Virus record (IMG/VR): IMGVR_UViG_3300044645_002359
Location: 22,355-86,354 of that record
Strand: one strand, 5' to 3'
Length of the DNA: 64,000 bases
DNA from: a virus
Position 1 is the first letter of the stretch. Each line of letters starts with the position of its first letter. Positions 1 to 64,000 of this stretch are shown here, one piece after another. Both the position numbers and the translations under genes were made by a program. The notes beneath the pieces are model-generated. The model was not told the DNA's origin. It made no database searches and saw only the letters and a list, made by a program, of their open reading frames with translations.

Positions 1-181
1 TCCGGGTAGCTTATATTCCGGGACACGCTTTTGGAGACATGGCCCATCCAGACGTTGAACATGGTATTGTATCATCTAGCAATGGCAAATACGTGTTTGT
101 AAGGTTTGACAGAACAGTTTCACGATTCGGGTGGGACGGAGCTACATCACAATCTTGCTGCCCTGAGGATTTGGTAATCCT

Positions 182-439
182 ATGAATAAGCCCTACTTGT
201 TAATTGCCGGAGACTGCTATTACCCCCATGACACTTTAGATTGGGTAGGTTGTTTCTCAACCTACGAAGAAGCTCGAGAGCAAGTAGAACCCATTACTAC
301 ACATGATTACTACACTCAAGGGAAAAACAAGGGTGAAATTAAGTCTACTCGCACTACTTATGTTGTGAAAGGCGAAGAGTATGGAGCCCGGACTTGTGAT
401 TGGTACGAAATTGTTGACTTGAAGCGATGGACACAGTAA
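182..439 (+). CDS. hypothetical protein (85 aa)
   Basis: ORF in the co-oriented + strand array; no recognisable motif. Confidence 0.4.
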   Translation: MNKPYLLIAGDCYYPHDTLDWVGCFSTYEEAREQVEPITTHDYYTQGKNKGEIKSTRTTYVVKGEEYGARTCDWYEIVDLKRWTQ

Positions 440-454
440 ACACCTCCCTACAAG

Positions 455-522
455 GACCGGTCACCCGAACCGAACCGGTCGGTTTGCACCCTTGTTTCTG
501 CAGCGCAGAAACGGTTTAATAT
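455..522 (+). promoter_or_regulatory. hairpin-promoter cassette copy 1 (GACCGGT…ACCGGTC hairpin; -35 TTGTTT; palindromic spacer; -10 TTTAAT)
   Basis: Matches the recurrent cassette consensus; sits in an intergenic gap. Confidence 0.5.
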
Positions 523-583
523 TAGAGTGAAAGACTCCGAAGCCCTGTTGACACGACTCGTCGAGGGTAAATACTAAGTTCCT

Positions 584-1063
584 ATGTACTCAGCAATGAC
601 TATTGAAACTGAAGCCATCGATAAAATCGAACTGGTATTCAATCACATTCAAAATGTTCAAAGAAGTTGTTATAAGCTAGGGCTGAAACTTATGAAGCGT
701 GGAGATATTGAACTTGGTCGCAACCTAATTGCCAACGGACAAATCCACGACAACTCCAAATTTAAAGGCATTGAGTTTGCCCACCTTTTTCATTCAGACC
801 CTTTGCTTTCTGAAGTCGTCAAGCACCATCAATCTGTGAACCCTCATCACCCCGAATACTGGGGTAGCATCCACGATATGCCAAAAGTTTACGTTGCTGA
901 AATGGTGTGCGATTGGTATGCTCGGTCAACTGAGTTCGGTACCGGTATTCGAGAGTGGATTGATAGCAAAGCAACACAAAAATTCTCCTTCACTACTGAA
1001 GACCAGGTGTACAAAACCATTCAGGAAATGTTGTTCTTACTACTTGAGCCGAGCTTCAGCTAG
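584..1063 (+). CDS. hypothetical protein (159 aa)
   Basis: ORF downstream of cassette copy 1. Confidence 0.45.
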   Translation: MYSAMTIETEAIDKIELVFNHIQNVQRSCYKLGLKLMKRGDIELGRNLIANGQIHDNSKFKGIEFAHLFHSDPLLSEVVKHHQSVNPHHPEYWGSIHDMPKVYVAEMVCDWYARSTEFGTGIREWIDSKATQKFSFTTEDQVYKTIQEMLFLLLEPSFS

Positions 1064-1099
1064 CCTGGGTTATCTCTCTTTCGCACAGCGAAGGCTCGG

Positions 1100-1160
1100 G
1101 TAATCGACCGAAGACTTTCGGCTTGCACCCTTGTCTTTGCAACTCAAAACTACTATACTA
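1100..1160 (+). promoter_or_regulatory. hairpin-promoter cassette copy 2 (CCGAAgactTTCGG hairpin; -35 TTGTCT; -10 TATACT)
   Basis: Conserved cassette with the ATG at 1166, 6 nt after the -10. Confidence 0.5.
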
Positions 1161-1165
1161 TAAGT

Positions 1166-1405
1166 ATGAATTACAACGAGTTCCTCAAGCGTTTTTGGGA
1201 TAGTGCCGGAGAGGCGCGGCATAGTTTAAGGGTAGGGCAGCACCTTATGAATGAACTTGGCAAGGTGAGCCCCATTGCTTACAGCCGAATTCCCTCAGAG
1301 TTAGACCCGTTCTACAACGATCTTCTTCTCCCCAACTTCCTCAAATACCTGAAAGCAAACTGGAACGACCTGACCGATCCACTCAATTCTCCCGAACGCA
1401 AATGA
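1166..1405 (+). CDS. hypothetical protein (79 aa)
   Basis: ATG immediately after the cassette -10 (leaderless layout). Confidence 0.45.
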   Translation: MNYNEFLKRFWDSAGEARHSLRVGQHLMNELGKVSPIAYSRIPSELDPFYNDLLLPNFLKYLKANWNDLTDPLNSPERK

Positions 1406-1584
1406 CTCGTGTAGTGCCACTGTCTAACAAAGCTAAGAATCGTTTGGTCAACACCATGGAAAGTAACCCGGATATCCGCATTGAACAGCGGAAGGGTAAT
1501 AAGGTGTTTTTCATTTCAGCAAACGGAAAGTACTGTGCCTGGGTCGATCTTTCCGGCGACCCTAACTGGGTCATTGTTCTTTAA
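1402..1584 (+). CDS. hypothetical protein (60 aa)
   Basis: ATGA overlap with the upstream ORF. Confidence 0.35.
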   Translation: MTRVVPLSNKAKNRLVNTMESNPDIRIEQRKGNKVFFISANGKYCAWVDLSGDPNWVIVL

Positions 1585-1754
1585 CACACCTGTCTTTAAC
1601 CTTAACGTGACTCAACTAAAGACCGAAGTACCTTCCCAAACCATTAGCGATCCGATAGCCCTTAGCAACCCTGTTGTTGATAGTGTCCTTATTATAATAC
1701 TTTTCACCGCTCTCGTTTTCATGTTGAAACTCGCTGTGAAAGTCTCGAAAGTTC

Positions 1755-1816
1755 GGTAAACCGAACCGATCCGTTCGGTTCTCACCCTTGTTTCTGCAAG
1801 GCAGAAACGCTATGAT
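1755..1816 (+). promoter_or_regulatory. hairpin-promoter cassette copy 3 (GGTAAACCGAACcgatccGTTCGGTT; -35 TTGTTT; spacer CTGCAAGGCAGAAA; -10 TATGAT)
   Basis: Consensus copy; ATG at 1823. Confidence 0.55.
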
Positions 1817-1822
1817 TATTGT

Positions 1823-2065
1823 ATGAAACACTACCGGCTGTCCGTATCGGGTGAAGTGGTTACCAAGATCGTTGGTTTCGACTCACCCGACTCAGAACTT
1901 TACATTATCGCCCACGCTCACAATCTTTTGAAGTCGGGTGATTTTTTCTTCTTGGAGAAGGCAATTCTTGAGGAATGCCGTCCTAAAGATGAATCTGACG
2001 TCACTGTCGCAGAGTTTACTTTTAGCCGAGAAGGTTGGACTGCTTTCTACCCTGCGAGGGTCTAG
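1823..2065 (+). CDS. hypothetical protein (80 aa)
   Basis: Leaderless ATG after the cassette. Confidence 0.45.
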   Translation: MKHYRLSVSGEVVTKIVGFDSPDSELYIIAHAHNLLKSGDFFFLEKAILEECRPKDESDVTVAEFTFSREGWTAFYPARV

Positions 2066-2347
2066 GGTCTAAGGGCAAAGCCCTACCATACGGCTCAAAA
2101 CTGGGTGTAGCTCGGGCAGACGTTGCGGTGGACAAGGGGGCAGTACCCTTTAGCTCCACTTTCCCTTTACGGGGCTAATCTAGTTTCGACACCGTGAAAG
2201 TGTCACTTGAGTGAAAGCCGCTTGCATAAGCACAAAATAGACGCTAACAAAATCGTCAAATTCGAGAGGACTGCCGTAGCCGTTTGAGCTATAGCATTCT
2301 GACTCATTGCGGGGGCTTCGGCCCCCCTTAAACCAATTAGAAACAAA

Positions 2348-2740
2348 ATGTTGCAAATTACCTACGAGTCAGAACTAGACTCTGACTACAGGAAAGAACT
2401 TGATTCTTGCACAAGCGTTCAAGATTTGAAAGCCTTGATTGACAAGTACAAGGCAGTCTCCCCCGACTTAAAGGATGTTGTAATTGAGAGCGATGCCGAT
2501 TACAATGAGTTCAAGAAAGGCTTAGCCGTGGAACGAACTGGGCAATATGCTGGTGACGAATGGTGTGAAAGATTTGGCTCTTTGGCCCTTCCTGTCTACA
2601 TGCTTTACGCTTCACTTTTAGCCGGAGAGTATGGGGCACCTTGGGGAGTTGCTTACTTTAGAATGTGCGCGGAAGGGGCTGTCCCAGGTGTAGACCCTGA
2701 GCTTGCGAAACAAGAAATTTTCTCATTTCTGCCCAGTTAA
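2348..2740 (+). CDS. hypothetical protein (130 aa)
   Basis: ORF. Confidence 0.45.
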   Translation: MLQITYESELDSDYRKELDSCTSVQDLKALIDKYKAVSPDLKDVVIESDADYNEFKKGLAVERTGQYAGDEWCERFGSLALPVYMLYASLLAGEYGAPWGVAYFRMCAEGAVPGVDPELAKQEIFSFLPS

Positions 2741-2745
2741 ACAAA

Positions 2746-3096
2746 ATGGAAATCAACCCTAAATTATTGACCTCTTCCGGAAAGAAGAAAGTTAAGAAAA
2801 TCCTAGCAGAGTACAGTCCCCCAAACTATAACAGTCTAAATTGGAGTGACTTCCAAAGGGGGGAAGATTATTACAAGTTCCAATCTGAGTGGAATACCCA
2901 CAAGGTCCTCAGGGAAATTTTTGATGGGTCTGGAATTGAAGAGAATGATGAATACGAAAGCGGTTTTGAAGACCTTAGTTATAATGAAGGAATAATTTAC
3001 ACGAACATTGCCAACATTATAATCAGTTTAAGAAACCAAATTCAAAACACTGAAGAAACCGCCGATGAAGCTATCAGGCGATTGAATAATATCTGA
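2746..3096 (+). CDS. hypothetical protein (116 aa)
   Basis: ORF. Confidence 0.45.
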   Translation: MEINPKLLTSSGKKKVKKILAEYSPPNYNSLNWSDFQRGEDYYKFQSEWNTHKVLREIFDGSGIEENDEYESGFEDLSYNEGIIYTNIANIIISLRNQIQNTEETADEAIRRLNNI

Positions 3097-3104
3097 TTGG
3101 AAAA

Positions 3105-3338
3105 ATGACGCACTTACTTCTTGAAGGGCCAGACGGACGGTCTTATATTGCTAGGAAAGCAGAGCTTTCAAATGTTCCATGGGCATATGATAGGGAAAGC
3201 TGGTTGGTCACAGAATTTAACCACGGTACTAACCCGCCCACAGATTGGTGGATTGAAGAATCGGTGAACCAATGGGGTAGAAGCCAGACCTATGATAACC
3301 TGGACAAGTTTACCATCTTAGCAGCTCACTCAGACTAA
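3105..3338 (+). CDS. hypothetical protein (EGPDGR.YIA family, paralog A)
   Basis: Shares LEGPDGRSYIA with the next ORF's VEGPDGRHYIA. Confidence 0.45.
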   Translation: MTHLLLEGPDGRSYIARKAELSNVPWAYDRESWLVTEFNHGTNPPTDWWIEESVNQWGRSQTYDNLDKFTILAAHSD

Positions 3339-3359
3339 CCCTTGCACCTTTAAAACAAA

Positions 3360-3581
3360 ATGAACATTTACAATCAAGTTGCCTTAGTTGAAGGGCCTGA
3401 CGGAAGACATTATATCGCAGAATGGCACCCTAACTCTTACTGTATTATAGAAAACGAGGGAATTGGGTGGTGGTTGGGACCATTCGAGAAATTTGGATTA
3501 TTTGATGACAGGGAATGTCCGAAAGGTCCCCTACCTTCTTTGAAGGGTTACAAGATACTTGCACTTCCCCCGAAGCAATGA
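3360..3581 (+). CDS. hypothetical protein (EGPDGR.YIA family, paralog B)
   Basis: Tandem paralog of 3105..3338. Confidence 0.45.
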   Translation: MNIYNQVALVEGPDGRHYIAEWHPNSYCIIENEGIGWWLGPFEKFGLFDDRECPKGPLPSLKGYKILALPPKQ

Positions 3582-4285
3582 AAATCCTATCAAAATTCAA
3601 AGATTACTACGACTATGTAGAATACCTGTATAGCCAAGAAGGTGGAGACCCGGCTAACACTTATGTTCGTAGGGACGTGGAAGGTAGGGACGAGTATAGT
3701 TGTGGTTATTTTTCCATTGGTGCGAAAGGGGGAATTCCACCCAAACCGTTGCCAAAAGATGGCATATACTGGAAAAGAAACCCAGATGTATTCCCCTGGT
3801 CATATAAATGGTGCTCGGTATGTGGTAAGTTGTATCTATTGGTGGCTGAGGAACCTGGAGTGTGTCTCCCCAAATATAAACTAATTACCGAGGCTCACCC
3901 ATCCCTGGACTTAGTCTACAGCAGATCCCCTGGAGTTTGGTTCAAAGAACCGGACATTAAAAAGCTAATTGGAGTACCTAACCCAGCCTGCGTTGAAATA
4001 TCCAGAAAGCTACAAATTCCTGTCTTCATTTTGGAAGATTCCTACTACAAGAACCTTGGGGAACCATTTCATGTGACACTGAATCGAACGGTGCCAAACT
4101 TGGGGGAACTGGGGTTTGCGTCTATAATTTCTGCTGAGCAAATGTACCAGGAGATTGCAATGTTTTTGACTTCCCTTAGGGATAACCCCGACAGTTTGCC
4201 ACCAGTTAATATTTCGGACAAGGACCGATTGACACAAAAGGGGTTTGATTCTAAGATTTCTTTCCGCGGAAAACCACCTAAATAA
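3578..4285 (+). CDS. hypothetical protein (about 235 aa; start assigned at the ATGA-overlapping ATG)
   Basis: Long ORF; the ATG at 3578 overlaps the upstream TGA; the track alternative start is 3515. Confidence 0.45.
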   Translation: MKILSKFKDYYDYVEYLYSQEGGDPANTYVRRDVEGRDEYSCGYFSIGAKGGIPPKPLPKDGIYWKRNPDVFPWSYKWCSVCGKLYLLVAEEPGVCLPKYKLITEAHPSLDLVYSRSPGVWFKEPDIKKLIGVPNPACVEISRKLQIPVFILEDSYYKNLGEPFHVTLNRTVPNLGELGFASIISAEQMYQEIAMFLTSLRDNPDSLPPVNISDKDRLTQKGFDSKISFRGKPPK

Positions 4286-4313
4286 CCCACCGTAAATTCA
4301 ACAACAACAACAA

Positions 4314-4688
4314 ATGTATTTCTACGCTATCTCCCGCCGGGACCTTCCAACGCACCAACAAGCTATTCAGTCGGCCCATGCTCAGCTGGAGTATTGCCGT
4401 TTACGGGGAGTTCCTGAGGGCGAGCATCCCTCTTTCGTTTGGTTAACGGTGGAGGAGAGGTGGCACCTGATAGATTTACTCTTATCATTAGAGTATCACT
4501 CTATACCGGTAGTTAAGTTCCACGACCCAGACTACAAGGGCTATGACCCTAGCGCAATCGCTTGTTTGGTTAATGAGGAAAAACGATACTTGTTGTCTCA
4601 TCTTCCCCTCTGGAAGTGTGAAGCTCCTCGAAAGAAAAGTGGGCTGTTGAGCTGGTTTATCAGAAGAGGGGTAAGTTTAACTGAGTGA
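4314..4688 (+). CDS. hypothetical protein (124 aa)
   Basis: ORF. Confidence 0.45.
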   Translation: MYFYAISRRDLPTHQQAIQSAHAQLEYCRLRGVPEGEHPSFVWLTVEERWHLIDLLLSLEYHSIPVVKFHDPDYKGYDPSAIACLVNEEKRYLLSHLPLWKCEAPRKKSGLLSWFIRRGVSLTE

Positions 4689-4698
4689 ATGAGATACA

Positions 4699-6291
4699 AT
4701 GCAAGGTTCCTTTTCTGAACAGTCACTGAAGCAGTACGAAGAGTTAATCGGAGAAATAGCTTCTGTAAACTTTTCCGAATTAAATTCAGATGTGTACGAT
4801 TTCACACGTTGCGTTCGCGCGGACGGTACTGTCTACGGTTCACGAGGAAAGTGCCGCAAGGGACGTGAGGCTGCCGCAGGCGCTGGCCCTTCTCAAGCCC
4901 CGAGGAAGAGTACGGCAGCTCGAATGGCTGCTGCCGCTGAAAAGTTAGAAAGTCCTAAGCAAACTCCGGCCAAAGTTAAGGCACCGGTTCCCGCTCCCGT
5001 AGCAACTCCAGCAGTTAGAACCGTTAAAAAGCCCAGGGCAGCCCCACTCACCGCTGAGGGAAAGGCAGAGAAGAAGTGGCTCGCACAGAAAGATAAATTA
5101 GACGCGATAAAGGCAGAACACGCCAAGATGATTGCTGAGGTTGAAGCGCAGGGGCACAAAGTATACGCCACCGGTACGGGGGCCAGTATGCTTCATAGGC
5201 TGGCTAAAGAGAGGGGAATTGCTACACCGGCTCAGCTATCCAGTATGCGAATAAAACTCTTCCAACAAGAGCCTGAGCGCATCAAAAAAGAAAGGTTGGC
5301 GGAAGAAGAGAAGAAAAGACTGTCGGAAATTGCTGGAACCACTAGAGAACAGCGCAAGGGGATGGTCCGTGAGCGAATTGAGGAGCTGAAGAAGAGCAAA
5401 TATCTAGACACGTTGAAGGACGTTAATAACAACGTCGAAATGATGAAGAAGTGGATAGAAACAGACCCTTCCATGGATACCCTGAAAAACCGTGTTGCTT
5501 TGACGGCAATGCGGTCTTTCCGTGCGCAAATGGTGAGAGAAGCAAGGCTTAAGCGAGAAGAAAAGTACAGGAGCCTTGACGAATTCCTCAAAGAGTCGCC
5601 CAAGTATAACAGAACCCCTGGTTCCAGGGAGCCTATGAAAGCTAAGTATGATGACAGCGAAAGGGAGCAAAAAAGACTTGAAAAGATTTATGAAGCACAA
5701 GGGTTTAACGCTAGACCAGAACTTGTAAGGTCAAGATCTGACCTTGAGAAAAGGAAGGACATCCTAAGAGAGCCTGACGGAAGGCCACTAATTCTCTATC
5801 GAGGGGTATCGGAAGAAAGCTTAGCAAGACAGTTCCAAGGCTCTGGTCCAGACGGAGACAGACACTACCCTGGTCGGGGGGTGTATGGAAACGGGAGTTA
5901 CGCTGCTTCTGCGGGGGGAAATCCGGGTTCTTGGAACACGGACGGAAACTTTGACAAGACTGCACAAAGAACAGCTTCTTCGTATACGAGTAGTGGTGGA
6001 AACCCTAAGGATAAAGTTACAGCCTTCGCTCTTCGTTCGGACGCAAATGTGGTTCAGTTCGAAGGGACAAATCCTGCGCTAAGGGACTTAGAATACAGAA
6101 AATGGTCAAGAGAAATTAGGAAACAGGCGTCAGAGAAATTCGGGGCTGAGTTTAACGATCAGGGCGAAGCTGCCGCTGCTATGGGAATCCACGCCTATAG
6201 AGTTCCAATGAGTTCTGACGAAGACTACTGGATTATTCTAAATCGCGGTGCTGTCATCGCTGCACAAGATTCTCAACTACCAGACTTATGA
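4699..6291 (+). CDS. ADP-ribosyltransferase-like protein (R-S-E-type motifs), N-terminal DFTRCV…GKC module, K/E/A-rich central coiled coil
   Basis: C-terminal region carries LYRG…YTSSGG…QFEG, which resembles the Arg, STS and QxE motifs of ADP-ribosyltransferase toxins and T4 Alt. The N-terminal 45 aa are shared with the ORFs at 23382 and 29773. Confidence 0.5.
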   Translation: MQGSFSEQSLKQYEELIGEIASVNFSELNSDVYDFTRCVRADGTVYGSRGKCRKGREAAAGAGPSQAPRKSTAARMAAAAEKLESPKQTPAKVKAPVPAPVATPAVRTVKKPRAAPLTAEGKAEKKWLAQKDKLDAIKAEHAKMIAEVEAQGHKVYATGTGASMLHRLAKERGIATPAQLSSMRIKLFQQEPERIKKERLAEEEKKRLSEIAGTTREQRKGMVRERIEELKKSKYLDTLKDVNNNVEMMKKWIETDPSMDTLKNRVALTAMRSFRAQMVREARLKREEKYRSLDEFLKESPKYNRTPGSREPMKAKYDDSEREQKRLEKIYEAQGFNARPELVRSRSDLEKRKDILREPDGRPLILYRGVSEESLARQFQGSGPDGDRHYPGRGVYGNGSYAASAGGNPGSWNTDGNFDKTAQRTASSYTSSGGNPKDKVTAFALRSDANVVQFEGTNPALRDLEYRKWSREIRKQASEKFGAEFNDQGEAAAAMGIHAYRVPMSSDEDYWIILNRGAVIAAQDSQLPDL

Positions 6292-6437
6292 ACATTAACG
6301 AACCAAGCACCAGCCGTCAACTTGCTGCCCTGATTCAGGGTGTCAAAGGCGAGCACAGAGACCAATTTATTGAAGACGCTAAGAAAGCGAAAGACATGGG
6401 ATCTTTCATCAAGCACTTTCTGAAATCTTACGAATGA
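6288..6437 (+). CDS. small hypothetical protein (49 aa)
   Basis: ATGA-coupled small ORF, below the track cutoff. Confidence 0.3.
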   Translation: MNINEPSTSRQLAALIQGVKGEHRDQFIEDAKKAKDMGSFIKHFLKSYE

Positions 6438-6607
6438 CCGAAGAAGAGGAAACCTTCGAGGCCACAATGCAGAAACTATTCACTGCAAAGTGGAATATCC
6501 CTCAAGCAACCGCAGCTTTGGGCAAATCGGCGAATAAAGAAAACTGGGAAGAAACGAAAGATCTATTTCGGGAGTTTTGTGCTTTACACCCGCCTGCAAC
6601 CTTTTGA
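6434..6607 (+). CDS. small hypothetical protein (57 aa)
   Basis: ATGA-coupled small ORF. Confidence 0.3.
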   Translation: MTEEEETFEATMQKLFTAKWNIPQATAALGKSANKENWEETKDLFREFCALHPPATF

Positions 6608-6831
6608 GGTTGGCGGAAGGGGAGAAGTTTACCGGACCTTCGGCGAAGCTAAAATATGGGTGCCCTGAGACGTAAATACGTCGCCCATTATGAGAGGGTT
6701 CCCTGCCGAACTAGCAGGGTAGGACTCGGAGCCTAACATTGCGCTCTTAAACTTCTTGTGCCGTGGGAAAACGCACCTTGAAACAGGTGAGTGACCGTTT
6801 CCTATACGGATGTTGAATTCTATTTTACTGA

Positions 6832-7509
6832 ATGCTTGACCTCACTACACTTGTGGCCGTTTCCATCGTTGGAACTGCTGCAACCCCTCTGAGCGGATTC
6901 ACTGAGTTAAACAGACTGGAATACCCTGTCCCTCAGCAAGTCGCTATCAGAGTGATTGCCCCAGAAACGACCCTGGAATCGGGCCTCATTTGCACAGGCT
7001 GCGATCCCACAAAGTTTCTATCGGCTCCCGCTTACAAACTCACACCAGAGCGCAGAGCCCTTTTAAATACCATTCGCTTCGCTGAAGGAACCTGGAAAGA
7101 TGGCCACGAGGATGGCTACCGGGTTTTGTTCGGAGGTCGAATGGTTTCGTCTTTAGATAGACACCCGAACCAAATCCAATACTCCTCGCGCTACACCAGC
7201 GCAGCAGCCGGAGCTTACCAATTCCTTCCGGGAACTTGGGGAGAAGCCTCAAGAAAACTCAACCTTCTAAACTTCGGGCCTAAGAGCCAAGACCAAGCTG
7301 CTCTCTTTTTGATCGAACGGCGTAATGCCTTGAGCCTCGCAGATTCCGGGAAGATCACCCCAACGCTAATCGCAAAGCTAGCTCCTGAATGGGCCTCTCT
7401 TCCGACTTATGGCGGCAACAGCTACTATGGTCAGCCGGTCAAAAGGTATGAGGACCTGCGGCGCTTCTATGAGAGTAACTTGGCGATGCTCCGCCAGGAG
7501 GCAAGCTGA
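6832..7509 (+). CDS. lytic transglycosylase, lambda R-like (glycoside hydrolase family 104 (GH104)) with an about 70-aa N-terminal extension
   Basis: AEGTWKDGHEDGYRVLFGG…AAGAYQFLPGTW…FGPKSQDQAALFLI…WASLP aligns with lambda R over SEGT…GYDVIVGG…GAGRYQLL…FSPKSQDAVALQQI…WASLPG. Confidence 0.7.
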   Translation: MLDLTTLVAVSIVGTAATPLSGFTELNRLEYPVPQQVAIRVIAPETTLESGLICTGCDPTKFLSAPAYKLTPERRALLNTIRFAEGTWKDGHEDGYRVLFGGRMVSSLDRHPNQIQYSSRYTSAAAGAYQFLPGTWGEASRKLNLLNFGPKSQDQAALFLIERRNALSLADSGKITPTLIAKLAPEWASLPTYGGNSYYGQPVKRYEDLRRFYESNLAMLRQEAS

Positions 7510-7613
7510 TGAACGGTTTCCCGAACTTTACTTGCTCGTCGCAACAAGCTACAATGGTAGCGAGCCTGAGTAATCAGGCACTGAGCCGTGGTTGCCAACC
7601 GCAACAAACACGG

Positions 7614-7982
7614 ATGTCGAACTCTAATGTTTTCATGCGTTTTTCCAAATTAGCCTCATTCTTCCTCGTCGCAGGAATTCTTTCCGGAGTACCTGCACAA
7701 GCAAGGCAGTGTGGCCAAGCCAGTTGGTATGGCCCTGGCTTCTACGGGAACAAAACTGCCAACGGTGAAATTTACCGTCGTGGTACCATGACTGCAGCGC
7801 ACCCTTCACTCCCCCTTGGTAGCTGGGTAAGGGTTGTAAACCGAGATAATGGACTCATTGCCGATGTTCGTATTAACGACCGTGGTCCTTACTATGGTGG
7901 TCGAATTCTCGATCTCGGTCACGGTGCTGCAAGGAGCCTTGGAGTTAGTGGCGTGGCCAACGTTTGCATTTCTCGTCTCTGA
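7614..7982 (+). CDS. RlpA-like double-psi beta-barrel (DPBB) protein with a signal peptide
   Basis: ASWYGPGFYGNKTANGE…AAHPSLPLGSWVRVVN…NDRGPY…GRILDLGHGAARSLG matches the RlpA/3D-domain signature; the N-terminus MRFSKLASFFLVAGILSGVPAQA looks like a signal peptide. Confidence 0.6.
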   Translation: MSNSNVFMRFSKLASFFLVAGILSGVPAQARQCGQASWYGPGFYGNKTANGEIYRRGTMTAAHPSLPLGSWVRVVNRDNGLIADVRINDRGPYYGGRILDLGHGAARSLGVSGVANVCISRL

Positions 7983-8037
7983 TCGCCATGGGTGATGCCT
8001 TGCTGGTACTCACCCTTCTTTCCTATACTTCTTAAAA

Positions 8038-8256
8038 GTGACACGATTCAAATTTCGGACCCCTAACGGCTTGACCCGGATTGAGCTTTTAATCTGTGTG
8101 GCTATTTTTGGGATCCTTGCATCAATTGTTGCCGGGGAACTCTCTGGTAAAAGTCCGTACAGAATGAGTGACTGTGTTCGGTCCGGGGGAAATTGGACTG
8201 AAGGTTATGAACTCGGGCATGACACCGCACTTTGCATCTACGGCCCGAGAAAGTAA
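8038..8256 (+). CDS. membrane protein with a prepilin-type N-terminal segment (LTRIELLICVAIFGILASIVAG)
   Basis: Resembles the type IV pilin N-terminal methylation helix; sits downstream of the lysis genes, so it may instead be a holin-like transmembrane protein. Confidence 0.35.
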   Translation: MTRFKFRTPNGLTRIELLICVAIFGILASIVAGELSGKSPYRMSDCVRSGGNWTEGYELGHDTALCIYGPRK

Positions 8257-8276
8257 GTTCAACAACCTAAACTACA

Positions 8277-9248
8277 ATGTCCCAACTCAAAATAGAAACT
8301 CTTTTCAAGTACTTGAAAGTTACAGATTGGGGGGGAGAAGAGGTTTATTTCCCCTTTTACCATCAGAGGCCGTGCCCTCCGCCTGGGACTAGATGGCAAA
8401 AATTTGACCCAGTTGATCTAGGATTCAACACTGGAAATCACTTCCCCCACACCCAGATGTTTGTAGTAGGGAATCCGGATAGGGAAAGTACAAATATGTA
8501 TGTAGCTTTCCGTGAAAAGAGTTTACTAGAAAAGTTCATTTTCACGGTGAAGACACATTTCCACCCCTCAAGAGATGACTTTGTGTTGGTAGATGCAATT
8601 TTGTCTTTTATTAGAAAGTTTCCAGAATGTTGTTCCTCAGAAGCTTTCGAATTACAAAAAGAGATCCTACGGAAAAAAGGAAATTCCGAATTCAGCCGTT
8701 TCGATTTTTACGATAGAAGCCACATATACATTAACATAGTGAGTAAGTCCGAAGCTTCATACAAGGTCCATAACCTGAGGGATAGCTCCCGTTGTGTTAC
8801 AACACTTTCTCCTACAAGCCATTTCATGATTGAGCGGTCGGAGTCTAAAGCCAGGAAACAAAACCCTTTCTTCACGTCAGTGAATCGTAAAATCCTAGAG
8901 ATTACTAAAAAAGATGGGCAGACTTTGTTTTTTCCGATATTGCGAAATTATTTCATGGGAGTCGCAATGAACACTTTTCAAGACGCATTAGATTTTCTAG
9001 ACCTTGTCTCTCCCAATGTATATCCAGACTCGGACGTGCGTACAGTCGGGAAAGCTAAAAAAATCCTAGAAGATGTAACTAGAAGACTTTTTCAACTGAA
9101 AAACAGTTTAAATGCCCTCTCAGCCAACGAAGAGACAAGTAAATGGGTCGTCCAGGAAGTCCAAAAAGTCTATCCGAAGGGGAAAGTTTTTCATGGCTCA
9201 CGGACAACGGCCTATGAGTTCGGCCCTATAGGAGAAACTATGGTATAA
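8277..9248 (+). CDS. hypothetical protein (323 aa)
   Basis: Long ORF with no identifiable motif. Confidence 0.5.
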   Translation: MSQLKIETLFKYLKVTDWGGEEVYFPFYHQRPCPPPGTRWQKFDPVDLGFNTGNHFPHTQMFVVGNPDRESTNMYVAFREKSLLEKFIFTVKTHFHPSRDDFVLVDAILSFIRKFPECCSSEAFELQKEILRKKGNSEFSRFDFYDRSHIYINIVSKSEASYKVHNLRDSSRCVTTLSPTSHFMIERSESKARKQNPFFTSVNRKILEITKKDGQTLFFPILRNYFMGVAMNTFQDALDFLDLVSPNVYPDSDVRTVGKAKKILEDVTRRLFQLKNSLNALSANEETSKWVVQEVQKVYPKGKVFHGSRTTAYEFGPIGETMV

Positions 9249-9404
9249 TCCCCCATGGTAAATCTCCCAATAATCGACCCAATAGCAAGGTGATTGTAAC
9301 CCTGAGAGGGCAAAGTGCTATTTGCACCGGGGTTCATAACCCCACAATCACATTCCGGGATTTGTAACCCGGATCTGTACAGACAAAACATAAACAAAAA
9401 AAAA

Positions 9405-10253
9405 ATGAAAATTCGCATTATTGCTACCTCAGCAGCTATCGCTTCACTCGCCACTCCCGCGCTCGCCGCACCTCAATTTTCTGACGCTGCTCGGACAAAT
9501 TGGGCCTATGGCGCTCTTCAAAACCTCGCTGAAAAGTATGGTTGTGTTGCTGGTTATCCCGATGGTACTTTCCGTGGTAGCAATTCCACCACCCGTTACG
9601 AAAGCGTTGCTCTCGTGAGTGCCTGCATTGATCGGGTTTATGACACCCTGAGCCAAGCTGATCGTCGCATTGCAGACGAGGCTCGCATTGCAATCGTAGC
9701 GACTGATGCTCGTGTTTCTGCCCTTGAGAACACAGCAACTCGGAAAGCGGTTGGAGTCGGCAGTTACGTTGGTGCAGGCGTTAACCTGAATCGTCAAGGC
9801 GTTAGCAGCGATGCCTATGGAAACAATCGCACTGTTGTTGGAGCTACCCTTCAGGGACGTTTCCCCCTGGGTAACCTCTACGGAGTTTCCACTTCTGCCC
9901 GCCCCTATGTAAACTTTGCGGCTGGACCAGATAGCCAAATTGGTTCTGCCCTCGGTGTTCTGGGTACCGTTGACGTTTCCTTGGCTGGGCGTACCATTGG
10001 CGGTATCCTCGTTAGCAGCACTAACCTCTACTTCGGTGCCGGTGGCCAATGGGCTTTGACGAATAATGGTCAGGCCAACTATCAAACTAGCGTTGGTCAA
10101 GGTTCTCAGTTTGTATTTGTTGCCGGTGTTGAGCGTTCCTTCACTCCGTCCCTGGTTGGTTTCGCTGATCTGAAGTTCCCGACCCAGGAAAATGGTGTTG
10201 CTGGAACGGCTTACGCCCCAGTTGGCACTATCGGCCTCGGATTTAAGTTCTGA
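9405..10253 (+). CDS. SLH-domain outer-membrane beta-barrel protein (cyanobacterial Som/OprB-like mini-porin)
   Basis: Signal peptide, then the SLH motif FSDAARTNWAYGALQNLAEKYGCVAGYPDGTFRGSNSTTRYESVALV, then a Gly/Ser/Thr-rich region of alternating residues ending in …GLGFKF, the outer-membrane-protein C-terminal Phe. Confidence 0.6.
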   Translation: MKIRIIATSAAIASLATPALAAPQFSDAARTNWAYGALQNLAEKYGCVAGYPDGTFRGSNSTTRYESVALVSACIDRVYDTLSQADRRIADEARIAIVATDARVSALENTATRKAVGVGSYVGAGVNLNRQGVSSDAYGNNRTVVGATLQGRFPLGNLYGVSTSARPYVNFAAGPDSQIGSALGVLGTVDVSLAGRTIGGILVSSTNLYFGAGGQWALTNNGQANYQTSVGQGSQFVFVAGVERSFTPSLVGFADLKFPTQENGVAGTAYAPVGTIGLGFKF

Positions 10254-10258
10254 TTGCT

Positions 10259-10537
10259 GTGGGGGGTTTAACCCCCTCTTTCTTTTCATCCATTATTCCA
10301 AGCAAAATGACACCCGAAGATCAAACCAACGCAGTTATCAACCAAGTTAAAACTTCTTCGTTTTTCGTGGTTGCCGCACTGTCCCCCAGCTTCCTTATTT
10401 CTCTGCTTTGCGTTTTTGCTTACTTGGTTACGCAATTCCCCGAAATTAAGGAGCCAGTTTCTAACGTAATCAGCAACCTCCTGGCCCGTGCCGGAGTTAG
10501 GCCCAACCAACAAGACACTCACACCGATAGCAAATGA
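10259..10537 (+). CDS. small membrane protein (92 aa)
   Basis: Hydrophobic segment FVVAALSPSFLISLLCVFAYLV. Confidence 0.4.
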   Translation: MGGLTPSFFSSIIPSKMTPEDQTNAVINQVKTSSFFVVAALSPSFLISLLCVFAYLVTQFPEIKEPVSNVISNLLARAGVRPNQQDTHTDSK

Positions 10538-10673
10538 GTTCGATCCTTTCCCTTGAATTGATTTTCGCTCTGGTTATGTACGGGGCTGGTGTCATTACGG
10601 GGGCTTGGATTGTCGGAAAGCTTCGGCGCCAAAACCCTGTGACAACCAACAGGAATTAAAGTTGAGAGTATGG

Positions 10674-10738
10674 GGCGGAAAACCGAACGAAAACCTTCGG
10701 TTTTCACCCTTGTTTTCGCTCACCGAAAACGGTATGAT
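10674..10738 (+). promoter_or_regulatory. hairpin-promoter cassette copy 4
   Basis: AAAACCGAAcgaaaaccTTCGGTTTT hairpin; -35 TTGTTT; spacer TCGCTCACCGAAAA; -10 TATGAT. Confidence 0.55.
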
Positions 10739-10766
10739 TACTACATAAGCGAAACGAAACTCCCAG

Positions 10767-11018
10767 ATGACCATCAGCCAAATAGTTCACGAGCTATCCC
10801 TCGACAAGCTCAAAGAGCTCACTTCAGACTACGAACAGTTCGAGTGCGATGGTTCGATTCCCAACTGTTACCTTCGAAGGATGGCGGAACGGGCTCAACG
10901 AGAGCTGGGCCTGAACTCAGGCTTTCCTGTAATTCTTTGGGTGGAGAAGGTTGCGTTTGAAGCTTACCGTGAACTTTATAAGCGGTTGCAACACTTGCTT
11001 AGCGAAGAGGTCGGTTAA
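10767..11018 (+). CDS. hypothetical protein (83 aa)
   Basis: ORF downstream of the cassette. Confidence 0.4.
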   Translation: MTISQIVHELSLDKLKELTSDYEQFECDGSIPNCYLRRMAERAQRELGLNSGFPVILWVEKVAFEAYRELYKRLQHLLSEEVG

Positions 11019-11085
11019 CCGACCTTTACCTCCATCCTAAACAAGGCTATACTTAATTTAACAAGAAACTACGACGGAGCTGAAA

Positions 11086-12075
11086 ATGATCGCCCTACCC
11101 AACGTCAAGGAAGAAACGGTTATCGAGCCGTTAGTCAAAGAACTGATTCAGGTTACCGTTGAAACAGAAGGCGGTTTGGGTTACGTTCATAGGAAAACTT
11201 TTCAATTCAGTGCAGGAGAGACTCAAGTTCGCCTCAGTCCTTTGCCTACAGGAGTCAGGAAGATTCGAGTTAGGGCGGATATTGAGAGCAGCCAAACTTT
11301 GGTAGAACTTCTTCTGACTTTGGATGCTATTAACAATCTAGAGTACCAAGGTCCTGTCGGATTAACCCTCCCATACCTTCCTTACAGCCGTCAAGACCGC
11401 GCCTGCGCACCTGGCGAGGCTTTTGCCCTTTCTGTTCTTGTAAACTGCCTCGTCCCGTATCTCGGTGCCGACGACACTATCACAACTTGGGATGTTCACA
11501 GCAGTGTGGCACGAACCCTTTTCGATAGTAAATTCCAGGGAGTATTCTATAATGTCTCCGCAGCGAGTCTCTTGCAGAATTTTGAGCTTGAAAAAGATGT
11601 GGTATTCAATCCCTCAACCATTGTCATTGCCCCAGATAAGGGTGCTGTAGACCGGGCCACAGAAGTTCAAAATGTCCTGGGACTAGAACGGACCGTGTAC
11701 GCAACCAAAGTTCGCAATCCGGACGACGGCCAGATCCTAAGAACAGAAGTTCCCGAAGACGTGAATTACCGAGGCAAAAACCTTTTGATTGTAGACGACA
11801 TTTGTGATGGTGGCCGCACTTTCATCGAACTTGCCAAGGTTTTGCGAGAATACGAGCCGTCACGTATTGACCTTTATGTGACACATGGGATCTTCTCAAA
11901 AGGTTTCAAAGTTTTTGAGGGCTTTATTGACAACATCTACGTAGCCAACCTGTTGATGGAACTCATTGAGCACCGCGATGGACGAAAGTCGTTCCCATCA
12001 GGTTCTGACCTCTGTGAAAATGTGGGATGTTATAGAGAATTTCCGAGCAACGTGACTTATCTCCGAAACATTTAA
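11086..12075 (+). CDS. ribose-phosphate pyrophosphokinase (PRPP synthetase)-like; candidate ADPR-PP synthetase (Adps) of an NAD-reconstitution pathway
   Basis: 329 aa; PRPP/PRTase motif NLLIVDDICDGGRTF; Prs-like length; immediately upstream of the NAMPT-like gene. Confidence 0.65.
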   Translation: MIALPNVKEETVIEPLVKELIQVTVETEGGLGYVHRKTFQFSAGETQVRLSPLPTGVRKIRVRADIESSQTLVELLLTLDAINNLEYQGPVGLTLPYLPYSRQDRACAPGEAFALSVLVNCLVPYLGADDTITTWDVHSSVARTLFDSKFQGVFYNVSAASLLQNFELEKDVVFNPSTIVIAPDKGAVDRATEVQNVLGLERTVYATKVRNPDDGQILRTEVPEDVNYRGKNLLIVDDICDGGRTFIELAKVLREYEPSRIDLYVTHGIFSKGFKVFEGFIDNIYVANLLMELIEHRDGRKSFPSGSDLCENVGCYREFPSNVTYLRNI

Positions 12076-12113
12076 CCCTGCTCGACAACCCAAGTCAAAC
12101 CTCTTAACAAACA

Positions 12114-13616
12114 ATGAAACTCTTCGCCCCTAACCTTACAGACTTCTACAAGACGGGTCACTACCGCCAGTACCCTGAAAACACGGAGTTCATCTACTCG
12201 AACATGACCGCACGGTCGGACCGTCTCGCCAAGATGCTCCCCGACTACGACCACAAAGTAGTGGTAGCAGGTATTCTGGGCACAGCAGCTTGGTACCTTC
12301 GCGACCTTTGGAACGATACTTTCTTCAGTCAACCTAAAGACCGAGTACTTGAAAAGTACCGCAGGCGAATGGACTCGGCTCTCGGACCTGGCGCCGTGAG
12401 CACAGCCCACCTGGCCGAACTTCACGACCTCGGTTACCTTCCAATCCGAGTAAAGGCTCTCCCAGAAGGCACCCGTGTCAATCTGCGCGTCCCCTTCCTC
12501 ACGGTGGAGAACACACACCCCGACTTCTATTGGGTGACTAACTACATTGAAACTGCCCTGTCGGCTGAAGTTTGGAAGCATGTCAACAATGCAACCATCG
12601 CCTACGAGTTTCGCCGCCTACTTGACCGATACGCAGATCTAACAGGGACTGACCGGTCTTTTGTTGACTTCCAGGCGCACGACTTTTCCTTCCGAGGAGT
12701 TAGTGGTATTCACGATGCTGCTGCCCACGGGATTGGACACCTGTTCTCCTTCAAGGGTACGGACAACATCCCGGCAATTGACTTCTTGGAAGATTACTAC
12801 AACGTTGAAGGCGAATTTATCGCCGGTGGCGTCCCTGCTACCGAACACAGTGTTATGTGCACCGGGGGCCAAGATACTGAGATTGACACCTACAGGCGTC
12901 TGATTTCTGAAACTTACCCGACTGGTATTGTTAGCATTGTTAGCGACACTTGGGACTACTGGAACGTTCTCACGAACATTGCTGCCCAACTGGAGGAGAC
13001 GATCCTGAATCGCCAACCGGATGCCCTTGGCCTTGCCAAAGTTGTATTCCGCCCTGATAGTGGAGACCCCGAGAGAATCCTTTGCGGCGACCCGGACGCT
13101 GAACCCGGCAGTCCAGCCTTCAAAGGCTCTCTGCAGCTCCTCTGGGACCTCTTCGGAGGCACCGTAAACGAGCAGGGCTTCCGCGTCCTTAACCCTCGCG
13201 TGGGCCTCATCTACGGTGACTCGATCACCCTTCCTAGAGCTCTTTCCATTCTGGAGAACATGCACAGCAACGGATGGGCCAGCGGTAACGTTGTTTTCGG
13301 TGTGGGTTCGTACACTTACCAGTTCCACACTCGCGATACATTCGGCATCGCTTTCAAGACGACTTGGACTCAAATCAACGGTCAACCTGTCGAAGTTATG
13401 AAAGATCCGATTACCGACCGTGGAACTAAGAAGTCGGCCAAAGGGTTGCTTCGTGTTGAAGAAGAGAATGGCGAGTACGTTCTCTACGAGCAACAAAGTC
13501 GAGATGAAGAGAGTCGAGGAGAACTGCGAACCGTATTTATGAATAGCCAGGTCTTCGAAAGACCCGACGAGAGTTTGACGAACATTCGCAGTCGTCTTGT
13601 CTCGCCAAATTCCTAA
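12114..13616 (+). CDS. nicotinamide phosphoribosyltransferase (NAMPT/NadV)-like; candidate Namat
   Basis: 500 aa; the N-terminus NLTDFYKTGHYRQYPENTEFIYSNMTAR matches the NAMPT start (TDSYKVTHYKQYPPNT…); overall NAPRTase-family architecture. Confidence 0.75.
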   Translation: MKLFAPNLTDFYKTGHYRQYPENTEFIYSNMTARSDRLAKMLPDYDHKVVVAGILGTAAWYLRDLWNDTFFSQPKDRVLEKYRRRMDSALGPGAVSTAHLAELHDLGYLPIRVKALPEGTRVNLRVPFLTVENTHPDFYWVTNYIETALSAEVWKHVNNATIAYEFRRLLDRYADLTGTDRSFVDFQAHDFSFRGVSGIHDAAAHGIGHLFSFKGTDNIPAIDFLEDYYNVEGEFIAGGVPATEHSVMCTGGQDTEIDTYRRLISETYPTGIVSIVSDTWDYWNVLTNIAAQLEETILNRQPDALGLAKVVFRPDSGDPERILCGDPDAEPGSPAFKGSLQLLWDLFGGTVNEQGFRVLNPRVGLIYGDSITLPRALSILENMHSNGWASGNVVFGVGSYTYQFHTRDTFGIAFKTTWTQINGQPVEVMKDPITDRGTKKSAKGLLRVEEENGEYVLYEQQSRDEESRGELRTVFMNSQVFERPDESLTNIRSRLVSPNS

Positions 13617-13625
13617 ACTCAGGGC

Positions 13626-13645
13626 AAGGGAGAGTTTACTCTCCC
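13626..13645 (+). terminator. hairpin GGGAGAGTttaCTCTCCC after the NAMPT-like gene
   Basis: Perfect 8-bp stem directly after the stop codon. Confidence 0.4.
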
Positions 13646-13716
13646 TCTCCGGGGGGTATAATGATGAAAGAACTAACGTCCCCGTGCGATGGGGGAACAC
13701 CTAAATCACTAAGGTT

Positions 13717-14307
13717 ATGGACTACAAGACAATCGCATACAAAAAGACCATTCTGGTCCTCAATTCCACGTATGAACCACTCAATAGTACCTCATGGCGC
13801 AGGGCTAGAGTTCTAGTCTTGAAGGAAAAAGCTCATGTAGTTTCTAGTCGCACAATTCGCCTGAAAAACTACGTGAAGGTCCCCCAAGCCAAAATGGCTG
13901 CTGGAAAGCCTTCTCGCGCTCTCATTTTGAAGAGAGACGGACACACCTGCCAGTACTGTGAGTATTCCGGTCCCAACCTTACAATCGACCACGTAGTTCC
14001 GAAGTCTCGAGGCGGCCAAGACACTTGGCAGAACCTTGTTACTAGCTGCCTAGAATGTAACAACTGCAAGGACAATCGTACCCCAGAAGAATGGGCTATG
14101 GCCCTGAAGAAGGTGTTTGCCAAAGAAACTACGAATGTTTCCCCCTTGCCATTCACCTGGGATAGCTTCCAGGTCGGAATGATGGAGACCAGAGTAAACA
14201 GCCGGGGCACAACCTTAATTGGAAAGCCGAAGGCACCTTACAGCAAGATGTCTGTTACGATTAGCACTGCCGAAGTTGACGAGTGGCGCGAATACGTTTA
14301 CGTGTAA
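13717..14307 (+). CDS. HNH endonuclease
   Basis: CQYCEYSGPNLTIDHVVPKSRGGQDTWQNLVTSCLECNNCK is an HNH motif. Confidence 0.75.
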   Translation: MDYKTIAYKKTILVLNSTYEPLNSTSWRRARVLVLKEKAHVVSSRTIRLKNYVKVPQAKMAAGKPSRALILKRDGHTCQYCEYSGPNLTIDHVVPKSRGGQDTWQNLVTSCLECNNCKDNRTPEEWAMALKKVFAKETTNVSPLPFTWDSFQVGMMETRVNSRGTTLIGKPKAPYSKMSVTISTAEVDEWREYVYV

Positions 14308-14553
14308 CATCAACAGCCCTGTTTATCGGGGCTTTGCTTTTACAAACTTCCCCACTGAAACCTTACTGAAGTTTACAGAGAAAGTGAAAAAATCTAAGTT
14401 TAAGAAACTCATTCAGAAGCCACTAAGATTTCATCACCAGGACATTCACGAAGAGATTGAGGGTTTAACAGACCTTCTGCTTAACGTTTCCAACCGGCTG
14501 ATTCGAGTAGAGTCCTTGCTAGATAATCTAACTTCAAATAGCCCGAAGGGAGG

Positions 14554-14613
14554 GTAACCGAACGAAAGCCTTCGGTTCACACCCTTGTTTCTACGAGGCA
14601 GAAACGCTATACT
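14554..14613 (+). promoter_or_regulatory. hairpin-promoter cassette copy 5
   Basis: GGTAACCGAAcgaaagccTTCGGTT; -35 TTGTTT; spacer CTACGAGGCAGAAA; -10 TATACT; ATG at 14620. Confidence 0.55.
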
Positions 14614-14619
14614 TAGTTC

Positions 14620-15231
14620 ATGGAAAAGACCCCAACTACAACAAAAGAGCGGCCGATCTTTTTCAAAGGAGAAATGGTCCGAGCCATTTTGGACGGCAGC
14701 AAAACGCAGGAGCGGCGAATCGCTAAAGAGTTTGATGGCTTTCAAAATATGGATAAACTTTTGGCTCGGTTCCCTAATCAGGAAGGCTGCCCCTACGGCA
14801 AACCTGGCGATCGGTTGTGGATTCGCGAAACGTGGGCCGTTAGCAACATGTATGACAAACTCGCGCCATCGGCTATTTGCAAAGACTTGCCAAAGGGTCC
14901 TGGCCACGCACCAACCAAAGTCTTGTACCCATCAACCGACAGAATATCCGAAGGGATTAAACTTCGCCAATCTATCTTTATGCCCCGCTGGGCCAGCCGC
15001 ATCACTCTGGAGATCACTGCCATCAGGGTGGAGCAGCTGAATACAATCAGTGAGCCTGACGCAATGGCAGAAGGCGTAATTGAAGATTTCAGGCCACCTT
15101 TAGACAGGATGGGCATATGCAGCAACTACAGAGTTGCTTACCGAGATCTGTGGCAATCCATCCACGGCCCCGGATCATGGGCCGCCAACCCGTGGGTGTG
15201 GGTTGTGGAGTTTCGAAGGGTGCAGCTATGA
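14620..15231 (+). CDS. ASCH/PUA-like domain protein
   Basis: N-terminus RPIFFKGEMVRAILDGSKTQERR matches the PILF…MVRAIL.G.KTQTRR signature of phage ASCH-domain proteins. Confidence 0.5.
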   Translation: MEKTPTTTKERPIFFKGEMVRAILDGSKTQERRIAKEFDGFQNMDKLLARFPNQEGCPYGKPGDRLWIRETWAVSNMYDKLAPSAICKDLPKGPGHAPTKVLYPSTDRISEGIKLRQSIFMPRWASRITLEITAIRVEQLNTISEPDAMAEGVIEDFRPPLDRMGICSNYRVAYRDLWQSIHGPGSWAANPWVWVVEFRRVQL

Positions 15232-15824
15232 GCTACCCAATCCTGGGAAAAGGCGTGTCAAAACGACTAGGCCCAGCGGTAAACATCATTACTAGGTTTA
15301 ACACCTTTCGGCCAAGCGCACATTATCCATTGCGCGATGAGTTGGGTAGGGGTCGCTGGTATTATTCGAAAGAACTATTATCCATAGGCTATCGCCACAC
15401 CGGCAAAAACATTGTATGGGGTCAAACCATCAGCAGGGGGGAAGGTCTTCAGTTGCTTTTTGATGATCTTCTAGAACTAGAGTCCAATCTAAATCGCGAG
15501 TTGCCTTGGTTTCATCAGTGGCATTATTTGGTGCGTGCTGCTGTAATTTCAAGAGCCTTCCATGAAGGGTCCTATTTTTTCAGTAGCATGATGGGTATTG
15601 CAATGGGGAACGGCCCTTGGGGCACGCTTAACGGCTCGCATCGCCCTAGCTTATGCCTTGAAGAATGTCTTTCCTCGCAATGGGAGCACCTTGACGAACA
15701 ACAAAGAGAACTACGCATTGCTGAGCTTGATTTAGTGGACTTAAAAGACAAGCTTATGGAGCTGAAAGAAAAAGAAAAACCCCACGTAGGGCACTCGGGG
15801 AACGCTCGGAGGATACAACCATGA
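15228..15824 (+). CDS. hypothetical protein (about 198 aa)
   Basis: ATGA-coupled ORF. Confidence 0.4.
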   Translation: MSYPILGKGVSKRLGPAVNIITRFNTFRPSAHYPLRDELGRGRWYYSKELLSIGYRHTGKNIVWGQTISRGEGLQLLFDDLLELESNLNRELPWFHQWHYLVRAAVISRAFHEGSYFFSSMMGIAMGNGPWGTLNGSHRPSLCLEECLSSQWEHLDEQQRELRIAELDLVDLKDKLMELKEKEKPHVGHSGNARRIQP

Positions 15825-16060
15825 CTCGCCATATGGGCGGAAACTTTGATGATTTCCTTAGTGATGACGGTCTGTTGGAAGATTGCGAATTGATGGCCCT
15901 AGGACGGGTTTCAGGCCATGAAACTAGCCAGGGGTTGGATAGTAAAGTGATTGAGGAACTAAGGAATATCCACCACGAGCTGCTTGAAAAATCAAAGAAC
16001 CTCGACCCTGATTCCGAACGCATCCTTAGGGAAAATCTCTGGGACTTGTATGACTCTTGA
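15821..16060 (+). CDS. hypothetical protein (79 aa)
   Basis: ATGA overlap. Confidence 0.4.
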   Translation: MTRHMGGNFDDFLSDDGLLEDCELMALGRVSGHETSQGLDSKVIEELRNIHHELLEKSKNLDPDSERILRENLWDLYDS

Positions 16061-16277
16061 GATCAATATGGATGATTTCTGGTTGCATGAAGAAACCAAG
16101 CATGAACTCCTACTTATGAGAGCCCGTAAAAAGGTTTGCTCTTATAATCAGATTATACCGTCCGAGGATTTCACCACAGATAGCTACCTAGTTTTTCTAG
16201 AGTACGCTTCACCGAAGGAGCTGTCTGAGGATATTATAACAGAAGCTACATTTCAGAAAATTAACCCGATAGGGTGA
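16050..16277 (+). CDS. hypothetical protein (about 75 aa)
   Basis: ORF overlapping the upstream stop. Confidence 0.35.
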   Translation: MTLEINMDDFWLHEETKHELLLMRARKKVCSYNQIIPSEDFTTDSYLVFLEYASPKELSEDIITEATFQKINPIG

Positions 16278-16579
16278 GGACCATGAAAATTAAACACAAG
16301 GACATACTATCACGCGGGCGGTGGAGTGTAGGTGATTTACATCTCAATGAAGAACTAGATGAAGAATACAATGTAGACAAAACTTTTGACACCTCGAAAC
16401 GAGCCCGTTCTTATGCCAAGAGCCTCTTTCTCAGGAACCCTAGCCACACCATCTTCCTGACTGCCATCAAGCGAATAAAATTCGATGGTAAATACCTAAC
16501 TTGTACAAAGAAAGAGTGGGTTGTGACCTTGAAAAGTGGCAAAGTGAAGTTTAAAAGCAATGGTTTCTATTTTAGCTGA
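16274..16579 (+). CDS. hypothetical protein (101 aa)
   Basis: ORF. Confidence 0.4.
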   Translation: MRTMKIKHKDILSRGRWSVGDLHLNEELDEEYNVDKTFDTSKRARSYAKSLFLRNPSHTIFLTAIKRIKFDGKYLTCTKKEWVVTLKSGKVKFKSNGFYFS

Positions 16580-16687
16580 TTACCAAAACTAAACGGGCGG
16601 TTAACCGCCATAGCCCCCAGGTGACAGTCAGTGTAGGATGACCTTGGATTTGATCCCCCTTTTTTACAAACCCGTACCCCGGCAGCA

Positions 16688-16960
16688 ATGACATTTAAAG
16701 TTTTTACAGTCGAATACCGAGTTGGTGTAGTTTGTTATGATGCACTACCCCAAGTAGTATGCACAAGTATGGGCGATTTAAAATCTTTTTGCAGTCTTTT
16801 GGAGAGAGATAAAGACGTAATTGAGTATAAAATTACCTCTTGTGGTGTTACTTTCAGTAAAAAAACTTTAGATGCTGAGTATTTGATGACCAAACTTGTA
16901 GAAAAGTTCAATTGGAATTATGAAATTCCAGTGGTTCCATTTGTTTTTGAGGGTGATTAA
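16688..16960 (+). CDS. hypothetical protein (90 aa)
   Basis: ORF. Confidence 0.4.
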   Translation: MTFKVFTVEYRVGVVCYDALPQVVCTSMGDLKSFCSLLERDKDVIEYKITSCGVTFSKKTLDAEYLMTKLVEKFNWNYEIPVVPFVFEGD

Positions 16961-17065
16961 ATGTTGTAGACAAACTTCCAGATTTGGCATATTCTTGAAA
17001 TCAACTGGCTCGTCGTGAGCATCTGCCCCGTAATTGACCCATTCGCATTACTACCCCACAGCAAA

Positions 17066-17299
17066 ATGGCACGAATCACAGAAGAACAAATCCTGAGCAC
17101 AATCGGCGAACTTTGGCTTGTCGAGGTAAGAGAGTCTGAACGCGGGTGGGGAGGTGAGACCTGGAACGAACTTTTCACCACCTTCGGGGAAGCCCAGACT
17201 AGATTCATGGAAATTAACAAGGGTAATCCAACCGATCACGTTCCTGATTATTACATTGTTGCGTCCAAACCAAGGGTGGCCAAGATACACTTTAACTGA
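17066..17299 (+). CDS. hypothetical protein (77 aa)
   Basis: ORF; start chosen at an internal ATG (MARITEEQ…). Confidence 0.35.
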   Translation: MARITEEQILSTIGELWLVEVRESERGWGGETWNELFTTFGEAQTRFMEINKGNPTDHVPDYYIVASKPRVAKIHFN

Positions 17300-17366
17300 G
17301 GGGCGGTAAACCGCCCTACCCGGCTCGGTTTCCCGGCTTGTTTCTGCCACGCAGACACGGTATCAT
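17300..17366 (+). promoter_or_regulatory. hairpin-promoter cassette copy 6
   Basis: GGGCGGtaaaCCGCCC plus CCGGctcggtttcCCGG; -35 TTGTTT; spacer CTGCCACGCAGACA; -10 TATCAT; ATG at 17373. Confidence 0.55.
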
Positions 17367-17372
17367 TAGTTC

Positions 17373-18038
17373 ATGAACGAAGCTCCCTCGAAAACCATGA
17401 AACCGCTTCCTGAAGCTGTGACACAAGCTATCCTGTTGAAACCAGGGGACAGCGTCCAAGTCCCGGCTGTCGGCGTAAAAACAAAGGACGGTTGGAAGTA
17501 CGAGACCCAAGTCCCTTACCTCCACTTTCGGCAACAACCTGTAGAACCCGGTCTGTATCTAGTCACAGACATTTGGATGCACCCGAACGCGACAAATCCG
17601 GCTGACCCCTCTTCTTATTGTTACACTCTAAGGAGAATCCGTAGTAAGCGACGTCTTACTAGCTTAGAGTCAACCTGGAGGGAAAAGTACAAAAAGTCTG
17701 GATTTCAAGAGAAGTACTTTTCTTCCCAAAAAGTGAACTACAATTGCCTCGATTGGGATCAACTTATTAAGGAAGGTAAAGTTAAAACCGATGTGTACAA
17801 ACCGGGTGAGAAATTCAACCTAGACGAGTTCAAGAAGGATCTTGGTCAAGTGCTTTACAAGCACAAAGCAACTTTCCGACTTCGTCGCAGTTATGACGGG
17901 CCTTGGGATGCTGAGGGTTTTAATGTACTGATGGTATCTGTTCAAGGGGAAGATAAGGCCACACTTGCGACCGAGTGGCTGGACTTCCCTATCAGACGGT
18001 CGGAACCCACCTGGAAGGACGGTAAGCCGAACCGCTGA
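17373..18038 (+). CDS. hypothetical protein (221 aa)
   Basis: Leaderless ATG after the cassette; the C-terminal …DGKPNR is encoded by the downstream hairpin. Confidence 0.5.
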   Translation: MNEAPSKTMKPLPEAVTQAILLKPGDSVQVPAVGVKTKDGWKYETQVPYLHFRQQPVEPGLYLVTDIWMHPNATNPADPSSYCYTLRRIRSKRRLTSLESTWREKYKKSGFQEKYFSSQKVNYNCLDWDQLIKEGKVKTDVYKPGEKFNLDEFKKDLGQVLYKHKATFRLRRSYDGPWDAEGFNVLMVSVQGEDKATLATEWLDFPIRRSEPTWKDGKPNR

Positions 18039-18082
18039 GGGCGGTTAACCGCTCTTGTCCACACCCGAAAAACCTCTATAAT
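18029..18082 (+). promoter_or_regulatory. hairpin-promoter cassette copy 7 (-10 TATAAT)
   Basis: AACCGCtgagGGCGGTTAACCGC hairpins; -35 TTGTCC; -10 TATAAT; ATG at 18089. Confidence 0.5.
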
Positions 18083-18088
18083 GGAACC

Positions 18089-18496
18089 ATGGAACAAAAT
18101 CTGCGCCACTACCTGATCGACTGGCTTAACGAGTGGGGCTACAATGCCCTGGAAGAGTTGGCCGAATTTGACATCCGCGTTGCTCGCGATGAGCGTTACC
18201 CGAACCTCTTCAACCTGAAGTACGGCAGCGTGATGGCGGACAAGTCGCTGCCGATCGTTCGCGCTTGTCGTGGTGCTGTGGTTGAGCGTGTTGATAACGA
18301 TGGCGACCACTCGCCGTACTACCGCCTGGTAGCGTATGCTTTCGATCGTTTCTTCAACGTCGGCGAAGGTTATTGTCACGAACTAGATTGGTCGCATACC
18401 AAGGTTTATGAGAAGTACGATGGTTGCTTACATGCTGAGACTAAGGTAGAAACCTCAAAAGGTACAAACTATCAAAGAGATTTGCGAGAAGCCTGA
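18089..18496 (+). CDS. T4 Rnl1-like RNA ligase N-extein (motif I KYDG) fused to split-intein IntN; IntN is frameshifted and continues in another frame to about 18718
   Basis: DWLNEWGY…IVRACRGAVVERVD…DRFFNVGEG…KVYEKYDG tracks the T4 RnlA N-terminal region. This is followed by C|LHAETKVET (intein block A), and after a shift of one base by …YKITLENGNTIVLTGNHKVWD (block B, close to the gp41-1 IntN YKITLEDGKEIICSEEHLF). Confidence 0.6.
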   Translation: MEQNLRHYLIDWLNEWGYNALEELAEFDIRVARDERYPNLFNLKYGSVMADKSLPIVRACRGAVVERVDNDGDHSPYYRLVAYAFDRFFNVGEGYCHELDWSHTKVYEKYDGCLHAETKVETSKGTNYQRDLREA

Positions 18497-18688
18497 TGAA
18501 GTCAAAGTTTACGGCTTCGACCACAAATCTGAAGAGAAAGTAGAAGTTCCCATTGAGGCTGTCTCTGTCAAACAATGCAAGCCTGACACCCAGTGGTACA
18601 AAATCACATTGGAGAACGGAAACACCATCGTTCTAACAGGGAACCATAAAGTCTGGGATGAAGTGTCCCATTCCTACATCAGAGTAGA

Positions 18689-19789
18689 TCAACTTTCTGG
18701 AGAAGAGGAACTAAAGGAGTTTACTTGATACTTGACACTTTCACTAAGCTCATCTAGACTCATGTCCCGAATGTCTCTCTCCCAGATGTATATTACCGTA
18801 AACCCGTATTTCTCCGCAACTCCCTTCTTCTCTATATCCCTCTCCCAAATTTCTTCCACAAGGGTACTACCCCCTCCCGGAAGGTGAATACTGTCCCCAA
18901 ACGAATAGATTTCGGGGTTAGCGTGCCAATAGTCCCCCTGGACCTCTATTAGCACTTTGGTCCCCGTAATCAAAAAGTCAAATTGCCTTCTGGCAACAAA
19001 TCGAGAGAACTGAAATTTCAGACCCGCAAGTTCTAAAGCTTGAGACACCTTTTCTTCAACCTTGTTCATTTTCGTAAAAAACTTACCACTCAAGAAGTCA
19101 TCATTGACTTGCTTCCAGAATTTCCTTGTAAGCTCTCCTCTTCTTTCGGAGTACTCCTGCTTTCTTTCCTCGCCCCACCCCCTTCTCGTTTCCCTGAGTT
19201 TTTCTGCTATTGAACTCATCTTTTCCAAGGAAAAAGAAGCTCTAGTCAGAGAAATTGCCTCCGGGTTGGTAACCCTAAGCTTACCATAGCGCTCAAGATG
19301 AGTTTCGTTTATCTTTTCTTTGACATCTGAAAGTTGGAAAACATTGTCCACCCCGTACTTTGATCTAACTGTTTCATTTCTCTTGTGGTAAAATTCAGTT
19401 CCCTTACAGAGAACATTATTCACTCCGTACTTTTCTTGAGAAACTTTCACCATTTTACTTTTCTTTTGATTTGAACCATTAGCTTCTTTAATTTTTCTTA
19501 CAGGTATCTCAAAGTAGTCCATTAGAAAAGATAGTCTCCTGCCCGGTAATCCAAAAAGCTCTTTGAAGTCCGGGAAGCTGAACCCCTTAATCAGGTACAA
19601 GTGCTTTAGTTTTCTGCCACTCTCTAGTTTCAGCGCCGGGTAGCTAAGCTTCAAGGTGTTAAACCTGTACTCCTTTTCCGATAAACCAGGCCCCTTAAGA
19701 CAGGTTTTCAAATGAATCTTCCTTCCACACTCCTTAAGACAAACAAAGCAAACCAAACTCTTAACTAGAACCCCCATGAAAATCTCCAA
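18689..19789 (-). CDS. free-standing homing endonuclease (Vsr/DUF559-like PD-(D/E)xK C-terminal domain, repeated KYGVxNV N-terminal modules)
   Basis: The only − strand gene; C-terminal VLIEVQGDYWHANPE…ERDIEKK…GFTVIYIWERDI resembles a Vsr-like endonuclease domain; it sits between the IntN and IntC halves. Confidence 0.6.
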   Translation of the reverse strand: MEIFMGVLVKSLVCFVCLKECGRKIHLKTCLKGPGLSEKEYRFNTLKLSYPALKLESGRKLKHLYLIKGFSFPDFKELFGLPGRRLSFLMDYFEIPVRKIKEANGSNQKKSKMVKVSQEKYGVNNVLCKGTEFYHKRNETVRSKYGVDNVFQLSDVKEKINETHLERYGKLRVTNPEAISLTRASFSLEKMSSIAEKLRETRRGWGEERKQEYSERRGELTRKFWKQVNDDFLSGKFFTKMNKVEEKVSQALELAGLKFQFSRFVARRQFDFLITGTKVLIEVQGDYWHANPEIYSFGDSIHLPGGGSTLVEEIWERDIEKKGVAEKYGFTVIYIWERDIRDMSLDELSESVKYQVNSFSSSSPES

Positions 19790-20654
19790 AATAGAAAAGA
19801 TAGAAAGTGACTCCCACCTATATGATATACAAACTTTTACCCGTAACTTCTACGCTGAGGGGGTATTGGTACACAATAGCTTAATCAAGCTCTTCAACTA
19901 CAACGGGGACTGGATTGTTTCGACGTCCGGATCGGTGGCAGCAGCTTCGGAAGTTGGTTCCACTGGGCGTTCTTTTGAGGAACTGTTCTGGCTTGTCTTT
20001 GACGAAGTTGGTTATTCTCGGGAATGGCTCGATGAGGGTCTGTGCTATATCTTCGAACTGTGCCACCGCGATAACCGCATCGTTGTGGATTATGCAGAGC
20101 CTCAGTTACCGCTGCTGGCTGTGCGCGACCGTTCCAACGATTTCGAAGAGCTTGAACTTGTTTCGTTCTGCAACCTGTTCGGGTTCAAAGCTGCCAAGTC
20201 GTATGACCTGGGGAGCATGGAAGGCTTGATGGCAGTCGTGAACGATCGTGGCGCCGACCACGAAGGGTTTATCCTGTTTGACGGTGTTGGTCGTGCGAAA
20301 GCAAAGTCCGATGTGTACTGCCAAATGCACCGTGTTCGCGGAAACGGCGATCCGGACTTCTCCGAGCTTTTTCTGAACGACGATTTGGAAGAATTCCTAC
20401 TGCACTTCCCTGAGTACCGTGAGGGCTTCGACGTTCACCTGCGTTCCATCGACATAATGGAAGTTGCTGTGGAAGAGATCATGGGGGTTTACAACCACTT
20501 GAATCAGAAGGACTTTGCTCAAGTTGTAATTGCTAAGGAGAGGGAACTGTCGGGGGCTTGTTTTGCGATTCGCTCCGGTAAAGTTGGCTCCTTCGGTCAG
20601 TGGCTGGAAGGCTTGTCTCCGAAGAAGCTGGATGCCCTGCTGGGTATCAACTGA
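19776..20654 (+). CDS. split-intein IntC (…FYAEGVLVHN|S) fused to the RNA ligase 1 C-extein
   Basis: MKISKIEKIESDSHLYDIQTFTRNFYAEGVLVHNS gives intein blocks F and G with a +1 Ser. The extein SLIKLFNYNGDWIVSTSGS…EGFILFDGVGRAKAKSDVY matches T4 Rnl1 DGSLVST…KSKGS and motifs IV and V EGYVAV…KIKSDWY. Confidence 0.65.
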   Translation: MKISKIEKIESDSHLYDIQTFTRNFYAEGVLVHNSLIKLFNYNGDWIVSTSGSVAAASEVGSTGRSFEELFWLVFDEVGYSREWLDEGLCYIFELCHRDNRIVVDYAEPQLPLLAVRDRSNDFEELELVSFCNLFGFKAAKSYDLGSMEGLMAVVNDRGADHEGFILFDGVGRAKAKSDVYCQMHRVRGNGDPDFSELFLNDDLEEFLLHFPEYREGFDVHLRSIDIMEVAVEEIMGVYNHLNQKDFAQVVIAKERELSGACFAIRSGKVGSFGQWLEGLSPKKLDALLGIN

Positions 20655-20685
20655 CCTTAATTCCCTTTAGTAAAATCCAAACAAA

Positions 20686-20979
20686 ATGTCAATGTCAACC
20701 TACGTCTACGGTTATCGTTCCCCTGACGATGACGAACATCAAAAACATCTCAAAGTTCTAAGAGTTTGCCGCGAAGTTGGGGTTTCCCTTCCAGATGAAA
20801 CTTCGGACTATTTCGACGGTGTCAAACCAGAGTATATCGACCCAGATTGTACTCTGAAAGTGAGGATCCCGTTCATGAAGTCGTCCCCTGTCCTGGTTCC
20901 GCAGGCTATGAGATCATCCTTTCGGAGATTCCCCAAGGTGTCCATAAAATTCGATTTGAACATAGTTGGTAATCCCTAG
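20686..20979 (+). CDS. hypothetical protein (97 aa)
   Basis: ORF. Confidence 0.4.
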   Translation: MSMSTYVYGYRSPDDDEHQKHLKVLRVCREVGVSLPDETSDYFDGVKPEYIDPDCTLKVRIPFMKSSPVLVPQAMRSSFRRFPKVSIKFDLNIVGNP

Positions 20980-21011
20980 TTTTCTTTCTTACACATGCAC
21001 TCAACGAAACT

Positions 21012-21191
21012 ATGAACCCGAACAACGACGATCTGAACTATCTGCTTAGCCTACCCACCCCCAGACTGCTCAAGGTATTTCAAAGAGTGCGCGGCCAGTT
21101 GAGCGTGATAAATGAGTGTGACTGGGACAATTATAAACTTCAAGACGAGGAACTTAACTGGCTTCCTGAAAATGCGGATGTTTCGAGGTGA
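21012..21191 (+). CDS. small hypothetical protein (59 aa)
   Basis: ATG ORF below the track cutoff that fills an otherwise empty gap. Confidence 0.25.
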   Translation: MNPNNDDLNYLLSLPTPRLLKVFQRVRGQLSVINECDWDNYKLQDEELNWLPENADVSR

Positions 21192-21313
21192 GTTACAGAC
21201 GAACACGGTCACCCTAAGTTTAACCCAATATATGGGGCTTTGCAGATCAGAAATCTAGTGAATCTAAAAGAGAATCTTAAGGCAGAACTTGGCAAAAGGG
21301 AACATGTCACCCG

Positions 21314-21559
21314 TTGAATTCATTACAATTTCATCCTTTATATAAAATGATTTCAGTTCAATTTACAAACGCTGATTATGGCAATTCACCCATCGACCAT
21401 TACCCAGTGACACTTCCTTCAATTCCTGAGAGAGATAGTTTGGTGGAACTAGATGGAAAGTTACACCGTTTCAATGGCTCAACCTGGGAAGTCTGGTCCC
21501 ATAGCAATACACACGAGGTTAAGGTTGGCTTGTGTCCCATTTATTCCGAAAGTAATTAA
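21314..21559 (+). CDS. hypothetical protein (81 aa)
   Basis: ORF. Confidence 0.4.
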   Translation: MNSLQFHPLYKMISVQFTNADYGNSPIDHYPVTLPSIPERDSLVELDGKLHRFNGSTWEVWSHSNTHEVKVGLCPIYSESN

Positions 21560-21571
21560 CACGTCAGCAAA

Positions 21572-22045
21572 ATGGCAAAGTCTCAACATTATATCAATGC
21601 CCATGGTGAAGAAATTGACTTCACAGTTCAAGTGGCTACTCGTCCGAACCTTCGAGACAGTATTTCATACATGTTTCAATACCGTGGAATGAACATCCTT
21701 GAGCAGATGTTTGACAAGTGCGAAGTGGATCTCACCGTAGAAAAATTTGACCTTGAGTACCCCGAGCGATGGGCAAACTTGCTAGAGCTAAGAGCCATCC
21801 CTGAGAGAATGATGGTATGTTTTCCCAATCTAAAGACGGTATTCATTCAAACCCACTCTGTTTACCTTATTCAGAGCGTACATAATGGTCACGTATTTAT
21901 TGAGAAATTAATGGATGAAGAAGGTAACGAGGTGATCTACGATGAGGGAGACCCCAAAGATTTGACAAAACGCTATTGCCCACTTAATCGTGAGTTCAAG
22001 GGAATGTTCGTAGCCACTCCCAGTTCGATTCAACATATCCTTTAA
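21572..22045 (+). CDS. hypothetical protein (157 aa)
   Basis: ORF. Confidence 0.45.
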   Translation: MAKSQHYINAHGEEIDFTVQVATRPNLRDSISYMFQYRGMNILEQMFDKCEVDLTVEKFDLEYPERWANLLELRAIPERMMVCFPNLKTVFIQTHSVYLIQSVHNGHVFIEKLMDEEGNEVIYDEGDPKDLTKRYCPLNREFKGMFVATPSSIQHIL

Positions 22046-22405
22046 ATGGCCGAAATCAAAGTAGTCAACAAGTACCACATCGGCGGGAGGCCGATGAAGC
22101 CCCCGGAAGGAGTCATTCGTGCAGCAGTTTACCGCAGCACACCTTTAGGCAACCCTTTCAAAATGGTTAACTCTTCTATTGAGGAGAGGAACAGGGTGTG
22201 CGACGCTTACGAACAATGGTTACCAGCTAAGCTCCTGCAAGATGGAGCTGAGTTAGCCCAGTTCAACGAACTACTGAAACTAGCTCAAACACCGGGGTGC
22301 GAGGCACTAGAACTAATCTGCCATTGCGCCCCAAAACGTTGCCACGGAGACACCATTAAACGCTTACTCGAAACAGAACTTCAAAATGAAATTACCTTTG
22401 ACTAA
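22046..22405 (+). CDS. DUF4326-like protein
   Basis: GNPFKM…RVCDAYEQWL…CHCAPKRCHGD matches the DUF4326 pattern GNPF…Y..WL…C.C.P..CHGD. Confidence 0.45.
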   Translation: MAEIKVVNKYHIGGRPMKPPEGVIRAAVYRSTPLGNPFKMVNSSIEERNRVCDAYEQWLPAKLLQDGAELAQFNELLKLAQTPGCEALELICHCAPKRCHGDTIKRLLETELQNEITFD

Positions 22406-22625
22406 CGTCCTGTCAGAACTCTCTACTGAAGACAAGAATCTTTACACGGCACTTTTGAGTGTCGTCACAGTTGTAATTCTGCTCCTGCTGGGAATGACCT
22501 CTTGTGCTATCACGGAAAGTCGAGAGCGGATTAATAGAACAATCCTAGATTGCAGAAGTACAGCTGTTAATAGAGTCGAGTCAACAGATACACTCGACTT
22601 GATTTGTGGGAAACTGCCTCAGTGA
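22386..22625 (+). CDS. small membrane protein (79 aa)
   Basis: Transmembrane segment LLSVVTVVILLLLGMTSCAI. Confidence 0.35.
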   Translation: MKLPLTNVLSELSTEDKNLYTALLSVVTVVILLLLGMTSCAITESRERINRTILDCRSTAVNRVESTDTLDLICGKLPQ

Positions 22626-23362
22626 CACACTCCCGATATGCCATTATCGGAGACGTTCACTCTCAAGCATTCCCCTTGAAGAATGCCCTAGACTACTGTT
22701 ACGATAACAACTTAACTCCAATTATTCTTGGCGACCTTTTTGATTCGCAGTGTCAGGTTTCAGAGTCAGTTTCTGTTTACAACCTTGTAAGAAAGTCTCA
22801 GGGCGATCTTGGAGCGATTGTACTTCGCTCGAACCACCAGCACCTCCTTGAGAAACTTATCAAAAAAGAAGAGGTTTCCCTTAAAAAAGACTTGTGTAAA
22901 ACAGTCAGAGAGTTTCAAGAGGCAGGAATTTGTCTAACTGAGGTAGGGCAGTGGCTTGAAACTTTCCCTTACGTTTTCGCCTTCCGAGACTCTCGAGGAC
23001 AAGAGTACAGAGTCGCTCACGCGGAAATTCCTGCTTCAGTAAAGGTACCGAACTTCGATCAAACCTGGATGTATCTTCACCCCACGGAACAAGAGCTGCG
23101 ATGCCTGCTTTGGGGCGCCGATTACTCCCTGCCCAACCGTGACCGGTTCTGGTGGCTCGGGAAGCCCGAGAGGGACTGGGTAGCCGTCGCGGGCCATTAC
23201 CACAAGGTTGTCAACGATGGCCGCTCTCTCGTCCTCGACGCTGGGTGTGGAGGGAAGACCCGCGCCTGGTACGACAAGCGTCCCCCTGCGTTACTTCTCT
23301 ACGACGTTGAGGTCCAAAGCCTGATTGAATTCCCGGCTTTTGATAACTCGGTCGTAGGGTAA
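22622..23362 (+). CDS. metallophosphoesterase, PPP/ApaH-like (paralog 1)
   Basis: YAIIGDVHSQ…ILGDLFDS…LRSNHQHLL are PPP-family motifs; GTGA-coupled GTG start inferred. Confidence 0.6.
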   Translation: MTHSRYAIIGDVHSQAFPLKNALDYCYDNNLTPIILGDLFDSQCQVSESVSVYNLVRKSQGDLGAIVLRSNHQHLLEKLIKKEEVSLKKDLCKTVREFQEAGICLTEVGQWLETFPYVFAFRDSRGQEYRVAHAEIPASVKVPNFDQTWMYLHPTEQELRCLLWGADYSLPNRDRFWWLGKPERDWVAVAGHYHKVVNDGRSLVLDAGCGGKTRAWYDKRPPALLLYDVEVQSLIEFPAFDNSVVG

Positions 23363-23381
23363 GTTTCATCAGCGCAACTTC

Positions 23382-24032
23382 TTGATAATGAATCCTGGGT
23401 CAATCTCCGAAAGCACTCGCGAACTTGTATTTGACTTTACTCGGTGCGTCAAAGCCGACGGGAGCTTTTATGGTACGTCAGGTAAGTGCCGAAAAGGCTC
23501 CGAAGTTGATGCCAAGGAAAAACCCTATAAAGTAGGAGTAACTTGGGGCAAGTACAATATTCCAACCCCAGGCCACGCTCGCGTTGTCAAGAACCTGCTC
23601 AAGAAATCTCAGGTTGTGAACGTGATTATGAGCGGAGCGAAGACCAACGTCGACTGGAACTTGCGAAATCTAATGTTTCGCCGAGTGCTCAAGCAACAAG
23701 GGGTGGACGTTTCTCGTGTGAAATTCGTTCACGCCTCAAATACCTTTGAAGCTCTGACAAAGATCATTGATTCTCAAGGTTCGAAAAATGTTCTCCTTGC
23801 ACTTGGCGAAGATCGTAAGAACTACCTAGATGGACTGACCAAAAAGTTAGGGATCGGAGGGCAGTTAATCCCTCGTGCCGCTGGGTCGGAAAGTTCAACT
23901 ATGATGCGTGGGTTGATTGACTCCAAGGACTTCAAAAAGTTAGGAGAAATATACGGCAATGATCCTTATTTGGTGAAACTGGCTAGAATTATCCGGAACG
24001 AAGAGACGAAGAGGGACGGTAAACCGAACTGA
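23382..24032 (+). CDS. NMN/NaMN adenylyltransferase-like nucleotidyltransferase with the N-terminal DFTRCV…GKC module
   Basis: N-terminus LVFDFTRCVKADGSFYGTSGKCRKG is the shared module; then GKYNIPTPGHARVV (an HxGH-type motif) with cytidylyltransferase-fold similarity; paralog of 47873. Confidence 0.5.
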   Translation: MIMNPGSISESTRELVFDFTRCVKADGSFYGTSGKCRKGSEVDAKEKPYKVGVTWGKYNIPTPGHARVVKNLLKKSQVVNVIMSGAKTNVDWNLRNLMFRRVLKQQGVDVSRVKFVHASNTFEALTKIIDSQGSKNVLLALGEDRKNYLDGLTKKLGIGGQLIPRAAGSESSTMMRGLIDSKDFKKLGEIYGNDPYLVKLARIIRNEETKRDGKPN

Positions 24033-24079
24033 AGCCTTCGGCTTCCACCCTTGTTTTCGCTGAGCGAAAGCGGTATGAT
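24017..24079 (+). promoter_or_regulatory. hairpin-promoter cassette copy 8
   Basis: GGTAAACCGAActGAAGCCttcGGCTTC; -35 TTGTTT; spacer TCGCTGAGCGAAAG; -10 TATGAT; ATG at 24086. Confidence 0.55.
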
Positions 24080-24085
24080 TAATGT

Positions 24086-24409
24086 ATGAAAAGGAAAGTT
24101 AAAAAGAGAATCCAAAAACGGCTTCAGAAAAAAGTCTTTGATTTCGTACACCCGGTAGATCTGAACAAGGTTGTACCTCAAATTGAGAAAAACAAAAGGG
24201 CTATTCAGGCTCTTAGGGCTTTACACCTTGCTTACGATTCCGATCGACGGAGCGGTAGTGAGACCTACGGGTACTCTAGTTTAGAGAGTATCGAATCTAG
24301 CTTAGAGTACATCTGCGATCGCTGGGGCTGTGCATTCCGCTTAACTTGGCTTCTCGGAGTACCTGAAGCAGTGAGCAACCTGAAACAATTCAACTCATCT
24401 TCAAAATGA
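24086..24409 (+). CDS. hypothetical protein (107 aa)
   Basis: Leaderless ATG. Confidence 0.45.
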   Translation: MKRKVKKRIQKRLQKKVFDFVHPVDLNKVVPQIEKNKRAIQALRALHLAYDSDRRSGSETYGYSSLESIESSLEYICDRWGCAFRLTWLLGVPEAVSNLKQFNSSSK

Positions 24410-24711
24410 CCCTCAAGAATCTGAAAACTTTCCAGTCTGAAATCGAAAATCTTCTGAAGTTCGTGAAAAGAACTATTCAGTCTGATGACCGAGCTTGTGA
24501 AGATGACACCCTTCCTGGAATTCTGGTGACGGTTGGCGCCGGTGAGAACGATGACGGTTCTTTCTCTTGGAGTTACCAGACCGGTGACAACAGCTATACT
24601 GGAGGGGCATACGGCTTTCCCCACTGGGCCGTAATCAGCCTGCATCGCCGGAGCAACTGCCGCGCTCTTGCTCAGGATGCTGTGAACGAAATTCTCTACA
24701 GCCTAGTTTGA
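24406..24711 (+). CDS. hypothetical protein (101 aa)
   Basis: ATGA overlap. Confidence 0.4.
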   Translation: MTLKNLKTFQSEIENLLKFVKRTIQSDDRACEDDTLPGILVTVGAGENDDGSFSWSYQTGDNSYTGGAYGFPHWAVISLHRRSNCRALAQDAVNEILYSLV

Positions 24712-24746
24712 TACAGCGAATTCAACCCACTTAAACAACCGAAACC

Positions 24747-25127
24747 ATGCCTTGCAGTGACCCTTTCCCCTATGATCTCCCGGAGCCCCCTCCAAGGGAG
24801 CACACTCAACAAAAACTAAAATCAAACTCCTCTTACCAGAGAGCGAAGAATCTGGGACTTTACGGAGTCGAAACCACCGACGAAGAACTCCCTGGCAGAT
24901 TGATGGAAATTGCGTGCCAGGCGTTTCAAGAGTTGGATAATGCCCTCTCTGTGCTTATGTTTCCTGGGTTCGTGTACGAGTGTAAATTTCCAGAAAACCA
25001 CGAATGGTGGATCAACCATCAAGCGCGTGATGCAAAACGACTCGAAAGAGTTCTAGAGAATGCCCTAGCTAAACTAAGTGCTGAAGAGCAAGAGGTTCTC
25101 AAGGCTTTCTTCGGAGAGCAAAAATGA
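24747..25127 (+). CDS. hypothetical protein (126 aa)
   Basis: ORF. Confidence 0.4.
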   Translation: MPCSDPFPYDLPEPPPREHTQQKLKSNSSYQRAKNLGLYGVETTDEELPGRLMEIACQAFQELDNALSVLMFPGFVYECKFPENHEWWINHQARDAKRLERVLENALAKLSAEEQEVLKAFFGEQK

Positions 25128-25657
25128 ATACCATTGAACGAATTGCGGAGAACCTGGCTATATCTCTCTTAGAGTTTACGGGGAATTACTCAGGGTCTCC
25201 TTACAAAGAGAAGGCGGAGAAGGCTCTGGCAGAGTACAATATATGGGTGAGTAAAGGTTTGCAGTACGCTGCGGCGACCGGGTCTTTGAAGGACTTGGAG
25301 AAAGACATTTACTGGTTTCTCTGTGAGAACGAAGACAGCAGAACCGTTCAGTCTGCCGAGGTTGCAAGGATGGTTGAAGCCTTCCTAATCAGGCAGTCTG
25401 CTAAAGTAGACGCTGGCTCTCAAACACATGGAAAAACTTCCAGTGTAAGGGTGGATCCAGACAAAGTCATGCGATCTTTTCAAGAGGCCCTAGAGTCAGG
25501 ACTCTCGCAGGAAAGTGCGGTAGGGCAAGCAATCCTGTCGGCAACTCAGCAAATGTGGAGCCAATCTGATCTAGATGCCAATAGCGCTTCGATTCTATGC
25601 AGCTTTTCGGACCTGTGGAAAGAACTTTCCCTAAGCAAACCCTCTGAACAAACCTGA
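25124..25657 (+). CDS. hypothetical protein (177 aa)
   Basis: ATGA overlap. Confidence 0.45.
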   Translation: MNTIERIAENLAISLLEFTGNYSGSPYKEKAEKALAEYNIWVSKGLQYAAATGSLKDLEKDIYWFLCENEDSRTVQSAEVARMVEAFLIRQSAKVDAGSQTHGKTSSVRVDPDKVMRSFQEALESGLSQESAVGQAILSATQQMWSQSDLDANSASILCSFSDLWKELSLSKPSEQT

Positions 25658-25732
25658 ACAATGTCTTACCGCTCCCGTCGAAATTCAACCACCATGTCAT
25701 CTTCCTCATCTTCTGGATGAGGATTTTCCGGA

Positions 25733-25882
25733 TTGCTTACCGTCCTCTTCATCGGATTGAAACTCACCGGCCACATCACCTGGCCTTGGATTTGGGTTCT
25801 TTCCCCGTTGTGGATTTCCGCCCTGATCGCCATTGCTTTTATCGTCCTGTTCCTAGTTTTGGCTGTCCTCCTTAATAAGTGA
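25733..25882 (+). CDS. small membrane protein, paralog of 35765..35940 (TTG start; an in-frame TGA lies upstream)
   Basis: LLTVLFIGLKLTGHITWPWIWVLSPLWISALIAIAF aligns with GLLLGLKLTGQIAWSWLWVFSPILVV at 35765. Confidence 0.3.
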   Translation: MLTVLFIGLKLTGHITWPWIWVLSPLWISALIAIAFIVLFLVLAVLLNK

Positions 25883-26100
25883 CCCTTAGCACAACCAACA
25901 TCCGGAGAATCACCCCCGAGATCGCAGCCAAACTTGACATGCGACCGGGAGAGTGGTTTCGCAACTTGTTGCTGTGGGATTGCTATAAGGCAAGGCCCTT
26001 GGCTTTTAATCGTTGCACAGACCATCAGGAAGTTGTGGCCAAAGGGCTGTTGCCTGACGAGTTGTTGATTGGCGATTGCATTGACTTGGACTCTTCCTAG
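25879..26100 (+). CDS. hypothetical protein (73 aa, GTG start)
   Basis: GTGA-coupled ORF. Confidence 0.3.
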   Translation: MTLSTTNIRRITPEIAAKLDMRPGEWFRNLLLWDCYKARPLAFNRCTDHQEVVAKGLLPDELLIGDCIDLDSS

Positions 26101-26344
26101 TTACCAACATGTTTGAAAATTTAAAACAAAAATTCAGCGAGTGGCTCGAAGACACTACCCACTGGTTTAAAATCGGTGAGTCAACTATGTGGAGAGCTCG
26201 GAACAAACATTAAATTTAACAACCTGACACAAATGACAATACTACTCTCTTTTCTCCTAGTGGCAGCTACACTGGCTGTGAATCTTTCTATCTGGAGAGC
26301 TGCTGAGACTAAAGACGATCTCAAAAAGAATAAAACTAGTTTTT

Positions 26345-26426
26345 AGGGGGGACGGTTAACCGACTTTCTGCGGGGCGGAAAGGTTCGGTTCCCCCCCTTG
26401 TTTCTACTGTGCAGAAACGCTATGAT
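26345..26426 (+). promoter_or_regulatory. hairpin-promoter cassette copy 9 (long nested hairpin)
   Basis: GGGGGGAcggttaaccg…ggttcggtTCCCCCC; -35 TTGTTT; spacer CTACTGTGCAGAAA; -10 TATGAT. The conserved ATGAAC at 26433 opens only a 6-codon ORF. Confidence 0.5.
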
Positions 26427-26461
26427 TATTGCATGAACATGACACGAGCCTAATCTACAAA

Positions 26462-27586
26462 ATGGCAAACATCGAACGCAAACTTGCATCTGTCCGCAAA
26501 GTAACGGACATTCGCCCCATCCCCGACGCTGACGCCATCGAATGCGCCATTGTAGGTGGTGGTTGGCCCGTGGTAGTGAAAAAGGGAGAATTTCAGGTTG
26601 GCGACCTCGCCATCTACTTCGAGATTGATTCCTGGATTCCTCACGAACTTGCCCCATTCCTCTCCAAGGGGAAGAAACCAAGGGAGTATAATGGAGTGAA
26701 GGGGGAGAGGCTGAAAACTGTCAGGCTCCGTGGTCAAGTCTCCCAGGGTCTCCTGCTCCGCTTCTCGGACATCTCTCCAAGCTTCTACGTTGTCTCGCTA
26801 GCCGAACCTTACGGGGGGAGGGAATTTCTCCGAGTTGATCAGTGCGTGTGGGAGGAAGGTGAGGACTTCACTCTAGAGTTCGGAATTCAGAAATGGGAAG
26901 CTCCTGTCCCAGCTTGCTTGGCTGGTCAAGTTCGCGGGAACTTTCCTAGCTTCCTCGTGAAGACGGACCAGGAACGTTGTCAGAATGTTGTGGAGGAAAT
27001 CTTTGAGCGCCATAAGGGTGAAACCTACGAAGTTACTATCAAACTTGATGGGTCTTCCTGCACGGTCTACGTCAAGGACGGGGAAGTTGGGGTGTGCAGC
27101 CGTAACCTTGACCTCAAGGAAACCGAAGGCAATAGTTTCTGGAAGGCTGCTAGGGATCAGGGCATTATCGATGCTATGCTTGCATACAATGGGAAGACTG
27201 GTCACAGTATTGCCTTGCAGTCGGAAACCCTTGGAGAAGGCATCCAGGGCAACCAGGAAGGAATCAAGGGACAACGCCTATTCCTGTTTGACATCTTCGA
27301 TATCGACAGCCAAACTTACATGAAGCCAGGGGCCAGAATGAACCTCTTGGACAAGTACCTAGTTCCATTAGGCGCTGATTTAACCCATACCCCTGTCCTA
27401 CACCCCGCAATGTGTGTAACTGATAGTTCCGCCAACCTTGATGAGCTACTAGCGTACGCCGATGGCCCGTCCATGAACCCCAAAGTCAAACGCGAAGGCT
27501 TAGTATTCAAGTCCAATGACTCTGAGTTTTCCTTCAAGGCCATTAGTAATGAATGGCTCTTATCCAAGGGAAAGAAGGGTGGCTGA
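26462..27586 (+). CDS. ATP-dependent RNA ligase (KxDG nucleotidyltransferase with an N-terminal OB-like extension; DraRnl/Rnl5-like)
   Basis: Motif I IKLDGSS, motif IV EGLVFK, motif V FKAISNEWLLSKGKK; an N-terminal domain of about 170 aa precedes the nucleotidyltransferase. Confidence 0.65.
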   Translation: MANIERKLASVRKVTDIRPIPDADAIECAIVGGGWPVVVKKGEFQVGDLAIYFEIDSWIPHELAPFLSKGKKPREYNGVKGERLKTVRLRGQVSQGLLLRFSDISPSFYVVSLAEPYGGREFLRVDQCVWEEGEDFTLEFGIQKWEAPVPACLAGQVRGNFPSFLVKTDQERCQNVVEEIFERHKGETYEVTIKLDGSSCTVYVKDGEVGVCSRNLDLKETEGNSFWKAARDQGIIDAMLAYNGKTGHSIALQSETLGEGIQGNQEGIKGQRLFLFDIFDIDSQTYMKPGARMNLLDKYLVPLGADLTHTPVLHPAMCVTDSSANLDELLAYADGPSMNPKVKREGLVFKSNDSEFSFKAISNEWLLSKGKKGG

Positions 27587-27642
27587 TGCCAGTGCCCAAA
27601 GGACCCGTTGGCTGAATATTTAAAGTTTATCCACTCCGAAAA

Positions 27643-27864
27643 ATGCCCCCCCTAATCCGCTACGCAAACTGGCACATTCGCCGTTATAGGCAAAGAAATT
27701 CTACTCTGGAGCTAGCAATTATCTTTGCTTTTCATTGTTTGATTGCTTGTATTTCCTTGGCCGTAGGGGTCATGTCAACCCCTGTGAATCCCCTATTGGT
27801 GTCATGGGGCATCTCACTCCTTGCCGTTACCTGCTACATTCATCGCCCCATTCGCTACTACTGA
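27643..27864 (+). CDS. small membrane protein (73 aa)
   Basis: Two hydrophobic helices. Confidence 0.35.
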   Translation: MPPLIRYANWHIRRYRQRNSTLELAIIFAFHCLIACISLAVGVMSTPVNPLLVSWGISLLAVTCYIHRPIRYY

Positions 27865-27940
27865 CCGTCCCGCAACCCTTCACCGAAACATCCGACCCTC
27901 AACTACAAAAAGGGTATACCACCCGTACTCACACACCGCA

Positions 27941-28246
27941 ATGACTAAGCCCTTAGCCTACAACTACCCGCCCGGAACCACGCCGGAAGCAATCGAAGCC
28001 TTCCGCACCATGTGGGGACAAACCCCCGAAGATGACATTCGTTTGGGTTCAACCTTTGAGATTTTCCTGAAGGGTTATGTGTGCGGAAGAAATTTATCTA
28101 GGAATTTAGACCCTCAAGTAAGAGATAATGATAGTATACGAGATGAAATCAACGACTTGACTCAAAGGATTGAAGACTTGGAAAGATTCAAAGAAGCTAC
28201 AGTGAGTTATGATTCCCATGGCAATTATGCCAGACATGTTGGTTGA
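27941..28246 (+). CDS. hypothetical protein (101 aa)
   Basis: ORF from the first ATG. Confidence 0.4.
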   Translation: MTKPLAYNYPPGTTPEAIEAFRTMWGQTPEDDIRLGSTFEIFLKGYVCGRNLSRNLDPQVRDNDSIRDEINDLTQRIEDLERFKEATVSYDSHGNYARHVG

Positions 28247-28289
28247 TACTGTAATTAATTACCATGCAAACAAATAAACCACAACAACC

Positions 28290-28562
28290 ATGATCGACAC
28301 CATCCCGCCAACAACATTCGATACTCGAACAGATACCATTAGGTATCCGGACGGCGTTGAAGAAACCTTAGTCCAATACCAAAAACGCAACCGCCAATTT
28401 GAATATATCCGGGGCCTGCAAAATGCTTTAGAAAGAATGAAGGTCCTATATCAGAACCCCGGCTGCCTTACCGAAGGGGAGTATAACGCAGCGAAGGACG
28501 CCATCCAAGGGCAATTTGACTATTGGGAAATGAATCTGTTTATCGAATTCGGAGACAAATGA
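28290..28562 (+). CDS. hypothetical protein (90 aa)
   Basis: ORF. Confidence 0.4.
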   Translation: MIDTIPPTTFDTRTDTIRYPDGVEETLVQYQKRNRQFEYIRGLQNALERMKVLYQNPGCLTEGEYNAAKDAIQGQFDYWEMNLFIEFGDK

Positions 28563-29026
28563 CCATTACCAAATTCTCAGGCCAATTCAGTTTCCTGTCA
28601 AACTTTTATGAGAGCGTTCTAGAATACGAGGGGATCAAATACCCCACAGTCGAACACGCCTTTCAAGCAGCTAAGACTCAGGATCCCGAAGCTCGCCAGC
28701 AAATTGCAAATATGCAAAAGCCGAGCGAGGCCAAAGCTGCGGGAAACCGTAACGGCATTATCAGGGACTTTGACCCCGTAGAGTGGGAACTTAGAAAAAA
28801 CGGAGTCATGGAAGAGTTACTACGCATTAAATTTCAGAACCCAGATCTAAAAAACCTCCTAGCACAAACAGGAAACGCAAAACTAATCGAAGGCAACACT
28901 TGGGGAGACACTTATTGGGGAGTTGATGTTGTGACCGGCGAGGGCGCTAACAAACTTGGTGTCATCCTTGAGGGGATTCGCAACGAGATTGCTGAGGCAA
29001 TGGCAAAGAATAAGCGTCAATCTTGA
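28559..29026 (+). CDS. NADAR-domain protein (YbiA-like)
   Basis: FSGQFSFLSNFYESVLEYEGIKYPTVEHAFQAAK…GNTWGDTYWG matches the NADAR/DUF1768 signature F.G.Y.FLSNF…Y.T.EHAFQA.K. Confidence 0.7.
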   Translation: MTITKFSGQFSFLSNFYESVLEYEGIKYPTVEHAFQAAKTQDPEARQQIANMQKPSEAKAAGNRNGIIRDFDPVEWELRKNGVMEELLRIKFQNPDLKNLLAQTGNAKLIEGNTWGDTYWGVDVVTGEGANKLGVILEGIRNEIAEAMAKNKRQS

Positions 29027-29041
29027 ACATCCGCACAAACA

Positions 29042-29563
29042 ATGACTGCACTCAACAAAACCGAAGGCGACCTATTAGCAATGGCTCGCGAGGGCCAGTT
29101 TGACATAATCGTTCACGGGGCAAACTGCTTCAACAAAATGGCTTCTGGAATTGCCGGGCAAATCAGCCGTGAACACCCTGAGGCTGCTGAAGCCGACCGC
29201 GCCACAGAGTCTGGTGACAGGGGCAAGCTTGGCAACTATACTATGGCTCACGTGCGAGAGATATGGTTGATACAACGTGCCTTCACGATCGTTAACGCTT
29301 ACACTCAGTACACCTATGGGCGAGAAGGAGACTTGTTTGAGTACAACGCCTTTGAAAAGTTTCTGGCAAATTTTGAGACTTTTCTGAGAAAAGTGTACGT
29401 GTTGGCGGGTGCCGACAAGAAAACCAGGGTTGGCTTCCCTTACATCGGTTGTGGCCTTGCAGGTGGAGACGAGCAAAGAATAGTAGAGATGATCGAAAAC
29501 TTCTCTGTGTCTTGCCAAGACATTGCGGATGTCACTCTTGTTAGATTTGTCCGAGATACATGA
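29042..29563 (+). CDS. macro-domain protein (ADP-ribose binding or processing)
   Basis: FDIIVHGANCFNKMASGIAGQI matches the macro-domain core, with a phosphate-binding-loop-like GCGLAGGD. Confidence 0.55.
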   Translation: MTALNKTEGDLLAMAREGQFDIIVHGANCFNKMASGIAGQISREHPEAAEADRATESGDRGKLGNYTMAHVREIWLIQRAFTIVNAYTQYTYGREGDLFEYNAFEKFLANFETFLRKVYVLAGADKKTRVGFPYIGCGLAGGDEQRIVEMIENFSVSCQDIADVTLVRFVRDT

Positions 29564-29748
29564 ACTCACTACAATGGCTTAACGTTGCCAGTTGCTCTGC
29601 CCGCCGCTTATCAAGCCTTCGCTTCAGAGGTAGTTCCACATCGGAAACTAAGAAGGGAGAGAAAGAAACTCTCGATATGGCGCTCGCCAAGGTTAATACC
29701 ACTATCCTAAACCGTCTGAGGAAGCAACTCCCGAACCCTCAAGGGTAA
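29560..29748 (+). CDS. hypothetical protein (62 aa)
   Basis: ATGA overlap. Confidence 0.3.
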   Translation: MNSLQWLNVASCSARRLSSLRFRGSSTSETKKGEKETLDMALAKVNTTILNRLRKQLPNPQG

Positions 29749-29772
29749 AAGTAGTATAACTGCGGCTTCAAC

Positions 29773-30105
29773 ATGCAAGGTTCATTCTCTGAAGATTCTC
29801 TTAAAATCTTTCACAATTTGGCTTCACAGTCCCAAGGTTTAAGCTATAGTGAGTCTAGGGAAGATTCGTATGACTTTACACGCTGTGTAAGACCAAATGG
29901 GACCAGCTTTGGAACCTCAGGGAAATGCACACCACCGAATCGCCAAGCGGCGCCAAGTAATCTTGTAGCGGAAGTTAACCGCGAGGAAGTAGAGGCTCGG
30001 CAGTTAATGTCCGGTGGCCGCAGAAACAGCAGGGCTATGCAGCGCCGCGCAAAAGAACTACTTGAGAGTGCTCGAAGAAAGAGGAGCGGCAAGCCGACGG
30101 CATGA
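29773..30105 (+). CDS. small basic protein made of the shared N-terminal DFTRCV…GKC module plus an Arg-rich tail
   Basis: MQGSFSEDSLK…YDFTRCVRPNGTSFGTSGKC is near-identical to the N-terminus of 4699. Confidence 0.5.
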   Translation: MQGSFSEDSLKIFHNLASQSQGLSYSESREDSYDFTRCVRPNGTSFGTSGKCTPPNRQAAPSNLVAEVNREEVEARQLMSGGRRNSRAMQRRAKELLESARRKRSGKPTA

Positions 30106-30310
30106 GTTCGGTTCTCACGCTTCACTCCTACAGGTGAGGCACTATACTTGTAATACCCTTGTGGAAGCCCTTAGAGCGCACCAGGCGCTCCTAGAGGAGC
30201 CCGTTTCTCCTAACCCGGAGACCCCTGCCCCAATAGCGGCGGATGCTCTACAGGCGGTGTCCGTGCCCTCTGAGTTCATACACAAAGGCACCTCCACCCT
30301 GTGACGCAAA

Positions 30311-30376
30311 GGGCGGTAAACCGACCAAAAACTTTCGGTTCTCCCCCTTGTGCCTGCAGCGCAGAGACGCTATAGT
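30311..30376 (+). promoter_or_regulatory. hairpin-promoter cassette copy 10
   Basis: GGGCGGTAAACCGaccaaaaactttCGGTT; -35 TTGTGC; spacer CTGCAGCGCAGAGA; -10 TATAGT; ATG at 30383. Confidence 0.55.
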
Positions 30377-30382
30377 AATAAT

Positions 30383-31114
30383 ATGAAGAACGTCAATTAC
30401 GCCTTTATTGGCGACCTCCACTCTCAAATTTCGCCTTTGCGAAAAGCACTGAACTATTGCAACGAAAACGGATGCGTCCCTGTGCTTTTGGGCGACCTGT
30501 TTGACTCGCGCATGGAAACCAGCGATAGCGTAGCTGTCTACAACACTGTGCGTCAAGCTGTTGAAAACGGTGCGATTGCTCTGAGAAGCAATCACCAGAA
30601 CAAGCTGGAGCGTCACGCTCGCGGTAACAACGTTCTGTTGAAAGAAGGTTTTGATCGCACTGTCCGAGACTTTCAAGAAGCTGGTATCTGCTTGACTGAA
30701 GTAGGGCAATGGCTGGAAACTTTCCCGTATGGTATCGCCCTGAGGGACTCTCGAGGAGTCGAATACCGCTGCGCCCACGCAATGTTCCCCCGATGGGTTC
30801 TCGTTCCTGAAAACTACGATGGGGTTTACCGTGTGAACGAAGTGACTCGTAAAGCGAAAGATTACATGCTGTATGGGCCACGCCGTGCTGGTGCGGTCTG
30901 GCCTCAAGACCAAACTCGAGTGTTCTGGTGGGAAGAAGAATCGAATCGCGATTGGGTTCGTGTCGCGGGCCACTACCACCACATTCACGTGAGCGATAAG
31001 AGCCTTGTTCTCGACGGACAGATGGGTGGCAGCACCCAAGAAGGCTTCGACCCGGCGCAAGCTCGCCTCTGCGTCTGGAACCTCGAAGAGCAAACGCTTA
31101 CTCAATTCACCTGA
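30383..31114 (+). CDS. metallophosphoesterase, PPP/ApaH-like (paralog 2)
   Basis: YAFIGDLHSQ…LLGDLFDS…LRSNHQNKL; 50-60% similar to 22622..23362. Confidence 0.65.
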   Translation: MKNVNYAFIGDLHSQISPLRKALNYCNENGCVPVLLGDLFDSRMETSDSVAVYNTVRQAVENGAIALRSNHQNKLERHARGNNVLLKEGFDRTVRDFQEAGICLTEVGQWLETFPYGIALRDSRGVEYRCAHAMFPRWVLVPENYDGVYRVNEVTRKAKDYMLYGPRRAGAVWPQDQTRVFWWEEESNRDWVRVAGHYHHIHVSDKSLVLDGQMGGSTQEGFDPAQARLCVWNLEEQTLTQFT

Positions 31115-31121
31115 TTGCCTT

Positions 31122-31379
31122 ATGAACTATACTCCTGACCCCGGACCCACAGACAATGTCCTCCCGGAAGAAGTCGCTTTTCGAAGTACTGGTTTCTCCC
31201 TTGAGGACGCAGTCCAAATTCACTTGTGGGATTTGGTCGTTCAGTGCGAGAAACTTCGCAAACAGCGAAAGTTTAACCTTGTGAAGTTGCTTCAAACCGA
31301 GGGTGAGGATCTCGCCCTAGCTTACGAAAACAAAGAACTTTTCATCATTTCATACTTTCACCAAAACAAACAAGTTTGA
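31122..31379 (+). CDS. hypothetical protein (85 aa)
   Basis: ORF from the first ATG after the upstream stop. Confidence 0.35.
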   Translation: MNYTPDPGPTDNVLPEEVAFRSTGFSLEDAVQIHLWDLVVQCEKLRKQRKFNLVKLLQTEGEDLALAYENKELFIISYFHQNKQV

Positions 31380-31382
31380 TCT

Positions 31383-31544
31383 ATGCTTAGTCGTTTCTTA
31401 GGAGTTCTCTCTGGCCTTACCCTTATTTTGTTCGTCCTTCACTGGCGCGGTCTCCCCGTTCTCATCCTACTGAAGGCTATCCCCCTTCTACTTATTGTGG
31501 GTGCAGGGATTCTACTCATAGTAGCAGGTTTGTCCAAGGACTAA
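31383..31544 (+). CDS. small membrane protein (53 aa)
   Basis: Hydrophobic ORF below the track cutoff. Confidence 0.25.
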   Translation: MLSRFLGVLSGLTLILFVLHWRGLPVLILLKAIPLLLIVGAGILLIVAGLSKD

Positions 31545-31619
31545 CCCTTTACCCTCCTCTTCTGACTTAAGATAAAAGTCACAACCACGAAAACCAAACT
31601 TTCTCAAAAACAAAACCAA

Positions 31620-32438
31620 ATGTCTGTCACTAAAGTTGCAATCGGCTCTGGCGCCATTCTCCTTTCTCTGGTTCTAGCCGCAGGCCAATTTACCACAATT
31701 AGCACGGGTGAAAATGGTCTTTACATTGGCTTCGATGGCCAAGTCAAAAACGAAGTGCTGACCCCAGGCATCAAGTACGACGGGTTGGGCTCCATCAAGG
31801 TGTTTAACACTCGTAAGATCACTGTCACAGCGAACGACCTTCGTCCCAAGACTAAAGATAACACCATCATGAAAGAGATGGACGTCACGGTTACTTACAG
31901 CATTAATCCTAACTCCCTTTACGAGTTTTTCACCAACTACGACCTTACCAACCACGGTATTGCCGAAAACGGTCAGCTTCAACTGATGTCAAGTTACATC
32001 TCTCGTCTTATTACATCCGCTGTTAACCAGTCGGTAGACGAATTCCCTGCTTTGGCTGTTAACAGTAGTCTTGAGCAAATTCAAGACACAATTAAGGCCA
32101 ACCTTTCGGAAGCTTTACAGAAAAATGGTCTTGAAGGTAAGATCACCGTGGATTCAATCATAGTTGGCAAGGCAGACCTTCCTGACGACCTGGTTGCCTC
32201 GGTTAACCGTGTGGTTGCCGCTCAGTCGGGTTTGAAAGAACAACAAGTTAGGACAGAAACTGCCCAATTGAAGGCGGAAGAGAACAAAGCTCTGGCTTCT
32301 ACCGTTACCGCACAATCGTTGGAATACCAGCGAAATGAAATCCTGAAGGCTGCCTTTGCCAACGGATCCATTCAGAAGATGGTTATCATCAACGGTGCCA
32401 AGATGGACTTTCTGCCCGGTGGCTTGACCGATAAGTAA
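31620..32438 (+). CDS. SPFH/band-7 (prohibitin/HflC-like) membrane protein
   Basis: N-terminal transmembrane segment, then a beta-rich segment, then a coiled-coil segment, the pattern of SPFH domains. Confidence 0.5.
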   Translation: MSVTKVAIGSGAILLSLVLAAGQFTTISTGENGLYIGFDGQVKNEVLTPGIKYDGLGSIKVFNTRKITVTANDLRPKTKDNTIMKEMDVTVTYSINPNSLYEFFTNYDLTNHGIAENGQLQLMSSYISRLITSAVNQSVDEFPALAVNSSLEQIQDTIKANLSEALQKNGLEGKITVDSIIVGKADLPDDLVASVNRVVAAQSGLKEQQVRTETAQLKAEENKALASTVTAQSLEYQRNEILKAAFANGSIQKMVIINGAKMDFLPGGLTDK

Positions 32439-32455
32439 ACATAAGCTGAAGCAAC

Positions 32456-32523
32456 GGGGGACGGCTAACCGAACCGAAAGGGGCGGTTCCCTCCCTTGTT
32501 TCACTGAGAGAAAACGCTATAGT
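32456..32523 (+). promoter_or_regulatory. hairpin-promoter cassette copy 11
   Basis: GGGGGACGGCTAACCGAACCGaaaGGGGCGGTTCCCTCCC; -35 TTGTTT; spacer CACTGAGAGAAAA; -10 TATAGT; ATG at 32530. Confidence 0.55.
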
Positions 32524-32529
32524 AAGTTC

Positions 32530-32883
32530 ATGAAAACACAATCACTGGCACCAAAAACCAAAGAAATTCGCGGCGGCAAAGTTGCCGTCTTGTACAGCCC
32601 AGGCTTTGGCGCAGGTTGGAGCACCTGGAACTCAGACCCCGATAAAGGTCTCGAGCATTTCCTATTGTTTGACCCAACCTTGGTCCACATGGTGGAAAAC
32701 GACCAAAGGGAACGTATCCTCGCTTACGTTGAGTCCGTTTACCCTGATTCTGGCTTTTACGCAGGAGGGGCAGATAATCTCTCCATTCAGTGGATTCCAG
32801 AAGGTTGTCTGTTCAAAGTTACGGAGTACGATGGGGCAGAGTCCATTGAGTACCGTGATTACGATAACTGGAAAATTGCATGA
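32530..32883 (+). CDS. hypothetical protein (117 aa)
   Basis: Leaderless ATG. Confidence 0.45.
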   Translation: MKTQSLAPKTKEIRGGKVAVLYSPGFGAGWSTWNSDPDKGLEHFLLFDPTLVHMVENDQRERILAYVESVYPDSGFYAGGADNLSIQWIPEGCLFKVTEYDGAESIEYRDYDNWKIA

Positions 32884-32910
32884 ATCATAAATTTACAAAG
32901 AAGAATAAAT

Positions 32911-33111
32911 ATGGGTATGTACACTGAGATTTACGTGAATGTTGAGCTCAAGCGGGACACACCCGAGGAGGTACTCCATGTTCTCAAGGCAATGTGCGGC
33001 AAACTTGACCCCGAGGTGGAGAAAGAAGCACTGGAAGGTTACCCTGACAGGTGGTGCATGCTCTTCAGTGACTGCAGCTACTACACTCCAAAACTTACTG
33101 CAAGTATTTAG
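32911..33111 (+). CDS. hypothetical protein, apparently interrupted: a frame-shifted continuation, open from 33072, ends at 33285
   Basis: The downstream frame shifted by one base encodes a protein-like 57 aa with no start codon (…GDIKNYEGEIEKFFEWISPHVDAWDRDFMGYKRYEE…). Confidence 0.35.
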   Translation: MGMYTEIYVNVELKRDTPEEVLHVLKAMCGKLDPEVEKEALEGYPDRWCMLFSDCSYYTPKLTASI

Positions 33112-33364
33112 AGTGGGACACAATTTCAAAACAGTGGTCCCTCCTTGGCAAGGGAGACATTAAGAACTACGAAGGAGAGATTGAGAAGTTCTTTGAATGG
33201 ATCTCCCCACACGTGGATGCTTGGGATAGAGATTTTATGGGTTACAAACGATACGAGGAAAGTCAAATACCTCTTTTGTTCTAGAAGAAGGGCGACTCCT
33301 ACACGACTGAGCAACCCTCACCACAACTATACTAACACACCCTGACTTCAACCGAGAAGCAACA

Positions 33365-33565
33365 ATGAACTTCGAACAAATCTGGAATGAATCCCGTGGC
33401 CGTTTCACGAAAACCGGACGAGAGGCCATCCATAATGCTGATACCACCGATTGGGTGCAGAAAGGCATTGACCTAGCGTTCAACCACTCTTTCTGGGAAG
33501 ACATGGCTCGTGAAGCTGTTGAACGCCTTCAAGAAGAAATTGCAGGGGTAGACAACCTCCGCTGA
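33365..33565 (+). CDS. hypothetical protein (66 aa)
   Basis: ORF. Confidence 0.4.
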   Translation: MNFEQIWNESRGRFTKTGREAIHNADTTDWVQKGIDLAFNHSFWEDMAREAVERLQEEIAGVDNLR

Positions 33566-33599
33566 TTACTTCAACGAAACAACTATTCAAAACAAACAA

Positions 33600-33779
33600 T
33601 GGGACTCGACTCTCACCTCTACGCCGAAAAGTACGTCAGCAACTACGATCATTCCTCTCCTCAAGAGAGGGAAACTTACCACAAAATTGTGGAGGCCACG
33701 GGACTCTCATCCCTTGAATACCCTTTGCCTCGGAGCAACAGTGCAACGATCCGTGTGAAGGTTGCCTACTGGCGCTAAG
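33600..33779 (+). CDS. hypothetical protein (59 aa) that continues in frame beyond the TAA into 33803..34123
   Basis: ATG ORF; the same reading frame stays open for another 114 codons after the TAA at 33777. Confidence 0.3.
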
Positions 33780-33802
33780 CCAATCAGATTCATCAGTTCT
33801 TC

Positions 33803-34123
33803 GTGGAAGTTTCCAAAGAAGAGGACAACTGCCAAGACATTGAGGTTTCACGTGAAGATCTAGAGAATTTGCTGAACCTTGCAAAGCAAGCTCTAAAAAC
33901 TCGAGACAAGACTTTGGAGAACTTGAAAGAAGGAGAAGTTGTGGTAGGGCCGGAAGACATTCTTCCTACTCGATCAGGCTTTTTCTTCGGCTCCACAGAC
34001 TACGACGAGTATTACTACTCCGACCTTGAACACACGGTTAAAGTCCTGGAGAAAATACTCAACCATCCGGGTATCCCAAAAGAGGACTACAGCTGGAGCT
34101 TCATCTACCGAGCGTCCTGGTAA
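33803..34123 (+). CDS. hypothetical protein (GTG start, or a read-through continuation of 33600)
   Basis: ORF with no ATG. Confidence 0.35.
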   Translation: MEVSKEEDNCQDIEVSREDLENLLNLAKQALKTRDKTLENLKEGEVVVGPEDILPTRSGFFFGSTDYDEYYYSDLEHTVKVLEKILNHPGIPKEDYSWSFIYRASW

Positions 34124-34270
34124 TTGCCGAGAGTTTACCGTCTACCCCTGGCCCTATGTTAGGGCTGTCGGTGTCCACGCCGCCATTTCCCTAGGGTAAC
34201 CCCGGGAACAAAGTTGATACAGCCATCACTTGTATCCAAAACACAAAAACAATCAACTTGAGAGAAGAAA

Positions 34271-35764
34271 ATGACAACCTTTTTGAACGCACTCGAAAAC
34301 GAATTCAATACTACGACCACAGCCAACGGCGCAAAAGCCTATAAGTCCACAGGTTCCAAGAACCTGGACCTTTTCGGGAAGATTGCAGCCTGCCGCAACG
34401 ACGTTAGCGAAGCAACTCGCCTATTCAACCTTGCTTATGCTGAAGACCCTGAGACCGCAACCAGAATCCTGTTCTGGGCACGTGACATTCGCGGTGGCCA
34501 GGGTGAGCGTAAGATCTTCCGAGAAGTTTTCAAGGAGCTGGTTCGCAATGATGCTACAATCGGCGCGAAACTCATTAGTTTGATCCCGCAGTATGGACGC
34601 TGGGATGATGTGGTAGCCCTTGAAGGCACCCTAGTTTGGAATGTTGCACTCGAGGCAATCAAGGCACAGCTGAACGCTGACTTGAACACCGAAGTTGGAA
34701 ACTCCGTGTCATTGCTTGCGAAATGGCTCCCTTCCATTAACGCCTCTAGCAAGGAGTCTAAGAGGATTGGCCGCAAGATTGCCGAGGCAATGGGTTGGAA
34801 TGAGCGTCAATATCGCAAGGCTTTGACTGCTCTTAGGACACAAATCAAAATTGTCGAACAGGCAATGTGTGCCCGTGAGTGGGATGCCATTGATTATAGC
34901 AAGTTGCCTTCTCGTGCAGGCTTCATGTATCGGAAAGCTTTCGCAAATCGTGATGGCGACCGTTACCAGTCCTACCTGGATGCAGTTAAAAAAGGTGAAG
35001 CAAAGATCAATGCCGGTACTTTGTATCCGTATGACATCGTTGAGAAGTGTCTCTACAACCAAGAATCCAATGATACTCTAGAAGTAATGTGGAAAGCCCT
35101 GCCGAACTTCATGGAGGGCAAGGAATTGAATGGGCTTGTTGTTGCCGATGTTAGCCGTTCTATGTCAGGCCGTCCAATGGCAGTATCCATCTCTCTGGCG
35201 ATGTATATCGCAGAGCGTAATACCGGCATCTGGAAGGACAAGTTCCTAACATTCTCAGGGAATCCTTCTCTACAGACTGTGACTGGCAGTAGCCTTTCAA
35301 ACAAGGTTCGCAACCTTAGCCGAGCAGATTGGGGCGGTAACACTGATATTCAGAAGACGTTTGACCTTATTCTGGATACTGCAGTTCGGAACAACATTCC
35401 AGAGTCAGACATGCCCCGCAAACTGATTATTGTCTCAGACATGCAGTTTGATAACTGTGTTATCATGGGAGGTAATTACTCCGGTCGTATGAGTTATGGC
35501 GGAGCCCGAGTCACCAACTACGAAGCAATCCGCATCAAGTACGCTCAAGCTGGCTACAGCTTGCCCGAAGTTATCTTCTGGAATGTCGATTCCTCAGATA
35601 ACGTCCCGATGAAGGCACATGATTCCGGTACCGCTCTCGTTAGCGGTTGCTCTCCGTCAATCCTGACCGCAGTTCTTACCAGAAACGCAATCACCCCATT
35701 GTCCCTAATGAGAGATGCTGTTTATACTGAAAGGTATGACGCTGTGGGTGCGGTCTTTAACTGA
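34271..35764 (+). CDS. DUF2828 family protein with a C-terminal von Willebrand A domain with a metal-ion-dependent adhesion site (vWA/MIDAS) (Ro60/TROVE-like domain order)
   Basis: N-terminus LNALENEFNTTTTANGAKAYKSTGSKNLDLFGKIAACR…LFWARDIRGGQGERKIFR fits the DUF2828 signature; C-terminal VADVSRSMSG is a MIDAS DxSxS motif. Confidence 0.6.
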   Translation: MTTFLNALENEFNTTTTANGAKAYKSTGSKNLDLFGKIAACRNDVSEATRLFNLAYAEDPETATRILFWARDIRGGQGERKIFREVFKELVRNDATIGAKLISLIPQYGRWDDVVALEGTLVWNVALEAIKAQLNADLNTEVGNSVSLLAKWLPSINASSKESKRIGRKIAEAMGWNERQYRKALTALRTQIKIVEQAMCAREWDAIDYSKLPSRAGFMYRKAFANRDGDRYQSYLDAVKKGEAKINAGTLYPYDIVEKCLYNQESNDTLEVMWKALPNFMEGKELNGLVVADVSRSMSGRPMAVSISLAMYIAERNTGIWKDKFLTFSGNPSLQTVTGSSLSNKVRNLSRADWGGNTDIQKTFDLILDTAVRNNIPESDMPRKLIIVSDMQFDNCVIMGGNYSGRMSYGGARVTNYEAIRIKYAQAGYSLPEVIFWNVDSSDNVPMKAHDSGTALVSGCSPSILTAVLTRNAITPLSLMRDAVYTERYDAVGAVFN

Positions 35765-35940
35765 TGGAAAGGACCCTAGTAACTACGTTAATGTCAGCCC
35801 AGGGTCTTCTCCTTGGGTTGAAGTTAACAGGGCAAATAGCCTGGTCGTGGCTGTGGGTGTTTAGTCCTATTTTAGTTGTAAGCTGTGGGTTAGGGTTACT
35901 TATCCTCCTATTGATCCTAGGGTTGATGGGCGGTAAGTAA
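35765..35940 (+). CDS. small membrane protein (58 aa), paralog of 25733
   Basis: MERTLVTTLMSAQGLLLGLKLTGQIAWSWLWVFSPILVV…; ATGA-coupled. Confidence 0.35.
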
Positions 35941-36048
35941 GGCAGACCCGTAAGATGGTTCAGCAATCAAACCTTTCTTTGTAACAGAAAAAACCAACCA
36001 TCTTGTTTAAATAAAGTCAACTTCCCTGGTAGTTCACCGGGGCAACAA

Positions 36049-36166
36049 TGGGGAATGGTGCAATGGCAGCACACGTAATTAACGGTTACCTTGGATAAGG
36101 TACAGACAGCAATTACAAAAATTCCATTCCACGGACGTGACGGAGGTTCGATTCCTTCTTCCCCAT
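36049..36166 (+). ncRNA. tRNA-like RNA with a non-canonical insert of about 85 nt (acceptor TGGGGAA/TTCCCCA; D arm GTGC…GCAC; T arm GGAGGttcgattCCTTC)
   Basis: Canonical 7-bp acceptor, D and T arms, but no standard anticodon stem; the insert carries a TACCTTggatAAGGTA hairpin and a CAGACAGCAATTA motif. Confidence 0.4.
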
Positions 36167-36363
36167 TTTCGAAAATCAACTCAAGCAATCAACAATGAAG
36201 TCATCTCATCTTTACACTTTGATCGGTGTTGTAGCACTGTGGTTTGTATTGACCTTGACACTAATTCTCAAGGAAAACTATCAAGGTGCTATCGGAACCG
36301 GATTGGCCCTTTTCTTTTCCTCGGTTGGTACGATAGGTGTTGTTGCCCATTTTGAAGGGAACA

Positions 36364-36429
36364 GGCGGTAAACCGCCCCATGTGGTTCGGTTTGCACCCT
36401 TGTTTTCGCACCGCGAAAACGCTATGATT
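36364..36429 (+). promoter_or_regulatory. hairpin-promoter cassette copy 12
   Basis: GGCGGTAAACCGCC…GGTTCGGTTT; -35 TTGTTT; spacer TCGCACCGCGAAAA; -10 TATGAT; ATG at 36435. Confidence 0.55.
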
Positions 36430-36434
36430 ATAAC

Positions 36435-36878
36435 ATGAACCAAGAGACCTACTTCCCTTGCTCTCGCCAGATCGAGATCCTCGATCAGCACGAGAACGCC
36501 AACGAGATTCCTCCGTACGTTAATTATCTGGTGCGGTTTGAGAACCCCTACGGTGGAGAAAGTGTCGGAGTGGTAATTGAGCCCAACTCCGAAGGCGTCG
36601 AAGAAGTTTACACTAACCAGAAATTTCCGGTAGCTTCCATGCTTCCTGGCCAATCGGAAAATGACGAGCTTCTGCTCAACCTTTTCCGCACCTGGGTGTT
36701 GACTCCGCCGATGTTTACACAAGTCACTGTTCGTCAACAGACGGACAAGTTCTACACCTTGAGTTTTCACAATCAGCACTGGAATTTCCATGCCCGCTCT
36801 CGGAACCTCTCGTACATCAAAGGGAAGATTCGGAACCTAGCAAAGTCCCGTGATGTGAAGGTCACCTGGGAGGTTTGA
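36435..36878 (+). CDS. hypothetical protein (147 aa)
   Basis: Leaderless ATG. Confidence 0.45.
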   Translation: MNQETYFPCSRQIEILDQHENANEIPPYVNYLVRFENPYGGESVGVVIEPNSEGVEEVYTNQKFPVASMLPGQSENDELLLNLFRTWVLTPPMFTQVTVRQQTDKFYTLSFHNQHWNFHARSRNLSYIKGKIRNLAKSRDVKVTWEV

Positions 36879-37023
36879 CTCCAAGTTTACCTCCCTCCTT
36901 GAGGCCTATGCTGTTTTTGAGACGAGTCAGCGTTAACTAAAGGATAATGCGAGACAGTTAAAAACTTTTTCAGCTAGGTGGTTCAAATCCACTGTCAACA
37001 CTCATCTTGTTCACAAATAAAAC

Positions 37024-37147
37024 CGAAGAGTAGACAAGTGGTTAGGCAGCGGTAATGCAAAAAAGATTATCTAGTTTAGGTGATTCAGCAATACCCTAAT
37101 ACGCTAAAAGGAACCGCCATACGCAAGTTCGAATCTTGCCTCTTCGA
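37024..37147 (+). ncRNA. tRNA-like RNA with an insert of about 50 nt (acceptor CGAAGAG/CTCTTCG; T arm GCAAGttcgaatCTTGC)
   Basis: Perfect 7-bp acceptor and T arm; the middle carries a GGTAATGC…GCAATACC long stem and a GATTCAGCAATACC motif. Confidence 0.4.
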
Positions 37148-37255
37148 TTGTTTTTCTTTGAAAACGTAGATAGTTCAGCAATTCACCCTAACTCAATAAG
37201 GAAAACAACTATCTTGCTGAATCTAGTTTCAACAAACTATTTGCGAAGCAAATAA

Positions 37256-37373
37256 GGGACCGTAGCTCAACTGGTAGAGCGCTAAATAAAAGTTATCTTG
37301 TACAAGATACGTCAGCAATTAAAAAATACCTCGTTTAAAGGAGTGGTTGCAGGTTCGAGTCCTGCCGGTCCCA
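37256..37373 (+). ncRNA. tRNA-like RNA with a 46-nt insert (acceptor GGGACCG/CGGTCCC; D arm GCTCAACTGGTAGAGC; T arm GCAGGttcgagtCCTGC)
   Basis: Textbook tRNA 5' half and T arm; between them is a palindromic hairpin ATCTTgtacAAGAT plus ACGTCAGCAATTA; no well-paired anticodon stem. Confidence 0.45.
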
Positions 37374-37588
37374 TTTACCCCAAGTCTAGCCATGAAAATT
37401 TCACGGTTGTTACCCTGCTGGCCTGCACAGTGCTAACTCTCTCGCCAACGTGGGCAAAATACCAGAGTCTAATCACTGGCGCAAACCCGGAGGAAGTTCA
37501 AGAAAATGCCTTCAAGAAAAGTATGAGCTATCCGGTGGGCTCTCTCAAGTGTAGCCAGCGTTGTTCTCAGTGGTGGCATCACGACTGA
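37298..37588 (+). CDS. doubtful ORF overlapping the tRNA-like gene; possible small lipoprotein if it starts downstream (LLAC lipobox)
   Basis: The track ORF starts inside the tRNA-like element; no in-frame ATG lies after the RNA. Confidence 0.15.
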   Translation: MYKIRQQLKNTSFKGVVAGSSPAGPIYPKSSHENFTVVTLLACTVLTLSPTWAKYQSLITGANPEEVQENAFKKSMSYPVGSLKCSQRCSQWWHHD

Positions 37589-37616
37589 CTTAGCATCAAG
37601 AGTAAAAAAGTTTAAC

Positions 37617-37985
37617 ATGACAAATAGTACAACCCCGTTTCACTTGACCCAAAGTCACCTGAAACTGCTGAGGAGAATGCACGTAGGTTGGAGCGTCTGT
37701 GAGTTTGGTGCTCCCGAGATAGACCCAAAGAGACCATACGGCAACAGTTGGGTGCTTGGCGACATACACGAGATTTTGACAGGGGAAGACATAGACGAAC
37801 TAACTGAATCTCAGAAGGAGGAATACAGGCAGTTACACGAAGAAACTCAAACAGCCCTCCAGATTATCCTTTCCATGGGCAAGTTTGAGGAAGGCTTGTA
37901 CATACGGACTAACCCGTACTCTTCCACCTGGGTACCGTACCCACTCGCGGGCAGAATCGCGGAAAAATCACAAAACGCTACTTAG
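37617..37985 (+). CDS. hypothetical protein (122 aa)
   Basis: ORF. Confidence 0.45.
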   Translation: MTNSTTPFHLTQSHLKLLRRMHVGWSVCEFGAPEIDPKRPYGNSWVLGDIHEILTGEDIDELTESQKEEYRQLHEETQTALQIILSMGKFEEGLYIRTNPYSSTWVPYPLAGRIAEKSQNAT

Positions 37986-38133
37986 TGGGCCAAATCGTAA
38001 GACCTCTTTCAGATTTACACCAGACTCTACCAACGAAGCGGGGACAAGGGCTGCCTTGAACTGCCAGAAACACCGACTTTTTCGGTTTTTGGGGCGAGAA
38101 CCGGGGGTCAACCGGCTGAGACAGTTTCCAAGA

Positions 38134-38200
38134 GGTTCGGTTACCCGAACCGGGTGGTTCGGTTCCCCTCCTTGTTTTTGCAGCGCAAAAACGCTATAGT
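38134..38200 (+). promoter_or_regulatory. hairpin-promoter cassette copy 13
   Basis: GGTTCGGTTACCCGAACCgggtGGTTCGGTTCC; -35 TTGTTT; spacer TTGCAGCGCAAAAA; -10 TATAGT; ATG at 38207. Confidence 0.55.
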
Positions 38201-38206
38201 AAGAGT

Positions 38207-38410
38207 ATGAAAGTTGATCCCTCCACTCAAGTCTCCATCCGCTTTGACCCTGTGTCGGTCGAATGGTTTTTGCAAGAAACCGTGAAGGCAGGTGCCTTCA
38301 GTTTTCAAGCCACTAAGGTATCCCCGAATTTCTCGAGGCTCTCCGAGGCTGAAGCTGCTCTGGCTGCTCTGCTTGAAGTGTACGACGCTGCGATGAAAGC
38401 CTGCGCCTGA
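38207..38410 (+). CDS. hypothetical protein (67 aa)
   Basis: Leaderless ATG. Confidence 0.4.
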   Translation: MKVDPSTQVSIRFDPVSVEWFLQETVKAGAFSFQATKVSPNFSRLSEAEAALAALLEVYDAAMKACA

Positions 38411-38464
38411 GCTCAGTGAGTTCGGTAACCCAACCTTTTATTCTTTCTGAGAAACCGTCCCAGT

Positions 38465-38674
38465 ATGATTATGAAAACTACTAACGCCTCTGAGGAGGCT
38501 CTGCTCCTCGCTGGGTTAATGGCGGATTGCGCCATTCGTCTTGTCGGAGGACAAGACTTAAACGGCACGGTCCCCGCAGCGCACCCGGACGATTTTTCTT
38601 ACTTTGTCAAACACTTGCGTATTTCAGTAGAGCGGTACAACCGACACATCATGTCAATGAACAGCAATGACTAA
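38465..38674 (+). CDS. hypothetical protein (69 aa)
   Basis: ORF. Confidence 0.4.
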   Translation: MIMKTTNASEEALLLAGLMADCAIRLVGGQDLNGTVPAAHPDDFSYFVKHLRISVERYNRHIMSMNSND

Positions 38675-38912
38675 GCTCCTCTCCCTCGCCGCTCAAGCTA
38701 CGCTTGATGCTTTCACCGCCGGATGGCTAGACGAGCCCTTGGATCAGGATCGTTGTCAGTTGGCATCCTCTATTCGCGCCTTAGCAAATCAGCCCCAGGA
38801 AGTTCCTGTTCATATTCAGGGCGAGAGCTATTGGCCGTATGTGAACGGCATTGAGGCCATGCAAGTGTTCCTCGAGCGCATCGCCGACGAACTAGAGGGC
38901 CCCAATGGCTGA
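38667..38912 (+). CDS. hypothetical protein (81 aa)
   Basis: Overlapping ORF. Confidence 0.4.
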   Translation: MTKLLSLAAQATLDAFTAGWLDEPLDQDRCQLASSIRALANQPQEVPVHIQGESYWPYVNGIEAMQVFLERIADELEGPNG

Positions 38913-39156
38913 CTTATCCCCTGCCGCGCAAGCAGTGGTCAACAAAATTGCTGCCAGTGACTGCATTGATCGCGGGGATGTCTACTACCGCCAAGTCGCC
39001 ACCGTCACCATTCGCGCCGTGGCAGATCTGGTAGTTCCCCTTGAGCTAGGCCCCCCAGAGCAAGCGCCGATAGACAGCTTCCAGAGGCAAGACCAGCGCA
39101 GCAAGACCCGCCGCGAACTCCTTGCCCTAGCCACCGAGTTGGAGGGCTCCATTTAA
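38905..39156 (+). CDS. hypothetical protein (83 aa)
   Basis: Overlapping ORF. Confidence 0.4.
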   Translation: MADLSPAAQAVVNKIAASDCIDRGDVYYRQVATVTIRAVADLVVPLELGPPEQAPIDSFQRQDQRSKTRRELLALATELEGSI

Positions 39157-39578
39157 TGTCACCTTGTTCATCCTGCATCCACTATCGAGTGGCCATAGGC
39201 AGTCTTCACCCTATCGAAAGGTGGTGCGCTATTTCGGGAGAATGGTTAAGTGCCAGCGACGTATGGCACAATAATCCTGAGGCACATACCCGAGTTTGGG
39301 GAGTCAAAACAAACGACATCCCCGAGTGTAAGTTTACCATGTCTGCCCGAGAAGTTTGGGAGTTTGACGAATGGCGTGCTTCAAAAATGACTCTATACTA
39401 TCGGGAGAATCGCGGAGGGTACAAAGGCTTCCACAACGATTTGCGTAATAGCCACTGGATAGACGCTCTCAACGAAGAAAAAGAGGTGGAATTAAACAAC
39501 AGTAAGAGGTTCTGGCCCGGTGGTGATCTTCACCACTTTGTACAACGACAACCCCGCGCCATCGCCAACGAGCTATAG
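39156..39578 (+). CDS. hypothetical protein (140 aa)
   Basis: ORF. Confidence 0.45.
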   Translation: MSPCSSCIHYRVAIGSLHPIERWCAISGEWLSASDVWHNNPEAHTRVWGVKTNDIPECKFTMSAREVWEFDEWRASKMTLYYRENRGGYKGFHNDLRNSHWIDALNEEKEVELNNSKRFWPGGDLHHFVQRQPRAIANEL

Positions 39579-39579
39579 G

Positions 39580-39645
39580 GTCGGTAAGCCGCCCGTAAAC
39601 GTTCGGTTCTCCCCCCTTGTTTTCGCACCGCTAAAACGCTAAAAT
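39580..39645 (+). promoter_or_regulatory. hairpin-promoter cassette copy 14 (-10 TAAAAT, leader of about 27 nt)
   Basis: CGGTAAGCCGCCCGTAAACGTTCGGTT; -35 TTGTTT; spacer TCGCACCGCTAAAA. Confidence 0.45.
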
Positions 39646-39676
39646 ACTTACAGTTCAAACAACCCTAACAAACAAA

Positions 39677-40504
39677 ATGCCCGCATTTGCAGTCACAGAC
39701 AACCTCAACTGGGAAGTTGAGCAGCGTCCCGTTTTCTTCCCTGATTCCCAGGGTAATCCCGTCCGCTTCGAGGACCGGGTTGCTATTGTTCGCAGCGACA
39801 ATGAGTTCCCCCTGGGTATCGTGTCCGAGGATTACGAAACGGTCCAGAACAAAGACCTGCTTGGTCTCATCAACCCTATGGTTGAAGAAGGTCTGCTTAC
39901 CATTGAAAACATGGGTTATCTGGCCCACGGCGCCAAAGTGTTCGCCCAGGCTGAGATTAACCAAGAGTTCCGCGTGATCGGCGAAGATTACAAAGCTTTC
40001 ATCACCCTGCTGAACGGTCACGTGGGTAATGCCTCTGTGGCTATCGGTCCGGTGGCCACCCGCGTTATTTGCGGTAACACTTTCTCCATGGCATACTCTA
40101 ACATTGGAGAGAAGTTCCGCCACTCTCTGGGTGTGAATGAGCGCATTCTTGAGAGCACCGCAGTGCTTGACTTTGTGAATAGCGCCATGGAAAAGTATTC
40201 CAAAAACGTTGAAACCATCGCCTCGGCAACTTGCACTTCCGCTCAATTCCGCACCTTCCTGGAAGCAACCTATAAGAAGGAAGCGGATAAGATGCGCAAT
40301 GTGAACGTTCTCAACGATCTGTTCTACAACGGCGCTGGCAACGAAGGTCGTACCTTCTACGACGCCATGAATGCGGTCACGGACTTCAGCTCCAATCGCA
40401 GCCGGAAGACTTCCTCTGGCCGCTTCGGCTACGCCAACTTCGGTCAAGGTGCCTCCATCAACCAACGGGCGATGCGAGTGGCCCTGGAGATGGCGGCGGT
40501 CTGA
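39677..40504 (+). CDS. DUF932-like (phage/plasmid-like protein TIGR03299-like)
   Basis: 275 aa; the RVICGNTFS motif is typical of DUF932 proteins. Confidence 0.45.
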   Translation: MPAFAVTDNLNWEVEQRPVFFPDSQGNPVRFEDRVAIVRSDNEFPLGIVSEDYETVQNKDLLGLINPMVEEGLLTIENMGYLAHGAKVFAQAEINQEFRVIGEDYKAFITLLNGHVGNASVAIGPVATRVICGNTFSMAYSNIGEKFRHSLGVNERILESTAVLDFVNSAMEKYSKNVETIASATCTSAQFRTFLEATYKKEADKMRNVNVLNDLFYNGAGNEGRTFYDAMNAVTDFSSNRSRKTSSGRFGYANFGQGASINQRAMRVALEMAAV

Positions 40505-40571
40505 CCTGAGCTTACAAGGGTCACAGGGTTGTCCCTGTGGCCTTTTCACACTGGTACACACCCTGTAAACT

Positions 40572-41171
40572 ATGAATATCGAAACGCTAGAAAAGTTCTG
40601 TTCGTCTTGGAGAACAAACTTTGAGAAGCCCTTCGTCTACGATAAAAAAACTTATTCTACTGATGGGCACATTCTCCTCCGTATCGACAGGATGCTAGAA
40701 GGTGTTGAAGAGAATCCTGACTTTCCTTATGACAGGATTAAGGAAAACTTCGACGGATCTTTTTTGAACCCTGCTCCCTTGGCCGACTATCGCACTGAGG
40801 AGAAGACAGAGATCTGTCCCGAGTGTAATGGAAAAGGAATTGTGTCGACTTGCCCTGAATGTGCAGGAAGTAGGGAGGTAGAATGGGACTCCGGATGGAA
40901 CTACTACACTGCTGAATGCCAATCTTGTGAAGGTACAGGGACCCTAGCTGACGGAGATTCGGGGGATGAATGCGATAACTGCGATGGAAAGGGAGTAATT
41001 GCGGTGAGAGAGACAGTACAGATTGGAAACTCAACTTTCACTAATCTCCTAATCAACAAACTTCTAAACAATTTGCCCGAAGACCTTGAGATCTTCCCGA
41101 GCACCGAGAAGCGAAAGCCAGCACTCCTGCGTTGGAATGGTGGTGACGGTCTTCTTATGCCCCTCCTCTGA
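40572..41171 (+). CDS. Cys-rich protein with DnaJ-type CxxCxGxG zinc-finger repeats
   Basis: CPECNGKG…CPECAGSR…CQSCEGTG…CDNCDGKG. Confidence 0.5.
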   Translation: MNIETLEKFCSSWRTNFEKPFVYDKKTYSTDGHILLRIDRMLEGVEENPDFPYDRIKENFDGSFLNPAPLADYRTEEKTEICPECNGKGIVSTCPECAGSREVEWDSGWNYYTAECQSCEGTGTLADGDSGDECDNCDGKGVIAVRETVQIGNSTFTNLLINKLLNNLPEDLEIFPSTEKRKPALLRWNGGDGLLMPLL

Positions 41172-41203
41172 TTCACCTCGTAAACAACAAAACTCACAAA
41201 AAA

Positions 41204-41674
41204 ATGACAATCACCAACCTTGCACAATCCGCTCGCCTAAGCATTCAACTGGACACTTCCCCAGGTCTTCCAAAGCTGCCCCACATTCCCCGCAACATCC
41301 TCGCCGACAAACTGACTCCGGAACAGCAGGAGGCAAACCTCCTTCACGTGTCTCTCTGGATCGTTGAGCGCGACCAGGGAAACTTGAAGATGAACTCGTG
41401 GCATGATTCTTGGGCGAACAATTTTGGCTGTGATTTGGATGGCAAGTACTGGAAGTGGTGCGGTGAACCCTCCTATAAGGAAGGTTTCTACAGCTGCGGT
41501 ACCGTTCACTGCATTGCCGGTTTCGCCCAGGCAATGGCCGGAGAGGTGGCGTTTGCTACGTACCCGGCTGCTGCCGGTGAGCACCTGCTCGGAATAGAAG
41601 CTGCCTGCCACTTTAACGACAAAGAACACACAGCACTGCAATACCTGAATAAAGTCATCGCCCGCAACTCCTGA
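41204..41674 (+). CDS. hypothetical protein (156 aa)
   Basis: ORF. Confidence 0.45.
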   Translation: MTITNLAQSARLSIQLDTSPGLPKLPHIPRNILADKLTPEQQEANLLHVSLWIVERDQGNLKMNSWHDSWANNFGCDLDGKYWKWCGEPSYKEGFYSCGTVHCIAGFAQAMAGEVAFATYPAAAGEHLLGIEAACHFNDKEHTALQYLNKVIARNS

Positions 41675-41822
41675 ACTAACCTGAATCGAAAAACGTGAAC
41701 ATCCGCCCCCATGCCTTCCTGCAATCCGTCCGATTTATCGAGAGGGGTGGCACCATCTTAATGCCAAAAGACTTAACCCTGGCAACAAACGCAAACATTC
41801 GTTTCCTACTTAAAGACCAAAA

Positions 41823-42110
41823 ATGCAAATCACATACAAAGCCCCAACTGCCATTGAACGCACAGTCGAACTTGACGAGTCCGAGTTGCCGCCCCTATAT
41901 GCTGCAATCCGAGACTGCTTCCTACAACGTCTCAGAACTTTTGGATTGGCGGACCCTTACTTACCCTTCGAAGAGGCAGCGATTGAAGTCTGCCGTAAAG
42001 TTGGTGTGGACCCGTCTAATCGCTTCGATGTAGTTGCATTCTTTGATGGTTTTCTTATTGGCGGGGAACCTGAAAATTCTAGTGAGGTAGAAAACAATGG
42101 AAATGAATGA
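41823..42110 (+). CDS. hypothetical protein (95 aa)
   Basis: ORF. Confidence 0.4.
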   Translation: MQITYKAPTAIERTVELDESELPPLYAAIRDCFLQRLRTFGLADPYLPFEEAAIEVCRKVGVDPSNRFDVVAFFDGFLIGGEPENSSEVENNGNE

Positions 42111-42414
42111 CTTTTACGATTATATCGTTGAGTATGAGGTTGAAAGTATTGAAGAAGAGTTTTTCCTGAGGTCCATAAAGAACATTTGTGATTCAGTTCC
42201 TGCAGAACATACGCCACTACTGTTATGGAAATGCGTTCTAGATATGTACAGGTTTTCGGTCCAAAGTGGAGACGCAATGTCTGAAGCTAAGAGAGTAATT
42301 GACGGGCAGACTAGGCTTTTAGTGGAGAATGACAATGCAATGACTGAAGCACAAATAGTTTTTGAGAAAATTTCAAAACAGATGAAATCACAAGAAGTCG
42401 GCGATGGAAACTAA
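42097..42414 (+). CDS. hypothetical protein (105 aa)
   Basis: ORF. Confidence 0.4.
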   Translation: MEMNDFYDYIVEYEVESIEEEFFLRSIKNICDSVPAEHTPLLLWKCVLDMYRFSVQSGDAMSEAKRVIDGQTRLLVENDNAMTEAQIVFEKISKQMKSQEVGDGN

Positions 42415-42841
42415 AATAACTAGCTTGAGAGTAACTGAAAGGGTTACAAAATCCAAAGGCAACTACCCCGATATTCCATTCCTAATAGTCGATATAACTT
42501 GGAAAATCTCTGAAGGTGACTTTTATTTTTTCAGGTTTCTAAGGGATTCACACGATGTGATTGAAGGACTGGCAATTGATAACCCTTTATCTTACGGTCT
42601 GTGTGGAGTCCCGACAAAGTTCACGAAGGTTTGGACTCCCCATGACCAAAAGTGGGTGTATCTGGAGAAGTTCCAAACTTTTTGGATGAAAGCATGGGTT
42701 TCTGATTGCCCTGTAGTTAGGATAGTGCTAGATGAACTAAGGCATTTTCATCAAACTGGTGAGTTCTCGTCGGTTTACAGGTTCTACAAAGAATCCACTC
42801 TCTATGCCCATTTGTCTACGTTGGATTCTTTCATGGATTAA
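42404..42841 (+). CDS. hypothetical protein (145 aa)
   Basis: ORF. Confidence 0.4.
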   Translation: METKITSLRVTERVTKSKGNYPDIPFLIVDITWKISEGDFYFFRFLRDSHDVIEGLAIDNPLSYGLCGVPTKFTKVWTPHDQKWVYLEKFQTFWMKAWVSDCPVVRIVLDELRHFHQTGEFSSVYRFYKESTLYAHLSTLDSFMD

Positions 42842-42867
42842 ACAGGGTAAAATTAGCTAGGTCAACT

Positions 42868-43158
42868 ATGGAAAACTTGGAAAAGAACGACGAAAATCCA
42901 GAGTGTTGCCGCCGCAGTTTCGGTGCCTCTCTCAAAGATACCGCCGCTAGATTGCTGGCCGACCCTACAATTGCCCCTCGCCAAGTTGCGAAAGATAGGT
43001 TAGCAATTTGCGAAAGTAATGTTTGCGGAGCGTTTAACGAAAAGAGTTCAACTTGTGAGCAATGTGGATGCTATATGCCATTAAAAACGACGATGGCGAA
43101 CATGAGGTGCCCACGAGATTATTGGACTGAATGGAAGAGAGGGCAAAGTGAAGATTGA
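42868..43158 (+). CDS. Cys-rich putative zinc-binding protein (96 aa)
   Basis: Paired CxxC motifs (CESNVC…CEQCGC). Confidence 0.4.
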   Translation: MENLEKNDENPECCRRSFGASLKDTAARLLADPTIAPRQVAKDRLAICESNVCGAFNEKSSTCEQCGCYMPLKTTMANMRCPRDYWTEWKRGQSED

Positions 43159-43435
43159 TCGCCTAACCTTCAAAGTCTGGCCATCCGAGTTCGTTAAAGA
43201 CTTTTTGCAAGCTGACAACGAAGTGAGACTCCCATGGTTGCAAAGACAGCCCGGTTTCCTGAACAAAACTTCCGAGTTCAAAGCGAATGGTGAAGTTTCT
43301 ATCCTGATTTTCTGGAAAAGTGATTCAGATTGGTCCGAAGCTAAGAAAAAAGTTCTCGAGTTGGAAAACGTAGAGCGTTTACTGAAACAACGCTCTCCGG
43401 GTTCTTTTAGACTCATAAGTTCACTTTCTCTTTGA
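43148..43435 (+). CDS. hypothetical protein (95 aa)
   Basis: ORF. Confidence 0.4.
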   Translation: MKIDRLTFKVWPSEFVKDFLQADNEVRLPWLQRQPGFLNKTSEFKANGEVSILIFWKSDSDWSEAKKKVLELENVERLLKQRSPGSFRLISSLSL

Positions 43436-43480
43436 GAGAGAGTTTACCTCTTCTCAGTCAACGCTAGACTAAATGTGAAT

Positions 43481-43552
43481 GCCCTGGTAGCTCAGTGGAA
43501 GAGCAGCGACCTTCTAAGTCGTCGGTCGGGGGTTCGAATCCCTCTCAGGGTG
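43481..43552 (+). tRNA. tRNA-Arg (anticodon UCU)
   Basis: Cloverleaf: D arm GCTCagtggaaGAGC; anticodon stem GCGAC/GTCGT with loop CTTCTAA; T arm GGGGGttcgaatCCCTC; acceptor has two G-U pairs. Confidence 0.6.
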
Positions 43553-43592
43553 TCGGTTGCTTTCGCAACCCTATCAAACAACAACATATCAA

Positions 43593-43745
43593 ATGGCAAA
43601 TCTTTCTCTAACCGCGAGAGCAGCAAGGATCTCTACCAAGAGCCCTTCTGGAGCTAATCTCTTGCTGAAGCTTGGCGAAGCTAAGACTAAGTCAGAAGTC
43701 CAACTGGCTTTGGAAGAATACGACAGAGCTCTAACTTCGAACTGA
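43593..43745 (+). CDS. hypothetical protein (50 aa)
   Basis: ATG ORF downstream of the tRNA. Confidence 0.25.
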   Translation: MANLSLTARAARISTKSPSGANLLLKLGEAKTKSEVQLALEEYDRALTSN

Positions 43746-43797
43746 TTCACTTGTCAGGGTTGGCCTAAACGTGAACAACCCTGACGTTTCAACTCAT

Positions 43798-43887
43798 GGG
43801 CGTGTGGTGTACGGTAGCACAGGGTCCCTTATGAAGACCACTCCGGCAGATTACCGGCTAGTTAGGGTTCGACTCCCTACGCGCCTA
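43798..43887 (+). tRNA. type-II-like tRNA (long variable arm CCGGcagattaCCGG; anticodon loop CTTATGA, identity ambiguous)
   Basis: Acceptor GGGCGTG/CGCGCCT; T arm TAGGGttcgactCCCTA; weak anticodon stem. Confidence 0.4.
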
Positions 43888-43971
43888 TTTGATTTTGGGT
43901 AATAATGACCATGCTTTGTAACCAAAGCATTAACAACCTGCATTAGCAATCTACGCTAACAACGACAAAAA

Positions 43972-44208
43972 ATGGCAAACACCAATCTAATTAAAAAACT
44001 AACGGAAAAATGGTCTCAGCCTGATAGTATGCCTGGTAAAGGATACGAACTGGTTAAAGCCCTAAAGCAAGATTATTATGTACAGCCCTTATCATTTTGC
44101 AATCTAGAAAATTCATCTTCGAAAGAAGGGTCTGAATGGGCCATCTCAGGTGGGAGAGAAGAGAAGTTCAAGCCAAGATTCAACGCACCCAAAGGTTTCA
44201 ATTCATAA
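43972..44208 (+). CDS. hypothetical protein (78 aa)
   Basis: ORF. Confidence 0.4.
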   Translation: MANTNLIKKLTEKWSQPDSMPGKGYELVKALKQDYYVQPLSFCNLENSSSKEGSEWAISGGREEKFKPRFNAPKGFNS

Positions 44209-44211
44209 GCC

Positions 44212-44517
44212 ATGTCACTAATTTCCAAACAAGATAAAGAACTCGCAATCGAAGCCCTTGATTTTTACGCATCAGAGTTAATCTTAGAAAGGGAATTTCT
44301 CACCTCAGGGGTAGATTCCAAACTTGGATACGTCTCCGCAGGCTATGATTCTGCTCAAAACGATATTATTCTAAATGAGGTTGACTCCTTAGCCAAGGCT
44401 GGCATTCACTGCGAAAGTTCCAATGCTCGTGCAGTTTTGTCTAACAAGATTCGGAGCGTTCAAACCCTTAAAAACTGGATTGCATTGGACCTTGCCAAGT
44501 CTAATTTGAAAGGTTAG
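44212..44517 (+). CDS. hypothetical protein (101 aa)
   Basis: ORF. Confidence 0.4.
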   Translation: MSLISKQDKELAIEALDFYASELILEREFLTSGVDSKLGYVSAGYDSAQNDIILNEVDSLAKAGIHCESSNARAVLSNKIRSVQTLKNWIALDLAKSNLKG

Positions 44518-44566
44518 TGCGCCGGGGGAGGGTAAAATTGAGGGTAGGTCTACCCCCCCTTCAGCC

Positions 44567-45487
44567 GTGAAACTCGAAGCCGTTATTGTTTGCGTCAACT
44601 ACTCTGACTTTTTGGCGCATACCCTACCAAGTACCAGAAATCAATTCGATAAACTTGTAGTTGTTACCGATACTAAGGATAACGATACTAAGAAGCTATG
44701 CGAATACTACAATGTAGAATGTGTTCAAACAGACGTATTCTATGAGGGGGGAGACGCATTTAATAAAGGTAAGGGTATCAATGCCGGTTTAGAGCGATTG
44801 GACCTTGATGGCTGGGTTATTCACTTAGATTCAGACATTTACTTGCCACCTCAAACACGGTCGATTCTAGAGAATTTGCCTCTAGATAATGGGAAAATCT
44901 ACGGGGCTGACCGTCTAATGTGCCCTGGTTACGAAGAGTGGTTGAGATTCTTAGATAAACCCTCCCCTATTCAAGACTCTTGGATTTTCATCCACCCTAC
45001 AAGATTCCCGGTCGGAGTCCGAATCGCAGAGTATAAAACTTGGCACGGTGGCTATGAACCAATTGGCTACTTCCAGCTATGGAATCCAGAAGGGTCAGGT
45101 ATTCACCGTTACCCGAATGAACACGGGTTCGCCGACCGTACAGATGTTCTGCATTGCAAAAAATGGCCTAGAGAAAAAAGAGAATTGCTTCCTGAAATTC
45201 TCGTTATACACCTAGAAAGCGAAGCAGGAATAGGTCTAAATTGGAAAGGCAGAAAGACTCCAATGTTTGGGCCAAAAGCCACCTTGCCAACCCTATCTTG
45301 GCTGGACAAACTATTTTTATTCTTAAATAAATTAAGCAAGTGCGGTTACAAACCTAACCTTAAAGTCTCAAAGGAATCAAAGAAAGAAAAATTAAGTAAG
45401 TTAGAACAAGGTGAGATAAAAGTCATAGGTGCAGGCTCAATTGAAGGTCCATTAGATGACTCATTGGAAGAGTGGCTGAGAGGCTGA
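44567..45487 (+). CDS. putative GT-A-fold glycosyltransferase / nucleotide-sugar transferase (GTG start)
   Basis: N-terminus AVIVCVNYSDFLAHTLPS…KLVVVTDTKDND with the DxD-like HLDSDIY resembles family-2 glycosyltransferases. Confidence 0.35.
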   Translation: MKLEAVIVCVNYSDFLAHTLPSTRNQFDKLVVVTDTKDNDTKKLCEYYNVECVQTDVFYEGGDAFNKGKGINAGLERLDLDGWVIHLDSDIYLPPQTRSILENLPLDNGKIYGADRLMCPGYEEWLRFLDKPSPIQDSWIFIHPTRFPVGVRIAEYKTWHGGYEPIGYFQLWNPEGSGIHRYPNEHGFADRTDVLHCKKWPREKRELLPEILVIHLESEAGIGLNWKGRKTPMFGPKATLPTLSWLDKLFLFLNKLSKCGYKPNLKVSKESKKEKLSKLEQGEIKVIGAGSIEGPLDDSLEEWLRG

Positions 45488-45549
45488 TAGCAGCAGTTTC
45501 GAAAACTGCAGAGGGTTAAACCTCCGGGGGTTCAAATCCCTCCTCTTCC
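45465..45549 (+). tRNA. tRNA-Ser (anticodon CGA), type II
   Basis: Acceptor GGAAGAG/CTCTTCC; D stem GCTG/TAGC; anticodon stem GCAGT/ACTGC with loop TTCGAAA; variable arm AGAGGGttaaaCCTCC; T arm GGGGGttcaaatCCCTC; overlaps the last 8 codons of the upstream CDS. Confidence 0.7.
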
Positions 45550-45588
45550 GTTTACGGTTTTTTCCGATGAATAATAATAAGTTCAGCG

Positions 45589-45858
45589 GTGCTGAAGAAA
45601 CCGTCTTACACAAAATTTAACATGACAATTGAAAACAAAACAGACTTCGTGAACGAAGTTATTTCACGAGTGCTTAGCAATGCCCCTGTGAGCGAAGTTA
45701 TGAGAGTTTATTCTCTATCGGTCCAGGCAGCAATTGAAGAACTTGACGACGAAGGATTCCTTCAAGCTGTTCTTAACGCGGGGTACACAGACTTAATTGA
45801 AAAGTATGTCGAACCCGAAGACTTTTTCGAAGAGGGAGAGCTTGCAGAGGTTATCTGA
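45589..45858 (+). CDS. hypothetical protein (89 aa)
   Basis: ORF. Confidence 0.4.
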   Translation: MLKKPSYTKFNMTIENKTDFVNEVISRVLSNAPVSEVMRVYSLSVQAAIEELDDEGFLQAVLNAGYTDLIEKYVEPEDFFEEGELAEVI

Positions 45859-45861
45859 CGA

Positions 45862-45926
45862 AGACGGTTAACCGAACGGAAACTGACGGTTTCCTCCCTT
45901 GTTTTGCTCCGGCGAAACCGCTATAG
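45862..45926 (+). promoter_or_regulatory. hairpin-promoter cassette copy 15
   Basis: ACGGTTAACCGaacggaaactgACGGTTTCC; -35 TTGTTT; spacer TGCTCCGGCGAAAC; -10 TATAGT. The conserved ATGAAC at 45935 opens a 14-codon ORF before the real gene. Confidence 0.5.
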
Positions 45927-45955
45927 TAGGTTCATGAACGAGCCTACTTTTACGT

Positions 45956-46453
45956 ATGAAGAGAGCCATTCAAATTAAAGGAAGGGTTTCTCTGCCAGAG
46001 GACACTCTTCACCGATTGTTTAAGATTGCGAACAAAATTGTTGTTCCTTCCAGTTGGACCCTCGGTGAAGTGGGTTCCAGGGCTCAACCCCCTTGGCTTC
46101 TACCTCTAGTGGAAGAAGCTTTAGTAAGGTTAAACTCACAAGGATCCCGTAAGTTTCGGTTCCTGAGTAAGGACTCCCCGGCCATGAGGGAAATCTCGGC
46201 AATTGCTTATGGAAAAGGTTCCGTACCGACGCACACGGACCACGTCTCGGGGTTATCTCTGCTGACTTTCCTTGGTGGTTCTCTTGAAGATAGCGACGGA
46301 TGTCATCTTGTGGCAGAGGGAGAGTTCTACGCTGGAGGGCAAATGGTAACCCTTAACGCTGGACAGTCGCTTGTTTTCGACGACAGTGAGCCTCACTCTT
46401 GGATGCATAACGGTTACTGGTTTTTTGCTTGCAATGCGCTTGAGAAAGTTTAG
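45956..46453 (+). CDS. cupin / 2OG-Fe(II) oxygenase-like protein (HxD…H), paralog A
   Basis: PTHTDHVSG…PHSWMHNG; paralog of 47241. Confidence 0.4.
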   Translation: MKRAIQIKGRVSLPEDTLHRLFKIANKIVVPSSWTLGEVGSRAQPPWLLPLVEEALVRLNSQGSRKFRFLSKDSPAMREISAIAYGKGSVPTHTDHVSGLSLLTFLGGSLEDSDGCHLVAEGEFYAGGQMVTLNAGQSLVFDDSEPHSWMHNGYWFFACNALEKV

Positions 46454-46674
46454 CATGGCAAAATACTACCCCTGAAAGCTTTCGTTGAACTTGTGGCAGA
46501 AGCCACTTTGCATAACTATTTGAACAGTGGAACCGACCGAGTCACAGAGCCACACTGGCCATCCGTCATATACGAAATTTCCGAAGTTAAGCTAGAGAGG
46601 AAAGTCCGGCGAGGGCCGGAAAGAATGAAAGCAAAGCACTACGAAAGTTCCAACCAGTAACCAGATACCAATAA

Positions 46675-47256
46675 ATGAAAACGAACAGCGTTCTCTGTCA
46701 AATTGACCGGCGCGGTCGCTTGAGCAAGCCCGAAACTCTGAGGGATTATGGCAAACTTAGAGACCACATGATTCAGCGACCTTGGGAGTTGCTGAGCGAC
46801 GAGACTTTTATAGATTTAATTACCGAAAAGGGTTGTACCTTTCACGGGTGCTTGTTTAAGGGTCTTGATCTCATGGAGCTACAGTACCAGCGTCTTTGCT
46901 GGCACACTCAAACCCTCATCGGCGTAGACTTTGATAAGTGTAAAATTCACCCGGAGGAAATGACAGACCTTTACTCACACTTGGGCTACCGACCTTGGAT
47001 TGCCTATCGGACTTTCTCTGACGGGGAATTTCAGGGGAGGAATTCTTACCGACTGCTGTGGAAAGTCTGCGTCAATTTAAATGTTTCCTACGAACGAACC
47101 CATGCTTTCATCAAAGCCTTCGCAGCACTTGCCGGAGAAGGCATCGCCGACAAACACAGTATGGACCCCAGTCGAATGTGGCAGGGTAGCCGAAAAGGCT
47201 TCACCCATTACGACCCGGAATCCCCTTCACTAGACCTGCAATGCTCAGTACTTTGA
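46675..47256 (+). CDS. hypothetical protein (193 aa)
   Basis: ORF. Confidence 0.45.
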   Translation: MKTNSVLCQIDRRGRLSKPETLRDYGKLRDHMIQRPWELLSDETFIDLITEKGCTFHGCLFKGLDLMELQYQRLCWHTQTLIGVDFDKCKIHPEEMTDLYSHLGYRPWIAYRTFSDGEFQGRNSYRLLWKVCVNLNVSYERTHAFIKAFAALAGEGIADKHSMDPSRMWQGSRKGFTHYDPESPSLDLQCSVL

Positions 47257-47759
47257 CCGAAATTACTGTGGTTTCCCGGTACCTCTACGTCACAAGTGAG
47301 ATGGCAGAAGACCTTGTAAGAGAAGCAAGAAGTTACCCGGAAGAGTGGTCATTCGGTGCTGTCGACGTGGCGAAACTTCCGGAATCTTGTCAGCACTTGG
47401 GGCAACAAGCGATTGAGTCTTTGAACGAAGAGACAAGAGATTTCACATGGAGTCTCGGCGGTCAGTCACATGCAAAACCAGCAATGGCGTTTGGCCGTGG
47501 GAGCATCCCTTTCCATATTGACGAAATTACGGGGTTGACTTTGCTGATTCTCGTATATTGCCGCCCTTTGCAGTTTAACCAGGCTGCTCACGACAATTTA
47601 ACTTTGTCCGGTCAATTCTTATCGGAAGACGGGTACACCCCATTGACCCTGGGAAAAGCTCTAGTCTTTAACGATTGCAAACCCCACGCCTGGTTGACAA
47701 ACTCGGCCTGGGCCTTCGCTACGTTCCCTGTCGTAAAGGAGCGCAGGTACGCTCTCTGA
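47241..47759 (+). CDS. cupin / 2OG-Fe(II) oxygenase-like protein (HxD…H), paralog B
   Basis: PFHIDEITG…KPHAWLTN; same architecture as 45956. Confidence 0.4.
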   Translation: MLSTLTEITVVSRYLYVTSEMAEDLVREARSYPEEWSFGAVDVAKLPESCQHLGQQAIESLNEETRDFTWSLGGQSHAKPAMAFGRGSIPFHIDEITGLTLLILVYCRPLQFNQAAHDNLTLSGQFLSEDGYTPLTLGKALVFNDCKPHAWLTNSAWAFATFPVVKERRYAL

Positions 47760-47872
47760 GGCCCTGTAAGAGCCTTCGCTCCGCTCCGCCCCCCGACCCC
47801 CTGGCCCAGCTCTGAAGCTCCCCTCTCGGCCTTCTAGGCCCCCTTCACAAAGTTCACCCTATTGCCTTAAAA

Positions 47873-48394
47873 GTGAGAAGCAAAATTGCTTTAACGTTCG
47901 GCCGGTTCAATATCGGTCACTCAGGCCATGTTGAGCTGATTGAGAAATTGCTCATCCACGGCGATATTGCCAAAGTGTACGTATCGTCCGGTGGGAAGAA
48001 CAACGACTGGAACCTTCGCGTTCTCCTCCTGCGCACGTTGTGTCGCCAAGCGGGACTTGACCTAAACAGGGTATCATTTCTCAAGGCCATTAATCCTTTC
48101 AAGGCTCTCTCCGAGACTTTAGAAGGTTGTGACCCTGAGAACGTTTCTCTGGTTCTCGGCTCTGACCAAGTTACGATTGGAAGGGAACTTTCGCAAAGAT
48201 TCGACGTTTTCTTCTTTGAAAATGGAAGAAGTAGTTCAAGCACTGAAGTGAGAAAGATCCTAGACAGGGGTGCAACCTTAACCCTTTACTCCAATAACCG
48301 ATACGCCTTGAAACTTGCAAAACTCTTGAGACACGAGGAAACTTCAAATGAAAAGTTCAGAAAAACTCAAAGAAAAACTAAGAACCCTGCTTAA
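47873..48394 (+). CDS. NMN/NaMN adenylyltransferase-like nucleotidyltransferase (GTG start), paralog of 23382
   Basis: FGRFNIGHSGH (an HxGH-type motif); NDWNLRVLLLRTLCRQAGLDLNRVSF parallels VDWNLRNLMFRRVLKQQGVDVSRVKF of 23382. Confidence 0.5.
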   Translation: MRSKIALTFGRFNIGHSGHVELIEKLLIHGDIAKVYVSSGGKNNDWNLRVLLLRTLCRQAGLDLNRVSFLKAINPFKALSETLEGCDPENVSLVLGSDQVTIGRELSQRFDVFFFENGRSSSSTEVRKILDRGATLTLYSNNRYALKLAKLLRHEETSNEKFRKTQRKTKNPA

Positions 48395-48569
48395 GAACTA
48401 CCCTGGGCTTAAGGTCAGTGCTCGCTGGCCTTGGGAAGAACAAACCTTTCAGGAAATTGCCTGGGTGGTTCAAGACTACGTGAACAACAGTGGGGACGTA
48501 ATCAACGAGGATCCGCTGCAAGAGTGGATTGAAGAGTACAACTTTTTCCGGTTTGAAGTTGAAAAGTAA
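48348..48569 (+). CDS. hypothetical protein (73 aa)
   Basis: Overlapping ORF. Confidence 0.35.
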   Translation: MKSSEKLKEKLRTLLKNYPGLKVSARWPWEEQTFQEIAWVVQDYVNNSGDVINEDPLQEWIEEYNFFRFEVEK

Positions 48570-48573
48570 GCTC

Positions 48574-48638
48574 GGGCGGTAAACCGAACGGAAACTTTCG
48601 GCTTCCCACCTTGGCTCTGGCTCGCAAACCAGGTATAG
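48574..48638 (+). promoter_or_regulatory. hairpin-promoter cassette copy 16
   Basis: GGGCGGTAAACCGAACGGaaactttCGGCTTCCCACC; -35 TTGGCT; -10 TATAGT; ATG at 48646. Confidence 0.5.
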
Positions 48639-48645
48639 TTGTTGT

Positions 48646-49107
48646 ATGAACGAACTCGAAGCCTACGTGATGGTCGGTGCCCCTGGCTCTGGAAAGTCGA
48701 CCCAAGTTTCTAAGCTGGTCGCCAGCCACCCGGATGCCATTGTGATTTCCGGTGATGATATCCGCGCTGAACTCTACGGCGACGCAAACATCCAAGGCAA
48801 TTACGTCGAAATTCACGACCGTATGCTGGAAATTCTCGAAGAGAATGTCGGTCGCACCGTAATCATGGATGGCACCCACTACAGGGCCGCTTACCGCAAG
48901 GAAGCTATCGCTATGCTGAACTCATACGGGTACAACAAAGTTGTTGCTGTAGTAGTCGACAAACCTCTTGCTGTTTGCTTGCGACAGAACTCTTTGCGGG
49001 ACCGTAAAGTTCCCGAGCATGTGATTGAGCGCATGCACAACTCTTTGCAAGCTTCCCTCAAGAGCATCATCAACGAACCCTTCCACCGAATTGACTTTAT
49101 ATACTGA
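48646..49107 (+). CDS. P-loop polynucleotide 5'-kinase domain protein (T4 Pnk kinase-like)
   Basis: Walker A VMVGAPGSGKST, then …ISGDDIRAELYG, similar to the Pnk kinase N-domain. Confidence 0.6.
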   Translation: MNELEAYVMVGAPGSGKSTQVSKLVASHPDAIVISGDDIRAELYGDANIQGNYVEIHDRMLEILEENVGRTVIMDGTHYRAAYRKEAIAMLNSYGYNKVVAVVVDKPLAVCLRQNSLRDRKVPEHVIERMHNSLQASLKSIINEPFHRIDFIY

Positions 49108-49111
49108 CGCA

Positions 49112-49825
49112 ATGATCACCTACAGCAACAAATTACATCAAGGTGACGTAGTTGCCCTCGGGGATATTCACGCGACCTGGACTCTTTTTGGGCAATTTCT
49201 GAGTTGGGTGAAAGACTCTCGGGCTACAGTCATCCTTTTGGGGGATATGTGTGACCGTGGCGGTGGCGACCTGAAAGTTTTAGAGCAGGTGAAAAGGCTC
49301 CTTAACGGTCCGGAGGACTGGGGGCTTCAAGCCTTTTATGCCCTGATGGGAAACCATGAGAGAATGTTTCTTGATGCCATGTTGGGTGATCCTCATGGTC
49401 AAGGTTACCACTTGTGGATACAAAACGGGGGCAATTTTGATCAGGCACCTGAGATGGTGAAAGAGCACGCAGCCTGGATAAAAGAACTACCAATCTACAT
49501 GACCATCGGTGATACTTTATTTGTACACGGGGGTATTTACCCTGGTCACGACCCAGCTAAAGCTGTTGCGGAGAAACGAGGAGATGCTCTTCTGTGGATG
49601 CGCCAACCTTTCCTCACGTTTGGCCCTGAGTTCGAACTTTGGAACCCTAACTTAAAGAGGGTTGTTCACGGTCACACACCCACGGTTTTTGAAGAAGGTG
49701 GTCAAGATCGCGTGCCAATTCACAAAGGCGACAGGGTGAATATTGACACCGGTGCTTACGCTCGTAAAGGGTGCCTCACTGCCTACAACGTTACTCAAGA
49801 TACCTTTTGCCAGTTCTTCCGTTAG
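49112..49825 (+). CDS. metallophosphoesterase, PPP/ApaH-like (paralog 3; GDxHG, GDxxDRG, GNHE)
   Basis: VVALGDIHAT…LLGDMCDRGG…LMGNHE; adjacent to the Pnk-like kinase. Confidence 0.65.
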   Translation: MITYSNKLHQGDVVALGDIHATWTLFGQFLSWVKDSRATVILLGDMCDRGGGDLKVLEQVKRLLNGPEDWGLQAFYALMGNHERMFLDAMLGDPHGQGYHLWIQNGGNFDQAPEMVKEHAAWIKELPIYMTIGDTLFVHGGIYPGHDPAKAVAEKRGDALLWMRQPFLTFGPEFELWNPNLKRVVHGHTPTVFEEGGQDRVPIHKGDRVNIDTGAYARKGCLTAYNVTQDTFCQFFR

Positions 49826-49860
49826 GTTTAACTTTCAATCTAGACAACAATTTCTAAACC

Positions 49861-50757
49861 ATGAAACTTTTGCTCGTTGATACTTCGGCCCTCCTATACC
49901 GCTCTCGTTCAGCACTTTGCCGGGCCATGGGAGAAATGGTTACGAGTTTCGGGGTGCCTGTTACCGGCACCTACGGTTTTTGTAACGCCTTGTTCGCTGT
50001 CATGGCGGAGAACAACTACGACTGCGTAATCCCTTGTTTCGATAAAGGAGGAAACTTTCGTAAGAAAGAAGAAGGAACTTACAAAGCGAATCGGGAAAAG
50101 GCTAGCGTTGAGCATTACTCCGACCTTAGCCTTTTGCTTGAGGACGTTCTTCCTACTCTTGGTTTCTCCCCTGTCGGCGCCCAAGGATTTGAGGCTGACG
50201 ACGTTATCGCGCACATTTCTCGCAACTCTCCCGCTTATTCAGAAATCCATATTTTTTCTTGCGATAAAGACCTTTTACAACTTGTAACTGAACGTGTGAA
50301 AGTGCTTCTATTTAGCTCAACCAAGAAGATGGAACTTGTTGACGTAGAAGGGGTGAAGAAACACTTCGGAGTAATGCCTTCGGAAGTCAAATACTTCAAG
50401 GCATTGGCAGGTGATTCTTCCGACAATATCGCGGGTATTGCTGGCATCGGGCCGAAGACTGCTTTGAAAATTATTGAAGAGTGCCGAGCTGATAGCACCA
50501 GCGAAGGATTCTCGATTGCAGACCGGATCACCTTCCACCCAAAGGTTGTGTCTAAAGCCTCAACCTTCTTGGGGAATCTTCGCCTTGTAACTCTAGAAAA
50601 CGATGTCCCCGATCTGTCTTGGTATGCTTCTTCACCACCTATAGAATCACACGTGAAAACGTTGTTTGAAGGGCTTGAGTTCAAGTCATATTTGAAGCCT
50701 GCTCGGTTGGGTAAAGTCCTGAAAACTCTCAAAGTTCTACAAGTTAATGAAACTTGA
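49861..50757 (+). CDS. 5'-3' exonuclease / flap endonuclease (T4 RNase H / Pol I N-domain-like)
   Basis: LLLVDTSALLYRS…FDKGGNFRKKEEGTYKANR…GFEADDVIA…GIAGIGPKTALKIIEE (the helix-three-turn-helix (H3TH) motif). Confidence 0.7.
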   Translation: MKLLLVDTSALLYRSRSALCRAMGEMVTSFGVPVTGTYGFCNALFAVMAENNYDCVIPCFDKGGNFRKKEEGTYKANREKASVEHYSDLSLLLEDVLPTLGFSPVGAQGFEADDVIAHISRNSPAYSEIHIFSCDKDLLQLVTERVKVLLFSSTKKMELVDVEGVKKHFGVMPSEVKYFKALAGDSSDNIAGIAGIGPKTALKIIEECRADSTSEGFSIADRITFHPKVVSKASTFLGNLRLVTLENDVPDLSWYASSPPIESHVKTLFEGLEFKSYLKPARLGKVLKTLKVLQVNET

Positions 50758-51005
50758 AAATGATCTCCCTAAAGTGCAGATTCACAACAAGTCAGTTTAG
50801 AGTCTTAGGCAACTTTGCTTTAATTGTAGGCCAATTCATTCTTCTTTTCAAAAGCAGGCAGATCGGTCTCCTGACACTTCTTCTTGGAAGCAGCCTCAGC
50901 CTCCCTTACTTTCTAAAACAAAAACAATGGGATGTCGTTGCTGTGATCGTAATGGGAATTACCCTTAACCTTTCCGGCCTTTTCATAAACCCTTTTCTCA
51001 TGTGA
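50754..51005 (+). CDS. small membrane protein (83 aa)
   Basis: Hydrophobic helices. Confidence 0.35.
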   Translation: MKMISLKCRFTTSQFRVLGNFALIVGQFILLFKSRQIGLLTLLLGSSLSLPYFLKQKQWDVVAVIVMGITLNLSGLFINPFLM

Positions 51006-51014
51006 GTGTAGAGT

Positions 51015-51077
51015 CGGATAACCGAACCGCTGAAGGCGGTTCACCCCCTTGTCTCTGAAGAGATGGCACGCTATGAT
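51015..51077 (+). promoter_or_regulatory. hairpin-promoter cassette copy 17
   Basis: AACCGCtgaaGGCGGTT; -35 TTGTCT; -10 TATGAT; ATG at 51084. Confidence 0.5.
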
Positions 51078-51083
51078 TATAGT

Positions 51084-51221
51084 ATGAAAAACGACTCGAT
51101 TCGCTGCAAACTCGGACCCCGTGAGAAGGGCCGGAAACATAAGGGCAAGGCGAAGCCCCAAGCTCTGCGCCAGGCGAAATCCCGTCGTGCTAACCTCCTT
51201 CAAAAACTCGCTGCAAAATGA
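51084..51221 (+). CDS. small basic protein (45 aa, K/R-rich)
   Basis: Leaderless ATG directly after the cassette; ATGA-coupled to the next ORF; below the track cutoff. Confidence 0.35.
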   Translation: MKNDSIRCKLGPREKGRKHKGKAKPQALRQAKSRRANLLQKLAAK

Positions 51222-51475
51222 CAACCCTGCCCTGCATCCATCTTAACGGCACTGGTGCCGCTTCCCTTGCCGCGGAGTACGAGGAGGCCTACAGAGCCCT
51301 TCAGAATGCCCAGAGCAAGCTGGCTGAAGCCACCTGTCATCCCCGCGACTTCTACCCTCTTGGAGACCAAGCCTGGTCTCAAGCCCGTGAAGAACGCGAG
51401 AGTGCCCTGAAAAAACTTCGCGAAGTTAAAGAGTACTTGGCAGGTTGGGTGAATCACTGCTCTGATTATTCCTGA
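51218..51475 (+). CDS. hypothetical protein (85 aa)
   Basis: ORF. Confidence 0.4.
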   Translation: MTTLPCIHLNGTGAASLAAEYEEAYRALQNAQSKLAEATCHPRDFYPLGDQAWSQAREERESALKKLREVKEYLAGWVNHCSDYS

Positions 51476-51509
51476 ACTTTTCGATAAACACTGAACCCCG
51501 TGAGTTAAA

Positions 51510-51830
51510 ATGAAAGAAAAGTACGCCATCTTTCTGTTGTTAATTCCTGTTATTATCTTTTCTTTTCTGTTTTCTAAGAATCGAGGAGGTAGTGAAAGAT
51601 ACTATACTAAGAAAAGTCTCTCAACAAGGGGAATAGAAATCACTAAGTCTGAAAACGAAATAGGTGACGAAGCGTGCTCACATCTCTCTTACTGCAAACA
51701 ATCTAAACCGAGTGAATCACTGAAACCACCCGTGCCTTCAGTGCCAGGACCCTTACCAGTAGTAGGACTCTTTTCGGCTCTAGCCTACAGCCGCAAACTT
51801 CGACAGAGGATAAAAAATGAGCATCCATGA
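51510..51830 (+). CDS. secreted or membrane protein (106 aa)
   Basis: N-terminal hydrophobic segment. Confidence 0.35.
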   Translation: MKEKYAIFLLLIPVIIFSFLFSKNRGGSERYYTKKSLSTRGIEITKSENEIGDEACSHLSYCKQSKPSESLKPPVPSVPGPLPVVGLFSALAYSRKLRQRIKNEHP

Positions 51831-52038
51831 GTTCTGCGCTGAAGAAATGATACGGTTCGCTCAAGCTAATCCCCAAGTTCAAAAAGAAAAAGACCACGAA
51901 GGACGGAGTGAAATGATTTCTTTTATAGCTTTACAAAATTGTAACTATTTAGATTATCTCCAGGATAGAGAAGACAGCTTTTCTTTAAAGCCGAAAAATG
52001 TTTCTAATCCCTTAAGAAGTTCCAACCCGGCCTTCTAA
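51817..52038 (+). CDS. hypothetical protein (73 aa)
   Basis: ORF. Confidence 0.35.
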   Translation: MSIHEFCAEEMIRFAQANPQVQKEKDHEGRSEMISFIALQNCNYLDYLQDREDSFSLKPKNVSNPLRSSNPAF

Positions 52039-52041
52039 ACT

Positions 52042-52404
52042 GTGTCACTTAACAAGAAAAGTCTAATCACCGAAAAAATGAACGACAACTTAAGCAGGAT
52101 TAAGCCCAAGCTGAGAACCGAGGGTCGAGTCTCAGGCAACTTCGGCAGAAATAAAGTTGAGGGAAAAAGACAGACTCTGGATCTGAGCTCCAGCATATTG
52201 AACAAAGACATTTTGAGGATCCCCGATCCCCGAAAAGTTTACGAAAGGCTGGAACAAGCCTATACTATTACCACAGACCCCGAGCTGAAAGCTTTCCTAG
52301 CTGAAATGCTTAAGAAGCGTAAAGCAACGACCCAGACTAAAGTAGCCGAAAAAACTGCTCGTCCTCGGTCCGAATACTGGGAGGAAGTTAACCGTGTACG
52401 GTAA
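52042..52404 (+). CDS. hypothetical protein (120 aa)
   Basis: ORF. Confidence 0.4.
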   Translation: MSLNKKSLITEKMNDNLSRIKPKLRTEGRVSGNFGRNKVEGKRQTLDLSSSILNKDILRIPDPRKVYERLEQAYTITTDPELKAFLAEMLKKRKATTQTKVAEKTARPRSEYWEEVNRVR

Positions 52405-52633
52405 CCCTGTGACTTATAAATCGCCTCTTCGAATATACGAAAACCTACCATCACTTGTAGTTTACAAGTGCTCTCAAACAGAGACTGTGGTTGGTAAGGT
52501 TTACAAAACTCCCGAAGGGAAGTGGTTTTTAGCAACACGATATGTAAGCCATTGGCAACCTATTGAGGTATTTGCTAAGTACCAAGGTTTCCTTTTTCTA
52601 AACAAACTTCACAAACAACACACTCAAACTTGA
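52394..52633 (+). CDS. hypothetical protein (79 aa)
   Basis: ORF. Confidence 0.35.
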   Translation: MYGNPVTYKSPLRIYENLPSLVVYKCSQTETVVGKVYKTPEGKWFLATRYVSHWQPIEVFAKYQGFLFLNKLHKQHTQT

Positions 52634-52886
52634 GTCAAACGTTCAGGCTGCTTCGGCAGCCCGGAAGTAGGTGACAAAGGAACGCATTCGTTCAGTCTGT
52701 TTACAGGCCGGGATTGTCTCCAAAGGAACGCGCAAAGCAACCCTAGGAGAACACAATGATTAACACTTCAGACAATTCAACCAAAGGTCTCAACCCTCTG
52801 TTTCTTATCAAAAAAAGCCTTATCAAAGAAAGCAAACTCAAAGAAGCACAGCTTGAGATGGCCAAGAAACCCTAAATTCTATAAAA

Positions 52887-53147
52887 ATGAGCTATATCCC
52901 TGTTTTAGTATTGCTTCCAGAGCCAGAAGCCGAAGAAATTCACCGATCTGTAAACCTTTCTAACCATGAATGGCTTGTTCTTTCTCAATGCACAGAATCT
53001 TTTTCTGCTGCTTACCGGGAAAGTCACAGCCAAGTGATTGCAACTTATGTCACTCGTGGGCAGCTAGATTTAGCTGTTGAAGAGGCGGCGAAAATGAACG
53101 GTTTGCTACAGCAACTCGATAAAATTCAAGCCAAACTTGTATCCTGA
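52887..53147 (+). CDS. hypothetical protein (86 aa)
   Basis: ORF. Confidence 0.4.
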   Translation: MSYIPVLVLLPEPEAEEIHRSVNLSNHEWLVLSQCTESFSAAYRESHSQVIATYVTRGQLDLAVEEAAKMNGLLQQLDKIQAKLVS

Positions 53148-53155
53148 CGAATCAA

Positions 53156-53554
53156 ATGCTTAGCAATGTTCCCCCTGTCGTGTTTGACATTGACATGACA
53201 TTGACCAGCGAATGGTACTACAATGACAACGTCACTCGACTCCACGTGAACAAGCCGATCGTTCAACTTGCAAGAGCACTTGTTGATTCAGGAGTTCCAG
53301 TTGTGATTTCGACCGCTCGACCCGAACGATTGAGAATTGACTCTCAAATTTGGCTTCGAGGCATCGGGCTCAAATACGAAGCCTTGTATATGAGAGAAGA
53401 CGGGGACGACCGTCCAGATCACTACGTTAAAACCGAACAAGCACTTTCGATTATCGAAGATTTCGGACGCCCTATGTTGTGGTATGACGACAACGCGGAC
53501 AACTGCAAAGTTGTGAAAAACCTGGGAATCCCCTGCATACAAGTAATTCAATGA
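53156..53554 (+). CDS. HAD-superfamily phosphatase (DxDxT; Pnk 3'-phosphatase-like)
   Basis: VVFDIDMTLT motif I, followed by a small Rossmann-like core. Confidence 0.5.
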   Translation: MLSNVPPVVFDIDMTLTSEWYYNDNVTRLHVNKPIVQLARALVDSGVPVVISTARPERLRIDSQIWLRGIGLKYEALYMREDGDDRPDHYVKTEQALSIIEDFGRPMLWYDDNADNCKVVKNLGIPCIQVIQ

Positions 53555-53772
53555 AGAAGGATCAAAAAGAAATAAGTTTAAAACCTCCGATTAAAATTGG
53601 CCTAAAAGAGGCTCAAAACCGCAGGGATTTGATGGCGACTATGGCAGAGATGAGCCAGCACTTACCTAACGTTTCTTCGGAAAAGCAAGAGCTAGTGGCT
53701 CAGTTCATGGTAGAACAACTCCGTGGGGCGGCTAACCGAACCGAACCGTTCGGTTCTAACCCTGACTCCTAA
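53551..53772 (+). CDS. hypothetical protein (73 aa)
   Basis: ATGA overlap. Confidence 0.35.
   Translation: MKKDQKEISLKPPIKIGLKEAQNRRDLMATMAEMSQHLPNVSSEKQELVAQFMVEQLRGAANRTEPFGSNPDS
53728..53758 (+). terminator. cassette-type hairpin without a promoter half (CCGAACcgaaccGTTCGG)
   Basis: Hairpin only; the next ATG is at 53772. Confidence 0.4.
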
Positions 53773-54050
53773 TGGAGACCCAAGCTAAACTAAAATTACC
53801 GAAACAACTTCCAATGGTTACCGAATCCGAAATTTCCATTACGTTTAACAACGAATCTTGGAAGCTCTTGTACGACCTTTTAAAAGTGAGGCAATATTCT
53901 CTCGAGCGCGATGTTGCCCGGGCAGACGAAACTGGCTCAATGGACTTTGCGCAAATTCTCCTGGACGAAGCTGCTGAATGCAAGGAGATTTCCGATCTGA
54001 TCTCATTTAACATTACTCTCAACAACTTATCAGAAGCCTTTGTAGATTAA
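53772..54050 (+). CDS. hypothetical protein (92 aa)
   Basis: ORF. Confidence 0.4.
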   Translation: METQAKLKLPKQLPMVTESEISITFNNESWKLLYDLLKVRQYSLERDVARADETGSMDFAQILLDEAAECKEISDLISFNITLNNLSEAFVD

Positions 54051-54082
54051 AGTAAAGTTCACTGTTCACTCGCGAAGCTTTC

Positions 54083-54391
54083 ATGCTATCCCCGAATACA
54101 AGGCTACGGTTAGAAAACATTGCAGATAGGATTTCAAAAAACGAAGAGGTTTCATTCGAAGAAGCCTCGTTCATTCAAAAATGGGCGAACCATAACCGTC
54201 ACGCTTATGAGATCCTTCAGAGGGCTAGGCGGAGGGCAATATCGGGGGAGCCTGAGCCGGGGTCGCTTGACGATCTTATCGACGGTATGAACCTCGGCTT
54301 TGCAGATCCCTCCTCTCACCTAATCGGTCCTCAATCTCCAGACGACCTTGCAAACTTTTTCAAAGCACCACCCTGGCTCAAAAATGACTGA
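54083..54391 (+). CDS. hypothetical protein (102 aa)
   Basis: ORF. Confidence 0.4.
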   Translation: MLSPNTRLRLENIADRISKNEEVSFEEASFIQKWANHNRHAYEILQRARRRAISGEPEPGSLDDLIDGMNLGFADPSSHLIGPQSPDDLANFFKAPPWLKND

Positions 54392-54614
54392 TAAACTCCC
54401 TGAAGAAAGCCTTGAGCTGTACGACGATTGCTTTCACGTGAAAGAAAGTGCGTGTAAAACTTGGAATTCTTGTCAGACTGATGGAACCAAACTAGTCACT
54501 TCATTGTCAAAACAACTTTGCATTAACGCCACCCGCTTCTACCTGAAAAATAAACAGGAAACATCCTTAGAAAATGTCAGAACTTACGAAGGAACGGTCG
54601 GAGGGAAACTTTGA
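54384..54614 (+). CDS. hypothetical protein (76 aa)
   Basis: ATGA-coupled. Confidence 0.35.
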   Translation: MTDKLPEESLELYDDCFHVKESACKTWNSCQTDGTKLVTSLSKQLCINATRFYLKNKQETSLENVRTYEGTVGGKL

Positions 54615-54759
54615 CTGCCGAGAGTAAACTGGAAACCTTGGACCCCTTAACTCCTTGGTACGAGTTTCTTTCATACTGCGAAGTTTGTCGGAGTCTGGGT
54701 GTGACTCCTTCAGTGGGCCGTTTCACTCGCTATCAAAACTACCTGAAGACAATCAAACA

Positions 54760-55704
54760 ATGACAAACGAACTAACCAGCCCCATGTTAGATAGAGCCAA
54801 AGGCTGCTTAATCGGACTCGCAATCGGCGATGCCTTGGGTGCGCCAGTAGAATTTGGCAGTTACGGGTCTTTTGACCCTGTTGTTGGGTTCAGGGATGGA
54901 GGACCATTCAACCTTAAAGCGGGCCAATGGACCGATGATACTTCTCAGGCTTTGTGCTTGGCCGACTCCATTCTGTCCAACAAAGGGTTTAGCCAAGGCG
55001 ACTTCCTAAACAGGATGATTAATTGGAAGCAGTATGGACACAACAGCAGTACTGGGAAGTGTTTTGACATTGGAATCGGAACGGCCCATGCTCTCCAGTC
55101 TTATAGCAGCACAGGCAAGGTGCCAGTGAATACAAATTCAGGTGGTAACGGAAACATAATGAGGCTCGCACCGGTTGCTATAGCTTTCTTTAGGGATAAC
55201 TACAAAACCCAAGAGATTGCCAGCCTGTCGAGTCTAACTACCCATGGCCACATTTCAGCATTAACTTGCGCGGACTTCCTCAGTGTGATGCTAAGGTCTT
55301 ATATCGTAAGTAGTGATTGCGAAGGGGACATTACATATAACTGTCAAACTAACGAGGAAACTTATGAAATTGACCTGTGTAGTGTGACTCTGGAAAGAAT
55401 AGCGAATGCTGTGACTTCTGAGGAAAGTGAGTGGCATAATGTAAGCGGATTCTCAACCGACACTTTGTGTGCAGCTTTGTATTGTTTCTTCAACACGGAG
55501 TCCTTTGAAGAATGTGTATTGGCTGCGGTAAACCTTGGCGGAGACGCGGATAGCGTAGGCGCCGTAGCTGGACAAATTGCAGGAGCTTACTACGGGCTTT
55601 CCGGTATACCTCAAAGATTCATTGTTGGATTGCAGGACAGCGATAAGTTTCTGAATTTGGCAGAACAATTATTTAACTTGTATCGAAACAAAGATGAAAA
55701 CTAA
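54760..55704 (+). CDS. ADP-ribosylglycohydrolase (ARH/DraG family)
   Basis: LDRAKGCLIGLAIGDALGAPVEF…GQWTDDTSQAL is the ARH signature. Confidence 0.75.
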   Translation: MTNELTSPMLDRAKGCLIGLAIGDALGAPVEFGSYGSFDPVVGFRDGGPFNLKAGQWTDDTSQALCLADSILSNKGFSQGDFLNRMINWKQYGHNSSTGKCFDIGIGTAHALQSYSSTGKVPVNTNSGGNGNIMRLAPVAIAFFRDNYKTQEIASLSSLTTHGHISALTCADFLSVMLRSYIVSSDCEGDITYNCQTNEETYEIDLCSVTLERIANAVTSEESEWHNVSGFSTDTLCAALYCFFNTESFEECVLAAVNLGGDADSVGAVAGQIAGAYYGLSGIPQRFIVGLQDSDKFLNLAEQLFNLYRNKDEN

Positions 55705-56371
55705 AGCGGAAAAGGGCAAATTCATTGCCTTTGAAGGAATAGATGGATGCGGAAAGACAACTCAACTGGCAAGTATCGCCGATTGGCTGTGGTCAAGTGG
55801 ATTACTGCCGGAAGGGACTCACGTTGTAGAAACCAGAGAACCCGGTTGTTTGTCACAAGTTAGAGCCCTACTTAAAGATCCTGACACTACGTTGACTCCG
55901 AGAGCCGAACTCCTATTGTTAATGGCTGATCGAGCCCAACATGTAGAAACTGTAATTAAGCCCGAACTCGAAAGGGGCAATTGGGTACTATGCGATCGGT
56001 TCTACACCAGCACCATGGCATATCAAGGTTGGGGAAGAGCCCTAGGGTGGCAGGCTGTTAAGCAAGCCCACGAACTCGCTTGTGGTTTGTTTTATCCAGA
56101 CTTTGAGATCTACTTCGATGTCCCTGCTGATGAAGCTGCTTTGAGGATTGAAAGGAGGAATAAGCAACTGAGACGGGAGCATGGAAGGAACTTTGAGGTT
56201 AAAGACCGTTTTGAGGCACAGGGGTCCTCATTTATGAACAGGGTAATTGAGGGGTTCGATAATGCGATTAAGCTCCCTTTCCTTAAAGAGTACTCTCACG
56301 TTACGATCGACGGGTGTCGCAAACCTGAAGAGGTTACTGCCGAGTGCATTGAGAAAATTTCGAGGCTATGA
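55694..56371 (+). CDS. tmk: thymidylate kinase
   Basis: FIAFEGIDGCGKTTQ P-loop and DRF…S motif. Confidence 0.75.
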   Translation: MKTKAEKGKFIAFEGIDGCGKTTQLASIADWLWSSGLLPEGTHVVETREPGCLSQVRALLKDPDTTLTPRAELLLLMADRAQHVETVIKPELERGNWVLCDRFYTSTMAYQGWGRALGWQAVKQAHELACGLFYPDFEIYFDVPADEAALRIERRNKQLRREHGRNFEVKDRFEAQGSSFMNRVIEGFDNAIKLPFLKEYSHVTIDGCRKPEEVTAECIEKISRL

Positions 56372-56730
56372 AACCTTTTCTACATGGGCGAAAACACGCC
56401 AAGAAGTACGGTGGGTCACCAGATGATTATGCCGACATCGACGACTTCATTGACAGCAGCAAGATCGCGTTTCCCGACATACGCCACCGTGCTTTATTGC
56501 ATTCTTCTTTCGGCTGTTTCGTCGTCGAGCAAATGTTCGGACGCACTCGTGTAAACTCTGCGGGGTTTACTTACTCTCCGCGAGACATTGCCGAAGACCA
56601 TATAATTCAAGACCTAGGGTTTATCCCCACAGTCGAGAAATACTTGAACAACATGGAAATTCAGCCGTGGATGTCAGGTACCAACAAATCACCAAACAAA
56701 CAAAACAAATTCATTCCGATCGGAGACTAA
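56368..56730 (+). CDS. hypothetical protein (120 aa)
   Basis: ATGA overlap. Confidence 0.4.
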   Translation: MKPFLHGRKHAKKYGGSPDDYADIDDFIDSSKIAFPDIRHRALLHSSFGCFVVEQMFGRTRVNSAGFTYSPRDIAEDHIIQDLGFIPTVEKYLNNMEIQPWMSGTNKSPNKQNKFIPIGD

Positions 56731-56733
56731 ACC

Positions 56734-57210
56734 ATGTCACAATCCCTTGACTCTCTCATTCAAGACTTCATCTCTTACCAAGAGCAATTCGGGAAGGTAG
56801 CTACGGAAAAACTCAAAGAATTCTTCGTAGAATTCTGGGAAAAGAACCCTGCCATCAAAGCCGTAACTTGGAATCAATACGCACCTTACTTCAACGACGG
56901 AGATCCTTGTGAGTTTAGTGTAAATGACCCTTACTTCACGAACGCTGAAGGAGAAGACCTTGAGGAAATCACCCGGTGGGGTGAATACGAAGGGGAAAAA
57001 GAGGATATCTGGTCCGAGTACTCGTTCTCAGGTCGATACGGTGCTGTCGCACCTGAAGGAGTAGACCCCGTCTCAACAGACTCTCTTTCGACTCTTTTGA
57101 CCTCTGAGGTGATGGAATCAATCATGAAGACAACCTTCGGGTCAGACAACACCGTAATTGCAACACGAGAAGGGTTTCAGGTGGAGGACTTTTCGGGAGG
57201 GCATGACTGA
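56734..57210 (+). CDS. hypothetical acidic protein (158 aa)
   Basis: ORF. Confidence 0.4.
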   Translation: MSQSLDSLIQDFISYQEQFGKVATEKLKEFFVEFWEKNPAIKAVTWNQYAPYFNDGDPCEFSVNDPYFTNAEGEDLEEITRWGEYEGEKEDIWSEYSFSGRYGAVAPEGVDPVSTDSLSTLLTSEVMESIMKTTFGSDNTVIATREGFQVEDFSGGHD

Positions 57211-57237
57211 ACTTTCCAAGAGATAGGTTAAAAAAAA

Positions 57238-57303
57238 GGGGGGTTAACCGAACCGAAACGGTCGGTCTCCGCCCTTGTTTTCGCTCCGAGAAAACGCTAT
57301 AGT
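57238..57303 (+). promoter_or_regulatory. hairpin-promoter cassette copy 19
   Basis: GGGGGGTTAACCGAACCGaaacGGTCGGTCTCCGCCC; -35 TTGTTT; spacer TCGCTCCGAGAAAA; -10 TATAGT; ATG at 57310. Confidence 0.55.
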
Positions 57304-57309
57304 AAGAGC

Positions 57310-57915
57310 ATGGAACTCAAGTCTACCCTCTCCTCCTCGTTCTTCCGTCGGTTCTGCCCCGACCCCACCGTGATGTATGATCTTGGCGATCTCCACGCTG
57401 AGTTAAACGCTCGCTTCTTCAACGGTGAACTGCCTGTCCTTCCTTCCGACACTTACTCCGACAAGAACGGCGAGACTCGCACTCGCTTCGGCACCCTAAA
57501 GTGGGATGGCCGCATGGGACAGCGCACTCTGGGCACCTACAAGGCTTCGGCTCGCCGTGGACACGGAACCATCCGCCTGGCCCGCTCGATCGCCTCGGAC
57601 CCTGTGAAGACCCGCAGCGTTCTTCTGCACGAGATGCTCCACAAGTACCTTGACTTCAAAGGTATGGACGACGGTATTCTCGGACACGGCGAGAATTTCG
57701 TCACCGAAGCGAAACGCATCAATGAAAGCTGTCAAGCCGCTGGAGTTGACTACCGTATTCACTTCTACGATGAAGAAGTTACCAAGGACGAACCCTTCGT
57801 GATTTCCGAACTTGCTAAGAAAGAGATCTACTGCGGTAAAGACCTCGATGTAGCTCGCAACATGCAGGCTATTATGAGGGCAGCGTTCGACCAAAAGTTC
57901 GAATACTTCCAGTGA
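57310..57915 (+). CDS. HExxH zinc-metallopeptidase-like protein (SprT/Wss1-like)
   Basis: LLHEMLHKYLD motif in a 201-aa protein. Confidence 0.4.
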   Translation: MELKSTLSSSFFRRFCPDPTVMYDLGDLHAELNARFFNGELPVLPSDTYSDKNGETRTRFGTLKWDGRMGQRTLGTYKASARRGHGTIRLARSIASDPVKTRSVLLHEMLHKYLDFKGMDDGILGHGENFVTEAKRINESCQAAGVDYRIHFYDEEVTKDEPFVISELAKKEIYCGKDLDVARNMQAIMRAAFDQKFEYFQ

Positions 57916-57954
57916 GACCTTCGGGTCTCTTTTTATTTCACCTTGAGACAGTAA

Positions 57955-58317
57955 ATGAAACCTACACAAGAACAATTAAACGAATGGGCAGAGTGCTACT
58001 TTTCGTCTGGCGCCGGCATGTCTACTATTCGAGAAACCATTATGCCAAACTTAGTTCAAAATGTTGTAGAGTGGGCCACCGAAGAGATTGCACAGGTGTT
58101 CGATAGAAAAGAACAAGCAGGAGCGAAAGGTTACGGACCGAGTGTGCCAGCTAAGATAGTACGAGAGTTAGGAGCCCCTGCTGGGTTAACCCTGAAAGAA
58201 ATGTCTCTTCGTGCTCTTGAGGACTTGGTCCCCTTGGACCAAAGAAGAGGGAATTCTTACAAACTACTTGAAACAGTTCTGTCGAACATTCCTGAATCAC
58301 CAACCAACATCAGGTGA
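57955..58317 (+). CDS. hypothetical protein (120 aa)
   Basis: ORF. Confidence 0.4.
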   Translation: MKPTQEQLNEWAECYFSSGAGMSTIRETIMPNLVQNVVEWATEEIAQVFDRKEQAGAKGYGPSVPAKIVRELGAPAGLTLKEMSLRALEDLVPLDQRRGNSYKLLETVLSNIPESPTNIR

Positions 58318-58371
58318 AAGGGTGGGTAAATCTACTCTAGTTGGACACTGTTATACCAACCTACATACGAA

Positions 58372-59859
58372 ATGACTATGGCAATAGAAAGTACAAAGCA
58401 AGCCGCTGCGGCAGTCTGCGATAAAAATACCAAATGCGACAATAGCTGCTCCGTTGGTGAAACCGTTGTCTGTGACTTACGCTCTCGCTCTGCCCCACGC
58501 AGAATTGACCTCGATACACTTTACAAGTGCGACCCGAAAGATTACATCGGTTACTTCGCTGACGATTCCTCCTACGACAATCTTATTCAAGAAGACTGCG
58601 ACGTTTACGTTGCCGGTGTCAAAGTTGTCGCTTTTCGTAAGTCCCTGTTCCCAAAACTGAAGGAAGGTTCCAAGGGCGACCCAAAGACTTGGGAATACTT
58701 CCGCTGGGCAGCCCGCGATCTGTATTCTGACCAGCGCGGTCTGGTTGCCGGTCGGGAACTTACAACCGATCTCGAAATCAGAGTAACTAATGGTATTCTA
58801 AACTTCTTCAAAAAAGCCATTGCTGGGCAAGTCACAGAAGTTGAAGAGGCTCTTAAAATTGTTGCTCTTTCTCCAGATCATGGTAAGCTTACAGTAAGAA
58901 TCACCGAAGTCAAGAAAGACTATCCGGAAATTGCCAAAGCTCTTGAGCCCATCGAAGCCGAACTTCGTAAGAAAACGACGAGCGAAGAAAGAAAAGTAGA
59001 GCTGAAGAAAGCAAAGGGAGAAGAACTTGCGAAGTGGTTCCCGACCTGGTTGACACGAACTTGGGCTAAGGCTGAAAACAAAGTAGAGGCAGCTAAGCTA
59101 GGGGACGACAGGTATATCAGCAAGCAGCTGCGTTCAAACAAGTGCTATTCTAACGTTCTTGGTGCCTTCGATAGAGGGGCAAGAAATCCTTACGGTCGCT
59201 TAACCGCTACTACTCTTAAAAACTACGACGGTTTCGTGAGTCATACAGACATCTACCAAACCGCTTGTGCCGCTCTGAAAGAAACCCTAAACACACAAGA
59301 AAACCCCCGTTGGGATCGTCTTCACGACCGCTTCGGTAACGTGAAAGATCCACATTATAACCTTTTCGGTACGGTATTTACCGCCCTCACCTTAAACTGG
59401 AATTTCCGCTGTGCTATGCACTATGACGGGAACAATTGCGAAGGCGGTATTGCCGTTCTTACCGCAATGACTCAAGGCGAGTACGAAGGTCATTACCTTG
59501 TATTCCCAGAAATCCGGTGCGCCTTTGATCTTCGTGACGGGGACTTTATTGCAGGTGACAACCAGGGTTTGATTCATGGCAACACCGCTATGATTCCAAA
59601 GACTCCTGATGCGGAAAGAGTATCCTTCGTTTTCTATTCTCGCGAGCGTATGACCTTGCTTGATGACATGGAGTGCGAGGACTGCCGCCGCGATTTCATG
59701 AAATACGCAGCTGAGAACTACACTCAGTACGGTAAAGGTCACAAAACCTGGAATGGTGTGTGGCAGGGAATGTGGAAGTCTTCGGAATGGATGGACTTCA
59801 AAGAACTTAACGGTGCGGAGCGTTGCTCAAACACCAACTACTGGGGAACTGAAAATTAA
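58372..59859 (+). CDS. two-domain protein: unknown N-domain plus 2OG-Fe(II) dioxygenase-like double-stranded beta-helix (DSBH) domain (HxD…H…RxS); fused version of 60571 plus 61062
   Basis: MHYDGNN…LIHGN…RVSFVFYSRE facial triad with a 2OG-binding Arg-x-Ser; paralogous over its full length to the two following split ORFs. Confidence 0.5.
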   Translation: MTMAIESTKQAAAAVCDKNTKCDNSCSVGETVVCDLRSRSAPRRIDLDTLYKCDPKDYIGYFADDSSYDNLIQEDCDVYVAGVKVVAFRKSLFPKLKEGSKGDPKTWEYFRWAARDLYSDQRGLVAGRELTTDLEIRVTNGILNFFKKAIAGQVTEVEEALKIVALSPDHGKLTVRITEVKKDYPEIAKALEPIEAELRKKTTSEERKVELKKAKGEELAKWFPTWLTRTWAKAENKVEAAKLGDDRYISKQLRSNKCYSNVLGAFDRGARNPYGRLTATTLKNYDGFVSHTDIYQTACAALKETLNTQENPRWDRLHDRFGNVKDPHYNLFGTVFTALTLNWNFRCAMHYDGNNCEGGIAVLTAMTQGEYEGHYLVFPEIRCAFDLRDGDFIAGDNQGLIHGNTAMIPKTPDAERVSFVFYSRERMTLLDDMECEDCRRDFMKYAAENYTQYGKGHKTWNGVWQGMWKSSEWMDFKELNGAERCSNTNYWGTEN

Positions 59860-59883
59860 CCCTTAGGTCGGTTACCGGAGCGG

Positions 59884-59922
59884 AGTAGATTCAAATTTAC
59901 TCTGCTTTTATCCAGCTATATT
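59884..59922 (+). terminator. rho-independent terminator (GGAGTAGAttcaaattTACTCTGC plus TTTTAT)
   Basis: Stem-loop followed by a T-tract. Confidence 0.5.
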
Positions 59923-59947
59923 AGAACTGAAGTTTACCAAGAGAGAA

Positions 59948-60172
59948 ATGACAAACTTTGACGACCTCTTTGAAGCAGTAGAATCTTCTTCATACGACTT
60001 GTCCAGAAACCTGGACACCATACGTTATGAAATTGAAGGTCTCACTAGGGAATATGAGGAACTACTTAATCTGTTGCAAGTTTCTGACCATCAGTCAGCG
60101 GTAGAAGCAATTATTTCTCTTAAGTCTAAACGAGATCTTACTGCACCTCGGAGAGGATCGGAAACGCTTTAA
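59948..60172 (+). CDS. hypothetical protein (74 aa)
   Basis: ORF. Confidence 0.4.
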   Translation: MTNFDDLFEAVESSSYDLSRNLDTIRYEIEGLTREYEELLNLLQVSDHQSAVEAIISLKSKRDLTAPRRGSETL

Positions 60173-60262
60173 CGAAGTCCATATCAAAAGCTAATAACAC
60201 TTATAGAGACCTTGTGGATTTGAGCTAACTCTCTTTAATTTCACCACTATACGACAACAAAC

Positions 60263-60574
60263 ATGACGACTGAACCGCAAGCCGAAAGTGAAGAACAATC
60301 CTCTCAGGAAACTTTACAAACAACTGTTACTATCAATCTACCCCCAGATTTTGCAGAGGCTTTCAACTCTCTGGCAGAACGCGAAGGACTATCTCAAGAT
60401 GCGCTGGTTATGCGCTCTCTTGGCCTTTACTCCGTAGCATCGCAAGCTGAGAAGGGGGGTTACGCTTTGTCTTTCACCCGGATTGAAGGAACCAACGACC
60501 TGACTGCCAAGGAAGCTATTCGCATCGAAGACGAGCCAGAATCTAACTTGTTTATTCCAGGCAAGAGGCAATGA
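60263..60574 (+). CDS. hypothetical protein (103 aa)
   Basis: ORF. Confidence 0.4.
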   Translation: MTTEPQAESEEQSSQETLQTTVTINLPPDFAEAFNSLAEREGLSQDALVMRSLGLYSVASQAEKGGYALSFTRIEGTNDLTAKEAIRIEDEPESNLFIPGKRQ

Positions 60575-61065
60575 TTCGAGTAGCAATAGCGAAAGAATTG
60601 CAGTCTAGAGCTGAACCATTGCGGATCGATAGGGGAACCCTTGAAAACTGCCCTCGCAGTGAATACATTGGACAATTCCCCAAGACAACAGATTATGACA
60701 CTGTCATAGACAAAGACTGTGACGTTTACGTCTCAGGTGTGAAAGTCTTGTCCTTCCGAAAAGCTCTCTTTCCAATTCTTTCCGAGGGTTCTTCCAAACA
60801 GAAAGAAACTTGGGACTTTTTCCGAGCAGCTTCAAAAGAAGTTTATGGCACCCAAAGAGGTGTCGTTGCGGGCACAGAGTTTACAACTCGTCCCGAGTCA
60901 CGCTTAACTAAAGGCCAGGTTGCTTTCTTCGCCGGTGCTTCAGTGGGTTTGATTACAACGCTTCCTCAAGCGCGAGAGGCTCTGGAAAGTTCCAACGAAC
61001 TCACTAGCAAGACTCTCAAGATCAAGTATATAAAGAAAGACTACCCAGAACTTGCGGAAAAATGA
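60571..61065 (+). CDS. N-domain paralog (split copy) of the 58372 protein
   Basis: RIDRGTLENCPRSEYIGQFP…DCDVYVSGVKVLSFRKALFP parallels RIDLDTLYKCDPKDYIGYFA…DCDVYVAGVKVVAFRKSLFP. Confidence 0.5.
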   Translation: MIRVAIAKELQSRAEPLRIDRGTLENCPRSEYIGQFPKTTDYDTVIDKDCDVYVSGVKVLSFRKALFPILSEGSSKQKETWDFFRAASKEVYGTQRGVVAGTEFTTRPESRLTKGQVAFFAGASVGLITTLPQAREALESSNELTSKTLKIKYIKKDYPELAEK

Positions 61066-62057
61066 AGCCCTTGGAGGCAGAAATTCGCACACTGAGCCCC
61101 GAAGACCCGAAACTAGAAAGTCTGAGAAACCAGAGAAGGGAACTACTTTGGTGTTGGTTTGAACCTTGGTTACTGGAAGTTTGGTTGCCCTCTGAAAACA
61201 AAGTAGAAGAAGTCAAAAAAGTTTTAAACACTTACATTAGCTCTCAGTTAAATTTCAACCATTGCTACAGTAACGTCCTGGGGGCAATTGACCGTGGGGC
61301 AAGATTCCCCTATGGTCGTTTGAGCGGAACCACTCAGAGATACTATGAGCAGTTCTCTAAATACAGAGACATTTATTACGCGGCCTGCGAAGGTTTCAGG
61401 TACAATTTTCCGGAGACCTGGAGCAAAGTTAAAGAAGTAATTTCGAAGGCTAAAGACCCTAACTACAACTTGTTCGGCACTGCCTTTACGAGCGTAACTC
61501 TAAACTTCAATTTTAAGACTGCCTACCACGTTGACAAGAACAACTTGAAAGGGGGGCTGGCTGTCTTGACTGCGTTCACAAAGGGAGACTATGAGGGCCA
61601 CTACTTAGTGTTCCCCGAAGTTAAGCTAGCTTTCAACTTGAGAGACGGGGACTTTATCGTAGGAGACACTCAAGTCCTACTTCACGGGAACAGCCCCATG
61701 ACAAAACTCACTGAGGATGCTGAGCGGGTTTCTCTGGTTTTCTACTCTCGAGAGAATATGACCCGATTGGACGATCTTGATTGTGAAGAATGCCGAAAAC
61801 AATTCATGAAGTTTTCACTTCAGTCCCTGAAGGAACGGGGCAAAGATCACAAAGACTGGAGGGGCGTGTGGCAAGGAATGTGGACTTCTCAGGAGTGGTT
61901 AGACTTTCGAAAAGAAAGAAACTTGGAACACTGTTCAAACTCCAACTGGCAGCTTTCTTCGCCTTACGAGAATGAAGTTACGAAAGAGATGAAGCTGTTT
62001 AAGGACGATCCAGGTGAGGGATGGAAACTCGTACAAGTATTTACACAAGGTCGGTAA
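61062..62057 (+). CDS. 2OG-Fe(II) dioxygenase-like (HxD…H…RxS) paralog, ATGA-coupled to 60571
   Basis: AYHVDKNN…LLHGN…[10 protein letters not shown]; about 55% identical to the C-half of 58372. Confidence 0.5.
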
Positions 62058-62113
62058 CCGCCCGGAAGCCTTCGGCTTCCTCCCTTGTTTCTGATCCACA
62101 TAAACGCTATGAT
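62049..62113 (+). promoter_or_regulatory. hairpin-promoter cassette copy 20
   Basis: GGTCGGTAACCGCCCGGAAGCCttcGGCTTCC; -35 TTGTTT; spacer CTGATCCACATAAA; -10 TATGAT; ATG at 62120. Confidence 0.55.
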
Positions 62114-62119
62114 TGTTGT

Positions 62120-62704
62120 ATGGAAATCTACTTTAGCACAGACGTTGAAACTGACGGGCCGATTCCCGGCCCCAACAGCATGCTCTCCCTAGGGTCAGCT
62201 GCGTTCTCCTCTTCAGGAAAGCTGCTGGCTACCTTCTCGGTGAACCTGGAGACCCTCCCCGGAGCCGAGCCGGACCCCTCTACCCAAGCGTGGTGGGAGG
62301 CCCACCCAGAGGCTTACAGAGCCTCCAGAGAAGGGACCCTGGCCCCGGACCAAGCCATGCTTGCCTTTTCACAGTGGGTCACTGCTACGGTCAGCTCGTA
62401 CACTCAAGCGACTGTTAGAAAAGTTTCTCCAGTATTCGTCGGGTTCCCTGCAGGTTTTGACTTCCTCTTCGTGTATTGGTACCTTATTAAATTCACAGGG
62501 CAATCCCCGTTCAGCTTCTCCGCACTTGACGGTAAGACCTATGCCATGGCACTTCTTAAGAAAGGCTACCGGCAATCTACAAAAAAGAACTATCCGAAGG
62601 AATGGTTCCCCCCGACTGACAAACACACTCACATTGCTGTGGAAGATGCCATCGAGCAGGGTCGTATTTTCTGTAAGATGCTGGCCGCAAATGGACAATC
62701 TTGA
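62120..62704 (+). CDS. DEDDh (DnaQ-like) 3'-5' exonuclease
   Basis: [11 protein letters not shown] (Exo I) … [10 protein letters not shown] (Exo III, H-x4-D). Confidence 0.5.
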
Positions 62705-63038
62705 AATTTACAACCGTAAGCATAAGCTCGTGCTAGAACTGAGAGAACTAGGCGAAGAAGAAGCTGAAGATAGCCTGTTGGAGGAGTTGGACGATCTCTG
62801 GCATAAGATGAATGAATCAGACCGTCATAAGGCCCAAGCTTTCACCTATACTTTGCTTTACGGATCCTCCTTACCCCCTACAATCTCCCATTCAGAAAAG
62901 ATGAGAGAGTACTCTGGAAAAGTTAATGCATCTTTTAAGGCGCTACTGGAAGGGGATATCGAAACTAGTGATACTCTCCTAAAGGAAGTCAGATCGCTAT
63001 GGGAAGAATTAATCTCAGATGATTTCCCAGAAGAATGA
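62691..63038 (+). CDS. hypothetical protein (115 aa)
   Basis: ORF from the ATG; overlaps the upstream gene by 14 nt. Confidence 0.35.
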
Positions 63039-63112
63039 TTGAGATCCTAGCTGCATTCATAGCCTTCGGCTTGTTCATGTTTGTATTATCTGTCCTTTAA
63101 CTCTCAACCTTA

Positions 63113-63877
63113 ATGAAAGACCCACTCTTCCTTCTCCAAGCCGGAGGCCCGCTACCCACCGAGAAAATTGCCTGCAGCTTTTCGTGTTATCCAGTGAAGT
63201 ATTGTCCTTTTTCGGATATCAAGAAGTTAGACCCCAAGGAATCCTTAACTCAACTTGTCCCAGTAGGTTCCGTAGAGTTTGTTAAAGCTTATAGTGAGCA
63301 CGTGAGCATCGAGCTTCCCAGGGACTTTTCTTATGGCATTTGCGACGGTCAACTTGACCAGTTCCTGATGAGATCTATGCGAAAGGGGACTTACGGTGAG
63401 GCAACCCTTATTGATTTTGTCAAACCCATTGAGATAAAGTTTTTCACAGGAAATGTAAAAGGGCATCTTGAAATGGAGGCACCGGGGCTCATTCCGAATG
63501 ATACTCCAGTCTGGGTTACCGAAGCCGTACCCTTCGGAGCCGAATTTCGCTTCTATATTCACGACTTCATTGGTGGTGGTAAAATCCAAGGTTGGTCTCG
63601 ATACGATGATTCAAACATGCAATGTTCAGAGCCTGACTTTGGCCTGGTTGAAGCCGTAATGAAAGAGTTGGAGTACGGGGGTGCTCCAGGTGCCTATACA
63701 ATTGACATTGGGTGGAGGCCTGATTTAGAACGCTATTGCTTAGTTGAACTCAATGATGCATGGGCATTAGGATTATACGAAAATGCAGACCCTCAATCTA
63801 ATCCACCTACCCGACAGCAGTACGCCGATATGTTGGTCTCTCGCTGGAGACAAATTCTTTTCTGCAGTTTAGTATAA
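63113..63877 (+). CDS. ATP-grasp fold protein
   Basis: EFRFYIHDFIGGG…YTIDIGW…LVELNDAWALGLY matches ATP-grasp C-terminal motifs. Confidence 0.5.
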   Translation: MKDPLFLLQAGGPLPTEKIACSFSCYPVKYCPFSDIKKLDPKESLTQLVPVGSVEFVKAYSEHVSIELPRDFSYGICDGQLDQFLMRSMRKGTYGEATLIDFVKPIEIKFFTGNVKGHLEMEAPGLIPNDTPVWVTEAVPFGAEFRFYIHDFIGGGKIQGWSRYDDSNMQCSEPDFGLVEAVMKELEYGGAPGAYTIDIGWRPDLERYCLVELNDAWALGLYENADPQSNPPTRQQYADMLVSRWRQILFCSLV

Positions 63878-64000
63878 TGTGTGCTTTATTCGGATGTGAC
63901 CTAGAAGAAGTCACGCAAAACAACATCCAAACAATACAACGCATTGCTCTTGAATCACAGGTCAGAGGCAAACATGCTACTGGCATCTCCTACATTGGAA
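63877..64000 (+). CDS. class-II (Ntn) glutamine amidotransferase domain, asparagine-synthetase-like (partial; runs off the window)
   Basis: The MCALFGC N-terminus carries the catalytic Cys2 and an RGKHATGIS motif. Confidence 0.45.
   Translation, partial: MCALFGCDLEEVTQNNIQTIQRIALESQVRGKHATGISYIG

Follow-up and report, generated by a model that had tools for sequence, protein, structure and literature searches.

In a 64,000-nucleotide stretch of viral DNA (the window), two neighbouring genes encode a NADAR protein and a macro-domain protein, and an ADP-ribosylglycohydrolase (ARH) is encoded further downstream. We lean, with some reserve, towards reading these as three separate instruments that do not form a conserved operon: an AdfN-like NADAR, an Adpp-like macro domain that would serve the NAD+-rebuilding pathway NARP1, and an independent ARH.

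Results

The phage is large (about 280 kb), uncultured and probably cyanophage-like, and the three enzymes are encoded in its early or accessory region. The following features of the window are discussed.

11086-12075, plus strand: PRPP-synthetase-like protein, candidate Adps, the first NARP1 enzyme (Pfam Pribosyltran and Pribosyltran_N)
12114-13616, plus strand: NAMPT-family protein of the Namat type, the presumed second NARP1 enzyme (PF04095, 7e-39)
22046-22405, plus strand: DUF4326 protein, a further ADP-ribose-network domain, absent from the first-pass annotation (PF14216, 3.7e-14)
26462-27586, plus strand: RNA ligase of the DRB0094/PHA02142 type, upstream anchor (PF21189, PF09414)
28290-28562, plus strand: hypothetical ORF of 90 aa
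28559-29026, plus strand: NADAR (YbiA-fold) protein of 155 aa, candidate AdfN-like orphan DNA ADP-ribosylglycohydrolase (PF08719, YbiA fold, homology to Bas32 AdfN)
29042-29563, plus strand: Poa1p-like macro-domain protein of 173 aa, candidate Adpp-like ADPR-1''-phosphate phosphatase (phrog_335, profile and fold matches)
29560-29748, plus strand: ORF of 62 aa
30350-31114, plus strand: metallophosphoesterase, weakly Pnkp-phosphatase-like, downstream anchor (phrog_246, 1.7e-5)
54760-55704, plus strand: ARH, Tri1/DraG-like (PF03747)

The Pfam HMM check proposed in the first-pass annotation came out positive for NADAR (E=5.2e-26) and for ARH (E=1.1e-69) and negative for Macro: PF01661 aligns with the N-terminal 29 residues only of 29042-29563 and scores 19.0 bits, below its GA of 22. 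We kept the macro call despite this score because profile and fold searches place the protein with macro domains. It matches phrog_335 ('phosphatase') at 3e-44, and a profile built from 52 sequences retrieves the BT1257, Poa1p, SCO6735, TARG1 and DarG macro domains from the PDB (1e-7 to 6e-5). Its AF2 model (pLDDT 92.7) finds Poa1p, TARG1 and DarG in a fold search (E=4e-9 to 4e-7), and these three lead the 230 PDB macro-domain chains recovered at E<=1e-3, which argues for a macro fold with an ADP-ribose-binding cleft.

The top structural match is yeast Poa1p (PDB 6LFQ; E=4e-9, TMq 0.73), whose His23 aligns with His25 of the window protein. Sequence identity to Poa1p is just 19-20%, however; the position of Poa1p Ser30 is occupied by Lys (Thr in most homologs), and the C-terminal loop reads IGCGLAGG, as in TARG1 and BT1257, instead of INSGIFG. 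With TARG1/OARD1 and the DarG macrodomains the protein shares the macro fold subclass (E about 1e-7) and the PxIGCGL loop, whereas their catalytic Lys and Asp are replaced: in the alignment, Gln89 and Ala140 stand at the positions of TARG1 Lys84 (DarG Lys80) and Asp125. For TARG1 we aligned what we take to be the reference sequence, in which the positions of K84 and D125 check out. Unlike DarG, the window protein carries no DarT-binding domain. AdfB of ICP1, a macro-type DarG mimic, was considered as a parallel for the macro domain and dropped because AdfB works by binding DarT.

A characterised phage relative is Adpp. The window protein is 32% identical to Adpp of phage Gary (KNV71_gp137; E=7e-18 in pairwise comparison); both are Poa1p-like macro domains in the range of 158-173 aa, and they have the active-site motifs HxxNC, GDxxKLG and IGCGLAGGD in common. 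In experiments Adpp turned ADPR-1P into ADPR, and NARP1-AP needs it to overcome aRES (Osterman et al. 2026 preprint, 10.64898/2026.01.28.702374). Because this relative is an ADPR-1''-phosphate phosphatase, we group the macro domain with the NAD+ genes and not with NADAR.

The NAD+ genes mentioned in the first-pass annotation are indeed present, and they resemble the Adps and Namat genes that accompany Adpp. The PRPP-synthetase-like protein (11086-12075) scores 125 bits on TIGR01251 and is 31% identical to Gary Adps; its gene lies directly upstream of the NAMPT-family gene (12114-13616), on the same strand and with a 38-nt gap. The latter is 38% identical to Gary Namat (E=2e-104), and its clamp helix, GVGSYTYQF, corresponds in the alignment to GIGSFTYQY in Gary Namat, as against GMGGALLQ in Nampts from NARP2 contexts. 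The selectivity-clamp helix of Namat is marked by two aromatics, F392/Y396 in SPbetaL1 Namat (PMC12774641). On these sequence comparisons, 11086-13616 is a candidate NARP1 pair, Adps-like followed by Namat-like. The Adps-like protein could be a true Prs, because it passes the cut-off of a generic PRPP-synthetase subfamily; PMC13586617, searched for residues telling Adps from PRPS, offers no simple sequence discriminator.

The link between macro domain and NAD+ genes extends beyond this phage. Of 80 macro loci, 47 have a NAMPT-family gene no more than 10 kb away, usually directly downstream of the macro gene, and in at least 29 the distance is 600 bp or less; the NAMPT-family gene, or the NAD+-rebuilding pathway, is the real partner of the macro family. 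In most of the NAMPT-linked loci (40/47) the neighbour is a Nampt-type gene in a NARP2 context, not one of the Namat type, and in all three of the NARP2-context loci sampled a NadM-Nudix gene lies upstream. This suggests that phosphorylated ADPR products may matter to NARP2 phages too, for example if macro and then Nudix activity yielded ribose-5-phosphate for PRPP. No role for dephosphorylating ADPR-1P has been published for a NARP2 context, and a macro gene beside Nampt there falls outside the published aRES/NARP1-AP model.

The closest kin of the window macro domain (43-49% identity) likewise adjoin Nampt and not Namat genes, in a NARP2 context, which sets them apart from Adpp and counts against the link to NARP1. 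The Namat-type arrangement is found in a syntenic relative of the phage (L020), with the order Adps-Namat-HNH-three small ORFs-macro and the macro gene 1.5 kb downstream of Namat, and two further loci (L101 and L128) carry a PRS-like gene, NAMPT and macro together. In the window, unlike in the Adpp case, the macro gene (from 29042) is outside the NARP1 operon, 15.4 kb beyond the end of Namat (13616), and adjoins NADAR. Since NARP1-AP is counted where the macro gene lies no more than two genes from the Adps-Namat pair, this distance leaves the window macro outside such an operon.

NADAR and macro had been described as adjacent and ATG-coupled. They are neighbours, but a 15-nt spacer separates the NADAR stop, which ends at 29026, from the macro ATG at 29042. 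ATGA overlaps exist instead between the 90-aa ORF and the NADAR start, and between the macro stop and the 62-aa ORF. Neither ORF has a family match (Pfam and phrog for the 90-aa ORF). A homolog of the 90-aa ORF lies upstream of NADAR in two relatives (L084, L085) and directly upstream of macro in three that lack NADAR (L001-L003); a homolog of the 62-aa ORF also follows macro in L001.

The flanks are steadier. The RNA ligase (TIGR02306, 197 bits) is syntenic in L001-L003, L008, L009, L084 and L085, and the metallophosphoesterase (TIGR04075, 3e-7) lies downstream of macro in L001-L004, L008, L012, L084 and L085. Among the nearest relatives, L001-L003 have no NADAR, and in L084 and L085 unrelated ORFs of 1.4-2.3 kb stand between NADAR and macro. 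A conserved NADAR-macro operon was sought in 160 related viral loci (80 around NADAR, 80 around macro) and none was found; the two genes co-localise at 4 of the NADAR and 6 of the macro loci (5-8%), which is about the level of random placement in genomes of 100-300 kb. As part of the explanation that we prefer, and with the reserve attached to it as a whole, we regard the adjacency as the outcome of indels in a variable stretch between RNA ligase and metallophosphoesterase.

The ARH lies 25 kb from the NADAR-macro pair, in a separately conserved block: a thymidylate kinase gene overlaps the ARH gene, and the synteny of ARH with tmk recurs in L168 and L169. Its assignment to the family is clear. 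PF03747 matches over the full length with 235.7 bits (GA 26.2), the PDB matches include 2cwc (T. thermophilus ARH, 9e-57) and Tri1 of Serratia proteamaculans (6dre, 1e-53), and the metal-binding motifs WTDDTS and GGDADSVGA, aligned with both structures, are kept. Unlike Tri1, the ARH is phage-encoded, scores below the cut-off of the Tri1 equivalog NF041672 (255 bits against 490) and has no partner ART in the window. By family and motifs it is most likely an arginine-ADP-ribose hydrolase of the Tri1/DraG type, independent of NADAR and macro. The first-pass annotation had made macro and ARH alike hydrolases of protein-linked or free ADP-ribose; the protein-linked case fits the ARH, but the macro domain, in view of Gln89/Ala140, its NAMPT partner and its Adpp kinship, is unlikely to act as a protein or DNA de-ADP-ribosylase.

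These data bear directly on the coordinated toolkit of the first-pass annotation, here taken to mean that NADAR acts on guanine and macro on thymine (as DarG) or on protein glutamate (as TARG1 and SCO6735), with ARH completing a single anti-ADP-ribosylation module. We consider such a toolkit improbable. The macro model does superpose on the macrodomains of TARG1 and DarG (E about 1e-7), and the protein has the motifs 'IGQ/AYTQ' and 'IGCGLAGG' in common with BT1257 and with SCO6735, which reportedly removes mono-ADP-ribose from protein (de-MARylation) in vitro. NADAR and macro share a strand, the 15 nt between them contain no terminator, and tandem NADAR-Macro proteins occur in some viruses (Iyer et al. 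2022, PMC9503650). However, the residues corresponding to TARG1 Lys84/Asp125 are replaced, the adjacency is lost even in close relatives and is no commoner than about random, the macro family is tightly linked to NAMPT genes instead, and the ARH sits in another conserved block. A dedicated linked module is thus not borne out.

A different role for the macro domain, which we judge equally improbable, is in RNA repair: as yeast Poa1p does, and perhaps together with NADAR, it would clear the ADP-ribose-1''-phosphate/Appr>p left by Tpt1/KptA when a 2'-phosphate is removed in phage tRNA repair, alongside the RNA ligase and the phosphoesterase. The position of macro between these two genes also fits the native RNA-repair role of Poa1p, and to that extent speaks against the link to NARP1. 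A conserved gene order, in which the RNA ligase is followed by two small ORFs, then by (NADAR) and macro and last by the metallophosphoesterase, is kept in L001-L004, L008, L009, L084 and L085; the phosphoesterase bears a weak likeness to the phosphatase domain of Pnkp, and the window also encodes a HAD phosphatase of the PNKP type, a P-loop kinase and a second, Rnl1-like RNA ligase. In the Vibrio phages Hades and Gary, too, NARP1-AP has an RNA ligase and a phosphoesterase nearby, and a role of this kind was predicted by Iyer et al. 2022 (PMC9503650). Nevertheless, Pfam searches of about 100 ORFs of the window found no KptA/Tpt1, 2H phosphoesterase or ART domain (nor any Nudix, SLOG or DarT), and the RNA ligase lies within 10 kb in just 9 of 80 macro loci, compared with 47 of 80 for NAMPT. 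Moreover, ligases of the DRB0094 type join nicks with 3'-OH/5'-P ends and are not known to leave a 2'-phosphate behind.

The NADAR call for 28559-29026 is confirmed. PF08719 scores 92.3 bits (GA 35.1) and TIGR02464 76.9 bits (cut-off 73.7), E. coli YbiA is the top match in the PDB (2b3w, E=9e-17), and in Foldseek the AF2 model (pLDDT 95.6) matches 2b3w with a TM of 0.79 and 8bau, a complex of P. nicotianae NADAR with ADPr, with a TM of 0.78. The protein comprises the YbiA-like alpha-helical core fold only, from residue 1. Glu32 and Lys39, in the motif VEHAFQAAK, are invariant in 45 homologs, and their spacing of 7 residues is that of the catalytic pairs of T4 AdfN (E36/K43; PMC11825919) and E. 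coli C7 NADAR (E88/K95; PMC11543638).

AdfN of Bas32 (Escherichia phage IrisVonRoten), picked out by its locus tag bas32_0066, is 45% identical to the window NADAR over the full length (E=2e-40, 120 bits); YbiA is more distant, at 34%. This AdfN neutralised DarT1 and rescued phages from DarTG1 (Johannesman et al. 2025, PMC11825919). The two proteins are orphan NADARs of phages, about 150 aa long and limited to the core YbiA fold, both keep the catalytic Glu/Lys pair and the motif EGNTWGDTYWG, and in both phages a small upstream ORF overlaps the NADAR start by 4 nt. They differ in their phages, that of the window NADAR being much larger and unrelated to Bas32, and the two upstream ORFs, when compared, are not homologous. 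All NADAR subfamilies assayed, YbiA included, hydrolyse guanine-ADPr in vitro; in one study E. coli YbiA and T4 gp30.3 gave cells no protection from DarT1, which counts against the AdfN reading. That the window NADAR reverses guanine ADP-ribosylation, as had been suggested, is plausible by its identity to a validated AdfN and by the conserved Glu/Lys pair.

None of the window ORFs scanned has an ART or DarT match in Pfam, and the NADAR stands in a phage context without an adjacent DarT toxin. A DarT1-linked antitoxin of the DarG1 kind was considered and rejected, as the YbiA fold has no N-terminal extension and no darT1 lies nearby.

It is quite improbable that the NADAR is instead a YbiA-type metabolic N-glycosidase, clearing reactive riboflavin-pathway intermediates or some other small-molecule N-riboside and playing no counter-defence part on DNA. 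That possibility is raised by the cut-off passed on TIGR02464, a 'riboflavin-intermediate N-glycosidase' model, by YbiA being the top PDB match, and by database labels: JGI calls close homologs 'ribA/ribD-fused', and some phage homologs are named GTP cyclohydrolase II. Yet the validated Bas32 AdfN, which is closer kin than YbiA, scores nearly alike on the same model (66.3 bits), the window contains no riboflavin gene, and the in vitro hydrolysis of guanine-ADPr extends to YbiA itself. Finally, we give very little weight to the proposal that macro and/or NADAR break down, in place of ADPR-1''-P or modified DNA, soluble immune signals or toxins derived from ADPR (cyclic isomers of ADPR and molecules related to them), for which RyDEP, a signal-degrading enzyme feeding NARP1, is a precedent: no macro-family or NADAR member is known to cleave such signals, the sole tested phage homolog of the macro domain is an ADPR-1P phosphatase, and the tested phage NADARs act on DNA.

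Discussion

Our preferred reading assigns a distinct role to each enzyme. The NADAR, by its fold, catalytic residues and AdfN homology, would be an AdfN-type orphan antitoxin mimic that cleaves the N-glycosidic ADP-ribose-guanine bond in DNA, undoing the marks of DarT1-type or other guanine-directed ADP-ribosyltransferases. The macro domain has the fold and motifs of its class, lacks the TARG1/DarG dyad, belongs to a NAMPT-linked family and occurs in a genome with a candidate NARP1 pair; it would be a Poa1p/Adpp-type phosphatase, turning the ADPR-1''-P produced by RES-type NADases such as aRES into ADPR, from which the Adps-like and Namat-like enzymes encoded at 11086-13616 would rebuild NAD+. 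The ARH, a metal-dependent hydrolase resembling Tri1 and DraG, would most likely strip ADP-ribose from protein arginine.

Adjacency alone can mislead here, because the real partner of the macro domain is the NAD+-rebuilding pathway 15 kb away and not the gene next to it. The same distance has a consequence for surveys. By an operon-based count NARP1-AP is present in 15% of NARP1 phages; since an Adpp-like gene can lie apart from NARP1, such counts may be underestimates.

The set of genes recalls the NAD+-ADPr network that Iyer, Burroughs and Aravind 2022 (PMC9503650) surveyed in viruses, in which Macro, NADAR, ARG, DUF4326 and NAD+ salvage genes occur together in early regions of large myovirus-type phages, with RNA-repair genes alongside. 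That survey differs in being older than the experiments on AdfN, NARP1 and Adpp, which assign specific roles. DUF4326 was proposed there to process terminal phosphates of ADPr derivatives.

A further idea, which we put forward tentatively and consider unlikely on present evidence, is that NADAR, macro, ARH and perhaps DUF4326 form a metabolic funnel. Each would free ADP-ribose from a different host-made conjugate, which may be guanine-ADPr in DNA, ADPR-1''-phosphate and arginine-ADPr on protein, and NARP1 would recycle it to NAD+. Unrelated hydrolases would then be gathered in one genome because each releases free ADP-ribose, and, if this were true, defence reversal and NAD+ rebuilding would be one pathway.

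The gain of this work is at the level of annotation, because every component already has a characterised phage relative; two points reach slightly further, namely the separation of an Adpp-like gene from NARP1 and the common occurrence of the macro family inside NARP2-type operons. In summary, the window offers an example of a phage stacking counter-measures against immunity based on NAD+ and ADP-ribose, with an AdfN-like NADAR, a candidate NARP1 pathway, an Adpp-like macro domain and a rare ARH.

Gene layout and phage context

The first-pass annotation had described the NADAR and macro-domain genes as adjacent and ATG-coupled. They lie in a run of four ORFs (28290-29748), all on one strand:

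28290-28562, +, 90-aa ORF; stop overlapped (ATGA) by the ATG of the 155-aa ORF
28559-29026, +, 155-aa ORF, NADAR; ATG within that overlap
29042-29563, +, 173-aa ORF, macro domain; 15-nt spacer after the NADAR ORF
29560-29748, +, 62-aa ORF; ATGA overlap with the macro ORF

Adjacency on the same strand was confirmed, but coupling was not: the spacer separates the two genes, and the ATGA overlaps join each of them to its other neighbour. Since a promoter/terminator scan found no terminator-like site between them, they are probably co-transcribed.

The window is phage DNA, with phage-family matches all along it and DNA similarity only to genes of Synechococcus and Aeromonas phages. Proteins 95-100% identical to the NADAR and macro proteins are encoded on metagenomic contigs of 201-282 kb. 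An SLH-domain protein (9405-10253) and a DPBB lytic transglycosylase (7509-7982) are also present, and the nearest phage matches are Synechococcus phages S-CREM1, B3 and B23; the SLH domain and these matches hint at a cyanobacterial host. Three paralogous proteins (4699-6291, 29773-30105 and 23388-24032), one encoded just 3' of the macro gene, have a common N-terminus, MQGSFSE[DQ]SLK ... DFTRCV[RK], which may serve in targeting or packaging; the C-terminal part of the longest matches minor head protein family phrog_16619.

NADAR protein

The 155-aa protein is a NADAR, as had been called. It matches Pfam PF08719 (E=5e-26), TIGR02464 (76.9 bits, cut-off 73.7) and YbiA in the PDB (E=9e-17), and its AF2 model (pLDDT 95.6) superposes on YbiA with TM 0.79 and on a Phytophthora NADAR-ADP-ribose complex with TM 0.78. 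Glu32 and Lys39 do not vary across 45 homologs and are spaced by 7 residues, as are the catalytic pairs of E. coli C7 NADAR (E88/K95) and of T4 AdfN (E36/K43), AdfN standing for anti-DarT factor NADAR. The closest cultured-phage homologs include proteins of T5-like phages, one of which was traced to bas32_0066 of Escherichia phage IrisVonRoten (Bas32). This is Bas32 AdfN, to which the window protein is 45% identical over its full length (E=2e-40). Bas32 AdfN neutralises DarT1, and three phages were rescued from DarTG1 but not from DarTG2 (Johannesman et al. 2025, PMC11825919). AdfN-like removal of ADP-ribose from guanine in DNA is the most likely activity of the window protein. Less probably, the NADAR may have a purely metabolic, YbiA-type role. 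The YbiA 'riboflavin' model (TIGR02464) is not discriminating here, because it gives Bas32 AdfN 66 bits and the window protein 77, and guanine-ADPr is also hydrolysed in vitro by YbiA-type NADARs.

Macro-domain protein

The 173-aa protein is a macro domain despite its sub-threshold Pfam Macro score (19 bits, GA 22); the earlier domain call thus stands by profile and fold, not by Pfam. It matches phrog_335 'phosphatase' (3e-44), a 52-sequence profile matches BT1257, Poa1p, SCO6735, TARG1 and DarG, and a fold search with its AF2 model (pLDDT 92.7) returned Poa1p first (E=4e-9), followed by TARG1 and DarG. A TARG1/DarG-type glycohydrolase is disfavoured, since Gln89 and Ala140 occupy the positions of TARG1 catalytic Lys84 and Asp125. 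The protein is 32% identical to Adpp (KNV71_gp137) of Vibrio phage Gary, with HxxNC, GDxxKLG, NxYxQ and IGCGLAGGD motifs common to both. Adpp removes the phosphate from ADPR-1''-phosphate, which the RES-domain defence aRES produces, so that NARP1 (Adps plus Namat) is able to rebuild NAD+ (2026 preprint, 10.64898/2026.01.28.702374).

Linkage to NAD+ reconstitution genes

The NAD+ genes of the first-pass annotation are indeed present:

11086-12075, +, PRPS-like ORF, Adps candidate; 31% identity to Gary Adps
12114-13616, +, NAMPT-like ORF, Namat-type; 38% identity to Gary Namat, E=2e-104

The latter protein has two features typical of Namat, a long beta1-beta2 loop and the aromatic 'selectivity-clamp helix' motif GVGSYTYQF; the corresponding motif in Nampt genes from NARP2 contexts is GMGGALLQ (PMC12774641). 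An HNH homing endonuclease gene (13717-14307) lies immediately 3' of it.

We fetched the best 80 viral loci for each of the NADAR and macro families. In 47/80 loci macro has a NAMPT-family gene no more than 10 kb away, usually directly 3'; in at least 29 of them the gap does not exceed 600 bp. In 40 of the 47 (L005-L080), macro homologs are directly 5' of NARP2-type Nampt genes (e.g. L051 8490-11945, L044 8338-11989, L023 8308-11958). Each of the three loci sampled also has a NadM-Nudix gene further 5', with a few small ORFs in between, which is the NARP2 context. The macro family is therefore mostly embedded in NARP2-type operons, a context of which we found no discussion in the NARP papers, including the NARP1-AP study. 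Reading 5' to 3', Vibrio phages Hades and Gary carry a PRPS-like gene, macro and a NAMPT-like gene; the syntenic relative L020 carries Adps, Namat, HNH, three small ORFs and then macro, with the HNH gene placed as in the window. Two unrelated contigs, L101 (5588-10426) and L128 (9962-16798), combine PRS-like, NAMPT and macro genes with a NADAR within a few kb, so NADAR occasionally joins NAD+ reconstitution neighbourhoods. The arrangements in L020, L101 and L128 support a functional tie between macro and NARP1 in this phage lineage, despite the 15.4 kb between them in the window. A 173-aa protein (47873-48394) with a HIGH-type nucleotidyltransferase motif, GRFNIGHSGH, but only sub-threshold family matches may represent a divergent NMN adenylyltransferase and would then supply a further, NARP2-like step.

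Alternative readings of the region

Less probably, an ADPR-derived signal may be degraded by the macro protein, the NADAR or both. A coordinated pair of de-ADP-ribosylases, as proposed in the first-pass annotation, is weakened by the missing TARG1-type dyad of the macro protein and by lack of conserved adjacency. NADAR was found within 10 kb of macro homologs in 2/80 loci by phmmer (6/80 with a profile), and macro within 10 kb of NADAR homologs in 4/80, roughly the rate expected of unlinked genes in 100-300 kb genomes. Syntenic relatives keep the order RNA ligase - small ORF - 90-aa ORF - [NADAR] - macro - metallophosphoesterase, and the unrelated ORFs between NADAR slot and macro take up 0 to 2.3 kb. 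NADAR is absent from three of them (L001-L003), and hypothetical ORFs separate it from macro in L084 (NADAR 88% identical, 2.3 kb) and L085 (1.4 kb); indels in a variable accessory region have thus brought the two genes together by accident.

An RNA-repair role draws support from the RNA ligase and Pnkp-like phosphoesterase that flank the region. It is weakened in turn: a Pfam scan of about 100 window ORFs found no KptA/Tpt1 or 2H gene, and the linkage of macro to NAMPT is much stronger. The flanking phosphoesterase (30350-31114), which is weakly similar to the bacterial Pnkp phosphatase domain, is one of three calcineurin-like metallophosphoesterase paralogs (with 22604-23362 and 49112-49825), and a 285-aa minus-strand ORF (30248-31105) is its shadow. 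A P-loop (AAA_33/Zeta-toxin-like) kinase (48646-49107) and a HAD PNKP-type phosphatase (53156-53554) are separate genes and, with two RNA ligases, form an apparent RNA or DNA end-healing/sealing kit. One Rnl1-type ligase gene (18089-20654) looks interrupted; its L020 homolog is single and longer (12444-13655):

18089-18496, +, Rnl1 N-terminal part
18689-19777, -, DUF7487/DUF559 endonuclease-like ORF
19776-20654, +, ORF starting with an intein C-terminal splicing motif, then Rnl1 C-terminal part

ADP-ribosylglycohydrolase and DUF4326

The ORF at 54760-55704 is, as annotated, an ADP-ribosylglycohydrolase, matched over its full length (E=1e-69). Its nearest matches are a Thermus ARH and arginine-specific Tri1; the metal-binding motifs are intact, and the score is below the Tri1 equivalog cut-off. 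Homologs occur in only 46 of 50,697 phage records, mostly of jumbo phages (NADAR family, 481; macro family, 2,721). Since its neighbours are unchanged in two relatives (ARH 89% and 76% identical), with a thymidylate kinase overlapping its 3' end, it belongs stably to another gene block, 25 kb away from the NADAR-macro pair. A fourth ADPr-related gene was missing from the first-pass list:

22046-22405, +, DUF4326 protein

DUF4326 has been counted among the domains of a viral network for ADP-ribose processing, in which it frequently occurs as a fusion with Macro, NADAR or SLOG (Iyer et al. 2022, PMC9503650).

Implications

Overall, what the first-pass annotation observed is partly confirmed, and its interpretation is partly supported. 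Large phages had already been described as carrying Macro, NADAR, ARG, DUF4326 and NAD+ salvage genes together (Iyer et al. 2022, PMC9503650); AdfN, NARP1 and Adpp were experimentally characterised later. Two TET/JBP-family dioxygenases (58372-59859, 61062-62057), a GT2 glycosyltransferase (44567-45487), an R2K ATP-grasp (63113-63877) and a SprT-like protein (57310-57915) together suggest a system for hypermodifying DNA bases; such a system could alter sensitivity to DNA-targeting defences. The window contributes new, divergent members of the ADPr and NAD+ gene families from an uncultured jumbo-sized phage, and indicates that NARP1 and an Adpp-like gene need not be linked.

What the first reader, a model, noticed from the sequence alone, without database searches (positions are those of the whole stretch)
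34271..37373. tRNA-like RNAs with large non-canonical inserts clustered beside a DUF2828/vWA (Ro60-like architecture) gene
Three elements (36049-36166, 37024-37147, 37256-37373) have perfect 7-bp acceptor stems, D arms and GTTCGA-type T arms. None has a normal anticodon arm. Each instead carries a 45-85-nt insert that contains a hairpin (TACCTTggatAAGGTA, or ATCTTgtacAAGAT) followed by a recurrent motif (A/G)(C/T)(A/G)(G/T)(A/T)CAGCAAT(T/A). That motif occurs 5 times in 1.4 kb, also at 35963 and 37170. An inverted repeat (37161..37233) and a lone T-arm-like element (about 36975-37000) lie between them. The upstream gene pairs an alpha-helical DUF2828 domain with a metal-ion-dependent adhesion site (MIDAS) von Willebrand A domain, the same layout as Ro60/Rsr. 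Bacterial and phage Rsr loci are typically flanked by tRNA-like Y RNAs (YrlA) in which the anticodon arm is replaced by a long protein-binding stem. Alternatives are intron-containing tRNAs or tRNA genes disrupted by a small repeat element.
Basis: partly seen in the sequence, partly recalled or inferred. Interest (0 to 1): 0.75.

Follow-up and report, generated by a model that had tools for sequence, protein, structure and literature searches.

The report
Phage tRNAs split by Ro-linked module
A phage gene for a distant relative of the Ro60 RNA-surveillance protein is followed by tRNA genes whose anticodon stems are interrupted by a conserved 45-52-nt "hairpin + CAGCAAU" block; the same block also stands alone next to small tRNA-arm mimics and sits in the gene's own leader, which points to an undescribed protein-RNA system that is widespread in large phages.

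Summary
Elements 36049-36166 and 37256-37373 are full-length Rfam tRNA matches, each with a large insertion. Element 37024-37147 belongs to a conserved tRNA-like family. The inserts (47, 52 and 45 nt) are copies of one module: a covarying hairpin, CAGCAAU and an A/U linker. In two of the three elements the module splits the 5' strand of the anticodon stem, and a complete anticodon hairpin follows it. So the anticodon arm is interrupted, not replaced.

The same module occurs free-standing (35953-36003, 36920-37007, 37168-37214). It also lies in the 5' leader of the DUF2828/vWA gene, against its ribosome-binding site (34211-34259).

These RNAs are not YrlA. The arm order is that of a normal tRNA, the GNCGAA motif is absent from them, and no Rfam family other than tRNA matches.

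My best reading is that the module is the Ro-like protein's recognition element, and that these RNAs form a new Y-RNA-like class that displays tRNA arms. Whether the module is excised is unresolved.

The parts
34211..34259 (+). Leader copy of the module in the 5' UTR of the Ro-like gene. It reads stem AAGUUGAU / AUCAACUU, then A-CAGCCAU, then a small inner hairpin. Its 3' strand ends directly before the Shine-Dalgarno-like GAGAGAAG and the ATG at 34271.
   Evidence: A stem+CAGC element lies upstream of 24 of 28 distinct DUF2828 genes. It abuts the ribosome-binding site in all loci at 58% identity or more. The stems covary across loci (AAGUUGAU, AAGUUAAU, UAGGUGCA, AAAACGC, AAGACACU).
34271..35764 (+). 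Gene for a 497-aa Ro60-like protein. It has an alpha-helical DUF2828 part followed by a DUF7788 vWA domain with a conserved MIDAS site.
35953..36003 (+). Free-standing module 1. It reads AGAUGGUU, CAGCAAU, linker, anticodon-arm mimic UUUCU UUGUAAC AGAAA, linker, AACCAUCU.
   Evidence: Near-identical copies are found in L001, L010 and L051.
36049..36166 (+). tRNA with the module inserted in the 5' strand of its anticodon stem. Without the insert it reads as tRNA-Gly(UCC) with discriminator U73.
   Evidence: Rfam tRNA 41.5 bits. Parse. Orthologues with the same body carry anticodons UAC (L001) and CAU (L011).
36077..36123 (+). The 47-nt insert of the first tRNA. It contains hairpin UACCUU-GGAU-AAGGUA (36087-36102), CAGCAAU (36107-36113) and an A/U linker.
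   Evidence: The hairpin was also predicted independently by RNAalifold, with compensatory changes.
36920..37007 (+). Free-standing module with a T-arm mimic. The outer stem is AGACGAGU / ACUCAUCU (one mismatch), followed by CAGCGUU. The inner T-arm-like hairpin is GGUGG UUCAAAU CCACU (36977-36993).
   Evidence: Alignment. L001 has an intact version (AAGGUGAG...CUCACCUU). Other T-arm-type copies are listed.
37024..37147 (+). tRNA-like gene with the module (37054-37105) placed inside a closed 5-bp stem GCGGU/ACCGC. It has no canonical anticodon loop, and in this window it has a D-stem mismatch.
   Evidence: Body divergence in the family is 0.006 per site while the insert hairpin covaries. No Rfam hit.
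37168..37214 (+). Free-standing module 2. It reads AGAUAGUU, CAGCAAU, CCU-(9-nt loop)-AGG, AACUAUCU.
37256..37373 (+). tRNA with the module inserted between positions 28 and 29. The body is tRNA-Lys-like. The loop is CGUUUAA here and CUUUUAA (Lys UUU) in 15 or more relatives.
   Evidence: Rfam tRNA 50.1 bits.. There is a compensatory change at pair 28:42 (U-A to G-C) between lineages.
37284..37328 (+). The 45-nt insert of the third tRNA. It contains hairpin UAUCUU-GUAC-AAGAUA (37294-37309), CAGCAAU (37313-37319) and an A-rich linker.

Best explanation
The three elements are tRNA genes (two clear, one tRNA-like) that carry a conserved RNA module. The module consists of a 6-9-bp helix, then CAGCAAY 0-5 nt after it, then an A/U linker. 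I infer that this module is the recognition element of the Ro60-like protein encoded just upstream.

The module is always followed by a tRNA-arm hairpin, and it occurs in three settings:
1. In the protein's own leader, against the ribosome-binding site. This suggests that the protein represses its own translation.
2. As free-standing 45-90-nt RNAs whose terminal stem encloses CAGCAAY plus a mimic of an anticodon arm or T arm. These are mini Y-RNA-like molecules.
3. Inserted 5' of the anticodon hairpin of complete tRNAs. Here the tRNA's own anticodon arm takes the place of the mimic.

As transcribed, the insert-bearing tRNAs should not work on the ribosome, because the insert sits where the anticodon stem is contacted in the A and P sites. 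That point rests on established ribosome structure knowledge and was not tested here. I therefore read them as Ro-like-protein-bound RNAs that display tRNA arms, analogous in function to YrlA/Y RNAs. They probably act in the phage's tRNA damage and repair conflict with the host, because two RNA ligases and phosphoesterases lie nearby.

**Shown:** the anatomy, the conservation, the covariation, the gene-RNA linkage and the Ro60-like fold.
**Inferred:** protein binding, autoregulation, the biological role, and whether the module is later excised.
For: 1. **One module in many hosts.** The same module is found in at least 10 unrelated tRNA bodies and in dozens of free-standing copies. Its hairpin covaries (UAUCUU/AAGAUA, UACCUU/AAGGUA, AAUCUU/AAGAUU, UAUCUA/UAGAUA, ACAUCUU/AAGAUGU and others). 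RNAalifold finds the hairpin without my parser, and 5 of its 6 pairs show compensatory changes.
2. **Linkage found by searching with the RNA alone.** Among IMG/VR matches to an RNA-only pattern, 29 of 46 tRNA-like hits had a DUF2828 homologue on the same strand, 175-5477 nt away and mostly under 2.3 kb. Only 1 of 21 other matches did, and that one is a real insert-tRNA. Most of the remaining tRNA-like hits lie at contig ends. The linkage holds for proteins down to 34-44% identity (L014, L046, L065, L066, L077, L095, L103).
3. **Leader copy.** The leader copy abuts the Shine-Dalgarno sequence in every locus at 58% identity or more, and in several distant loci with entirely different stem sequences.
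4. **Ro60-like fold.** Two structure-comparison methods both rank Ro60 first. Phage Ro60 proteins with neighbouring Y-like RNAs are an established precedent (PMC4201824, PMC12135203).
5. **Loops are anticodon-like but relaxed.** Of 37 distinct 5'-strand-insert tRNAs, 23 have a 7-nt loop with U33 and R37. The rest have 8-nt loops or C/G at position 33. Anticodon triplets differ at 0.39-0.89 per site where the bodies differ at 0.015-0.21 per site. One genome (L023) also has an ordinary tRNA-Thr(UGU) paralogue of its insert-bearing copy.
6. **Split stem is real.** The split anticodon stems pair 5/5 in 45 of 59 cases. Among distinct stems, cognate pairing gives 5/5 in 56% against 5% for cross-pairing.
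7. **RNA repair genes nearby.** The window holds an Rnl1-like ligase, a DraRnl-type ligase and metallophosphoesterases. In L021 the ligase, a phosphoesterase and the DUF2828 gene lie within 3.5 kb.
Against: - No binding data exist. The link between protein and RNA rests on synteny, the leader copy and fold similarity.
- The structural model is only moderate (pLDDT 64, TM-score 0.3-0.4). No sequence method connects the protein to TROVE.
- Most split-stem copies keep a good anticodon loop. In some lineages the discriminator base fits the anticodon: U73 with UCC or GCC, G73 with GUU, A73 with UAC or CAU. This is what real, chargeable tRNAs would show, and it favours excision of the module.
- Four distant DUF2828 loci showed no leader element with my search.
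- The proposed role in conflict over tRNA damage is a guess from neighbouring genes.
Confidence: 0.55

Rival explanations
1. The module is a protein-dependent intron. On this view the insert-bearing genes are pro-tRNAs. An endonuclease cuts at both ends of the module, a phage RNA ligase rejoins the anticodon stem, and ordinary 71-76-nt decoding tRNAs result. The Ro-like protein may or may not act as the scaffold. This partly overlaps with the best explanation and differs on the fate of the RNA.
For: Removing the insert restores a perfect 5-bp stem in 45 of 59 cases, and a canonical U33/R37 loop in 23 of 37 distinct split-stem copies. The discriminator base fits the anticodon in several lineages. 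The window encodes two RNA ligases and phosphoesterases. The insert is fixed: no insert-less copy of the third tRNA's family was found in IMG/VR or JGI metagenomes.
Against: No endonuclease candidate was found. The minimum-free-energy folds show no bulge-helix-bulge at the junctions. The insertion point varies (26/27, 28/29, 29/30, 31/32). The same module occurs without any tRNA around it and in an mRNA leader, where splicing makes no sense. About a third of the loops are non-canonical. The closed-stem family, including 37024-37147, yields no usable anticodon loop. L023 already has a normal tRNA-Thr(UGU).
Confidence: 0.28
2. The module is a selfish miniature DNA element of the REP, MITE or IS200/605-PATE kind. 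It has repeatedly inserted into tRNA genes and intergenic DNA and has no RNA function.
For: It is a short, hairpin-containing repeat with many copies per genome (up to 5 in 5 kb), lying in several unrelated tRNA bodies and in intergenic DNA. A LAGLIDADG endonuclease gene lies nearby in L023.
Against: In every locus where the gene was found, all tRNA-embedded copies lie on the DUF2828 strand, and all copies in the window are on the + strand. Copies are confined to the tRNA region and the leader of one gene. I noticed no target-site duplications. The outer stems covary while CAGCAAY stays fixed. Each copy is followed by a tRNA-arm-like hairpin. The interrupted tRNA bodies stay under strong purifying selection (0.6% divergence in the closed-stem family). 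No insert-less alleles were found.
Confidence: 0.07
3. The RNAs are canonical YrlA-type Y RNAs of a bona fide Rsr/Ro60 orthologue.
For: They lie next to a Ro60-like gene and contain tRNA-like domains.
Against: The arm order is that of a normal tRNA. The acceptor stem is open and is not closed by a loop. The GNCGAAN0-1G motif is absent from the RNAs. No Y RNA family of Rfam matches. The protein has no TROVE Pfam match.
Confidence: 0.03
4. The conserved block is a DNA signal, either a promoter or a terminator, embedded in decaying tRNA pseudogenes.
For: TTG in the hairpin loop and TAnnnn after CAGCAAT sit 16-17 bp apart and loosely resemble -35 and -10 hexamers. L002 has a perfect TTGACA.
Against: The consensus promoter scan found nothing at the inserts, and the total count equalled the shuffle expectation. 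The most conserved bases (GACAGCAAT) would fall in the spacer. B3 and the second tRNA have CUAG rather than TTG in that position. The hairpin covaries as RNA does. The tRNA bodies are conserved and are not decaying.
Confidence: 0.03

Closest known systems
Ro60/Rsr with Y RNAs (YrlA/YrlB in bacteria and mycobacteriophages; Yrl1/Yrl2 of Thermus phage phiLo)
   Same: A ring-type alpha-helical domain plus a vWA/MIDAS protein is encoded next to small RNAs. Those RNAs combine a conserved protein-binding stem with a tRNA-like part. In bacteria the 5' strand of that stem carries the motif. Phage examples exist, and the system is linked to RNA repair operons (PMC4201824, PMC12135203, PMC7824862).
   Different: The protein is recognisable as Ro60 only by fold; by sequence it matches DUF2828/DUF7788, not TROVE. 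The RNA motif is stem + CAGCAAY, not GNCGAAN0-1G. The tRNA-like part is either a single arm mimic or a complete tRNA in the normal arm order with the module inserted in its anticodon stem. A copy also sits in the protein's own leader.
Protein-spliced tRNA introns of archaea and eukaryotes, including non-canonical positions in the anticodon stem
   Same: A short (tens of nt) intervening sequence interrupts the anticodon arm at variable positions, and its removal restores a canonical stem-loop.
   Different: No bulge-helix-bulge was seen and no splicing endonuclease gene was found. The intervening sequence is one conserved module shared by many tRNAs, and it also occurs outside tRNAs. The host is a bacteriophage.
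Group I introns in bacterial and phage tRNA genes (tRNA-Leu UAA, tRNA-fMet)
   Same: These are the only established kind of intervening sequence in bacterial-type tRNA genes, and they are located in the anticodon loop.
   Different: They are 200 nt or longer, are self-splicing and have a P1-P9 architecture. Here the insert is 45-52 nt with a single hairpin, it has no Rfam intron match, and it mostly sits in the stem rather than the loop.
Autoregulatory operators that mimic the protein's RNA substrate (E. coli thrS operator mimicking the tRNA-Thr anticodon arm; ribosomal-protein and T4 RegA/gp32 operators). This comparison is from my own knowledge.
   Same: A copy of the RNA ligand, here including a small anticodon-arm-like hairpin, is placed against the ribosome-binding site of the gene for the presumed binding protein.
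   Different: Repression has not been shown here. The operator belongs to a multi-copy family of stand-alone RNAs.

Membership tests
tRNA (Rfam RF00005) | Cloverleaf with a 7-bp acceptor stem, a D arm and a T arm carrying GTTCRA, scoring above the gathering threshold. | tested here: met
   36049-36166 scores 41.5 bits and 37256-37373 scores 50.1 bits against a threshold of 29, both over model positions 1-71. 37024-37147 gets no hit, but it has acceptor and T arms by inspection.
tRNA (Rfam RF00005) | A contiguous 5-bp anticodon stem with a 7-nt loop (U33, purine 37), and an overall length of about 70-95 nt. | tested here: not met
   All three elements are 118-124 nt long. The stem is split by 47 nt in the first and 45 nt in the third. 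The first has a canonical loop once the insert is removed. The third has G33. The second has no canonical loop.
YrlA / bacterial Y RNA | A Ro-binding stem formed by the RNA's 5' and 3' ends, carrying GNCGAAN0-1G on the 5' strand. | tested here: not met
   There is one match in 34100-37500 (36597, inside an ORF) against 2.4 expected by chance, and none in the RNAs. The conserved motif here is CAGCAAY.
YrlA / bacterial Y RNA | A tRNA-like domain in the permuted order T arm, acceptor-like stem-loop, D arm. | tested here: not met
   The Rfam alignment shows the normal order acceptor-D-anticodon-T-acceptor with open ends.
YrlA / bacterial Y RNA | Encoded next to a Ro60 orthologue and bound by it. 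| not testable with these tools
   Adjacency to a protein with a Ro60-like fold is shown. Binding cannot be tested here.
Ro60 / TROVE protein family | A sequence match to the TROVE domain (PF05731). | tested here: not met
   Pfam gives only DUF2828, DUF7788 and weak vWA hits. Neither phmmer nor a profile search against PDB sequences finds Ro60. NCBIfam gives no hit.
Ro60 / TROVE protein family | An alpha-helical repeat domain followed by a vWA domain, with overall structural similarity to Ro60. | tested here: met
Ro60 / TROVE protein family | MIDAS motif (DxSxS...T...D) in the vWA domain. | tested here: met
   D293, S295, S297, T358 and D390 are invariant in 36 homologues at 62-93% identity to the window's protein.
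Group I intron in a tRNA gene | A self-splicing intron of 200 nt or more with conserved P1-P9 helices, located in the anticodon loop. | tested here: not met
   The inserts are 45-52 nt with one hairpin. There is no Rfam intron match at E <= 10.
Bulge-helix-bulge (archaeal-type) tRNA intron | Two 3-nt bulges separated by a 4-bp helix at the splice sites, with a splicing endonuclease present. | tested here: inconclusive
   No such motif appears in the minimum-free-energy folds of the three elements, and none was seen by inspection of the junctions. I made no systematic search. No endonuclease was identified among the ORFs scanned.
Miniature transposable / REP-like repeat | Copies in both orientations at unrelated sites, empty-site alleles, and target-site duplications. 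| tested here: not met
   In every locus where a DUF2828 gene was found, the tRNA-embedded copies lie on its strand. No insert-less allele of the third tRNA's family was found in two large collections. Copies are restricted to the tRNA region and the gene's leader.

The most novel reading that the evidence does not exclude
The Ro-like protein and its module-bearing RNAs form a phage anti-defence ribonucleoprotein with programmable anticodon specificity. It displays anticodon arms, either alone or on a full tRNA body locked out of translation by the insert, as baits or substrates in the conflict with host anticodon nucleases. When needed, the module is excised and the stem resealed by the phage's own RNA-repair ligases. 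That would be the first enzyme-dependent tRNA intervening sequence known in bacterial viruses. The fast-evolving anticodon triplets on conserved scaffolds would then record an arms race.
Probability: 0.25. Interest if true: 0.9.

Novelty: new variant of a known kind. Interest (0 to 1): 0.78.

Why it matters
Ro60 proteins and Y RNAs are conserved from bacteria to humans, but their bacterial and viral roles are poorly understood. This finding bears on that in four ways.

1. It ties a large protein family to Ro60. More than 6,700 homologues were scored, the family is known only as DUF2828/DUF7788, and it is annotated 'hypothetical' or vaguely 'RNA-binding'.
2. It defines an unannotated RNA family with a simple signature (stem + CAGCAAY + tRNA-arm hairpin). 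That signature can be searched for, and it explains 'pseudo-tRNA' calls in phage genomes. Examples are 'tRNA-Pseudo-GCA' in Synechococcus phage B3 and the 122-nt 'tRNA-Val' in Aeromonas phage Aeh1.
3. It shows complete tRNAs carrying a protein-linked module inside the anticodon stem, an arrangement I could not find described.
4. It offers two cultured phages in which binding, processing and function can be tested directly.

If the module is excised, bacterial viruses would have a kind of tRNA splicing thought to be absent from bacteria. If it is not excised, phages make translation-incompetent tRNA look-alikes with rapidly changing anticodons, which is relevant to tRNA-targeting immunity.

Tried and rejected
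- **Rfam beyond tRNA.** Scans at the gathering threshold (whole window) and at E <= 10 (35700-37500) gave no Y RNA, intron or ribozyme family.
- **ARAGORN.** It misses all three elements and all insert-bearing copies in 13 close relatives.
- **Promoter reading of the insert** (TTGnnn, 16-17 bp, TAnnnn). The consensus scan found nothing there, and the total count matched the shuffle expectation.
- **Small peptide reading.** Some free-standing copies start with AUG (AGAUGGUU...), but others have AGAUAGUU, and the frames are not conserved (by inspection).
- **Pairing between CAGCAAU and the upstream exon.** The pairing register differs among the three elements, so the conservation is in the sequence and not due to that pairing (by inspection).
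- **YrlA motif search**: the RNAs carry no copy.
- **Sequence links to Ro60.** phmmer and a 36-sequence profile against PDB sequences found nothing. NCBIfam found nothing.
- **BLAST of the 49-nt insert consensus against cultured phages.** It returned only chance hits in Lactobacillus phages. The cultured examples (B3, Aeh1) were found through the protein instead.
- **Search for insert-less or spliced copies of the third tRNA's family.** None in IMG/VR or JGI metagenomes.
- **Scan of cellular genomes with the RNA pattern.** The matches were almost all chance. Only one of the first 120 (L103, a 15.8-kb MAG contig) had a T arm, and it also carries a DUF2828 gene.
- **Small ORFs inside the RNA cluster** (58, 58 and 147 aa). 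They are not conserved beyond close relatives and have no family match, so I do not count them as parts.
- **Literature.** I found no paper linking DUF2828 to RNA, or describing such tRNA inserts.

Full report
**What is in the window**

The region lies in an uncultured large phage. Its only DNA similarity to cultured phages is weak: 64.5% over 0.5 kb of the DUF2828 gene, to the freshwater Synechococcus phages B3 and B23.

Rfam's tRNA model matches end to end at 36049-36166 (41.5 bits) and at 37256-37373 (50.1 bits). In each match, 58 nt are looped out of the anticodon arm. ARAGORN does not call either element.

The element at 37024-37147 is not called by either tool. It has a perfect 7-bp acceptor stem and a GCAAG-UUCGAAU-CUUGC T arm.

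CAGCAAT occurs 21 times in the window against 7.4 expected, and no shuffle out of 100 reached that count. Five + strand copies lie between 35961 and 37319.

The ORF at 34271-35764 matches DUF2828 and DUF7788. The MIDAS residues DxSxS...T...D are invariant among 36 homologues. The observation therefore stands.

**Anatomy of the three elements**

Reading the sequences against their relatives shows that the 'insert' does not replace the anticodon arm.

- *First element.* Removing 36077-36123 leaves CGU+CC / AUUCCAC / GGACG. That is a perfect 5-bp stem with a canonical loop, anticodon UCC and discriminator U.
- *Third element.* Removing 37284-37328 leaves CU+CCU / CGUUUAA / AGGAG. In 15 or more related contigs the same gene reads CG+CCU / CUUUUAA / AGGCG. 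That is a textbook tRNA-Lys(UUU) loop, with a compensatory U-A to G-C change across the insert.
- *Second element.* A closed stem GCGGU/ACCGC surrounds the insert, and there is no canonical loop.

Each insert has the same build. It has an A-rich lead-in, a 6-8-bp hairpin (UACCUU/AAGGUA, AUUAUCUA/UAGGUGAU or UAUCUU/AAGAUA), then 1-4 nt, then CAGCAAU, then 9-13 nt of A/U-rich linker.

**The module is a widespread family**

A scan of IMG/VR using only an RNA pattern (AAGAT...CAGCAATT...GGTTCRA) returned 73 stretches. Of the 76 matches in them, 46 parse as tRNAs with the module.

A broader parse over all fetched loci gave 59 distinct insert-bearing tRNAs on at least 10 unrelated bodies. The insertion point is always 5' of the anticodon loop, but it varies. 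It lies at 26/27 with the whole stem downstream, at 28/29, at 29/30, or at 31/32 after a closed stem.

The split stems pair 5/5 in 45 of 59 cases. Among distinct stems, cognate strands pair fully in 56% of cases, against 5% when strands from different stems are crossed.

RNAalifold on a plain MAFFT alignment of 28 of these tRNAs recovers the acceptor, D and T stems. It also recovers the insert hairpin, with compensatory changes in 5 of its 6 pairs.

Cultured phages carry the module too:
- Synechococcus phage B3 has one at 221705-221814. It lies about 0.4 kb downstream of its DUF2828 gene gp345, after the small gene gp346, and is annotated 'tRNA-Pseudo-GCA'.
- Aeromonas phage Aeh1 has an unannotated one (L020:9530-9642, with a CUGCAAU variant). 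It sits next to a 122-nt 'tRNA-Val', 2.6 kb downstream of its DUF2828 gene Aeh1p164.

**Free-standing and leader copies**

An 8-bp terminal stem (AGAUGGUU/AACCAUCU or AGAUAGUU/AACUAUCU) encloses CAGCAAU, a linker and a small hairpin. That hairpin usually has a 4-5-bp stem and a 7-nt loop that looks like an anticodon loop, for example UUUCU UUGUAAC AGAAA at 35974-35990.

Dozens of distinct copies occur in the related contigs, often several within a few kilobases. Their stems covary, and some carry a T-arm mimic instead.

The 'lone T arm' at about 36977-36993 is the inner hairpin of such a copy (36920-37007). Its stem is intact in the 91%-identity relative L001.

A search anchored on the motif finds about four times as many stem-enclosed instances as one anchored on the reversed motif (228 against 56).

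A further copy lies in the leader of the DUF2828 gene itself, at 34211-34259. Its 3' strand ends at the Shine-Dalgarno-like GAGAGAAG, 11 nt before the ATG. This arrangement is present in all loci whose protein is 58% or more identical. It is also present in several loci at about 40%, where the stem sequence is entirely different but CAGCAAY is kept. In total, 24 of 28 distinct upstream regions have it.

**Link to the protein**

Among the loci fetched by RNA pattern alone, a DUF2828 homologue lies on the same strand in 29 of 46 tRNA-like hits. It is usually 0.2-2.3 kb upstream. Most of the rest are cut off by contig ends. Among the 21 non-tRNA-like matches, the only locus with the gene turned out to be a real insert-tRNA.

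Conversely, loci fetched through the protein show the RNAs right beside the gene. In more distant relatives the gene sits inside ordinary tRNA clusters.

Among the first 120 matches in cellular genomes, only one had a T arm. It also has the gene and is probably a phage contig in a MAG.

**What the protein is**

No sequence method links it to TROVE. PHROGs calls the family 'RNA-binding protein'.

**Comparison with known Y RNAs**

YrlA RNAs have the permuted order T, acceptor-like loop, D. Their ends form the Ro-binding stem, and they carry GNCGAAN0-1G (PMC4201824). Phage phiLo's Y-like RNAs were found through the same CGAA motif (PMC12135203).

Here the arm order is that of a normal tRNA. The motif is absent from the RNAs, and the conserved element is different. 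So these are not members of that family.

The logic is nonetheless the same. A conserved stem with its motif on the 5' strand is joined to a tRNA-like part, next to the gene for a Ro-type protein. The free-standing copies resemble miniature Y RNAs quite closely.

**Are the insert-bearing tRNAs real decoders?**

The evidence is mixed.

In favour:
- 23 of 37 distinct split-stem copies have a 7-nt loop with U33 and a purine at position 37, far above the roughly 12% expected by chance.
- The discriminator base sometimes fits the anticodon. Examples are U73 with UCC in this window, A73 with UAC or CAU in its orthologues, and G73 with GUU.

Against:
- About a third have 8-nt loops or C/G at position 33, including the window's third element.
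- The closed-stem family has no usable loop.
- Anticodon triplets differ at 0.39-0.89 per site between relatives whose bodies differ at 0.015-0.21 per site.
- L023 carries an ordinary tRNA-Thr(UGU) that aligns with its insert-bearing copy and places the insert at 29/30.
- No insert-less or spliced copy of the third element's family exists in IMG/VR or JGI metagenomes, so the insert is a fixed feature.
- From established ribosome structure (my knowledge, not tested here), a 45-nt domain leaving the 5' strand of the anticodon stem should block A-site and P-site binding. The RNAs as transcribed should therefore be inactive in translation.

**Most likely mechanism**

I take the module to be the binding site of the Ro-like protein. 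That explains three things at once:
- the tight synteny;
- the strict orientation;
- the leader copy at the ribosome-binding site, which fits the classic layout of an autoregulated RNA-binding protein.

The RNAs would then be a new Y-RNA-like class that presents tRNA arms, either single arms or a whole tRNA locked by the insert.

The surroundings suggest a role in the contest over tRNA integrity. The window holds an Rnl1-like ligase, a DraRnl-type ligase, two metallophosphoesterases, NAD-salvage genes, an ADP-ribosylglycohydrolase and a tmRNA. In L021 the ligase, a phosphoesterase and the DUF2828 gene are neighbours. That role is inference.

The main rival is that the module is excised by an unknown nuclease and the stem is resealed by the phage ligases. 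I cannot exclude it, and it is compatible with the protein binding the module.

I consider three other readings unlikely, for the reasons given under the rivals: a selfish-DNA repeat, a promoter, or canonical YrlA.

**Novelty and verdict**

I found no Rfam family and no paper describing this module, these interrupted tRNAs, or a Ro60 link for DUF2828. Ro60 with neighbouring tRNA-like RNAs in phages is known, so this is a new variant of a known kind. It has an unusual and testable twist, and two cultured phages are available for the experiments.

Noticed in passing
window 2069-2378 (Rfam match 2103-2287): The phage encodes a permuted (two-piece type) tmRNA with tag peptide ANKIVKFERTAVAV. Rfam RF04321 scores 73 bits.
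   Followed up: no
window 52638-52688: A glutamine riboswitch aptamer (glnA leader type) scores 41.3 bits against a threshold of 35, in a phage genome.
   Followed up: no
window 19776-20654: The Rnl1-like RNA ligase ORF begins with a match to the intein C-terminal splicing motif (TIGR01443, residues 14-35, above its cut-off). The ligase gene may therefore be interrupted by an intein whose body lies upstream.
   Followed up: no
window 37617-37985: A 122-aa ORF with no family match travels with the locus. It follows the third tRNA in about 20 related contigs, and in L023 it sits directly upstream of the DUF2828 gene instead. It may be a further component of the system.
   Followed up: partly
window 43797-43888: ARAGORN calls a 92-nt tRNA-Ile(UAU) with a long extra arm, but Rfam does not report it at the gathering threshold. 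A similar sequence is conserved in L004.
   Followed up: no
L020 (Aeromonas phage Aeh1, NC_005260) 9530-9642 and 9662-9783: An unannotated insert-bearing tRNA has loop CUGUUAA and module variant CUGCAAU. It lies next to the annotated 122-nt 'tRNA-Val(CAC)', which also holds a hairpin plus CCGCAAAU. I could not place an anticodon loop with confidence in the second one.
   Followed up: partly
L015 4411-4545: A tRNA-Lys-like gene directly upstream of a 41%-identity DUF2828 gene carries a 61-nt insertion inside the anticodon loop (CUUU|...|UAA). The insertion holds a hairpin with GUGCAAAU rather than CAGCAAU. It may be a diverged form of the module.
   Followed up: no
window 36356-36432, with similar copies in L004: A recurring intergenic element reads GGCGGTnnACCGCC hairpin, then about 30 nt, then GCTATnnT, just before start codons. 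It looks like a repeated terminator-promoter cassette of this phage group.
   Followed up: no
window 11086-13616 and 54655-55704: A PRPP-synthetase-like gene, a NAPRTase/NAMPT-like gene and an ADP-ribosylglycohydrolase gene are present. This set is typical of phage counter-measures to NAD+-depleting defence systems.
   Followed up: no
L023 1583-1665, 3367-3462 and 11896-11978: In the 252-kb relative, several otherwise ordinary tRNAs are over-long: tRNA-Lys(UUU) at 83 nt and tRNA-Pro(AGG) at 96 nt. I did not check whether they hold other kinds of insertions.
   Followed up: no
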